Assembly: GCA_002269645.1 (NCBI GenBank)
Contig: NIVC01000486.1
Coordinates: 124,001-188,000, forward strand
Direction of reading: 5' to 3'
From: Macrostomum lignano
Lineage: Eukaryota
DNA length: 64,000 nt
Shown here: positions 1 through 64,000 of the stretch, piece after piece
Position numbering within the stretch: the first letter of the stretch is position 1
Layout: each line of letters starts with the position of its first letter
Notes under the pieces: generated by a model
Told to the model about the DNA's origin: nothing
Database searches by the model: none
What the model saw: only the letters and a program-made list of their open reading frames with translations
Translations under genes and position numbers: made by a program

Positions 1-1
1 T

Positions 2-538
2 ATTGCGGCTGAGCAAAACTATTTCTTCGACGTCGGAGCCTCCGAACCAGCTTCGACTCTAGAGACTGCAGAATTACGTTCGAGCACTTGCATAAATGAG
101 GCTCATGATGAAAGAGCCCGACTGCACGAGAAATGTGTTCGGGCGCTACAGCGCGCAGAAGTTGCCGTGCAGGTAAGAATTTATGCACGTATTGGTGGGA
201 GGGTTACTTAGTAGAGAAAATCGGGACTGTTAACTTCAGCATGTCTTTATTTATACCATCTGTAGGAATACCGCGAAGCAATGGATGAGCTCGAGACTTT
301 CGATCTTCGCAGTCAAGGCGAGTCAGTCTCTGTGTGCTGTACAGGCAGTTCTCTGTTTGCTAACTTCGACCCCGACGCTGACTCCAATAGCCGCTCGCCA
401 TCACCTGTCTTCAACAAGACTGTAAATGTCTGCTCGTACCGCGCTTACGTAGAGGGCCGGCACTGGTCGGAAGATGGAATGAATGGCCTTCTTGCCGCAG
501 CCGCGGAGGAAACTGAGGGAACAATATATTCGATGTAG
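2..538 (+). CDS. 3' exons of an unidentified spliced gene (exons <2-172 and 266-538), nested antisense in a TECPR1 intron
   Basis: Open frame from base 2 to CAG|GTAAG at 172/173; acceptor ctgtag|GAA at 265/266 continues in frame into ORF 281-538. No family recognised. Confidence 0.5.
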
Positions 539-922
539 CCCGTTTCTCCTTACAATTATATCCAGAATATATGTACCTGAAAATGGGATTCTGCAAATCC
601 TGAAAATTAGTGATAACTAATTTCCCCCCGTCCCCATCGATCGCGGATCAGCATTGAAATCGGTTAAAGCATTTAACACACATTTCCACAGCTTCTATAT
701 ATTTGTCCATGTACTGGCGGTATAACCGCGATGAACAATGTCATTGATCGGCGAATAATAAAATATAATTCCTCAAGCTTCCACTTTCTGCACTTTCCGT
801 TCCTCTTTTTATTTGCTTCATTTCTTAGTGGCTAAATGATGAATAGTATGAGCTACTTAGAAAGTATTTTGCTAATTACATATAGGATTCCTCGAAACAC
901 CTTCATTTGCACGTGCAGCGCA

Positions 923-3191
923 ATGACGTCCAAAGCTTCTGGCAAGGCATCCGTGAAGACAGCTACGTCGGAATCGTCTACAGAAAAAAGAAAGCGCAAG
1001 GCTTCCAACCATTGTCAGCAGCCTGCTAAACCACACAGCAAGAAGCCATCCAAGAAAAGTAAGTCGCATTCCTGCGACTCGGTTGCAGCGCCTCGAGGTT
1101 CGAAACAGTTGAATCCAACTGCTGTCTCGGCGCCTCCAACTGCTGTCTCGGCGCCTCCTGCTGCTGTCTCGGCGCCTCCTACTGCTGTCTCGGCGCCTCC
1201 TGCTTCTGTCTCGGCGCCTCCTACTGCTGTCTCGGCGCCTCCTGCTTCTGTCTCGGCGCCTCCTGCTGCTGTCTCGGCGCCTCCTGCTGCTGTCTCGGCG
1301 CCTCCTGCTGCTGTCTCGGCGCCTCCTGCTGCTGTCTCGGCGCCGCTAGCTGCTATATGGGCGCTTCCAACGGCTGTCTCGGCGCCTTCAACTGCTGCAG
1401 CCCCGACTGAAATTGCAGTGTCGCTCGAGGCTGAAAACGCTGATAACGATCAGGAAATTGGTGAAATGCAGGGCTACAAAATGGAGGACAAAGAGCGTTT
1501 TTTGTGTTTCAATACAAACACTTTCACATGCGTACAGAGGTTGTCTCCACATCAAGTAGTACTGCGCCGCTCATTGTGTCTCGTCGACGTGGAGTGATTG
1601 GGCGAATCGCGATTGGCGAAGAAGTCCTGATCGTAACCGCAAAAACAAATCGCCAGAAGGCTAAGCGCTGGTTTGGCACCTTAATCAAGGGGCCATTCCA
1701 GAGGAAGGCCGAGGCTACCGGCGAGGCGGCCATGACAAACGTTCATGCCACACCAGTTGACCTGCCTAGAGCGTGCGCCTCATGCCACAGCCTTCTCATA
1801 GAGCTTCAGCGGAGCTCGAGCCTAGTAGAAACACTGCGTGAGAATCGTTCCCGTATATAACTACCAGTATACTCGCATAAATCGTGATCGCAAAGATGTT
1901 ACATATTGCCTCGGTAATAATGCGAATGCGCTTTTTCACAATTATATTGCACAGGTACTGAACTCCGCAAGAAGGCGTCATTGGAGCAGACTTTCAACAG
2001 CCAACTGGACGCCCTAAAGGAGCGAAATAAAGTACTGACGAAGATGGAGTCGTCACTTCTCCGCGAACTCCAAGCAGAGCAGCGGCGCGCTGCCGCACTG
2101 GAGCACAGAGCGACGCAGTGCAACGCCTTACTTACGCAAGCCTCGACCATGCTCTGTGGCAATGTGTCGGCAGCGACAGTCGTCCTATCCGACGAACATT
2201 CAGAGGAAGAAGCCGTCCACACCGAGCAGCGTCAGGATAGCGAGGCAGACTTTGCAGTACAAGTCGACACGTGCTTGTCAGCTGCACAGACACGTGCATT
2301 GCTCAATGTGTGTGCGAAAAGCTCCGCAGCGGGTGAAGCGGCGTCTTCCGACTCCTCTTTGAAAGTGCCGCTGTCGGAAAAGCAGCCGTACGTCCTTGTC
2401 AAACCAAAAAGAAAAATGGAGCTGCAGACGAGCTTGCAGAATTGGAAGGATGTTGTCGCCAAGACGAGTGCCGAGTTGGTCCAAACGGAGGGGCACATGG
2501 AGATGCGCAGCACTGCACGTCTGACAGTGATACGCAGCCTTCTTCGATGCCTGTTTAGCGACGCGGAGTTTACTAACAGCTCCATCTCCGGTCGCAAGTC
2601 ACGGGGCCGTGTCTGCCTGGCAGCCAATCCGGCGAAGATTGCCACCGCGGAACTGTGGCTGTCAGCTGAAGGCGTTGACTACAGTCCGCGCGATTTTAAG
2701 CGGTCGTTTAACAGGTGCGAAGATAAATATATGAATGCTGCTTCTATAGCTTTATATTAAAGGCGCTCGTATAAAGCTATAGAAGCAGCGCTTAGCACCT
2801 TACCTTAGCGCTAAGGTGCAGCTAGGTTTTAACTATACATTCCAGGTGCACTGAGACGGCTCGGAAGCGCGCCGGACAATCGGTCAGTACGACAGTAGCA
2901 AGCAGTGGACGGCGTGCTGCGGCAGCTGTAGGCAATAAAAAGCCGATACGCAAGCGCGGCGCGAAGGTAGCTGCGAAGACGACATCAACATCGGCAGCAA
3001 GCTCCTCAGCTTCAGTGGTACTCCGTGTTATCACTGAAGGCGAGGCGGATGAGGCGGAGTCGCACGCCTTGCCTATTTCCTCGATGACGACATCTGCCAA
3101 TCAAATCGTTTCAGATGTCAGTCACCTCATGGGCGACAAGCATGCTGAACGTGCTGAACAGGACATGCTGAACGTCTTGCTCGATTCGTAA
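923..3191 (+). CDS. BEN-domain protein with N-terminal Ala/Pro repeat and coiled coil (exons 923-1460, 1538-1837 or -1852, 1955-2714, 2846-3191)
   Basis: GT-AG junctions join ORFs 836.., 1504.. and 1981.. in consistent phase. The last exon (g TGC ACT GAG...TAA 3191) is open. RSLLRCLFSDAEFTNSSISG...NPAKIAT...FKRSFNRCTETARKR resembles the BEN domain pattern by eye. Confidence 0.65.
1117..1400 (+). repeat. Coding 21-bp minisatellite encoding (P[TA]AVSAP)n
   Basis: About 13 copies of ctgctgtctcggcgcctcc(t/a)n inside the BEN gene exon 1. Confidence 0.9.
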
Positions 3192-4163
3192 ACTGCAGTT
3201 AGTGTGGTACAAGGATCGTAACATTTTGGTTGTAGGATTCTAGGATTTCTGGTTCTTTAATCGGTTCTTAGGAAAAAGGAAAATTTTTTGATTAAAGTCA
3301 GGATTGAAGCGGCTCTCCTTTCGGGCCGGGGACCGCTTGGCTCACCTATCCTATAATTTTTCATTTATCTTTTTTTCTCGTTTTTTTTCTGTTAAAAACC
3401 GCAATTTGCAGTTTTCTGATTCGGAGGTTTTTTGGTACTACGCACGGCAATTTCGGAGACAAAATTCGAACGTAATTATGATATGATCACACTCGAATGA
3501 GTGATATACAGTTTGCTTTGATCGAAGAGGTATGGCCTCTGATATACAATGAGCAACTTTTACAGTTCCACTAAACATGTAATGGACTGTATTAGCAATA
3601 GGCTAATATTAGCAACATCATGGGAAGCTATGTGTAGTACCCTTTTTCCTCCGGGTTCGATCTTTCCAACTTGATTCCCTGTTATGTCGATCAAACCCAT
3701 ATATAAGTATTGCCTAAATTTATATATACATATTTTAAAGTGATGTGTTCACTTTAAATTTCAATTTTAAAACAACGTTTTGCAAACTTAAAAGTCAACC
3801 ATTTCGAGGCCGCCTTCCAAAACTACACTTGTAACACTTCTCTAGTACACTTCCTAAAGCAACGTTTTTGTGCTTTTTTGGTCATTTCGCAATTTGACAA
3901 TTTACCGCATTTGTCACTCACTAGCATTAAAATATAGACTATACGTCTATATTCTGTCCCTAAGTATAAGCATTTTTGCCGCTTGGCTTCAATTTAATAC
4001 AACATTTCTTATATACTCGGTGAATAAACTGAAATACAATTTACAGTGCCAGTCTGGATGTTAAGAATGACGTCAAGGATGACGTCCATTTTTGCTATTT
4101 TCACAAATTAATTGACACCATTGTGGCTACGCTATTATATTTGAGGCCTTTACTTACTTTTCT

Positions 4164-4330
4164 GTCCGCATTTCACCCGCTTTTAATCCGCCTGCTCGTT
4201 CGAATCGCCAAATGAAGCGATTTCGTCCGCATTTCACCCGATTTTAATCCGCCTGCTCGTCCGAATCGCCAAATGAAGCGATTTCGTCCGCATTTCACCC
4301 GCTTTTCATCCGCCTGCTCGTCCGATTTGT
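4164..4330. repeat. 62-bp tandem repeat (about 3 copies)
   Basis: gtccgcatttcacccg... starts at 4164, 4226 and 4288. Confidence 0.85.
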
Positions 4331-4670
4331 TTAGTCAGTGCTAAAGTGAAACGGACGAAGCATCGGCAGATAAACGGATCAAACACCGGACTAACAAGCG
4401 GACGAACGTCACGTGAGGTGAAGTTTTCGTCCGCTTTCGTAACTTTTCGTCCGCTTTGTCCGATTTTCCCTTATGGAAAAAATACATTATCAACCGGACG
4501 AACTATCGGATAAGTGAGCGGACGAAAGAACCGGACCAAAGTCCAGGCGGGAAATTTCCTTTTTGACAGACAATACTCTAGGTTGGGTAAACAGTGGGAG
4601 TAAATAATCTAGATTTTCATCAGCAAATGCCTCGTCATCTTCCTAGAAAGGTTTCTTAGAAAACATTTAC

Positions 4671-7600
4671 CTGCAAAGCGTGATAGCAATTCTCAGTGTA
4701 GACAGCCAGACAGGCTGGCCGATTTGACAGCTGAGCAACGCAGGTGACGGACTCCAACAGTATGCGCCGCTCGGCTCGCTGCGCTGCCGACTTGCCGCCG
4801 CCAGTCTGCTGCTGCTGCTGCCGACGGCGCGTAGCCGGGGTGAGCACCAGCTCGGCCTTGGCGCCGCCAGCCGATGCCACCAGTGCCAGCTGGGCCTCGC
4901 AGCCTCGGCCGGTCTCGTGATGCCAGTGCGTGACCTTCTCCGCTTTCCACAGGCCGGACTGTTTAAATGGGCAAGATTTGAATTGAACGCATTCAGCGGC
5001 TGACTAAATTGAGGACTGTCTAAAGAGAGTAAGGGCCGTATGCAGAAAGCTTAGTCCAGACTAGCTAGTCCGGACTTGGGTAGTTCAGTCTATAGTCTAT
5101 GGTCTAGCTACCCTAGTTCTGCTATAGTAGACCGGTCTAACTTTGTGTTTCTGCATACCAAATCCAAGTCCAGACTAGCTTTTCAAGACCGGACTACCCT
5201 AGACAGAGCTTTCTGCATACGGCCCTAGAAGTACTGACTCTCAACAGCTCAACAGTCAATACATTTAAGCGCCTATCTTAGCAGGGCCGCTGTACACTTT
5301 GGGCCGTATGCAGAAAGCTTAGTCCAGACTAGCTAGTCCGGACTTGGGTAGTTCAGTCTATAGTCTATGGTCCAGCTACCCTAGTTCTGTCTATAGTAGA
5401 CCGGTCTAACTTTTGTGTTTCTGCATACCAAATCCAAGTCCAGACCACAGATTCTATAAACACTAGATGGCTCACTCAGCGAAAAATCTTGCTCCCAAAC
5501 AGATCGTCTATGGTTGGAATCGCTATTTTTAGCCCTAGTGTTAAACGCAGGCTTTTAATGTGTTCTATACTCTTCTACTTTGTTCTATTCTTCTAGCTAT
5601 GGAAGTGAAAGCGAGGCATTTACCTCAAAATTGCCGAACTTTTTGCCATAACGTTTGATAGAAAAATCGAAAATGTCTCAAATTTCACACTGTCATTTGT
5701 TTAGATAAAAGTAGCATACTGTGAAAAGCTGACGTCAATAGGACCTGCTTGTCACACGTTATACCACAATTATCGGCACTTTAAAACAAAGGCATATCGT
5801 AAAGAAGTCTCTCAAAGTGCCGATAATTGTCGCATAAATTCTGATTGGAAAATCCTACTGCCTTCAGATTTTCACAACCTGGTGCCATCATTTGTGGAGG
5901 TGGCTGGGTAAAACTGGAAGCCTCCGAATTTGTTGAATCAAAATTTATAGCCGTTCCACTTCAGCCAAGAGCCTGGTTCATGTCGCATGGCAGCTGGGCA
6001 AGAGTACGCCTCTTCCACAAAATGATCGCTGCACACTTTTAAGTCTCTGCGTCGAACTTCCTCGAGCGGGAACGGCAGCTCCAGAACCTGCATCCATCGC
6101 GTAGCGGTTGCCGTATCTTGAGGAAATCGGTGCAGCTTGATAGGGGTGTTTTGAGGCGGAGAGGTAACTGCCTTATTTTTGCAGCCTGCAGCACAGCAGA
6201 TTTTTTAGTTCATTACCAGAAGCTTGTTGGTCTTCGCCTTCGGTGTTCAGTGTCAAATATATAATTCTATCTAGTTGTTGCAGGAGAAAGAACTGGGTGT
6301 GCTAGAATCAGTGAGAGAAAAGTTTTGTTGCTGGCTCAATGCTAGTTATAAGCTAGCTGCTGGCGCGGGGGGGGGGGGGCGAAGTCTCGCGAGCGAGGGA
6401 TTCCAACCATAGACAGTGAGAATTTGGCCTCCACTGAAGGAATGGAGAGTGAGCCATCTAGTGTTTATAGAATCTGTGGTCCAGACTAGCTTTTCAAGAC
6501 CGGACTACCCTAGACAGAGCTTTCTGCATACGACCCCCTGTGTGAGCGTGTATATAAGCAGCCGAAGGCGCAGCGATAGGGTGCCAAAGGCCCTCTTTGA
6601 GTGTTACTATAATTAGCTCGTAGCTTTCTACGACTTCTAAGGGGGAAGTTGTAGCCCAGTGGCTAGAGCGTCGGACGACTTGAAGGTCAGGGGTTCGATT
6701 CCTGATCCCACTGGAACAATGTGTTCTTGAGCAAGACACTTAACTCTGCATCGCTTCAGTTCATTAGCTGGGGGGGGGGTGACTGAGGCTGTGTGCGGCG
6801 ACCCCCTAAGTCCTTGGACTGAACAGCCGTACGCAGCTCAAAAATAGGACAATTTCAAACCAAGTCTAAAGCCTTTAGGGAGGATTAGCCAACAGCTTTC
6901 GGTTGTATCTATCATCGATAATAATTTTTATCTACTTAGTAAGTAGTACAAAATAAAAAATTAAGACTGAATTGAAAGGTAGAAATCTTAGAAAACAACT
7001 GTAATAACCGCTGTGTCACAACAGACAAATTGAAAATGAATGTTACATCTACTCTCTTAATTAGTACAATTAGGATATATTACTTATACTTAGGCATCAT
7101 ACACTTAACGTAAAAAATATAACTAATAAATGCTTTAAAGAAGTATATGTTAGCAATGCATAAATATAGTGGAGAATTGCATACGTATAATTATAAATAT
7201 TGATGCATATTTATATGTGTTCAGCAGTCGATCTCATTGCCATAAGTGAGCCAATTTGATAACCAAAAATTTTATTAACATTGGCAGCAACTTCCAACAG
7301 TTACCAAAATGCCACAACAGATTTATAACAGAACTTCCTGTTTAGCAAACTTCATATCAGCACAGACATGCTGCTAGCACAGCTAAGTCCACCTGTTGGC
7401 CTTTAATACTTACTTGAATTTCGGCTGGCAATTAAACAGCAACACAACTTTTGCAACATGTACTTTTAGTTATTCAAAATAGCTATATGCATATCCATTA
7501 GCAGGGCTCCTAGAGAAGAAAAAAGATAAAGTTTTTTAAATCTTTGAATTTCTACTAATAGTAGAATAATTTGAATCGAAAAATTCAAAATCGAAATGAC

Positions 7601-10600
7601 GACAAAGTTTATCACGACTGCCCATCTAATCCAAACACCGGCACCTGCCGCAAACAGAGGAGAAACACCTATCTGAGACCACTGAGTTAAAATTCCGTTT
7701 TAGAGTATATAACTAGCCATAGCAACGAATCCCATTGACATAACAAGGCACTCAATTAGCAAAGCATTGATAAAACTTTATACAGGGTGAACATTTAAAC
7801 TTGCCATGTCCGGCTGTCATATCAAGACATTCTGAGACTCGAACTCAATAGATTGATTCCACGAGCAGCCTGGCATATTCATATGTTTTGGGCTTGTGCT
7901 GTGCTTGCATCATTCACGCAACTGTGATTACGACTATAATCCCAAGGACTCGGGGTCAGCGGTTTGAGCATAGATGCTTAAAAGACGTATAGAGGAGTAG
8001 AGGGAGGAAAACAAGAGTAAGAGGGGAGTATAGGGAGGAACCGAGGGTAGAGGGGAGTAGAGGGAGGAACCGAGGGTAGAGGGGAGTAGAGGGAGGAACC
8101 GAGGGTAGAGGGGAGTAGAGGGAGGAAAAAAGAGGTTAGAGGGGAGTAGAGGGAAGAAAAATAGGGTAGAGGGGAGTAGAGTGAGGAATGAAGGAAGGTA
8201 GAGGGGAGTAGAGGGAGGAATCAAGGAGGGAGGAGGGGAGTAGAGGGAGGAAAAAAGAGGTTAGAGGGGAGTAGAGGGAGGAAATACATGCAAAGGACAA
8301 GAGAGGGGCTACAGAGAACTGAGTGAATAACGCAGCACAGACAGGCAGCCTCACCTCCTCCTTCGCAACGCTGCCGAAGTGAGCAAAACGGGGGCTCTTG
8401 TACTCGCGATTGTCCCGCTGCACCAGCTGGTACAGCACTGCGGACTCGAGAGCCGACAGGTCCAGCTGGGAGTCGCAGCTGCAGCCGCCGCCACGCCGCC
8501 TGGCCGGATGCCAGAGCGTTGAGATCGCGCCGCCAAGCAGCGGCAGAGCGGAGGCGGACAAATCCATCACGGCCAGAAGCAGCGGAGCTTCATAGGCGGC
8601 GCACTTCTCAACGCCGCCGCCTACAACAGTTGCAGCAGCGAGAGAGGCGGGCATCATCGGCAAGGGCGGCGGATCGACAAACTGGATGAAGCCGGTCATC
8701 TGGCGGCTTAGCCGGGCCTCATCGGACTCGGCACTCTCTTCGCCTGCCTCTTCTTCTTCGTGTTGACCTTTTTCGTCCGCTTCCTCGGCGGCTACGCCAA
8801 GTTCTACACTGTCTGCCGCCGAGGATGCTGCGAAAGCGCCGGAACCGGAAGCGGCAGCTGCTGAGGCGCTGAGACTGAGAACTGCGCCGCTAGAGGAAGA
8901 CTCTGCAGGATTGAATGGCGTGTAAATGCTCGACTAAATAAAACACTTCTCAAAGTGAAATAGGCATAAAATAAGTCTAATCTAGCTAAATTAGGCACTA
9001 AATAGACATTAAATTAGGTTTTTATACCCTAAAAAACTCTGTAGATGTTTGACTACACTCTAGAAAAGAAAGAGTACAGACTCAAAAAGGCAGCCAGAAT
9101 AGACTTAGGAAGGTTTAAGTAGGCTGTAGCCTAGTGGCCAGAGCGTCGGACTCACGACTGAAAGGTCGGGGGTTCGATTCTCGACCCACTCGGAACAATT
9201 TGTGTCCTTGAGCAAGATCATTAACTCAGAATTGCTTCAGTTTACTCAGCAATAAAATTGGTGCCAGCAGCCTATTAAGACAGTTGTACTCGTAATTAAT
9301 TATTATTATTATAAGTCTCCTGAGTAGGCCCAAACTTTTAATAAGGATTTTGAGTAGGCCCTAGCCCATAGTAACAAGGTTTCTGAGTCAGACTTTACTC
9401 CTCAATTAATAAGGCTTCTGATGAGTAGACTCCGATGAGTCGTTCTGAGCAGATGAGCAGACTCAGCAGATTGACTTACCCAAATTAGCGGCCGACATCG
9501 ACGACGTAGAGGCGGTGGCAGCGATGACGGCCTCCGACATGCGCCGCAGGTAGCGCCGCACGCAGTCCGGATAGCCGATTGGCAGGCAGAGCCGCTCCCA
9601 GGTTTTGCCAACCAGCAGCTCTTTGCGCGACTCGATGCCGGTCCGGTAGAGCAGCTGATTGCTCACCAGGTCGATGCCCCACACCTGCGGCGGCGGCGAC
9701 AGCGGTGGTTATGAAGAAGACCATAAGCTTAATCTAAACTAAATTTAGTAACCGCCATTATTGTAACGTTTATCATAAAAAGTAGACACTTTCATATCAC
9801 TCTACTAATAGTAAAAATGTTCGAAGATTATTTGTAAAAAGTAGTACAGGGACATGTGTTCGACAGGCTACTCATTCTCATTCTCATTGGATGAGCCAGA
9901 TTGGGCCTGCCGCCCTAGGCTGAGTTTCGTCCGTCTGACTTTCACCTCTATCCTTACTGCTCTCTTATTGGCTGAACCAAATTGGGCCTGCCCCCTAGGC
10001 TGAGTTTCGTCCGTCTGACTTTCACCTCTATCCTTACTGCTCTCTTATTGGCTGAACCAAATTGGGCCTGAACCTAGGCTGAGTTTCGTCCGTCTGATTT
10101 TCACCTCTATCCTTACTGCTCTCTCATTGGCTGAGCCAGATTGGGCCTGCCCCCCTAGGCTGAGTTTCGTCAGTCTTGCGCTCACTTGTGTACATCCAGT
10201 TAAATGCTTGTTGTTCATCCTTAACTCCATATGCTACTGAGGCCGCCAACCCCGAGGAAGGAAAGGAAGTTTTAGCTGCCACATTAAATCTAAGTGACAC
10301 TGCCCAGATAATTACTGAGTAGACTACCTAACTAGTTAGTCCTAATTAGTCCTAAGACCTAATTAAGACTAATTAGGTCTTATTAGGTCTTATTAGGTCT
10401 TATTAGGTCCTAAGACCTAATAAAGACCTAATTAGTCCAGCAGTTCTTGAGATCTTGAGATTTTGAAGTTCAGTTTTGAAAAATTTACGAAAACAAGTGA
10501 CATTTTTAAATAGCAAAATTTCGACATCTTTTCGGCAGCAGTGCCAATCCACGCACCTGATCTGTAGGACTAACGCTGACCTGCCTGAACAGGCCAATCA

Positions 10601-13600
10601 TCTCCACCCAGCTGTGGCCGGCCTGCAGAGCTGACTGGTCGGACGAGAAATTGACACCACGCCTGAACCAAATTCGGCCAGTGTTGGTCACCGCCCACAT
10701 CGATCTGACACCGTGGCTCACCTGGGCAGGAAGCGGGGAGTGCCGATTAGCACAGCGCTCTGAGCTGCATTATCTCCTACGAATTTACCCTCTATCCTAT
10801 GAATTTACCCTCTATCCTACGAATTTACCCTCTATCCTACAAATTTACCCTCTATCCTACGAATTTACCCTCTATCCTACGAATTCACCCTCTATCCTAC
10901 GAATTTACCCACTCTATTATGAATTTACCCTGTATCCAACGAATTTACCCTCTATCCTATGAATCTAGCCTGTTTTCCTTACATGTAGGAATCAATAAGT
11001 CATAAATTTCTCTCACTGAGCTCACTGACCTGCAAAATCCGCTCCCTGGTAGACAGATTCTTAGGCGGCTGCACGCACATCCAGTCGGCTCCGGTGACGC
11101 ACTGCCAGGTGATGCCAGTTCTCACGTACACTCCGCCAGTGTCAGTCACTGTCAGCACTGAGCCTAGCGGGCCAACCGATACGCCAGTCACCTGCTCCGT
11201 GTTGCTTGGCGGGCTGACAAGCCACCAGGACAGGCCTTCGGGGCACAGCCTGTCAACGCCTGATAAGCGACGATGGAAGATGGAGATGAAGGGCGATTCT
11301 TGGAGAAGATGGAGGGCGATTCTTGGAGACTCTGGCAGGAGATTCTTAGAGAATCTGGCAGGAGATTCTTAGAGAATCTGGAGCGCGATTCTTAGAGAAT
11401 CTGGAGGGAGATTCTTGGAGAATCGGGAGGGCGACTTTTGGAGATTCTGGCGGGAGATTCTTAGAGAATCTGGAGGGAGATTCTTAGAGAATCTGGAGGG
11501 AGATTCTTAGAGAATCTGGAGGGCGATTCTTGGAGAATCTGGAGGGAGATTCTTGGAGAATCTGGCAGGAGATTCTTGGAGAATCTGGCAGGAGATTCTT
11601 GGAGAATCTGGAGGGAGATTCTTGGAGAATCTGGAGGGAGATTTTTTGAGAATCTGGCGGGAGATTCTTAGAGAATCTGGAGGGCGATTCTTGGAGAATC
11701 TGGAGGGCGACTTTTGGAGATTCTGGCGGGAGATTCTTAGAGAAGCCGCAGGGCGATATGCGATGGCTCACCAGTCCGATAGACCAACTGCCCCTTGACG
11801 GTGACCGCCCACAGAGCCAAATAGCCGTCGTTTTGGTGCGGCATCCACTGGCCGCCGACGCTGACCTCGCGAAACGGATCGTCCGTGGGGAACTGCGACG
11901 ATGGCGCCGGGATGAGCAGCCACCGGTCTGTCGCTGAGAAATACCTTCATGGCCAGGTGATGGATAATAAGGGAGGCTGGCTATGGGACTAAATTCTGAA
12001 AAATAGGTGCCCATTCCTACCTATGCCGCAGCCAGCGCCGCTTTCGCACAAAAGCGATTCGTTTTTCAGGCGCGAACGCTTTATTAAAGTCCAGCGCGTA
12101 CTGCCAGCCCAGCTTGTCGGTGGCCGGGCCGGCCTCTTCCAGGTGCCAGTCGTCTTCCCAGGTCCAGCGGGACGATGGAGGCCGGACTGAGCGAAGAGAC
12201 ACGGGCTTGTAGTAGGCGCTCTGCCTCACCTGCGGTGGATTAAATGATGGATTATCATTTCCTTAGCGTTAAGATTTTCCAGAGAAAGATAATAGCATTT
12301 GTCAGGTGCAGTTTGTGAGCGATTCCCAGATGCAGTTTGTGAGCCATTCTCAGATGCAGTTTGTGAGAGATTCTCAGGTGCAGTTTGTGAGAGATTCTCA
12401 GATGCAGTTTGTGAGCGATTCCCAGATGCAGTTTGTGAGCCATTCTCAGGTGCTGTTTGTGAGCGATTCCCAGATGCAGTTTGTGAGAGATTCTCAGATG
12501 CAGTTTGTGAGAGATTCTCAGATGCAGTTTGTGAGAGATTCTCAGATGCACTTTGTGAGAGATTCTCAGATTCAGTTTGTGAGAGATTCTCAGATGCAGT
12601 TTGTGAGAGATTCTCAGATGCAGTTTGTGAGAGATTCTCAGATGCAGTTTGTGAGAGATTCTCAGATGCAGTTTGTGAGCGATTCTCAGATGCAGTTTGT
12701 GAGAGATTCTCAGATGCAGTTTGTGAGAGATTCTCAGATGCAGTTTGTGAGCCATTCTCAGGTGCAGTTTGTGAGCGATTCCCAGATGCAGTTTGTGAGC
12801 GATTCTCAGATGCAGTTTGTGAGAGATTCTCAGATGCAGTTTGTGAGAGATTCTCAGATGCAGTTTGTGAGAGATTCTCAGATGCAGTTTGTGAGAGATT
12901 CTCAGAGCCAGTTTGTGAGAGATTCTCAGATGCAGTTTGTGAGAGATTCTCAGATGCAGTTTGTGAGAGATTCTCAGATGCAGTTTGTGAGAGATTCTCA
13001 GATGCATTTTGTGAGAGATTCTCAGATGCAGTTTGTGAGCGATTCTCAGATGCAGTTTGTGAGAGATTCTCAGATGCAGTTTGTGAGAGATTCTCAGATG
13101 CAGTTTGTGAGAGATTCTCAGATGCAGTTTGTGAGCCATTCTCAGATGCTGTTTGTGAGAGATTCTCAGATGCAGTTTGTGAGAGATTCTCAGATGCAGT
13201 TTGTGAGAGATTCTCAGGTGCAGTTTGTGAGAGATTCCCAGATGCAGTTTGTGAGCGATTCTCAGATGCAGTTTGTGAGAGATTCTCAGATGCAGTTTGT
13301 GAGAGATTCCCAGATGCAGTTTGTGAGAGATTCCCAGATGCAGTTTGTGAGCGATTCTCAGATGCAGTTTGTGAGAGATTCTCAGATGCAGTTTGTGAGA
13401 GATTCTCAGAGCCAGTTTGTGAGAGATTCTCAGATGCACTTTGTGAGAGATTCTCAGATGCAGTTTGTGAGAGATTCTCAGATGCAGTTTGTGAGAGATT
13501 CTCAGATGCAGTTTGTGAGAGATTCTCAGATGCAGTTTGTGAGAGATTCTCAGATGCAGTTTGTGAGAGATTCTCAGATGCAGTTTGTGAGAGATTCCCA

Positions 13601-14329
13601 GATGCAGTTTGTGAGCGATTCTCAGATGCAGTTTGTGAGCGATTCTCAGATGCAGTTTGTGAGAGATTCTCAGATGCAGTTTGTGAGCGATTCTCAGATG
13701 CAGTTTGTGAGCGATTCTCAGATGCAGTTTGTGAGCGATTCTCAGATGCAGTTTGTGAGAGATTCTCAGATGCAGTTTGTGAGAGATTCTCAGATGCAGT
13801 TTGTGAGAGATTCTCAGATGCAGTTTGTGAGAGATTCTCAGATGCAGTTTGTGAGAGATTCTCAGATGCAGTTTGTGAGAGATTCTCAGATGCAGTTTGT
13901 GAGAGATTCTCAGATGCAGTTTGTGAGCGATTCTCAGATGCAGTTTGTGAGAGATTTTCAGAGCCAGTTTGTGAGAGATTCTCAGAGCCAGTTTGATGGG
14001 ACAGCACTTCCATTTACCTGCAGAGCAAAATGCGGCGGATCATTATTCAATAATTTGGCGCCAGAGAAGCCGCCAATAGGCGAATAGCGCTCGTGCTCAA
14101 CAACGGATTCCTGGTAGCGGATTTTCATATCGCTGCTCAGCACCATCAGGAAGAGCTGCTGGTCATTGCCGATGGCCCACAGGCACCAGCTGGCCGGGGC
14201 CAGGCGCTTGAAATGGCGCAGTTTCGACTGTCCGGAGCTGACGGGCTGCCATTCGCTGCTTGAAGAACTGATGCTGAACACCCGACCGGCCAGGTCAAGG
14301 GCGTATAGGCTGCCGCTGCCGCAGGCCAT
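4671..14329 (-). CDS. TECPR1: Tectonin beta-propeller repeat protein 1 (5' 8 exons: 14329-14018, 12229-12021, 11944-11772, 11259-11030, 10721-10557, 9684-9480, 8902-8355, 4958-4671); continues beyond window start
   Basis: Phase-consistent GT-AG exons encode TECPR repeats (LYALDLAGRVF, LWAVTVKGQLVYRTG, WAVTNTGRIWFRRG), a dysferlin domain (WTWEDDWH...GWQYALDF...VRKRRWLR) and the start of a PH-like domain. No stop is reached inside the window. Confidence 0.85.
5033..5225. mobile_element. 193-bp MITE, Harbinger/Tourist-like
   Basis: 19-bp perfect TIR GGGCCGTATGCAGAAAGCT; flanks TAA / TAG. Confidence 0.8.
5446..6478 (-). mobile_element. Non-autonomous P-element-like DNA transposon
   Basis: Perfect 32-bp TIR CACAGATTCTATAAACACTAGATGGCTCACTC; 8-bp TSD GTCCAGAC (5438-5445 and 6479-6486); internal THAP relic. 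Confidence 0.85.
5938..6213 (-). pseudogene. THAP zinc-finger (C2CH) relic
   Basis: MN*KICCAAGCKN...IKLHRFPQD...RW...LKVCSDHFVEEAY: THAP signature with an in-frame stop at codon 3. Not in the ORF track. Confidence 0.8.
6641..6770 (+). mobile_element. tRNA-derived SINE with CORE-like body
   Basis: A box TAGCCCAGTGG, B box GGTTCGATTCC, then gtgttcttgagcaagacacttaactctgcatcgcttcagt. Confidence 0.7.
8010..8290. repeat. ~29-bp purine-rich minisatellite in TECPR1 intron
   Basis: agagggaggaaccgagggtagaggggagt units. Confidence 0.85.
9118..9270 (+). mobile_element. tRNA-derived SINE, same family as 6641
   Basis: TAGCCTAGTGG...GGTTCGATTCTCGACCC...gtgtccttgagcaagatcattaac...cttcagtttactcagc. Confidence 0.75.
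9885..10300 (+). repeat. Interspersed element with ~80-bp internal tandem (4 copies) plus shared 3' flank
   Basis: Unit ttggctgagccagattgggcctgccccctaggctgagtttc...; same family at 23385 and 39160. Confidence 0.8.
10790..10960. repeat. 20-bp intronic minisatellite
   Basis: gaatttaccctctatcctac units. Confidence 0.9.
11290..11750. repeat. 23-bp intronic minisatellite
   Basis: ttcttggagaatctggagggaga units. Confidence 0.9.
12300..13995. repeat. 24-bp minisatellite (~70 copies) filling TECPR1 intron 1
   Basis: cagatgcagtttgtgagagattct units. Confidence 0.97.
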
Positions 14330-14439
14330 GCCGCTGCTGCTAGTACTGCAACTACTGCTAGTAGCTTAGAGGGAAATGCTGCAATTTTAAAAGTAAATTT
14401 GAAATCATTTTCTTGGAATTCCGATAGTTTAGCCTCAGG

Positions 14440-15250
14440 GGCGATTCCTGGGGATGGTTTCAGGGGCGATTCTTTGGAATGGTTCAGGGGCGATTCTTTG
14501 GAATGTTTCACGGGCGATTTTTTGGAATGGTTCAGGGGCGATTCCTTGGAATGGTTCAGGGGCGATTCTTTAGAATGGTTCACGGGCGATTCTTTGGAAT
14601 GTTTCAGGGGCGATACTTTGGGATGGTTCACGGGCGATTTTTTGGAATGGTTCAGGGGCGATACTTTGGGATGGTTCACGGGCGATTTTTTGGAATGGTT
14701 CAGGGGCGATTCTTTGGAATGGTTCAGGGGCGATTCTTTAGAATGGTTCACGGGCGATTCTTTGGAATGGTTCAGGGGCGATTCTTTGGAATGGTTCAGG
14801 GGCGATTCTTTGGAATGGTTCACGGGCGCTTCTTTGGGATGGTTCACGGGCGCTTCTTCGGGATGGTTCAGAGGCGATTCCTTGGGATGGTTCAGGGGCG
14901 ATTCTTTGGAATGGTTCAGGGGCGATACTTTGGGATGGTTCACGGGCGATTTTTTGGAATGGTTCACGGGCGATTCTTTGGGATGGTTCACGGGCGATTC
15001 TTTGGGATGGTTCACGGGCGATTCTTTGGGATGGTTCACGGGCGATTCTTTGGGATGGTTCACGGGCGATTCTTTGGGATGGTTCAGGGGCGATTCTTTG
15101 GGATGGTTCAGGGGCGATTCTTTGGAATGGTTCAGGGGCGATTCTTTGGAATGGTTTACGGGCGATTCTTTGGAATGGTTCAGGGGCGATACTTTGGGAT
15201 GACTCAGAGGCAATTCTTTGGGATGGTTCACGGGCGATTCTCTGGAATGA
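14440..15250. repeat. 24-bp minisatellite upstream of the TECPR1 ATG
   Basis: ggttcacgggcgattctttgggat units. Confidence 0.95.
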
Positions 15251-15744
15251 TTTAAAGGTGTTTCTGCAAGTTCGAGAGGTACATAGACAAAGTAGAAAGT
15301 AAAAAGTAAATACAGAAACGAATAGGTGTTCTACGGATAAGCTAAAGTGGCCTAGAAAGTTATTTAACGTTATTTCTGTATTTATTTCCGTCTTAAACGC
15401 ACAAGACAGCTGGGATCAGAATGAGCATTACAGTGTAATAATTCTATTACGATTTCTGGGCTAGGCAAAACAGAAAGGTAAAAATCTGCAGTTCATTTAC
15501 AACCGGCTGCTAGAGAGTTCGAGTGCAGATAGTGACGCTAAAAGGAGTTATTAAAGTTATACTCTGCAGGTTGTCTGTAGCTACAAAACACTTCGGATAT
15601 TTTATTTCTAATGATAAGGAAAGTAGACACAACATATACTACTGATGTCAATATAGTAGTTAAATAGTAAAATCACAATATCATAGACGAGCTCTGCTAG
15701 CTGGCGAGAGAATTCGGCAAAAACTGAGGCGGCGAGGGTGGTGA

Positions 15745-16640
15745 TGGCCCAGCAACTGAGGATCTTGGAGGCTGGCACAGCAACTGAGGATCTGGGAGGC
15801 TGGCCCAGCAACTGAGGATCTGGGAGGCTGGCCCAGCAACTGAGGATCTGGGAGGCTGGCACAGCAACTGAGGATCTGGGAGGCTGGCCCAACAACTAGG
15901 GATCTGGGAGGCTGGTCCCGTAACTGAGGATCTGGGAGGCTGGCACAGCAACTGAGGATCTGGGAGGCTGGCGCAGCAACTGAGGATCTGGGAGGCTGGC
16001 CCAGCAACTGAGGATCTGGGAGGCTGGCCCAGCAACTGAGGATCTGGGAGGCTGGCCCAGCAACTGAGGATCTGGGAAGCTGGCCCAGCAACTGAGGATC
16101 TGGGAGGCTGGCACAGCAACTGAGGATCTGGGAGGCTGGCCCAGCAACTGAGGATCTGGGGGGCTGGCCCAGAAACTGAGGATCTGGGGGGCTGGCCCAG
16201 CAACTGACACTCTGGGAGGCTGGACCAGCAACTGGGGATCCGAGAGGCTGGCCCAGCAACTGGGGATCCGAGAGGCTGGCCCAGCAACTGGGGATCCGAG
16301 AGGCTGGCCCAGCAACTGGGGATCCGAGAGGCTGGCCCAGCAACTGGGGATCCGAGAGGCTGGCCCAGCAACTGGGGATCCGAGAGGCTGGCCCAGCAAC
16401 TGGGGATCCGAGAGGCTGGCCCAGCAACTGGGGATCCGGGAGGCTGGCCCAGCAACTGGGGATCCGAGAGGCTGGCCCAGCAACTGGGGATCCGAGAGGC
16501 TGGCCCAGCAACTGGGGATCCGAGAGGCTGGCCCAGCAACTGGGGATCCGAGAGGCTGGCCCAGCAACTGGGGATCCGAGAGGCTGGCCCAGCAACTGGG
16601 GATCCGAGAGGCTGGCCCAGCAACTGGGGATCTGGGAGGA
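15745..16640 (-). repeat. 28-bp dispersed minisatellite, array 1
   Basis: Reverse complement of gctgggccagcctcccagatcctcagtt; also at 43365 and 52475. Confidence 0.95.
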
Positions 16641-17022
16641 GGCGGGCGAGAATAAGAATCTTGCATTAGTTCAGTACAAGTTAGCAGGCATGGCAGCTCT
16701 AACACTATATTAGCAATACAATACTTGCATAAGTGTGATCTCGAACGTGAAGCAACACACTAGCAAAAACAGTGCCAGCGCTAATGGATGACGCGGCAAT
16801 CGGTTAGAAATAGATTTCGATTACACAGGCAATTGCTGAAAGCCTTCAGTATCGAAAATTATCCGTTTTCCAACTGATAGCTGCTATTTAAAGATTCAAA
16901 CAGAGAGCTGCGCTACTATGAGTAGCATAGAAAAACAATCGATGAGAATTACAACACGCTAGCTAGTTTAGCTCAGAAACACACGCTATGTTAAACAGGT
17001 CAGGCTGCGGCAGTTCAGACTG

Positions 17023-19108
17023 TCAGGCGGAGGCGGCAAGACCGACAAGGAGCGGATGATCGACTGGCGCATTGGTGAACAGGGCGCCAACGAACACCCT
17101 GGCGCCCCAGGCGGCGTGCATGATCACTTTGCAGCAGCCGAGGTCCTCGATATCGAAGCCGAGGCTTCTGTACCGTTCGTCAGTTTCGAATAGGGTGTCC
17201 GTACCGCCACTTGATTCCATCGGCCGGCCGGAGGTTGGGTCGATGAAATCGCACCTGAGGGTTGCGAGTTTAAGTGATGTTATAATGGACTGATTGACTT
17301 GGTGATGGAGATGGGAGATAGATAATGGAGATGGGAGATAGATCATGGAGATGGGAGATAAATCATGGAGGTGGGAAATAGATCATGGAGATGGGAGATA
17401 CATCATTGAGATGGGAGATAAACCATGGATATTGGAGATAGATCATGGAGATTGGAGATAGATCATGGAGATTGGAGATAGATAATGGAGATGGGAGATA
17501 AACCATGGATATTGGAGATAGATCATGGAGATTGGAGATAGATAATGGAGATGGGAGATAAACCATGGATATTGGAGATAGATCATGGAGATTGGAGATA
17601 GATAATGGAGATGGGAGATAGACCATGGATATTGGAGATAGATCATGGAGATTGGAGATAGATAATGGAGATGGGAGATAGACCATGGATATTGGAGATA
17701 GATCATGGAGATTGGAGATAGATAATGGAGATGGGAGATAGACCATGGATATTGGAGATAGATCATGGAGATTGGAGATAGATAATGGAGATGGGAGATA
17801 AACCATGGATATTGGAGATAGATCATGGAGATTGGAGATAGATCATGGAGGTGGGAGATAGATCATGGAGATGGGATATAGACTATGGAGATGGGAGATA
17901 CATCATTGAGATGGGAGATAGACCATGGATATTGGAGATAGATCATGGAGATTGGAGATAGATAATGGAGATGGGAGATAGACCATGGAGATGGGAGATA
18001 GATAATGGAGACAGAGATTGAGTATGGAGATTGGAGATAGATCATGGAGATGGGAGATAAACCATGGAGATGGGATGAGAGGGAAGCAGGGTAGATACTG
18101 GAGTATAAAATGGTTTTGAGAAGGTCGCGACCCCGGCACCGCTGCCAGACTTGCCAGTATCCGGCAGCCCGCAGTCGGCGGCACAGGTGAGCAGCCGCCG
18201 CAACAAACTGTTCGGTGAGCTCCTCCCGTTCCTCTTGCACCTGAGTAGACCAGCCGCTCATGTCGTTGCGAGTCCGATGGGCCAAGGTGATGACGTTCAT
18301 CGAGCTGGACACCGGCGCCTCGGCGCCGAGCAAGGAGACCAGATCGCGGCGCAGCTGGTTGGGGCAGGGCCTGATGGAAAAGTGCAGAGTGCGAGACTTT
18401 AACAGTGCCTAATGAAGTTCATGTATCTTCACAAAAAACTTTATGTTTCCCCTATCCCAGCTGATCCCATCTCGTTATTCCCCTCTTCTAGCTGATCCCA
18501 TCTCATTTATTCCCTTCTTCTAGTTGTTCCCATCTCGTTTATTCCCCTCTTCTAGCTGATCCCATCTCATTTATTCCCCTCTTCTAGCTGATCCCATCTC
18601 ATTTATTCCCTTCTTCTAGCTGATCCCATCTCATTTATTCCCCTCCTAGCTGATCCGATCTGATTATTTATTCCCCTCTCCTAGCTGATCCCATCTCATT
18701 TATTCCCCTCTCCTAGCTGATCCCATCTCATTAATTCCCCTCTTCTAGCTGATCCCATCTCATTTATTCCACTATCGCAGCTTATCCCATCACCTCTAAG
18801 CCAAATTCTCACCTAGCAGTGAGCTCAAGAGTCCCGTCGCCAGCCGAAGCAGTCTGCGTCTGCCTGGCCGCAGAGGCAGCGGACACCGGATCCAAGCCAG
18901 CCGCGGCAGCCGGAGCAACAGTTCCCGGCAGTGGGCAGCGCGGCAGAGCCGGCTGCTCGGCCAGCGGTCCGAGGCGCTGGTTCTGCTGCTGCTGGCTGGA
19001 CACCGCGGCAGCGGCGCTGACGCTTGGCGCAGAGGCCTGCTGGCCGACTCGGCGAAGGAGGGCGGCGTAGCCGGGAAGGCGGGCGGTGAGCTGGCGACTT
19101 GGCTGCAT
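17023..19108 (-). CDS. MMADHC: Cobalamin trafficking protein CblD (exons 19108-18813, 18370-18155, 17254-17023; 247 aa)
   Basis: LPGYAALLRRV N-terminus, RCPLPG, NDMSGWSTQVQEEREEL, GYWCDFIDPTSG, TLFETDERYRSLGFDIEDLGCCKVI; intron 2 needs a GC donor. Confidence 0.88.
17305..18075. repeat. 20-bp minisatellite with 60-bp higher-order period in MMADHC intron 2
   Basis: ggagatagatcatggagatt and two variants alternate in triplets. Confidence 0.92.
18455..18790. repeat. ~32-bp minisatellite in MMADHC intron 1
   Basis: ctagctgatcccatctcatttattcccctctt units. Confidence 0.9.
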
Positions 19109-19189
19109 GATTGAGCTGCTGCTGTCAGTGGGGTGGCCTGTCTGTAGCATGAATGAGTTGGCTGTTGTGCTGTGGCTCTGGGTGTGCAC

Positions 19190-19600
19190 TGATTGGGGTG
19201 GGTGTGCACTATGATTGGGGTGGGTGTGCACTATGATTGTGATGGGTATGCTTTATGATTGGGGTAGGTGTGCTCAGATTGAGGTGGGTGTGAAGTGATT
19301 AGGGTGGGTGTGCACTGATTTTTGTGGGTGTGCACTGATTGGGGTGGGTGTGCGCTGATTGGCGTGGGTGTGCACTATGATTGGGGTGGGTGTGCTCTAT
19401 GATTTTGGTGGGTATGCTCTATGATTAGGGGGGTGTGCACTGGTTGGGGTAGGTGTGAAGTGATTGGGGTGGGTGTGCACTGATTGGGGTAGGTGTGAAG
19501 TGATTGGGGTGGGTGTGAAGTGATTGGGGTGGGTGTGCACTGATTTTGGTGGGTGTGCGCTGATTGGGTGGGTGTGCTGATTGGGGTGGGTGTGCTCTAT
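19190..19600. repeat. 19-21-bp G-rich minisatellite upstream of the MMADHC ATG
   Basis: gattggggtgggtgtgcact units. Confidence 0.9.
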
Positions 19601-19947
19601 TAGGTCTAATCTAAATATGATCAATATATTGGGCGCCCTAATATTGGCCCTAATATTGAAATGTGACAAAAACTTATCTCGATCCATGATGCCGAGAAAT
19701 TAAGACAAGCGAATATTTATATTCCAAACGAGCTAGCATGCGCAGAGACACATTATGCATATATACAGACAATTAAATATCGCTACTGCAGGTAAATCAA
19801 ACTACACGCAACACAACAAACACGAGCCACGACCCAATACGTAAATATCGAAATTGCATTTAGAAGTTTAATTAAATGCACAAAAAATGCGCATCAATCT
19901 ACTATGAGTAATATAAATTTACAATAAGACACAGCAAAGGATATTTT

Positions 19948-22911
19948 TTATTTCGGCGACTGCTTCTTATCCTCAGCAACAAAAGCAGCAGCAGTGGAAA
20001 GTTCAGACGGTTCAGCTTTCAATTCAGCCTTGGCCTCGGCGCCATTGCAATCCTCCGCCTTGGCCTTTGCTTCGCCTTCGCCGTCTCTTTGTTCAGAGTC
20101 TTTGTCCTTGCCGTCGCCACCATCCTCGCCATTTTTATCGTCCTCCTGATCCTCTTCTTCCTCCTCATCCTCATCGTCATCATTGTCGTCATCTTGGTCG
20201 ATTTCCTCTTTGAAGTCGCCGCCTAAGCGTCGGCGTTGTTGAATTCGCCGATGCCGTCTCTGCCGACGCTGGTATTGGCGCCAGATCGGCTCGCAGCGTT
20301 TGTGATCGCCCTCGGTGACCAGGTTGAAGTACTTGTTCACCAGGCGGCGCTGGCCCCGACTGCAGCCGGCTATGTAAGTCTGCACGCTGAGCACGTACTC
20401 AAGCGCTAGACGGTCGCCGTACACTTCGCCTAGCAGGTCGGCGGAGGCGGCCTCGTCGGCTAGGAATGCGTCGACTCGATCCCCGGTGCCGCTGGCGGCG
20501 GCCAGGAGCGGCCCGCCAGCCGCAGGGAGCAGGCGGCTCGTCATCTGGTCCAGGGCGGCCTGCTCCGAATCCTGGCGGGGAAAGGGGAGTGGATTAGAGA
20601 GCGTTTACTTGGGTCAAAGGGTGGATATAAGGGGGGATTAAGGCTGGCTTTTACAAGGAATATTAGAGCAGATCCTCAATGTGTGAATTAGAGCTGATTG
20701 CTCAAGGTGTGGATTAGAGCTGATTGCTCAAGGTGTGGATTAGAGCTGATTGCTCAAGGTGTGGATTAGAGCTGATTGCTCAAGGTGTGGATTAGAGCTG
20801 ATTGCTCAAGGTGTGGATTAGAGCTGATTGCTCAAGGTGTGGATTAGAGCTGATTGCTCAAGGTGTGGATTAGAGCTGATTGCTCAAGGTGTGGATTAGA
20901 GCTGATTGCTCAAGGTGTGAATTAGAGCTGATTGCTCAAGGTGTGGATCTAGCTCTAGTTCTAGCTCTAGCTCTAGCTCTAGCTGATTGCTCAAGGTGTG
21001 GATCTAGCTCTAGTTCTAGCTCTAGCTCTAGCTCTAGCTGATTGCTCAAGGTGTGGATCTAGCTCTAGTTCTAGCTCTAGCTCTAGCTGATTGCTCAAGG
21101 TGTGGATTAGAGCTGATTGCTCAAGGTGTGAATTAGAGCTGATTTCTCAAGGTGTGAATTAGAGATGATTGCTCAAGGTGTGGATTAGAGCTAATTGCTC
21201 AAGGTGTGGATTAGAGCTGATTGCTCAAGGTGTGGATTAAAACTGGCTATCTATCCGTAAGTCAGGAACTGGTATGCAAAAGATACATAGAAAAACTTGA
21301 TTGACAAGCAGCCATCGCGGCCTAACCTGCAGTCCCAACAGCTGGGCGGCATCAGTCGGATAGAACACTTGACGGCGGCAGAGTCGTTTCACGTCGGTCG
21401 GTGCGGCGGCCACGCCGGAGCTCGAATAAAAATCGTCTTCGTAGTCGTCAAGCGGCACGAATACCAGGCCGGGCTCCTCAAGCCGGCCGATCAGAGGCGG
21501 CCCGGCTGACATCAGGCGGGCTCGCGCCTCCGCCGCCGCGGCCTCGGCCAGCGCAGTCAGCTCGCCGACAGGAGTCGGGTCGGTGTACGATGCCGGCGCG
21601 CCGGGCCGGTCGTCATCCGCTTCATCTTCGTCAGCGATGAGCTCTTCAATCTCGATCTGGCCGGCCTCGGAGCCCTCCTCTTCCATCAGCACCATCATGT
21701 TGCTGGACGAGTTGCCCGAGCATTCTCCGTCGGCGTCGGCTCCGCCGGCCAGGCCAAGGCCGCCAGTTGAATCAGCGGCCAGGCTTCTGGCGCTGCTGGC
21801 GCCGGCGCCGCCGCTGCAGTGCGACGCGCCGCTGTTGCTGGCCTCGCCGACGCCGACAACGCTGTCAAAGATGTCGTCAGGCACGGAGTTTGAGGCCGGA
21901 CGCGATGCGCCGCCGGCGCTGCTGACGCCGATTTCAGCGGCTGCCGTTGCGCTAGAACTGCTGGCAGTGGGCGGCGGAGTCAAGGCCGCTGCTGGGCGGC
22001 GACGGTTGCCGCTGCCGCCGCTGCCGCCGACCGCTGCCGATCTGGGCGAAGACTTTGGCGACGCTTTTGCCAACAGCTGCTGGGCGGGGTGCCTTCGCGG
22101 CCGTCCGCTGGCTGCCTATTGATCCGGCGGGGTTGAGGTAAGAATTAAGATGAGATTTCCATCTTCTTGAAAACTAAACTATATTAAACAACGATTGTTT
22201 TTATTGAAGCGTCCCAGTGCTTGCAGGTAACACAGATAAAATAGGAAAGAAGTGACTCCAGACGACTCTAAAACGACGAGATGTCAGGATACAAGTCGCT
22301 AAAAAGTTATCAAAGAGTCGCCTAAGAGTCAATTTGAGGCGTTTCATTGTCTGCGACTCAACAATGCGCTTCAACAATGACTCTGTGGCCGTGGACTCTC
22401 ATTCTCATCACGATAACTGGTTTCAACTTGAAATTCAGCGAGATTTCCACGAGACAAGCTGAGATTTTTTTACCTGCAAATCTTCATCACTGAGCCGATT
22501 GGCCAGTCCGCACTGCTTCCTCAGCTGGATGAGCTTGTCGAAGGCCATCAGCCTGTCGCCTTCGGTCATGAGCTTGTCGGCTTCCTCGTAGAATATCGTG
22601 TCCGGCGTATTGTAGGTCATGGCATTCTGGCACATCAGGCGGAAGTCGCCCCGGAAATCGGCCACGTTAGCGTACTGATTGGAGTCGATTTTGGATCGAA
22701 TAGTGCTCAAATCCATGGGGTTGGTGATGATCTCCGAATAGCGAGGCGCGATGTCGTCAGTGACGGGCTTGGCGAAGATGCCGTTGACATCCCGCCTGAC
22801 CAGCTGCTTGTGCAGCCTGATCAGCAGCGTCCGCATCGCCTCCTGGTGCTGCGACACCTCGTCGGAGCTGGCGGCAGCGGTGAGATCCGAGGAGCTGGCG
22901 TGATCCGACAT
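19948..22911 (-). CDS. BRD7/BRD9-like bromodomain protein (exons 22911-22474, 22115-21327, 20571-19948)
   Basis: Bromodomain RRDVNGIFAKPVTDDIAPRYSEIITNPMDLSTI...CQNAMTYNTPDTIFY; C-terminal region resembles the BRD7/9 DUF3512 segment (GEVYGD...VTEGDH). True start is uncertain. Confidence 0.82.
20683..21237. repeat. 26-bp minisatellite with interspersed (agctct)n runs in BRD7/9-like intron
   Basis: gtggattagagctgattgctcaaggt units. Confidence 0.93.
22250..22400 (+). repeat. Interspersed repeat family (gactc-rich); also near 26190 and 39575
   Basis: Shared gtcaatttgaggcgttt core in all three copies; aaagagtcgcctaag shared by the 22250 and 39575 copies. Confidence 0.65.
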
Positions 22912-23384
22912 GGAGCTGCAAAATTAAAAAAGGCATCGACTGGTCAGGCAGTGCAAAAGTGCGAGTGCGACAGGCTGTTATGGGCAATAAAAATGTAATA
23001 TTAAGTAATGAAATTTAGAAACTGGTTTTGCAAGACTGTTTAGATTTAAATAATTTATTTGAATATCAGTTAGGTTGCCTATACAGATACTTTATTAGCT
23101 AGATCGGTCTCTCGCAATAATGCGCTCATAACAGCGCATCGAATCTTTTTTCAGAAGCAAAATTTGCATTCTTGGCTGCATACTAGTGATCGAAAAAAAT
23201 TATAAAATTTCATAGAATACTTTAAGCTGCTGAATCTGCAATAATCGCCTCTGACTTTCTAAAAGCAATCAAATCTAGTGCGTGCTCATAGCGAGCAAGA
23301 GATAGAAGGGGTAGCGCCCTCAGCCAGGACAATAAACAATTTGGTTTTCCTCTTGCCCGCTTGTGTCCGACTTTGACCCTCTCT

Positions 23385-24290
23385 CCTTACTGCTCTCTCA
23401 TTGGCTGAGCCAGATTAGGCCTGCCCCCCTAGGCTAAGTTTCTTCCGTCTGACTTCGACCTCTTACCTTACTGCTCTAATTGGCTGAGCCAGATTAGGCC
23501 TGCCCCCCTAGGCTGAGTTTCTTCCGTCTGACTTCGACCTCTTTCCTTACTGCTCTCCCATTGGCTGAGCCAGATTAGGCCTGCCCCCCTAGGCTGAGTT
23601 TCTTCCGTCTGACTTCGACCTCTTTCCTTACTGCTCTCCCATTGGCTGAGCCAGATTAGGCCTGCCCCCCTAGGCTAAGTTTCTTCCGTCTGACTTCGAC
23701 CTCTTACCTTACTGCTCTCTAATTGGCTGAGCCAGATTAGGCCTGCCCCCCTAGGCTGAGTTTCTTCCGTCTGACTTCGACCTCTTTCCTTACTGCTCTC
23801 CCATTGGCTGAGCCAGATTAGGCCTGCCCCCCTAGGCTGAGTTTCTTCCGTCTGACTTCGACCTCTTTCCTTACTGCTCTCCCATTGGCTGAGCCAGATT
23901 AGGCCTGCCCCCCTAGGCTGAGTTTCTTCGGTCTGACTTCGACCTCTTTCCTTACTGCTCTCCCATTGGCTGAGCCAGATTAGGCCTGCCCCCTAGGCTG
24001 AGTTTCTTCGGTCTGACTTCGACCTCTTTCCTTACTGCTCTCCCATTGGCTGAGCCAGATTAGGCCTGCCCCCCTAGGCTGAGTTTCTTCGGTCTGACTT
24101 CGACCTCTTTCCTTACTGCTCTCCCATTGGCTGAGCCAGATTGGGCCTGGCCCCCCTATCCGAGTTTCGTCCGTTTTGCATTTACTTTTCGGTCAAATGC
24201 TTCTTAACCGCATGTTTCTGAGGCCAAAAACATGAGCTGAGGAAGGAAAATGTTTGCCTTCCCATTAAAGACAAACTACTGAAAAAGCGT
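23385..24290 (+). repeat. 81-bp tandem (10 copies) plus shared flank, same family as 9885
   Basis: ttggctgagcc recurs at 23401, 23480, 23561, 23642...24127. Confidence 0.92.
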
Positions 24291-24764
24291 AGAAGCTCTG
24301 CTTTTAAACAACTATAATAGCACGTGTCATAGCTGTTAGTTGCGCATCTGCGATTGCCACTTGTAGCTGACTAGGAGCACTTGCAATATAAATTATGCAG
24401 ATTTAGATACCGATCTATGCATCAATCTGGTCTTAAAATTTAATTTTAAGCGAAGAAAACAAAAAATAATCACAAATCCAACAAGACGACTAAATCACAT
24501 TAAATTGAATCGACTAGACTAAAAAAGTTGCAGTTTATCAAGTTGGATATGCTTGCACTGATATAAATTATTCCAAGCAAGAAGAATAAAAGCGATTAGA
24601 TAAATAAAACAGAAACGAAAAAATACACCAGACCAATTCGGCCTTTTCTAAGAACAAAAAAACAGCGCCCTTACACCAAATAAGAAGCACAGATTTGTGA
24701 GCATTGGCACAGATTCAAATTGGAATTATAAATTATAAACAGTTGTATATCAGGCCACTATTGC

Positions 24765-27700
24765 TCAACACGAGCAGCCAGAGGAGCCGCCGCTAGCGTC
24801 ACTGCCGCCGCTTCTTGTGTCATTCAGGGCCACACCGGAATTTCCAGCCGCCTCCCACAGGCCGGGCGTTTGTAGAATTTTTTCAACCAATTCTTCGAAA
24901 GCCGTCTTAACACCTTCGTTGGTCTTAGCGCTGGCCTCGATGAACAGCATGTGATGCTTGCGGGCGAACTTCAAGCCCTCGTCTCGGCTAACCTCGCGTT
25001 TGGCCTAAATGAGTGGGTTTAATTAAAAAAGGCTACATCAATAATAGAATAACTACTAGATCTGGCCACTCAGCGCATTTGCGTATAAGCTACTATTCGA
25101 TTCAGTAGTATAAGTCAAACTGAAGCATTTAAATTTGTTTTTAGACTAGGCTCATTTATATTGGCTCTTACAACCCCTATTGCTTAATAAACACAAAAAA
25201 TCTACCCCCGCCCCGCCGTACAATTTTTATTGTCTTTCTCAGTGTTCCAGCTTAAGCTATCATGGACATTTTAAGTGAGACTGGCTAATGTACATTATAG
25301 CTATGGGATCGCTGAACCAATTAGGTTGTTTTCGACTGCGCAAGCTCGTCAGCTTCTAAACTTATCAAAGTCATCTCAGCTGACTTTATTTTTGTAAAAT
25401 AGCTTATGTATTCCTCCTTGCTACTGAACTGGAAGTAGAAAGACTGTCTTATGAAGTATATATGGCGGCTGGCTCAATATGCAATATACTGAAAAGGCAA
25501 GATACCTATCTAATTTTGACACTGTTTAACCTACGTACGCTATCAATCTTATTTCCAACAAGCATTTTGACCAAATTGCCGCGATTTGCAAATGTTGTCA
25601 GTTCGCTTAGCCAGTTCTCCAAACGGCTGAATGTGTCTTTCTTAGTGACGTCGTAAACTAGAATGACGCCTTGAGCGTTGCGATAGTAACCGGGCGTTAG
25701 AGTGCGAAATCGTTCCTGACCTGCGGTGTCCTGTATAGGATTTGTTGAGGGAATTTGGGTTAGTAATGATTCAGGTTCAGTTATATATGAGTGGAACTCC
25801 TCCTTCGGAGGAGAAAGAGGAAGAACTTCCATTGCCAGAATTCCATCAGCTGAAATTCCATGACTTGAATCCCATCTTCTAAATCGTCTCCAAATCCTCT
25901 ACAAAGCCTTTCAAATACCATATTTTATTTCCCCTGTTTGCAAAAAATGACTGACATTGTCTAGACTCAGGTTCTCCTGTCTTTTCTCTCTTCTTTGCTC
26001 TCTCATCTCTCTCATTTCTTCTCTATCTTCTCTACTGTCTACTCTATCATCTCTTATCTCTCCTCTCTGCGCTCCTCTCTTACACTCTTCTTTCCCCGCA
26101 CTACTTTCTCGTCTTAACTCTCTTATCTCTGATGTTTCATCTCTCTTCTCTCTCCTCTCTCCCTTCTCCTCTCTCTCCCATCTCATCTCTGAAGAGTCAA
26201 TTTGAGGCGTTTTATTGTCCGCAACTTTTCAAAGGACTTTGGGACGACGCAAGTGACTGTGGGGCGCTCATATAGTGACTTTGGAACCGTAGAGTCGAAG
26301 CTGATGCGTGCTGGAGTCGCTGCAGAATCACTGAGTTGCGTCTAAAGCGCATCTGCGTCACTTTACTAGAATTTATTTTGCATTTACGAGCTATAAAACT
26401 ATTTAGTCTACTTAAGTAAGTAGACAGTTAAACGCTAAATCGACTTTTGGACAATATTTTCATGATTTATTTTACAATTCTATAACTCACTTAATTGACA
26501 CATTGCAGTCGTTTGAGTAGTTAAAAAATCACAAGAGTTGCTGGATTCATTAGTGAGTTTTTTGCAGTCCTTCATTATCGACTATTGTCCCGGTAAATTT
26601 TTCAACAGGCTTGGGGGGGGGGGGTTACAAGCGTCTGGATTAGCTGGTGCCACTTGGCTACCTGTTCCAAATTGGAATTGGAATAAAAAATCCAAACATT
26701 TCTACCTTACCCTTTGCACCAATGAAATTCTCTGATACAGACTGCAGGCTTCGTGTTTACAGATTGTTTGATTTTGAAAATTTATAGAAGTATTGGAACA
26801 TACATGCGCAACCCCCCCCCCCTGATTTACACTGGTTGTGCAACATACTATTTGACTAAAAATGCGAATTAACTATGAAAGAAGAAACCAAAGCAAAAAC
26901 TAATGTAATTTTGGGAAAATGGCAGGAGTAACTATGACTGTATTATTCAGGTTAAATGGGTCGTTATCTACTTAGTATTACATCTGCATTTTTTCATGTG
27001 GGCACTTCCGCTACTTACCTTGGCTGGGCCCCCACCAGCCGGGCTAATCTGCCAGGTGTCTCTTAAATTATAAACTTCTAGATATTTCAAATGAAATACA
27101 AAAAATATCCACAGCTTGAATTAAGCTGTATCAGAGAATCAGAGTCTGAAACAAAATTAACTTGGCAGCCAGGGTCCAAATTTATAAAAACCTATAGTTC
27201 CAAGTACATGTCAGATGTGTCCACTGTAGACCTGGGTTGTACATTGTCATGCAATGCACACCTTTCTTTACAATCTGGCAAGTAACAGTGCTCTAATGAA
27301 CTAATTATGCTCAAATAAGTGCCACTAAAAACCAAATATTTATGACAGGAAGTTTGACAAGCATTTGATTTAAGGAAAAAGAAAAAATATAGCAATTCAT
27401 ACAAAAATCTTACCCAAATAGCCAATTTTGTTCGATTTCCATCAACAGTCATGAGACTCTTTACTTTGAAGTCCACACCTGAAGAAAGTACAGTGATAAA
27501 TATATATTAGATAGATATATTCCATATTAATTCAAGCTTCTTTCAATTGAAATGCATTAATAAACGTAAATCTCTACTAACCAATAGTGGCAGGCTGTTC
27601 AACATCAAATGTGTCATCCACAAATCGCAGCAGTAAACTAAAATGTTTTTTAAGTTCTTTTGTTTCTCACACTTTATAAGCAAGTTATGAAATTTTGGTA

Positions 27701-30224
27701 TTGCAAAGTTTAGGCCCTGTGAAAGTTGATGCACTAGCCATTAGAAATATAGTAAAATTCATTTAGAATATGTAAACCCTATAGTCTATTTCTATTTATT
27801 TAACAACTGATAATATTAATGAAATAGAAATAGTATTGCATAATCATAAAGCAAAGGCAACAATATACCTAATAAATTCAATATTCCCATTTTGATAAAT
27901 ATAAGGGTATTGGCAATTCTATTAATAGGCTAACTCATTGATAGCAAAACAATCTAGAATTATTTACTAGCTTATATGAACCCATAGGTAGCAAGTCAAT
28001 TTGCCAAAAGTTCATTTGCTGAAAGTCAATTTGCAAAAGCAGGTTGTTCCACCAAGTTGTTTTGCTGAACAAATAAACAAAGAAGTGAAAAATATAAAAA
28101 ACAAATGAAGAAATGAAATGGTAATGTTAAATTTGAAACATTAAAATCAATCAATGACCTTATCTATGAACAAATAAATAAGGTAAAATGCAGAATGTTA
28201 AATATTAAAACCACCCATGTTTTACAAATAAAGTGGTAAAGTACAGAAAAAGCATATAGCATTTATATGGCAATTGTTATGCAAAATATTGTTTTCCTTG
28301 TATTTTTTTATAAAATTAAGACTTGAACCAGCAGAAAAAAAATTTCTATAGTTCATAATTAATTAAAAAATTATCGCATTGACAACTAAAAAATCAAACT
28401 CACAACCTTACCCATGTGACCCGAGTATCATACAATTATACTAGAAGAGTTTAAAAAATATTGCTAATATCATTATTTGAATTGGTAGATATCAGTTTCC
28501 CAATCAGGTTTTTGGCAAATTGACTTTTGGCAAATAGTTCTTTGGCAAATCATTGGCATTCTTTCATTTTACGATCCCCAAGCAAGTCAAGTTTTGTTTT
28601 ATGATCCCCATTAAAAATAGTCAAAAAGACATTCTAGTATACCAAAAAATTTCATCTCACAATTATTGTACATTATATTCACTTTTCAAATCTCATTAAA
28701 TCATCACTGTAATTGTCATTGAAATGTAGCATTAAGTTATGGAAGTGTAGCTTATATTTACTTTTGTCATACAATCATTTAAATGGTAAAATTATATGTT
28801 GGTGATTTTAAGACAAAACCAAAAGAGCTTGTAGGTTTTGAATTACAATCATACCAATAGTAAAATTGTATTAGAGGGATCGTATCATGAAATTGGATGG
28901 ATTAGTATGGTCCCAAATTTGCAGTTTGATTATGTTCATTCTATGGACATGAAGTCTATGCAGTCTATACCAAATAATATATCTCTATCAAGATTGATGC
29001 ATGGTTGAGAACAAAATTATTTGTTATGGCAATTGCTTTTGCACCCCCCTTACTTTCATCTTAGAATCCCTACTTAATATAAAAGATATATCCATTTCAT
29101 TAGGGAGATTGTAAGATGAAAGCGAGGGAAGGCCAAAAGCAGATGCATTCGTTATAAATTTCCAATTTTTGCTTCTTGTGGAATATCCAAGACATAGCCA
29201 AAACAAAACAGCAGGATATCTATCAGTTGATTAATATATCAAAAATTTCTTAGAATTTTGTTGTGATTGCTCCAATACACATTTATTATTGGTGTGATCA
29301 TAATACAAAACTTACAAGGTCTTTTGGTTTTGTCTTACAATTACCTACATATAAATTTGCCATTTAAATGATTGTATGATAAAAGTGAATATAAGCAACC
29401 TTCCTAACAAAACACAAGAGTTGATGCTACGATACATTGCTTAGAAGTGGTCCTATTTTGAAGTTTGATTTTAAGAGTAATTTTAACTTATAATTTTGCC
29501 ATCTTCCAAGGATTGTATATTGAAAGTCTGAACTCTTATATAGATAATGCTACATGATTGTAAAACAAATGAATTCCAAATCATCTAGTATTCAACCCAT
29601 ATAATATTTCTATATTTTTCTAATTCTAAACTAATAGTCATTTCACATTCACTAAGTCACTTAATTGAGATCTTATTTTGTGATCTGAATAAATTAAAGA
29701 ATTCTACCTAAGAGCAAAATGGGTTTTATATAGGTCTATACTAAATATATAAACAATGTATATTATATTTGGTCTATAGACTTATTGAGTCAAAAATATA
29801 AAGAGAATTAGGCATTTTTAGGCAATGCTATGCCTAAAAATCAATCTTAGACCTAAAATGCATAAGGGAGCCATACAATTTCTTGCTATAACCAATGCCT
29901 TGAATTCCCTTTTCTTTTTATTATAATAAACAATTTAGCATACTATGATAGGCTCACTACTAAGTAAGAAAAACAAAGGTAACTTGTTAAAAAATGTACA
30001 AAGTAAACATTTTGTTAGGATTTGAAATTAAGATTAAGATTTGAAAGATTTAAAGTAAATTAAATACTAATATTAGGGGGGGCCTATAACTTTTAAGCCT
30101 CTTTTGAAAGCATATTCAAATAAAATAATAGAGTTATTGTTATTTAAACAAACCTTGACTTTCCAACTCCACTTTCTCCAATGATTAATATTTTAAGTGT
30201 TGTTAGTGTATCACCAGAATCCAT
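24765..30224 (-). CDS. RAB18: Ras-related protein Rab-18 (exons 30224-30154, 27637-27582, 27478-27414, 25730-25539, 25004-24765; 207 aa)
   Basis: [35 protein letters not shown]...GVDFKVK...[26 protein letters not shown]...GNKID...EASAKT; C-terminal CSC prenylation motif; all junctions GT-AG and in phase. Confidence 0.95.
25036..25440. mobile_element. Degenerate copy of the 47587 MITE
   Basis: actagatctggccactcagcgcatttgcgtataagctact... is collinear with the 47587-48028 element; right TIR is degraded. Confidence 0.65.
28741..29403. mobile_element. Old element with ~110-bp imperfect inverted repeats
   Basis: 28741-28860 is the reverse complement of about 29285-29403 (catacaatcatttaaatgg...agacaaaaccaaaaga); no TSD seen. 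Confidence 0.55.
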
Positions 30225-31297
30225 TTTGATGCTTAGTCTATTTTAATTAAAGCAGTGCTAGGTTTGATTAGGCTAGGGGCCTAGGATTTAGGGCCTAGTT
30301 TAGTGTTTAGATAGGCCTACACTGATGCAAATATAGTAAAATAGCCTATGTTTTATTAGCTATTTATATTTACTATTGATATTTGCAGCTTAGACTGCTT
30401 TATGTAGAACTTAAGGCTTACGCTTTATTTAGAAACTAATTCAGCTGTACTTGTATATAACTGTAAGTGCAATTTCAATTCAAAGTAGGGCCAGTTAAGG
30501 TTAAGCTAGAGTAAATTAAATTTGCAAGACAAATGCTACATCAAGTTCTGAGGACTACTAGGCCTCTAACACACAAAAAATCAATATAAGCCTATGATCA
30601 GTAGATTGTCAATGATCACTCAAAATGGAACTCAGAACTAACTGAACTGAAGTGAAAATCCTAAAATGATAAAAATCCAACTAAAAACGTATCCGACAAG
30701 CGACAACAATATCAATTCTAATTATGTGAAAATTATTAACTAAGGAGGTTGTCAATTCGTGAGCAATAAACTTAAAAACATTTTATCGAATACATACGCT
30801 ACTATATACTAAGCTTTATACTAATACTGGCGACTCCAATATCATATGACTCGCTCGAACTCCGGGGCTTTTCATGGAAAAAGTCCACTGAAAAGTTCAC
30901 TATTTTCATTCACTTTAAATTTACTCTTAAAAGTAATGTATATTAAATAAATATAATTTGCGTGGTTTTTTTTGAAATGATTCTATAAAAGCAAAAACTG
31001 AAAAAAAATTGTTGTACGAGATTAATTGTCACAGATTCCAAAACCCGGACTTCCTAAAACCAAGGACGACTTAAGTAGACTTAAGCCGTAAGGACTACAT
31101 AGGTCGTCCTTGCCTAAAACTTCCTAAAGAATTCCAGTAATGCATGATTAACCAACATACTTAGGCCTAGTACGAGTATAACTTAGTATATAAAAGGCAA
31201 TATAGACCTCTCATTTCAACTTAGACCAAACTGTCTGCTAGAAGTGGGTCGCAATTATATTTTTATTTAGCGCTAGGGCCTACTCTATTATTTTTTG

Positions 31298-31553
31298 GGT
31301 AATCTTTCCTTACCCGACCGTAAATTATTTTCCGGATTTAATTTAATTATTTCCGGAATTATTTCGCCCTCTATTCAAGGGTGGTGGGGTGGGGGTTGGA
31401 ATTAAACGTGCGAAACTACAAGTTAGCCAGCTAATCTATTTGGTTAATATTAAGTTGTCAAATTGTCAAATTGTCAGACCGTAAAACATTTTAAATATAA
31501 AAAATTCGAAAACGCTTAGAAAATAATTTATGGTCGGGTAAGGAAAGATTACC
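31298..31553. mobile_element. Merlin-type MITE
   Basis: TIR GGTAATCTTTCCTTACCCGACC(G/A)TAAATTATTTT; 8-bp TSD ATTTTTTG on both sides. Confidence 0.8.
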
Positions 31554-31934
31554 ATTTTTTGTGCAATAGGGATGCTATGCTGCTTACTACTATAGCATTC
31601 TGATTTTCAAAATCTTCATCTTTTAAAATTAGACCTTGGATACAATTTTGCATCTTAGGCCTAGTGCAAGCAAAAAGAAACCTAGGATAATTTTTTTAGC
31701 AATAGGGATGCTATACAACATCTTGGCTTTCCAAATTATATCTTGAATTTAGATCTTAAATGCAATTTTGCATCCTAGCATCAGAAAAAAGCCTAGCCAA
31801 TAAGTTATATAGTGCTTTTTGTAGTTCCCTTTAGTTAGATAGCTAGGGAGAGGCCTACCAAATAGATTTTGTTTTGGGGCAATATTTGTAACAAGCCTAA
31901 TAATTTGTTTAGGCCTAACAATAAAGGTGTAGGC

Positions 31935-32422
31935 GCATAGTTCTAGTTTACTTCGTTATATTATTTCATAATTCTACTTTACTTTGTTATATTAATTTCA
32001 TGTATTTTCTTGCAACGCCACATGCTACCAGGGACCCGTATCATCACCAATGGCTGGCTGGTCTGGCCTATGCCGGGCTACAGAATCATGTGGTGGTAAA
32101 CCACCATCTATACTTCGTGGATCCAGCTGACCCAATAGTGCACACAAACCACATCGAGGGGATGTGGGCCCTGGCCAAGAGGCACCTACACACCATGCAT
32201 GGAATGAGCGATGCACTTTTCGAGGCCCATCTCAAGGAGTACATCTGGCACCGCATGTACCATAACTATTAACAACCCCTTTGGCGCCATGCTATACTAG
32301 GCCTCTGTTTATTATCCTGTTTAGGACTTGACTTGACCTTGAACCTGAAATTGATAGAAAAATGAGGTAAAATAATTTAACGAAAGGCAGAATAATATAA
32401 CGAAGTAAACTAGAATTATGCC
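31935..32422 (+). mobile_element. Merlin (IS1016/ISXO2-like) internal-deletion derivative with transposase C-terminus
   Basis: TIR (G)GCATA[AG]TTCTAGTTTACTTCGTTATATTATT; 8-bp TSD GTGTAGGC; ORF 32000-32272 VNHHLYFVDP..IVHTNHIEGMWALAKR. Confidence 0.82.
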
Positions 32423-33096
32423 GTGTAGGCTCCTTGTTTCCCTAGGCCCTATAGTTAAGAAGGCAATATATATAGGGCCTATGCCAATATTTCTTAGTAT
32501 ATATTATAACAAAGATAGGCCTAGCCTACTTACCAGTTTTAGTGTACATCAGGATATATCCAAGCATATATGATGCAATATGCCTTAAAAACATTGTCAT
32601 TGACATATTTTTTAGTCCAAGCATACAAATGAGGTCCTATACTTTTTCCTATTAGACCTAGTCCTAATGCACATTAATACATAATCCAAACTATGGCTTA
32701 GGATTTGGCCTATTACAAAAAATTGTCAATGAGCAAACTTAGCAAACAAATAAGTAGAAGGTTGGCTAGGCTAGGCCTTATCTATAATCATTGATAATAG
32801 ACCTATATTATCTTAACTTAACAAAAGCATAGACCTATATTTTACTAGAGATAAAAAGTAATTGCTATGGTTTATTAGAGATACATTGTGCACAATGCCA
32901 AGACAAACTGCAAGGCAACAGTAACTTAGCAGAGCAATCTATTTGAGCAAAGCCCCCACCAGTGGGACCACCACTGCGCTATTTTAGCGCAGCTGCGCTA
33001 TTTTTGCTTGCCTGCGCTACTCTATTTTCTGCGCTATTTGATGTATCTGCGCTATTTTGCTCTACATTGTAATTTTGTCGTTTTAAATGAGCAAAA

Positions 33097-35677
33097 ATGG
33101 GCAGCAAATCGGCGATTGTCTGCCTTGGCGATGCGTTTTGCAATCTCTGTTCGAAAACTTTCTCTATCAAGCAGCACAGAATTACTGCGATTAATCAACA
33201 TGCTGATGGCAGCAAGCACAAACAACAGGCTAATATCAGCTCCAGGACCAAAGATTCAAGTGGTCATCCAATTAACATAAGAAATTTCTTCCCAATGCAT
33301 CAGCAACAGCAGCAGCAAGTTCAGCAACCAACCAATGCCGCCAATGAACAGCCAGTCAGAACGGAAGACTCTCGCGAAAAAGTTTCTGATGCAGCAATGG
33401 AAGCAAGTCTCCACTTCACAGCTGCGGTATCAAAAAAGGACTTCTCATTTCGAGCCATGGATGAGCTGTCAGAGCTCATGCCAGTCGCTTTCTCTGACAG
33501 TAAGATTGCAGAAAAGTTTACATGTGCTCGAACTAAAACTGCGTATCTGATTAACGAGTCTCTAGCGCTACACGCCAAAAAAGACATGGCGCACACATTG
33601 AGAGACTCATTCTTCTCAATTCTGCTTGACGAGAGCACTAAGGGCAATTGTTCATGGTTGGTGGTTGTGGCGCAAGTCTTCCACCAGCAGCGCAGAAAGG
33701 TGCAGTTGCTATTTTTAGGTGCCGAGGAGCTTGTCGCCGGTACCGCTGAAAATATGAAAAACATTGTAGATGAGCTCCTTCGTAAGGCCAACCTGCCTCT
33801 TGAGCGCGTAATTTCTGTAATGACTGATTCCTGCAATGCCATGAGAGGTAAGATCTAAAGCAACTAACCAATCACTTTTATTTGCCGTTTTCGGTGTTCT
33901 TTTATTTATAAATAGTCATATTTTAAACAAAAAACACTATGTATTTTTAGGGAGCAACAATGGACTCGTCACTCGACTAAAACGTGCAATGCCCCATCTT
34001 GCCGACGTTGGTGGATGCAGTTTGCATCACGTGCATAACAGTGTACAATACGCTGTTCGAGCTTTTGATGTGGGTGGCGAAGTGGAAGGCCTGATGGACG
34101 ATTTGTACAATTTTTTCTGATTTGAAGGCTGTCTTCACAATTTTAGAGAGTTGCAGCAAAGTATGGAGGATGCCGAACATGTTTTCCTGCGACGCGTTGA
34201 AACACGATGGATTCAAATCCTCCAAGTAGTGAGACGCCTTCTGGAGCAGTGGAAGGTACTAATTGAGTATTTTGGCAAGGCTACGCCTGACTTCTTGCAA
34301 AACGTAAGAGCATGGTGAATCAAGCAGGCCCTGAACAACAATGTGCTTGCTCACCATACATGCGCAACCTTGGGAATCACCCGGCTGTTTCTATTAGCAA
34401 CACACACATGTAAGTCGCTATTGGCTGAGAGCAGTCACGTGACTACTATTCTGTCCAATAGCGACTTACATGTGTGTGTTGCCAATAGAAACGGCCGGGT
34501 GAATCCCAAGGTTGCGCCCAAGCATGTTGCTCGCCTACAATTCCTAGAGCAAGTCTTGCCGCATTGCGACAAGTTTGAGAAGATGTTTCAGCTTGAGTCG
34601 ACCCAAGTCCATCATCTTGCTGCAAGTCTTGATGAACTTCTCAGCGATATTTTGCTGAGCTTTCTTTGCGGCGAGGTGGTGCAGGACTGCTTAACTATTG
34701 GCAAGATTGCCGAAAAGGCCAAGGACTGGGCAAATCAAGTTGCGAATAAAGAGTTGGTAATCGGAAATAATACACGCAAGACACTGACTACGTTAACCGA
34801 AATGAACAAGCTAAGCTTTTTTGTGGCTGCTCGAAAGTTTTACGTCAAGTTGACCAGTCGTCTTGTTTCCTATTTGCCACTGCACAACAAACTGCTTTGT
34901 GCTCTGCAGTTTGTCGATCCTAAGTATTTGCTGTCAGTGTCTGAGGAATTTAACATCGACACAAGCGTTTTGCGCATTGCTAGGGCCCTCACGACAGTGG
35001 TTCCTACTGAACGACTTGACGATCTTCGTTTGGAGGTAGCAAAGCTTCGCGCCTGCTGCCCTGATGACTTTAATGTATCTGCAGACATGACACCCGAAGA
35101 ATTCTTGGCCACTTTGTCCACCGACATCTTTCCACATCTAACGGCGCTTGGTTGCGCTGCTTGCTACATCCCTCACGGAAATGCAGACAGCGAGCGCGTC
35201 ATCAAGTGGATTGGCACGCTTCTTACGAAGCAAAGGAATAAACTGTCTGATTTTACACTCGACTCGCTTCTGGCTATCAAAGTGTGGCTTAAGGCCAACA
35301 GCTGGCGATCATCAACAGTTGCGATTGGGCCAGCCCTCGTAGCTGACGGCTTCGAAGCTAAAGCAAAGGCCAATGCACAAGCTCGTGCAAAAAGAAACGA
35401 AGCAGCAATGGCACAAATCCAAGAGCAGTTCGATTCTATGCGGCATGCCCAGGCTGAACGTGAAAAGGCTGACAAGGAGGAGCGAGAGCGGCAAAGGAAT
35501 GCGGAACAGGTGCAGGCTGAGCAGCGCGAAATTGATGAGGCGCATAGAAAAGCCCGGGAAATCCTTCTGGAAGCAGAAAAGTCCGAGGCTCAGCTTCGCA
35601 AGTGGATGAGTTCCAGCAGCAACAGCAAGACCGGCGGCAGTGGCTTAAATGCACCCACTCCCAAAAAGCGCAAGTAG
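33097..35677 (+). pseudogene. hAT transposase (exons 33097-33847 and 33951-35677) with two premature TGA stops and a MITE insertion
   Basis: Zn finger FCNLC...H..GSKH, LLDEST, MTDSCNAMRG, CSLH, ETRW, dimerisation motif PHGNADSER, terminal PKKRK. Confidence 0.88.
34355..34526. mobile_element. 172-bp hairpin MITE inside the hAT transposase
   Basis: CATAC...GCATG ends, long internal inverted repeats, TSD TTGCTCAC/TTGCTCGC. Confidence 0.85.
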
Positions 35678-38103
35678 AAAAATAGAGTCGAGAATCAATT
35701 TACTACTTCCCATTGCAGTGACCATTGCAATATTTTTACTTCATCGCCAGGAGTGTTTTACATGTACATTTTTCTTTGCTAAAGCGGCCTGTCTGCTTCT
35801 GTCTCATTAAATCGAAATAGGCCCTATTTGAAGTTTTAAACTCCAAACTATCTATGAATAACTCAACATCCTTATGGTTGTATAAATTCAAACTTTTTAC
35901 TTAATTTTACGATGTCCAAATGGTGTTCATTGTTTGATTTTGCCTGCGCTATTTTTTTCGTGCTGCACTAATTATTTCTTATAATTTTTGGTGGTCACAC
36001 TGGCCCCCACCTTGCACAACCACAAGGAGTAGTATAAACCTCCTAAGAGGAAGAGGCTGCATCACACTTTTGCAGTATAAGCCAAGCATTAGCTCTTTAT
36101 GTCAGTGCCACAAATTGCATATAAGGAGCTGTTGGCTGTCATCAACACCTTCTGGCATGGACCACAGATGCCCAATCCACAGCTTTTGGCACATTTTGCC
36201 AATCATAAATGTGCTGCAGATAGGCCATAAGATCCAGTTGATATCAACTTTGACTTTCATCAATACCTGATAATCTAATTGTGTATAACATCAGAAAGCC
36301 TGGTCAATGACATCTACTGATGGTGACATTTGCAATGTTGCACTGCCTCCAGTACACAACTAACTGGTACCTTGATAGTACATTTAGCATCATACCAGTG
36401 CAATTTCTGTAGCTTTACTCACTACACATATTTGTCATCAGTGCTAAGGGGCACTTAAAGCAGGAACCATTGCTAATGGTATTAATATCTGGCAAAGGCT
36501 AAAATGACTACCACTTAGTCTTCTCCATCATGTGTGACATTCTCCATGGCTGGCTATCTAAGTGCATGATCAACTACAAGGCTACAGTGTGGTGAGCAGT
36601 ACAGACCAAATTCCAAATGTCAATTTGGCATGGTTGTGCTTTCCACTACACTCAAGCTATATACTAGCACATCATCACCACTAGACTAGCACAGGCCTAC
36701 TCAAATGACAAAGGCATGCAGATGCTCTACCAACAGCTCATGGCTTTACTTTTTCTGCCTGGTAACAGAATTGCAAATGCCTTCTACTCACTGTGGAGCA
36801 CAGTCATGGATCAGAAGTTGAACAAACTCTGTGACTACATTCAGGTCACTTGGATCTGTGGCTCAAGCTGGCAAGTGCAAGAGATTTCAGTCTACCAGTT
36901 AGCCATTAAGACATTCAATAACACAGGAGGCTGGCATAACAAGCTTCAATAGTGCACAAAGAATCTCTGCAGGTCAAGATTGATGCAAGGAAGGTCAGTC
37001 AAGTTTTCATTCCTTCTAGATAGTTCTAGAAACATTCTAGAATGTTTATTCATTCAAGCCAGGAGTGTGTGCAACACAAAAGGCCTTCTTCCAAATTTGG
37101 GCAAAGTACAAGGCTGGCACTAGGCCTATTGAGTCATTCTTGCTTGCCTACAGCCACCTGAATGCACATGTAGCACAGTAAACTATAAGTTTATTTATTT
37201 TATTTTTATTTTATTTTATTTGTAGTTTTATTTGTTAATGTATATTTTTAGAGAGAGGGATATAGAGGACAAGAGCAATAAAATTAGCACTTGTACTATA
37301 TATTTTTTTGCAATTTGTTATACAATTGTGCTCTGATTTGTTGCAATTTTTGTACATTGTGCTCCTTGATTTTTTGGCTTTGTTTTACCATGTTTATTGT
37401 TTGACTGTATTTTGTTACGTGACTTTGTTATATCTGTGCTGCTTTGTTGCAATTTTGGTTTGCTTTTCACAATTGCTTCCTACCCCAGTCAATATAATAA
37501 AGGAAATTAAATTATATTTGCAAACTAAAGCTATACAACCTACTGTGTTGCTGTTGTGGGTTTTGGTCTATTGCCAAAAAGGTTGTCACCATAGTGACCT
37601 ATCTAGTTTGTCATCAAAATTGACTTGATTCAATTATGATATGATAGTATGATATGAATTGAGATAAAACTTACACCACAACAAATGAAAGGTAGCTAAA
37701 ACTTTTTATATTTAATAATGGCCTAGGCCAAATTAGTTTTTCTAGCAAGTTGGATAAAAATTTTATCTAGTCCAGATCTTTGTTTTAGTTAAAATATTAT
37801 ATTATACATTACATTATAATCTATATTAGGTTTTAAACAAGAAAATATCTCAATATGCTAGCATAGCATTCTTGGTACCTATATTGTTGTCTATTGATTA
37901 ATAATATTCTATATTCTGTATAGTCTAGAATATGTAATAATCCACCTTCAACATATACTATAAGTGTAATAATTAACAATAATAATTAATTACATTTCTT
38001 TTAATAGACAGGCATGCAACTGGCTACAATAATAGCTGTAGCTATTGTGTGGCATATTTGAAAGCTGCATATAGCTATTTAGTCTAAGGGCTATAGATAG
38101 CTG

Positions 38104-38265
38104 CATACATGTGCAACCTTTGGAATTACCTGGCCATTTCTATTGGCAACACACACATGTAAGTCGCTATTGGCTGAGAGCAGGTTATTCCATCCAATGG
38201 CGACTTACATGTGTGCATTGCCAATAGAAACGGCTGGGTGAATCCCTAGGTTACACCCAAGCATG
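38104..38265. mobile_element. Second, more diverged copy of the hairpin MITE
   Basis: Same ends and body; perfect 8-bp TSD GATAGCTG. Confidence 0.85.
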
Positions 38266-38299
38266 GATAGCTGTCACATACCCTAAATTATCCTAGCTA

Positions 38300-38455
38300 A
38301 TGCTGGTACCCATTTTATAGCTTGTTGGATTAAAGCAATGCAGTGTAAAGTGTCTTGATCAAGGATACAAATTGTTCTCAGTGGGTTGAGAATCAAACCC
38401 CCAACCTTTCAAGCTATGAGTCCCCAGTCCAATGCTCTAACCACTAAGCTATTAT
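38300..38455 (-). mobile_element. CpG-decayed copy of the tRNA/CORE-like SINE
   Basis: Reverse complement tagcttagtggttagagcattggac...ggtttgattctcaaccc...tccttgatcaagacact. Confidence 0.72.
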
Positions 38456-38731
38456 CCCCATTGTACTATACTATAATACCATCTTATTCTGTTTAAGTTA
38501 TTAATAGAATATTTGTGGTTTGGATAATATTGGGACAATAGTACAGTTTAGCACTAGAACATTTGCCAGTAAGACATACTTAAAGTGCTTTTGTACTTTG
38601 TTTTAAAGTAAATATGTTAGATGAACCATGCATCTGCTCTTTGCATAACGTTGACATTAATACTTAAACTTTATGCAAACACTCCAAATTCGTAAGTCAA
38701 AAATTTCTTAAAATAATTAGTTTTAAGCAAC

Positions 38732-50828
<12,097 letters not shown>

Positions 50829-51067
50829 ACATATCGGCCTGGTTCAACTCTCCCAGCTGGCACTGTTATAACTGCCCTCCGTTGGTAATCAAGCTATCAA
50901 GCCTGAATTTTTTGTTGCTGCTATTTTTATTGCTTTTCTGTGCACCACAATTTATCGGAAAAAAATTATGAGATTTTTTGCAGCACTTTTATTCAGTTTC
51001 CAAGATTTTATGAATTCATTTAATAAAGAGATCATCAGTTTGGAGTGATTTAGTATCCAATTATAGA

Positions 51068-51590
51068 TCCTCACCTGTGATCCTCCAGTGCAGCAGTTTC
51101 CCATTATCCTCACCTGTGATCCCCCAGTGCAGCAGTTTCCCATTATCCTCACCTGTGATCCCCCAGTGAAGCAGTTTCCCATTATCCTCACCTGTGATCC
51201 CCCCAGTGCAGCAGTTTCCCATTATCCCCACCTGTGATCCCCCCAGTGCAGCAGTTTCCCATTATCCCCACCTGTGATCCCCCAGTGAAGCAGTTTCCCA
51301 TTATCCTCACCTGTGATCCCCCCAGTGCAGCAGTTTCCCATTATCCCCACCTGTGATTCCCCCAGTGCAGCAGTTTCCCATTATCCCCACCTGTGATCCC
51401 CTCAGTGCAGCAGTTTCCCATTATCCCCACCTGTGATCCCCTCAGTGCAGCAGTTTCCCATTATCCCCACCTGTGATCCCCTCAGTGCAGCAGTTTCCCA
51501 TTATCCCCACCTGTGATCCCCCAGTGCAGCAGTTTCCCATTATCCCCACCTGTGATCCCCCAGTGCAGCAGTTTCCCATTATCCCACCTG
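51068..51590. repeat. 39-40-bp minisatellite 3' of the aPKC stop
   Basis: cctgtgatcccccagtgcagcagtttcccattatcccca units. Confidence 0.92.
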
Positions 51591-52474
51591 TATCCAATCT
51601 CAAGCAGAGCCTTAGTAGTATCCAGTGACCAGAGGCCAAAGGTCTTGCAATGCTATCTGTATTGCCAGCAGTGCTAGAATTCATTCCTAATTAAATTATT
51701 TACTGCTCTTGTTTGCTTTACTACGAGCCTTCAATCAATCAATCGGCTACTCAAATTATTGCGTTGATTCTAGTGAAGTTGCACATAATGTTGTTACCTC
51801 CATTTCCCCTATACACCTGTACATCGGAGCTAATGTTGTAATGCACCGCTTGTAACTATTTAGACTCGAACAAGAGTTTTTAATTGTCTTCCATCTGTCG
51901 TACGGACTTTGTTATCTATACGGGGGGGGGGTCTCTCCCTGTCTCTCGCTTTTTCGCAATCTCTGCCGCTTATACACCCTAGCTTTGTCAATCTTATCGC
52001 TGTCTAATATTAATTACGATAATTTGTAATTCTCTTGCCTCATTCACTGCCCATCAGCATGCTAAACTCGCACTCAATGTACGGCTGTGCTAAACGGGTT
52101 GCTAAATTTATAGTATGAGCTCGTAAGCTTGTTACCTTTGTGGTTCCGCGCGGCACTTTTGTTGCTACTAACATATTTTCTTAGTTTTTGATTAATTATA
52201 AATATATCTAATATATGCATAGTTATATATCTTGTTGGTCTGTAAGCCAGATTTCTATAACAAATCATTCCGTATCGATCCGCTTACAGTAACTCTGTTT
52301 GTATTGTCTTTTATTGTTCACTGATTTGATTGGCATTGGTGTGTTCTAGCTCTAGCTGTGTGGTCTTACAACAACATTCGAAGATCATTTATTAAAATTT
52401 TGCTTTACGTTCAGCACCCAAACCACTTTACAATTAAGTAGCCACCCTTCTCAAGGCCTCAGTCGCTGAGTCAC

Positions 52475-52970
52475 CTTGCCAGATCCTCAGTTGCTGAGCC
52501 AGCCTCCCAGATCCTCAGTTGCTGGGCCAGCCTCCCAGATCCTCAGTTGCTGGGCCAGCCTCCCAGGTCCTCAGGTGCTGGGCCAGCCTCCCAGATCCTC
52601 AGTTGCTGGGCCAGCCTCCCAGATCCTCAGTTGCTGGGCCAGCCTCCCAGATCCTCAGTTGCTGGGCCAGCCTCCCAGATCCTCAGTTGCTGGGCCAGCC
52701 TCCCAGATCCTCAGTTGCTGGGCCAGCCTCCCAGATCCTCAGTTGCTGTGCCAGCCTTCCAGATCCTCAGTTGCTGGGCCAGCCTCCCAGATCCTCAGTT
52801 GCTGGGCCAGCCTCCCAGATCCTCAGTTGCTGGGCCAGCCTCCCAGATCCTCAGTTGCTGGGCCAGCCTCCCAGATCCTCAGTTGCTGGGCCAGCCTCCC
52901 AGATCCTCAGTTGCTGGGCCAGCCTCCCAGATCCTCAGTTGCTGGGCCAGCCTCCCAGATCCTCAATTGC
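52475..52970 (+). repeat. 28-bp dispersed minisatellite, array 3
   Basis: Same unit as 15745 and 43365. Confidence 0.95.
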
Positions 52971-53026
52971 GTGGCTACGCTCCCACCCTTCCGAACCTAC
53001 TGGACTTACAAAGACCGTTTAGAATA

Positions 53027-53352
53027 AAGGGAGTGTCAATTTAAGCGCTAGAATGGAGCCCAAAGCAAGGCTCGAGACCAAACCGACTGGAATCGATAAC
53101 TGGTCGAACCAGGTGACTAGAATCGCCGAGACATCCCATCCGGGTCCCTTCCTTGGGGTCCCAGGGGATAAAATGGGGATCTCATGTTAACTTAAGGCTC
53201 CAGAATGGAGCCCAAGGCAAGGCTCCAGACCAAGGAAGGGACCCGGATGGAATGTCTCGGCGATTCTAGTCACCTGGTTCGACTAGTTATCGATTCCAGT
53301 CGGTTTCGCCTTGCTTTGGGCTCCATTCTAGCGCTTAAGTTGACACCCCCTT
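53027..53352. mobile_element. Foldback MITE with TA flanks
   Basis: aaggg[ag]gtgtcaa[tc]ttaagcgctagaatggagcccaaagcaaggc inverted at both ends; internal arms are also inverted. Confidence 0.8.
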
Positions 53353-53769
53353 TACGAGTACAAAGGCTCGGCATTAAACTTATTGGAATACGTGTCGTTA
53401 GTCGGTTGATATTCTATCAATCTTTTTTATGATGCTTTGTTTTTTATTTATTGCAGACGTTGCTAAAAGCACGCTGTGCCGTGCGTTTAATACAATGAAA
53501 CAATTGAATTGGCATTAAAAACAATCAATCAATGAAGGTAGTGACAATCAATACAAAAATGATTAAGGCATTTTTACATTTGTAGGAGATTTTGGGAAAA
53601 AATTAAATGAAAATTCATAAAGATATGGCGCCATAGTTCTCTTTTAGAGGTAGACAGACTGGCACTCAGACATTAGATTGAGCAGTGCATCGTGGCAGTC
53701 AACTGTCGATCTGCAGCCAGCAGTCATGTCTATTTTGCTGACACCTGAGCTCGTTGCATCTGGCCGCAC

Positions 53770-53985
53770 TGATCACACAGGGTGTACACTGATCACACAG
53801 GTTGTACACTGATCACACAGGGTGTACACTGATCACACAGGTTGTACACTGATCACACAGGTTGTACACTGATCACACAGGGTGTACACTGATCACACAG
53901 GGTGTACACTGATCACACAGGGTGTACACTGGTCGCAAGGTGTACACTGATCACACAGGGTGTACACTGATCACACATGGTGTAC
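53770..53985. repeat. 20-bp minisatellite
   Basis: gtacactgatcacacagg[gt]t, about 11 copies. Confidence 0.9.
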
Positions 53986-54419
53986 AGGGACCCTGACTTC
54001 CACAAGACTTTATCCCAGGCCTTGGCGTTCAAACCAGCTAGCAAATTGTCAAAGAACCAAGCAGCGCCAGAAAAGGTTTTCAAATTACAGAGCGACGCAA
54101 ACAAAAAACGAACAAAACAAGTCTGATCCAAGTCGAGAACCTGAGCTTACGGATGGAGCAGTCTTGAATGTGCATGCAGACCGTGTTACAGGTGCCACAC
54201 AATCAAGTAGAGAGGTTCAAGCACAAGCGGACACCCAGCCCTAGAGACCTATGGTTTATCCTATAATAGTAATATTAATGATACACTTATAAATACCACT
54301 TTAGAAGAAGCAAAAGACATCATATACCCAACGAGAAAACTTTACAACTTGCTGCTGTGGACCAGGCTGTACATGTACTGCTGCCTTCATACTGGCTATA
54401 TTTACTCCATTTCCCTCGT

Positions 54420-54620
54420 GATAGATTAGCAATCCACTCCATTACCTTTCATGTGATAGATTAGCAACTATATCCCTGTGGGATATCCCACGGGATCCCT
54501 GAGGGACAGATTAGCAATCCATCCAATTTCCCCAGTGGGATAGATTAGCAATCCATTCAATTTCCCCTATGGGATAGATTAGCAATCCATTCAATTTCCC
54601 CTGTGGGATAAATTAGCAAC
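54420..54620. repeat. Degenerate ~37-40-bp tandem repeat 3' of the Ski-family gene
   Basis: gatagattagcaatcca recurs. Confidence 0.7.
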
Positions 54621-54703
54621 CCACTCAATTTCTTTTTAATTTCCCAAACTTCTTCCTTGAGCATCAAACATAGTCATCGCAGCTCAGGATCAGAGTCGTG
54701 TCA

Positions 54704-57595
54704 TCAAGCCGAGCTCTCTGCAATACCAATTTCCTGCTCTTCGAAGCTTCTGTCGCTCATGTCTACTTTGCTGCTTTTGTTCTCTTCCAGTTCTGCAGAA
54801 GAGATTTCGTTGCTGTCATAGCTGATGTCGTCCATGACCACAACTTGATCCTCTGGAGACTCCTCGATTTCCAGTTGCTCTGGTGGGGGCCCTGTTATGA
54901 AAGCATTGTAATCAATTATAATGTTTCAGAGCTTACCATCACCTATCTGTGTCGCCACCCAATCAGCTCCCATTGTCGCCACCCAATCAGCTCCCATTGT
55001 CCCCACCCAATCAGCTCCCATTGTCCCCACCCAATCAGCTCCCATTGTCCCACCCAATCAGCTCCCATTGTCCCCACCCAATCAGCTCCCATTGTCCCAC
55101 CCAATCAGCTTCCATTGTCCCACCCAATCAACTCCCATTGTCCCACCCAATCAACTCCCATTGTCCCACCCAATCAACTCCCATTGTCCCACCCAATCAG
55201 CTTCCATTGTCCCACCCAATCAGCTCCCATTGTCCCACCCAATCAGCTCCCATTGCCCCACCCAATCAGCTCCCATTTTCCCACCCAATCAGCTCCCATT
55301 GTCCCACCCAATCAGCTCCCATTTTCCCACCCAATCAGCTCCCATTGCCCCACCTGCATCCCATCCACTCCACCCCATCAACCTACCTGACGATGACGGA
55401 ACCATCTGCCTCGGAAGCTGCTGGCGGTTCCACAGCTGGCGCAGTTGCTGCAGTACCCCCAGCTGCTGGCGAATGTTCTCAACAAAACGGCGAAGGCCTC
55501 CGATGCGGGCAGCATAGCCGGCCTTCACCCGATCCACCATGGCCAGGAACGTCGGCGTGGCTTTCTCCGGCAGGTGACCCTCCGCCCAGTCTGCCAGCGC
55601 CTCCCAGTCCGAGCGCAGTTCCGCCTCGATTTCCGCCTCGCGACCGTCGCTCACTTGCAGAACTTCGTCGAGTGCGGCCGCCGCGGCAGAGACGGCGGCG
55701 ATGGCTTCGCGCGAAAGTCGCCGGTTTGGCGCGAAATCCGCCGCGCCGGCTGCGTTGGATGTCGACTCCGACGTTGGGCGATGCTCCGACTGCTGCCGGG
55801 GATTGTGGTGATGAGGCTGATGCTGCTGCTGTGTCTCAAGTCGATGCAGGCGACGAACTTCACCGGCAATCTGCTTTCGACGTTGACGACCGCGTCTTCT
55901 ATGCTGTTGTTGTAGCTGCTGCTGCTGTGGTGACCGCTGATTTGGTTCGAAGAGACGATGCCTGCTAAAAAAGCAGTGGTTGAGTGACAATGTGACTGAG
56001 TAACAATGTGACTGAGTGGCAATGTGACTGAGTAACAATGTGACTGAGTGGCAATGTGACTGAGTGACAATGCGACCGAGTGAAAATGTGACTGAGTGAC
56101 AATGCGACCGAGTGACAATGTGACCGAGTGACAATGGGACCGAGTGGCAATGCGACGGAGTGACAATGGGACTGAGTGACAATGGGACTGAGTGACAATG
56201 GGACTGAGTGACAATGGGACTGAGTGACAATGGGACTGAGTGACAATGGGACTGAGTGACAATGGGACTGAGTGACAATGGGACTGAGTGACAATGGGAC
56301 TGAGTGACAATGGGACTGAGTGACAATGGGACTGAGTGACAATGGGACTGAGTGACAATGGGACTGAGTGACAATGGGACTGAGTGACAATGGGACTGAG
56401 TGACAATGGGACTGAGTGACAATGGGACTGAGTGACAATGGGACTGAGTGACAATGGGACTGAGTGACAATGGGACTGAGTGACAATGGGACTGAGTGAC
56501 AATGGGACTGAGTGACAATGGGACTGAGTGACAATGGGACTGAGTGACAATGGGACTGAGTGACAATGGGACTGAGTGACAATGGGACTGAGTGACAATG
56601 GGACTGAGTGACAATGGGACTGAGTGACAATGGGACTGAGTGACAATGGGACTGAGTGACAATGGGACTGAGTGACAATGGGACTGAGTGACAATGGGAC
56701 TGAGTGACAATGGGACTGAGTGACAATGGGACTGAGTGACAATGGGACTGAGTGACAATGGGACTGAGTGACAATGGGACTGAGTGACAATGGGACTGAG
56801 TGACAATGGGACTGAGTGACAATGGGACTGAGTGACAATGGGACTGAGTGACAATGGGACTGAGTGACAATGGGACTGAGTGACAATGGGACTGAGTGAC
56901 AATGGGACTGAGTGACAATGGGACTGAGTGACAATGGGACTGAGTGACAATGGGACTGAGTGACAATGGGACTGAGTGACAATGGGACTGAGTGACAATG
57001 GGACTGAGTGACAATGGGACTGAGTGACAATGGGACTGAGTGACAATGGGACTGAGTGACAATGGGACTGAGTGACAATGGGACTGAGTGACAATGGGAC
57101 TGAGTGACAATGGGACTGAGTGACAATGGGACTGAGTGACAATGGGACTGAGTGACAATGGGACTGAGTGACAATGGGACTGAGTGACAATGGGACTGAG
57201 TGACAATGGGACTGAGTGACAATGGGACTGAGTGACAATGGGACTGAGTGACAATGGGACTGAGTGACAATGGGACTGAGTGACAATGGGACTGAGTGAC
57301 AATGGGACTGAGTGACAATGGGACTGAGTGACAATGGGACTGAGTGACAATGGGACTGAGTGACAATGGGACTGAGTGACAATGGGACTGAGTGACAATG
57401 GGACTGAGTGACAATGGGACTGAGTGACAATGGGACTGAGTGACAATGGGACTGAGTGACAATGGGACTGAGTGACAATGGGACTGAGTGACAATGGGAC
57501 TGAGTGACAATGGGACTGAGTGACAATGTGACGGAGCAAAATTGTTTACCTGAAAATTTTTCGGTAGTAGTCGGCGGGGGACGGCAGGATGCCCG

Positions 57596-57626
<31 letters not shown>

Positions 57627-58890
57627 CTCCATGGGCTGGGGTGCCAGCTCGGGCCCCAGACTCAGTGGCCTGGCGTAATCGACAGTGATGGCAATGTCTG
57701 AGCACTCCAGTGGCCGAGCCTGAAGTGGGCATGTTTTTAGATAATGTGACTCAAACAGAAACGCTGGGCCACCAATTACAACTGTGTTCTGCCTGCCTTT
57801 GAACCAGTTTCACCCGGGCTACATCTCTCCCTGCAATCAGTCTCACCCGAGCTCCATCTACCAGCCTCCCCACAACCAGTTTCACCCGAGCTCCATCTAC
57901 CAGCCTCCCCGCAACCAGTCTCACCTGAGCTCCATCTACCAGCCTCCCCACAACCAGTTTCACCCGAGCTCCATCTACCAGCCTCCCCGCAACCAGTCTC
58001 ACCCGAGCTCCATCTACCAGTCTCACTGCAGCCAGTCTCACCCCATCCTGGCCCAGGAAGCGCCCCTTGACTGAATCGAACTCCGCCTGCAGCAGCTCTC
58101 GCTGCCGGCTGCCGGGCTGCAGCGGCGAGTCCAGCAGCAGGTAGTGGCGCCAATTGGCCGACTCGAAGCCCCAGTGGCAGGTGGCCACCTCGCAAGGCCG
58201 GTGCACATGCCCGACGAACTGGACAGGCGTGTACAGCCGGCGGCAGTCGGTGCAGACGATGCACGGCTGCCTCGGCGAGGTGTACAGCTGCGGCAGCAGG
58301 AGGCCGCGCTGCTTGCCGAAGCACAGGTGCCGGACGTTGATCCGCTCATCCTCGGCTGTCAGCGGCCGGTGGAGCAGCGGCGCGCCGCGACCGGCGAGCA
58401 GCAGCTTGCAGAGGCGCTCGGCGTCCGACTGGGTGATGAGGCCGCAGCAGTCGAGGCCCGGGTCGAAGGCGCATTCGTGGCGCAGCTGGCTCATCTGGCG
58501 GGCATCGCAGCGCTGGCACAGGACGCCCAGCCTGTCGCAAGCCAACTCAATCTGCTGCAGGCTGAGCCCGGCCGCCAGCAGCACCTCGTGCAGCACCTGC
58601 GGCAGGCAGAGCCGCTTCTCGCCGCCGACGCTGAACGCCAGCACCGTGCGGCCCTCGAGGCAGGCCTCCAGCAGGCCGCTGTCCGGCTGCTTCCGGCCGG
58701 AGTCTGGGAGATGTCGGTGCTGATGCCGCGGGCGATGGCTCTGCAGCGGCGGCGGCGCCGGCGGCGTGGGTTGCAGAAGCGGCGGCAGCGGAGGCGGCGG
58801 CAGTGCCGGGTAGCGGCGGTTCATGGCGTGCTGCAGAGCGGCCAGAGACGGCGTCAGGGGCATCGGCAGCCAGGGCGTCGGGACCTGCAT
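54704..58890 (-). CDS. Ski/SnoN-family transcriptional corepressor (exons ~58890-58042, 57719-57550, 55964-55387, 54891-54704)
   Basis: DHD domain FSVGGEKRLCLPQVL...CGLITQSDAERLC; SAND-like SMAD4-binding domain CFGK...CIVCTDC...CHWGFESANWRHY; downstream exons are in phase; start codon is uncertain. Confidence 0.85.
54950..55350. repeat. 23-25-bp intronic minisatellite
   Basis: cacccaatcagctcccattgtcc units. Confidence 0.92.
55980..57530. repeat. 16-bp minisatellite (~97 copies) filling a Ski-gene intron
   Basis: actgagtgacaatggg units, nearly invariant from about 56160 onward. Confidence 0.97.
57790..58040. repeat. 39-bp minisatellite containing the donor motif, Ski-gene intron 1
   Basis: ccagt[tc]tcacccgagctccatctaccagcctcccc[ag]caa units. 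Confidence 0.9.
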
Positions 58891-59454
58891 TCTCAACGTT
58901 GCGACTTCTTGACGGTTTTGTGGGCTTTAAAATTTTCTAACTGATTGCACGGCTCCGTCTGTCATGCGGAGGGACACTGGGTGCTAATTTATCAGCTAGA
59001 TGCGTTCCGTAGCGTTTAAAGAAATCCGACTCTAATAGGGCTGCTTGCGGCTTGGCTGCCCCTGTCTGTCTGACTATTTATACAACACCGCTGCAGCCCT
59101 GTGTCATTGGTAGAAAGAGTTGCCTTCTGCAGTGTCGCATAGCCTGGCGGCCCTCAGCGGTTGTCTCTCTCCCCCCTCTCTGCCTGTCCTCCTGTTCTTT
59201 TTAACTTCATGGCAGCGGGTGCTGGCTCTGCGCGGGTGTCAGTGCCGCGGCGCGCTGCTGTCTATTGCTGTACCCCCCCTGCCAACCGCCGGCGCCCCCC
59301 CCCCCAACTAAGGGCCATAAAGTCAGGCCACAGCACGGTTTAGATATGGCTGTTAGGAGATATGCCGAAGATCTGCCTCCCCTAGCCCTGCGTATTGCAA
59401 TTACAGTTGAGCTTTGTAGTGCATTCATTCATAAACTGTGACTCTCTGGCTGCA

Positions 59455-60270
59455 TGAGTGAACCCTCGATCCTTCAGTGCATGCGGGCTGTTCCCCCTCC
59501 GATCCTTCAGTGCATGCGGGATGATCCCCCTCCGATCCTTCAGTGCATGCGGGATGATCCCCCTCCGATCCTTCAGTGCATGCGGTCTGTTCCCCCTCCG
59601 ATCCTTCAGTGCATGCGGTCTGTTCCCCCTCCGATCCTTCAGTGCATGCGGTCTGTTCCCCCTCCGATCCTTCAGTGCATGCGGTCTGTTCCCCCTCCCC
59701 TGTCCTTCAGTACATGCGGGCTGTTTCCCCCCTGTCCTTCAGTGCATGCGGGCTGTTCCCCCTCCGATCCTTCAGTGCATGCGGGCTGTTCCCCCCCCCC
59801 TGTCCTTCAGTACATGCGGGCTGTTCCCCCCTGTCCTTCAGTGCATGCGGGATGTTCCCCCTCCGATCCTTCTGTGCATGCGGGCTGTTCCCCCTTCCGA
59901 TCCTTCAGGGCATGCGGGCTGTTCCCCCCTCCGATCCTTCAGGGCATGCGGGCTGTTCTCCCCTCCGATCCTTCAGGGCATGCTGGCTGTTCCCCCCTCC
60001 GATCCTTCAGGGCATGCTGGCTGTTCTCTCGAATCCTTCAGGGCATGCTGGCTGTTCTCCTCAATCCTTCAGGGCATGCTGGCTGTTCTCCTCAATCCTT
60101 CAGGGCATGCTGGCTGTTCTCCTCAATCCTTCAGGGCGGCTGGCTGTTCTCCTCAATCCTTCAGGGCATGCTGGCTGTTCTCCTCAATTCTTCAGGGCAT
60201 GCTGGCTGTTCTCCTCAATCCTTCAGGGCATGCTGGCTGTTCTCCTCAATTCTTCAGGGCATGCTGTTAA
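59455..60270. repeat. 33-to-31-bp minisatellite with a sequence gradient
   Basis: ccttcagtgcatgcgggctgttccccctccgat shifts to ccttcagggcatgctggctgttctcctcaat. Confidence 0.92.
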
Positions 60271-60509
60271 TATCTTGTCGCTCACGCATCACAGCTACTA
60301 TAGCCATTGCGTGAAAGAGTCAGATAACAGTCAAAGATCTGACAAACGTATCACACGAGGAGGCACGCCTGAAGATAAAGAAGATTAGGGTCTTTAGTCG
60401 GCTGCATGGTTACAGAATTAGAAAAAAATGCAATTCTTTGTTTGAATTCTAATGAAACAAGTGTCAGCAGATGAAAAACAGCAGACAGAATGGCGACCGT
60501 GCCCCGACA

Positions 60510-61604
60510 GGGGGGGTTTCACTAGGCCGAAATTTCACTTTGCCGAAAGCATCTTCCTTCACAAGGCCGAAACTTCATTAGGCCGAAACTTCACTTTGCC
60601 GAAAAATCATTTTAGCAGGCTCTTTCACTAGGCCGAAAATTCACTAGGCCGAAACTTCACTTTGCCGAAATGACTAGCATGCTCTTTCATATGGCCGAAA
60701 CTTCACTAGGCCGAAACTTCACTTTGCCGAAAAATCATTTTAGCAGCCTCTTTCACTAGGCCGAAACTTCATTAGGCCGAAGCTTCATTAGGCCGAAACT
60801 TCACTTTGCCGAAATGACTAGCATGCTCTTTCATAAGACCAAAACTTCACTAGGCCGAAACTTCACAATGCCGAAAAATCATTTTAGCAGCCTCTTTCAC
60901 TAGGCCGAAACTTCACTTTGCCGAAATGACTAGCATGCTCTTTCATAAGGCCGAAACTTCACCAGGCCGAAACTTCACAATGCCGAAAAATCATTTTAGC
61001 AGCCTCTTTCACTAGGCCGAAACTTCACTAGGCCGAAAAATCATTTTAGCAGCATCCTTCTTACTAATGGTCGAAAGGGTATGTGCACTTTAAGACTGCT
61101 AAGGCTGCTAAAATGATTTTTCGGCAAAGTGAAGTTTCGGCCTAGTGAAAGAGGCTGCTAAAATGATTGTTCGGCAAAGTGAAGTTTCGGCCTAGTGAAA
61201 GAGGCTGCTGAGATGATTTTTCGGCCTAATGAAGTTTCGGCCTTATGAAAGAGCATGCTAGTCATTTCGGCAAAGTGAAGTTTCGGCCTAGTGAAAGAGG
61301 CTGCTAAAATGATTGTTCGGCAAAGTGAAGTTTCGGCCTAGTGAAAGAGGCTGCTGAGATGATTTTTCGGCCTAATGAAGTTTCGGCCTTATGAAAGAGC
61401 ATGCTAGTCATTTCGGCAAAGTGAAGTTTCGGTCTAGTGAAAGAGGCTGCTAAAATGATTTTTCGGCAAAGTGAAGCTTCGGCCTAGTGAAAGAGCGTGC
61501 TAGTCATTTCGGCAAAGTGAAGTTTCGGCCTAATGAAGTTTCGGCCTAGTGAAAGAGGCTGCTTTTCGGCGAAGTGAAATTTCGGCCTAATGAAAGCGCC
61601 CCCC
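60510..61604. mobile_element. Foldback element with two modular inverted arms
   Basis: Left arm of ggccgaaacttcactttgccgaaa modules, right arm their reverse complement; G-run / C-run ends; 8-bp TSD CCCCGACA. Confidence 0.8.
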
Positions 61605-62339
61605 CCCCGACAAACCATTTCTCAGGTGCTGCTTGTATGCGTGAGTGAGTGTGTATAGTTAGTTGCTCAAGGATCTGTACAATGCAGACTATGTCTTTCT
61701 CTCTGAGTCTATTACTCCTACACTCCCTAGCCTAATAACTTAACTGCATGGCAATAGGAGAGCAAGTCTCGCCCACTACACACAATATTTGCGCATTTTC
61801 TTACTTTGCACAATTTGCAAGCCTTGACTATGCTCTCGATTATTGGAGAATGAAGACACAGGCAAGGGGTGGAAGCAGTGATCCCAATCAGGGATCGCAG
61901 CCCAACGCTGGCCTGTTGTATATTATGCCCACACTCAGTTGCATAGAAGCGGCCGGATTAAGAGAGCTGCGTTTGACTTGGGGCGCAGTTTTGGAGACGA
62001 AGGCCGATAGCTGTAGTTTAAATAAGACCCGAAAATACTGGTAGCTTGTATTGGCTGGCATTGTAAAAACCAGCTGCGGCAGCACGGCAGGCCTCTACAA
62101 AGCTCAATAACAGAGCCTGACTTTTACTACTTGCATGAGCTTGCTCTAGAAGAAGTTTAATTCAGTAGTTTAATTTGCTCAATAGAGACGAAGAGACCCC
62201 ATTATTGTAAGAATGTCAAGGCCAACTTTGATAACACAACGAAAGTCGTGGGGTAAGCTTATACGTGCGCTCTTACTTTTAGTAACACTTATTAAGTGTC
62301 ATATAGTGAGTTTCAATTGAGTACATAGTATAACCGAAA

Positions 62340-63950
62340 ACATGGGGTGGTGGGCTTAATGCCTTATCGGGGTTGATAGCATGGGGTGGTGGGCTACAAT
62401 CCTTGATTGCTTATCGGGGCTGATAGCATGGGGTGGTGGCCTACAATCCTTAATAGCTTATCGGGGCTGATAGCATGGGGTGGTGGCCTACAATCCTTAA
62501 TTGCTTATCGGGGCTGATAGCGTGAGTTGGTGGGCTACAATCCTTAATAGCTTATCGGGGCTGATAGCATGGGGTGGTGGCCTACAATCCTTGATTGCTT
62601 ATCGGGGCTGATAGCATGGGGGTGGGCTACGATCCTTAATGCCTTATCGGGGTTGATAGCATGGGGTGGTGGGCTACAATCCTTAATAGCTTATCGGGGC
62701 TGATAGCATGGGGTGGTGGCCTACAATCCTTAATAGCTTATCGGGGCTGATAGCATGGGGTGGTGGCCTACAATCCTTAATTGCTTATCGGGGCTGATAG
62801 CATGGGGTGGTGGCCTACAATCCTTGATTGCTTATCGGGGCTGATAGCATGGGGGTGGGCTACGATCCTTAATGCCTTATCGGGGTTGATAGCATGGGGT
62901 GGTGGGCTACAATCCTTAATAGCTTATCGGGGCTGATAGCATGGGGTGGTGGCCTACAATCCTTAATAGCTTATCGGGGCTGATAGCATGGGGTGGTGGC
63001 CTACAATCCTTAATTGCTTATCGGGGCTGATAGCATGGGGTGGTGGCCTACAATCCTTAATTGCTTATCGGGGCTGATAGCATGGGGTGGTGGCCTACAA
63101 TCCTTAATTGCTTATCGGGGCTGATAGCGTGAGTTGGTGGGCTACAATCCTTAATAGCTTATCGGGGCTGATAGCATGGGGTGGTGGCCTACAATCCTTG
63201 ATTGCTTATCGGGGCTGATAGCATGGGGGTGGGCTACGATCCTTAATGCCTTATCGGGGTTGATAGCATGGGGTGGTGGGCTACAATCCTTAATAGCTTA
63301 TCGGGGCTGATAGCATGGGGTGGTGGGCTACAATCCTTAATAGCTTATCGGGGCTGATAGCATGGGGTGGTGGCCTACAATCCTTAATTGCTTATCGGGG
63401 CTGATAGCATGGGGTGGTGGCCTACAATCCTTAATTGCTTATCGGGGCTGATAGCGTGAGTTGGTGGGCTACAATCCTTAATAGCTTATCGGGGCTGATA
63501 GCATGGGGTGGTGGCCTACAATCCTTGATTGCTTATCGGGGCTGATAGCATGGGGGTGGGCTACGATCCTTAATGCCTTATCGGGGTTGATAGCATGGGG
63601 TGGTGGGCTACAATCCTTAATAGCTTATCGGGGCTGATAGCATGGGGTGGTGGCCTACAATCCTTAATAGCTTATCGGGGCTGATAGCATGGGGTGGTGG
63701 CCTACAATTCTTAATTGCTTATCGGGGTTGATAGCATGGGGTGGTGGGCTACAATCCTTAATAGCTTATCGGGGCTGATAGCATGGGGTGGTGGCCTACA
63801 ATCCTTAATAGCTTATCGGGGCTGATAGCATGGGGTGGTGGCCTACAATTCTTAATTGCTTATCGGGGCTGATAGCATGGGGTGGTGGCCTACAATCCTT
63901 GATTGCTTATCGGGGCTGATAGCGTGAGTTGGTGGGCTACAATCTTTAGT
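62340..63950. repeat. 47-bp G-rich satellite with higher-order variants
   Basis: ttatcggggctgatagcatggggtggtggcctacaatccttaatagc units. Confidence 0.95.
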
Positions 63951-64000
63951 GGTTTATCCAGGAGAATGTGCAATCGTTGACCTATCATCAATTGATGTCT

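Follow-up and report, generated by a model that had tools for sequence, protein, structure and literature searches.

Right-hand end of a probable TIR DNA transposon with a predicted BEN-fold gene beside TECPR1 in Macrostomum lignano

Genes at the left end of the window

The window, the 64-kb stretch of Macrostomum lignano DNA analysed here, carries at its left end two plus-strand genes and, antisense to them, the last recognisable exon of TECPR1. Only the 3' end of the first gene, gene A, lies in the window (2‒538), with exons 2‒173 and 265‒538 joined across a 91-nt GT..AG intron and a TAG stop codon at 536‒538. Gene A showed no Pfam domain, and a word-indexed homology search returned no homologue. 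It was considered as the 3' end of a transposase and rejected: its best local alignment to ORF863, a transposase-like protein of a related element described below, scores 38, a value equalled or exceeded in 104 of 500 shuffles. The transposon model offers no place for gene A.

Gene B (923‒3191) codes for a protein whose N-terminus is rich in K and S and which further comprises AVSAPPx repeats, an N-module, a long coiled coil and, on the C-terminal side, a BEN-fold domain. Its homologues (P0002‒P0009, with tblastn matches to loci L001, L002 and L003) come from M. lignano and further eukaryotic contigs, and the P0007 gene was found on four contigs. These relatives came from an exhaustive HMMER search only; the word-indexed search gave none, and no second copy of gene B was found within the 64-kb window. 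The AVSAPP(A/T) low-complexity tract, encoded by 12.8 copies of a 21-bp tandem repeat (1119‒1387), is absent from the homologues. The N-module (1498‒1837) is a conserved block ending in ...LPR(A/S)C(A/P)SC...(D/E)TLR, with a pLDDT of only ~50‒66. The intron directly 3' of it (1838‒1954) keeps its position in L002 and L003.

Within the N-module, homology to P0002 and P0007 begins at nt 1498 in frame 1 (FFVFQYKHFHMRTEVV vs YFIFKYANYHEKTEVV) and extends to ~1525 in frame 2 (YKMEDKERF vs YKIEQVKRY). Since this homology crosses the putative intron 1461‒1537 in two frames, a 1-nt frameshift in the T6 run at 1498‒1503 is probable, either as a true mutation or as a homopolymer assembly error. The 77-nt GT-AG intron, the first in the initial gene B model, is probably fortuitous and bypasses the frameshift. 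Programmed -1 frameshifting at U UUU UUG (1498‒1504) seems the less likely cause because no stimulating structure was found downstream (z = +1.35). The third intron (2715‒2845) is a hairpin-rich insert of 131 nt, flanked by the 7-bp direct repeat CAGGTGC and containing a perfect 20-nt inverted repeat (2737‒2756/2770‒2789). It is missing from the paralogue L001 and from L002, and when it is spliced out, the joined sequence FNRCTETARKR aligns with RC(G/R)ETA of the homologues. An earlier note on this DNA had described two intact-looking spliced genes here. For gene A, the plus-strand open frames and their intron hold, but only as a 3' fragment. Gene B exists, with its homologues, low-complexity repeat and coiled coil, but probably carries a frameshift.

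In predicted structures, and only there, the C-terminal domain of gene B (~aa 430‒542; 2404‒2873, interrupted by the third intron) takes a BEN fold, which these models support. The domain has a pLDDT above 90 in the whole-protein model, and the AF2 model of the domain alone has a pLDDT of 82.5 and a pTM of 0.76. In a Foldseek search against the PDB, the top nine matches are all BEN domains (4x0g, 4ix7, 7yun, 7yul, 7yug, 7yuk and 8yzs), with probabilities of 0.97‒1.0, modest E-values of 0.015‒0.3, TMq of ~0.5 and TMt up to 0.64 (0.57‒0.64 on target length for the top five); the whole-protein model gave the same BEN result. The BEN-like protein of the earlier note is thus recovered by its predicted fold but not by the Pfam BEN HMM proposed as the check: PF10523 matched neither gene B at E ≤ 1 nor its homologues at E ≤ 0.1. 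A profile of the C-module likewise found nothing among PDB sequences at E ≤ 10.

On the minus strand, the TECPR1 exon (4958‒4672) encodes the PH-domain region, ...AVYTENCYHALQ, which matches the C-terminus of P0010 exactly and that of P0001 almost exactly; M. lignano proteins were matched by the TECPR1 exons in the homology search. As noted earlier, the exon runs into a GT donor (4671‒4670) with no stop codon (...CYHALQ|gtaaat). The absence of further C-terminal exons from this space, also pointed out then, was confirmed: none of the three minus-strand frames of 1‒4671 gave any Pfam match at E ≤ 1, so that no TECPR or dysferlin exon lies there.

Subterminal array, terminus and related elements

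Gene B is followed by a subterminal repeat region that ends in a TIR-like terminus (4159‒4551). A 61-bp tandem repeat lies at 4159‒4325 (TRF), its third copy as aligned extending to 4346, and ten CGTCCG cores occur in both orientations at 4224‒4519. In all, the region forms a ~400-bp array of TTCGTCCG(C/G) motifs, again in both orientations. TTCGTCCG is matched 16 times in the window, where 0.53 matches would be expected, and eight exact ones lie inside 305 bp (4222‒4526). The TIR-like end spans 4518‒4551, with CCAGGCGGG as its final letters (4543‒4551). The composite pattern CGGACG-N5-6-CCGGAC-N7-8-CAGSSGG matches the window once, at 4519‒4550, with 0 matches expected, and also fits the right TIR of L002. 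A metagenome scan with the terminal pattern returned at least 120 matches, all chance occurrences in GC-rich contigs, with neither BEN or ORF863 homology nor motif clusters. An 80-bp repeat elsewhere in the window (9871‒10327 and 39296‒39460) shares TTCGTCCG and was considered as kin of the array, but it is unrelated, because a BLAST comparison of 3192‒4670 with the rest of the window finds no similarity.

We compared four elements, the window copy, L001, L002 and L124, which come from at least three sources. All four show the same order: a two-module or BEN gene, 0.5‒1 kb, a TTCGTCCG array and the terminus CAG(G/C)CGGG. Across them, T precedes the CGTCCG core in 36 of the 37 motif sites, and the consensus is tTTCGTCCG(G/C)wwwt. 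L001, a 2,113-bp M. lignano element, has perfect 22-nt TIRs, CCCGCCTGGCTTTTTCATCCGG, and the terminal 9 nt of the window element are those of both of these TIRs. It encloses a BEN ORF annotated as a gene in GenBank (PAA73791.1) and is a deletion derivative lacking the transposase and the N-module. L001 sits in a (GTCT)n microsatellite that continues on both sides; its flanks read CT on either side, a 2-bp match that, inside such a repeat, is weak as a target-site duplication. L002 is a complete 9.9-kb element from a marine metagenome. Between its 33-nt TIRs, which are 97% complementary (97‒129/10011‒10043), lie a TTTCGTCCGG array at each end as well as ORF863 and the two-module gene; the flanks of L002, AT and CC, show no target-site duplication. 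L124, from another metagenome, is a fourth right end, with a BEN exon, then the motif array and then the terminus ...GCAGCCGGG. Read inwards, the termini are CCCGCCTGG in M. lignano, CCCGCTG in L002 and CCCGGCTG in L124. The family is thus present in multiple copies, among them an internally deleted derivative of 2.1 kb, as in TIR transposons.

The array and terminus are common to the window and three related elements, two of which are bounded by TIRs on both sides. The earlier proposal that a large mobile element ends here is therefore borne out; its limits of 1‒4125 are not, since the array and terminus carry the element to 4551. Nor is the BEN gene cargo, as had been suggested. Because it lies next to the right end in four of four elements, it belongs to the core genes of the family. 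Only the right terminus of the window copy is visible, with one flank, so that a TIR pair, a target-site duplication and a transposase are not demonstrated for this copy.

Genes A and B might instead be resident single-copy flatworm genes, members of a fast-evolving BEN-like chromatin family lying antisense in a long TECPR1 intron with no mobile element present. The gene B paralogues are diverged (only 30‒40% identical), as in an old gene family; the window holds no further copy; 1‒4671 contains no transposase domain; and one paralogue bears a GenBank gene annotation. However, the same array and terminus stand behind the same gene at all four loci, at two of these loci the element has TIRs at either end, in one case perfect 22-nt TIRs within a microsatellite, and a non-coding terminal structure of this kind is not expected in common among host paralogues. 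We consider the host-gene reading very improbable.

Nature of the element and its position at TECPR1

The order of genes in L002 points to a candidate for the catalytic protein. ORF863 (863 aa) lies inside the L002 TIRs, left of the BEN gene and on the same strand. Pattern reading alone, with no reference alignment, gives the motifs D285, D372, C391xxC394, H553xxxH557 and E656 in this order. Residues 163‒289 align with residues 3226‒3348 of the M. lignano protein P0005 (43% identity, E 1e-25), a fused model in which the ORF863-like segment stands directly upstream of the BEN module, in the same order as in L002. As searches of Pfam, PHROG and PDB sequences gave no match to ORF863, the term transposase rests on its motifs and position. 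No transposase was found within the 64-kb window.

An integrated element of viral or Polinton-like type, with a BEN gene, would account for one observation, the bracovirus BEN protein that is the best match to the domain in the viral structure library. However, neither 1‒4671 nor L002 contains a capsid, polymerase, integrase or packaging-ATPase domain, ORF863 has no relative in IMG/VR, and the element is built like a TIR transposon. This origin is hardly credible.

We therefore regard 1‒4551 as very probably the right-hand part of a large TIR DNA transposon with two or more genes, cut by the window edge, its genes on the plus strand antisense to TECPR1 and its end 120 bp past the 5' splice site of the TECPR1 PH exon. 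Besides M. lignano, the family is found in eukaryotes of two metagenomes, of which at least one is marine. Its termini read 5'-CCCG(C)CTG..., and several hundred bp at each end carry subterminal TTTCGTCCG(G/C) motifs in both orientations. It encodes a transposase-like ORF of ~860 aa and, near the right end, the gene for the N-module, coiled coil and BEN fold, of which gene B is the conserved representative.

With a frameshift in its BEN gene, the window copy is probably decaying or non-autonomous, provided that the missing T does not stem from an assembly error. It is possible, though we do not favour it, that the insertion is an old, dead fossil, whose BEN-like gene, supposing the frameshift to be an assembly error, may have been exapted as a host gene. 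The probable N-module frameshift, the 131-nt insert in the BEN domain region and the GenBank gene annotation of L001, itself a deletion derivative, fit such a fossil. On the other hand, the terminus and array are well kept (the terminal 9 nt equal those of L001, and ten motif cores are present), and the rest of the reading frame, ~1.9 kb, is open. A fossil would in any case fit the transposon that we propose, the two readings being distinguished by age and activity alone.

Between the transposon end and the TECPR1 donor lies a 120-bp stretch of apparent intron (4552‒4671). We infer that the element is nested in a TECPR1 intron; the upstream exon and donor are seen in the window, and the nesting itself is not, because the other side of the intron is outside it. 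Like intronic antisense transposons and nested genes, a gene-bearing element here lies antisense inside an apparent host intron, 120 bp from the donor, but only one side of that intron is within the window. It is less likely that TECPR1 truly ends or splits at 4672, as a truncated N-terminal half, with the transposon intergenic, downstream and tail-to-tail. The two UniProt models of M. lignano, A0A1I8G4J4 and A0A1I8FW69, come from two near-identical loci and both terminate exactly at exon 4672‒4958; the homology search gave no longer M. lignano TECPR1 protein, and the window holds no downstream exon. Against such an end, the donor is good and in phase (CAG|GTAAAT), reading through it adds only VNVF before a stop, and no AATAAA was seen in the ~110 nt read downstream. 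Moreover, models without a stop are typical where a repeat breaks the assembly or annotation, and TECPR1 introns are as a rule multi-kb and filled with repeats. We consider a genuine TECPR1 end at this exon unlikely. Both public models break off just at the point where the element starts, and the annotation of TECPR1, a conserved autophagy gene, was probably truncated by the element or its repeat-rich intron. The transposase and the left end of the window copy and the remaining TECPR1 exons would lie to the left of the window.

In En/Spm, TnpA binds the subterminal repeats, and a Myb-like protein plays the end-binding part in Harbinger. By analogy, the large ORF of the ORF863 type may act as a DDE cut-and-paste transposase, and the BEN protein may be a sequence-specific end-binding factor that recognises the subterminal TTTCGTCCG repeats. 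Bound there, it could assemble or regulate the transposition complex.

Comparison with BEN proteins and known transposon systems

Full-text literature searches found no paper that links a BEN domain to a DNA transposon. We tentatively suggest that the family is an undescribed lineage of eukaryotic DNA transposons, found in flatworms and metagenome eukaryotes, in which a second, end-binding BEN protein recognises TTTCGTCCG(G/C) repeats. If so, BEN would join the THAP, Myb/SANT (HARBI1/NAIF1) and CGGBP1-type domains as a DNA-binding module of transposons, and such elements could be the ancestors of the scattered BEN transcription factors in animals and of the polydnavirus and poxvirus BEN genes. 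The family would give BEN domains a new context, with the BEN gene as a core component, and is a candidate origin of BEN transcription factors by domestication. The end motifs, kept between a flatworm and unrelated metagenome eukaryotes, make the BEN domain and TTTCGTCCG(G/C) a candidate pair of protein and target.

BEN domains are sequence-specific DNA binders of insulator and repressor proteins and of some DNA viruses (poxviruses and polydnaviruses). Drosophila Insv and Elba1/Bsg25A and human BANP, BEND6 and NACC1 all bind DNA sequence-specifically. The predicted gene B fold superposes on these domains with an rmsd of 2.1‒2.8 Å over 78‒86 columns (best four), but shares only 11‒22% identity with them. 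The gene B protein also differs from the solved BEN proteins in its transposon location, its family-specific N-module and its long coiled coil.

Subterminal repeat arrays are typical of CACTA elements such as En/Spm. The present family resembles En/Spm and the CMC/Transib clade in having TIRs and several hundred bp of short subterminal repeats, direct and inverted, at both ends. As with TnpD and TnpA of En/Spm, a second gene, here with a predicted DNA-binding product, comes after a large transposase-like gene; the BEN-fold accessory protein is, however, unrelated to TnpA. The order D, D, CxxC, HxxxH, E, as read by pattern in ORF863, is that given for the CMC/Transib clade (PMC12730594). On the other hand, CMC elements end in 5'-CAC(TA)...GTG-3' (PMC4079192, PMC12730594), whereas the termini here read CCCG(C)CTG, not CACTA or CA..TG, and in Pfam ORF863 matches neither Transposase_21 nor DUF4218 nor any related model. 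The hosts differ as well, being animals or marine metagenome eukaryotes. With regard to PIF/Harbinger, we found no Pfam match of the DDE_Tnp_4 type or to Myb/SANT and no 3-bp TWA duplication at the flanks read. The family nevertheless shares the two-gene logic of PIF/Harbinger, in which a catalytic protein depends at the element ends on a separate protein that binds DNA sequence-specifically, a BEN fold here standing in place of the Myb/SANT domain.

Termini and motif arrays of the element

The N-terminal half of TECPR1 is encoded by minus-strand exons at 14329-4672, which carry TECPR repeats, a dysferlin domain and a PH region. Two UniProt models of M. lignano, A0A1I8G4J4 and A0A1I8FW69, match these exons; the former stems from the homoeologous TECPR1 locus, the latter is identical to the window across them, and its C-terminus, ...CYHALQ, falls exactly at the donor CAG/GTAAAT at 4671. 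Since a Pfam scan of the three minus-strand frames of 1-4671 gave no match at E<=1, this region contains no TECPR or dysferlin exon. The earlier note described TECPR1 correctly. We infer that the site of the element beside this exon is an intron. A0A1I8FW69 fuses TECPR1 to the upstream MMADHC gene (Pfam E 2e-52; 17023-18333, minus strand); in the window these are separate neighbouring genes, because TECPR1 starts with an ATG of its own at 14329.

Downstream of gene B, the window holds one end of a member of a terminal inverted repeat (TIR) transposon family, beside the TECPR1 exon. The motif TTCGTCCG is matched exactly at 16 places in the window, where 0.53 would be expected, and eight of them sit in 4222-4526 in both orientations. 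It also occurs at 9871-10327 and 39296-39463 with a spacing of ~80 bp, the former being an 80-bp tandem repeat when read directly. The sequence at 4518-4551, GCGGACGAAAGAACCGGACCAAAGTCCAGGCGGG, parallels the right TIR of the metagenome contig L002, CCGGACGAAAAACCGGACGATTTTTTCAGCGGG; a pattern covering both has one match in the window, against 0 expected, and matches the L002 TIR too. The last nine nucleotides (4543-4551) are identical to the TIR ends of L001, a paralogous locus of M. lignano. Since termini and motif arrays are shared with L001, L002 and a second metagenome contig, L124, sequence comparison places the end of the element at 4551, which leaves 120 bp to the TECPR1 donor. The proposal that a mobile element ends here is thus borne out by the array and terminus common to all four, but its boundary at 4125 has to be moved to 4551, the position that matches the L001 and L002 ends. 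BLAST found no similarity of 3192-4670 to the remaining window.

L001 is the cleanest case of the transposon structure of the family. Perfect 22-nt TIRs, CCCGCCTGGCTTTTTCATCCGG, at 9273-9294 and 11364-11385 bound an element of 2,113 bp that contains a BEN ORF alone with motif arrays on both flanks, and the host (GTCT)n microsatellite resumes on either side. This element lies ~100 bp downstream of an exon at 8746-9165 that on visual inspection resembles a portion of a pyridoxal-phosphate serine/threonine dehydratase-type gene, and it may be intronic too. In L002, a 10,198-bp Tara Oceans contig, the TIRs (33 nt, 97% complementary, 97-129 and 10011-10043) enclose an uninterrupted ORF of 863 residues (ORF863) followed by a two-module gene, and both ends bear arrays of TTTCGTCCGG / CCGGACGAAA. 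L124 shows the order BEN exon, motif array and terminus, ...GCAGCCGGG. Across the four elements, the subterminal consensus is tTTCGTCCG(G/C)wwwt, with T preceding the CGTCCG core in 36 of 37 sites. As a possible target-site duplication, CT flanks the L001 element on both sides but within the repeat; L002 shows no duplication. Together, these elements show that the ends and a BEN-fold gene are conserved within one family of TIR transposons; a metagenome scan with the terminal pattern returned chance matches only.

Other repeats and genes were observed in the window. A THAP-domain ORF (Pfam THAP, E 5e-12; 5941-6204, minus strand) lies within 5030-6540, in the preceding TECPR1 intron, inside a block with inverted-repeat arms at 5430-5477 and 6447-6494. 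Around the block lie copies of a MITE-like unit whose ends read GGGCCGTATGCAGAAAGC... (5032-5226, 5301-5445 and 6479-6536), and it is probably what remains of another DNA transposon, unrelated to the first. Two long plus-strand ORFs, 33097-33858 and 34343-35677 (...SERVIKWIGTLLTKQRNKL), have no Pfam match at 1e-3 and look by eye like putative halves of a hAT/ZMYM-type transposase. Long minisatellites, which stay open in more than one reading frame, occupy introns and intergenic DNA (12258-14013, 14399-15255, 15681-16705, 17363-17826, 43361-44295, 52476-53044 and 55289-57732), and one unit type of 26 protein letters recurs at 15.7, 43.4 and 52.5 kb. Ordinary host genes of the flanking region are a BRD7/9-like bromodomain and DUF3512 gene (19951-22911, minus), a Rab-type GTPase (24768-25832, minus), the C-terminal portion of an AGC kinase (49358-49828, plus) and a SKI/SNO gene that encodes a Smad4-binding domain (57754-58896, minus).

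Gene models and the fold of the gene B C-module

The earlier note saw two intact-looking spliced genes at the left end of the window. Of gene A, the window contains just the 3' end (exons 2-173 and 265-538, plus strand), for which neither a Pfam domain nor a homologue was found. Gene B allows a model with four GT-AG exons, 923-1460, 1538-1837, 1955-2714 and 2846-3191 (plus strand; 647 aa), but it probably carries a frameshift. While a word-indexed homology search with gene B gave no matches, eight relatives emerged when 1.84 billion representative proteins were searched exhaustively with HMMER. Four (P0002, P0006, P0007 and P0009) match the N-module, residues ~180-280, and four match the C-module: P0003 (M. 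lignano PAA73791.1) at ~470-575, and P0004, P0005 (a fused M. lignano model of 3,935 aa) and P0008 at ~320-545. P0007 and P0008 are adjacent exons of L002.

In frame 1, homology to P0002 and P0007 starts at nt 1498 (FFVFQYKHFHMRTEVV vs YFIFKYANYHEKTEVV), and frame 2 carries it on to ~1525 (YKMEDKERF vs YKIEQVKRY). Since it crosses the 77-nt "intron 1", splicing there would take out conserved coding sequence, and the intron is probably fortuitous. The T6 run at 1498-1503 is probably the site of a 1-nt frameshift in this copy or of a T dropped by the assembly; programmed frameshifting there is unlikely because a downstream structure is absent. Intron 2, after ...TLR, is kept in L002 and in L003, a further relative locus. 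Intron 3 (2715-2845; 131 nt) is hairpin-rich, contains a perfect 20-nt inverted repeat and is missing from L001 and L002. A 7-bp direct repeat, CAGGTGC, lies on either side and supplies AG/GT, and splicing yields FNRCTETA, in agreement with RC(G/R)ETA of the paralogues. Intron 3 resembles an insertion of the introner type, in which the target duplication provides the splice sites.

The BEN-like assignment of gene B failed by sequence, with no Pfam BEN match at E<=1, but held by fold. When the 485 non-repetitive residues are modelled with AlphaFold2, pLDDT exceeds 90 across the C-module, and ranks 1-8 of a Foldseek search against the PDB are BEN domains, including Bsg25A/Elba1 (4x0g), Insv (4ix7), BANP (7yug, 7yuk, 8htx and 8yzt) and BEND6 (7yun). 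With a domain-only model (pLDDT 82.5, pTM 0.76), the top nine matches are all BEN domains, NACC1 (8yzs) now among them (probability 0.97-1.0, TMq ~0.5, TMt <=0.64; rmsd 2.1-2.8 Å for the best four), and a bracovirus BEN protein is the top match in a viral structure library. Since the Foldseek E-values of 0.015-0.3 are modest and searches by sequence profile fail, we describe the modelled C-module as a domain with a BEN fold and do not count it among the members of Pfam BEN.

A candidate transposase

ORF863 has no match in Pfam, PHROG or PDB sequence searches. Its residues D285, D372, C391xxC394, H553xxxH557 and E656 come in the order D, D, CxxC, HxxxH, E that has been given for the CMC/Transib clade (PMC12730594). 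Residues 163-289 align at 43% identity (E 1e-25) with 3226-3348 of P0005, immediately upstream of the BEN module of that protein, and thus the link between a transposase-like and a BEN gene exists in M. lignano too. Enclosure by TIRs, residue order and homology to P0005 point to ORF863 being a transposase. The window contains no ORF863 homologue, and a relation of gene A to ORF863 is not demonstrable by sequence comparison. By analogy with the relatives, the transposase of the window copy would lie to its left.

Proposed transposition and comparison with known systems

The element in the window is predicted to continue leftward to an ORF863/P0005-like gene, a TTCGTCCG array and a left terminus, CCCGCCTGG.... 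An ORF863-type protein would move it by cut-and-paste transposition, and the BEN protein may bind the subterminal repeats, with TTTCGTCCG(G/C) as a candidate site. TnpA binds subterminal repeats in En/Spm, and a Myb-like protein does likewise in Harbinger. Full-text literature searches found no paper tying BEN domains to DNA transposons or M. lignano. We consider the family to be two-component TIR transposons whose accessory protein has a BEN fold. The residue order read by pattern in ORF863 resembles that of the CMC/Transib clade (PMC12730594), whereas the family termini, CCCGC..., are unlike those of CMC.
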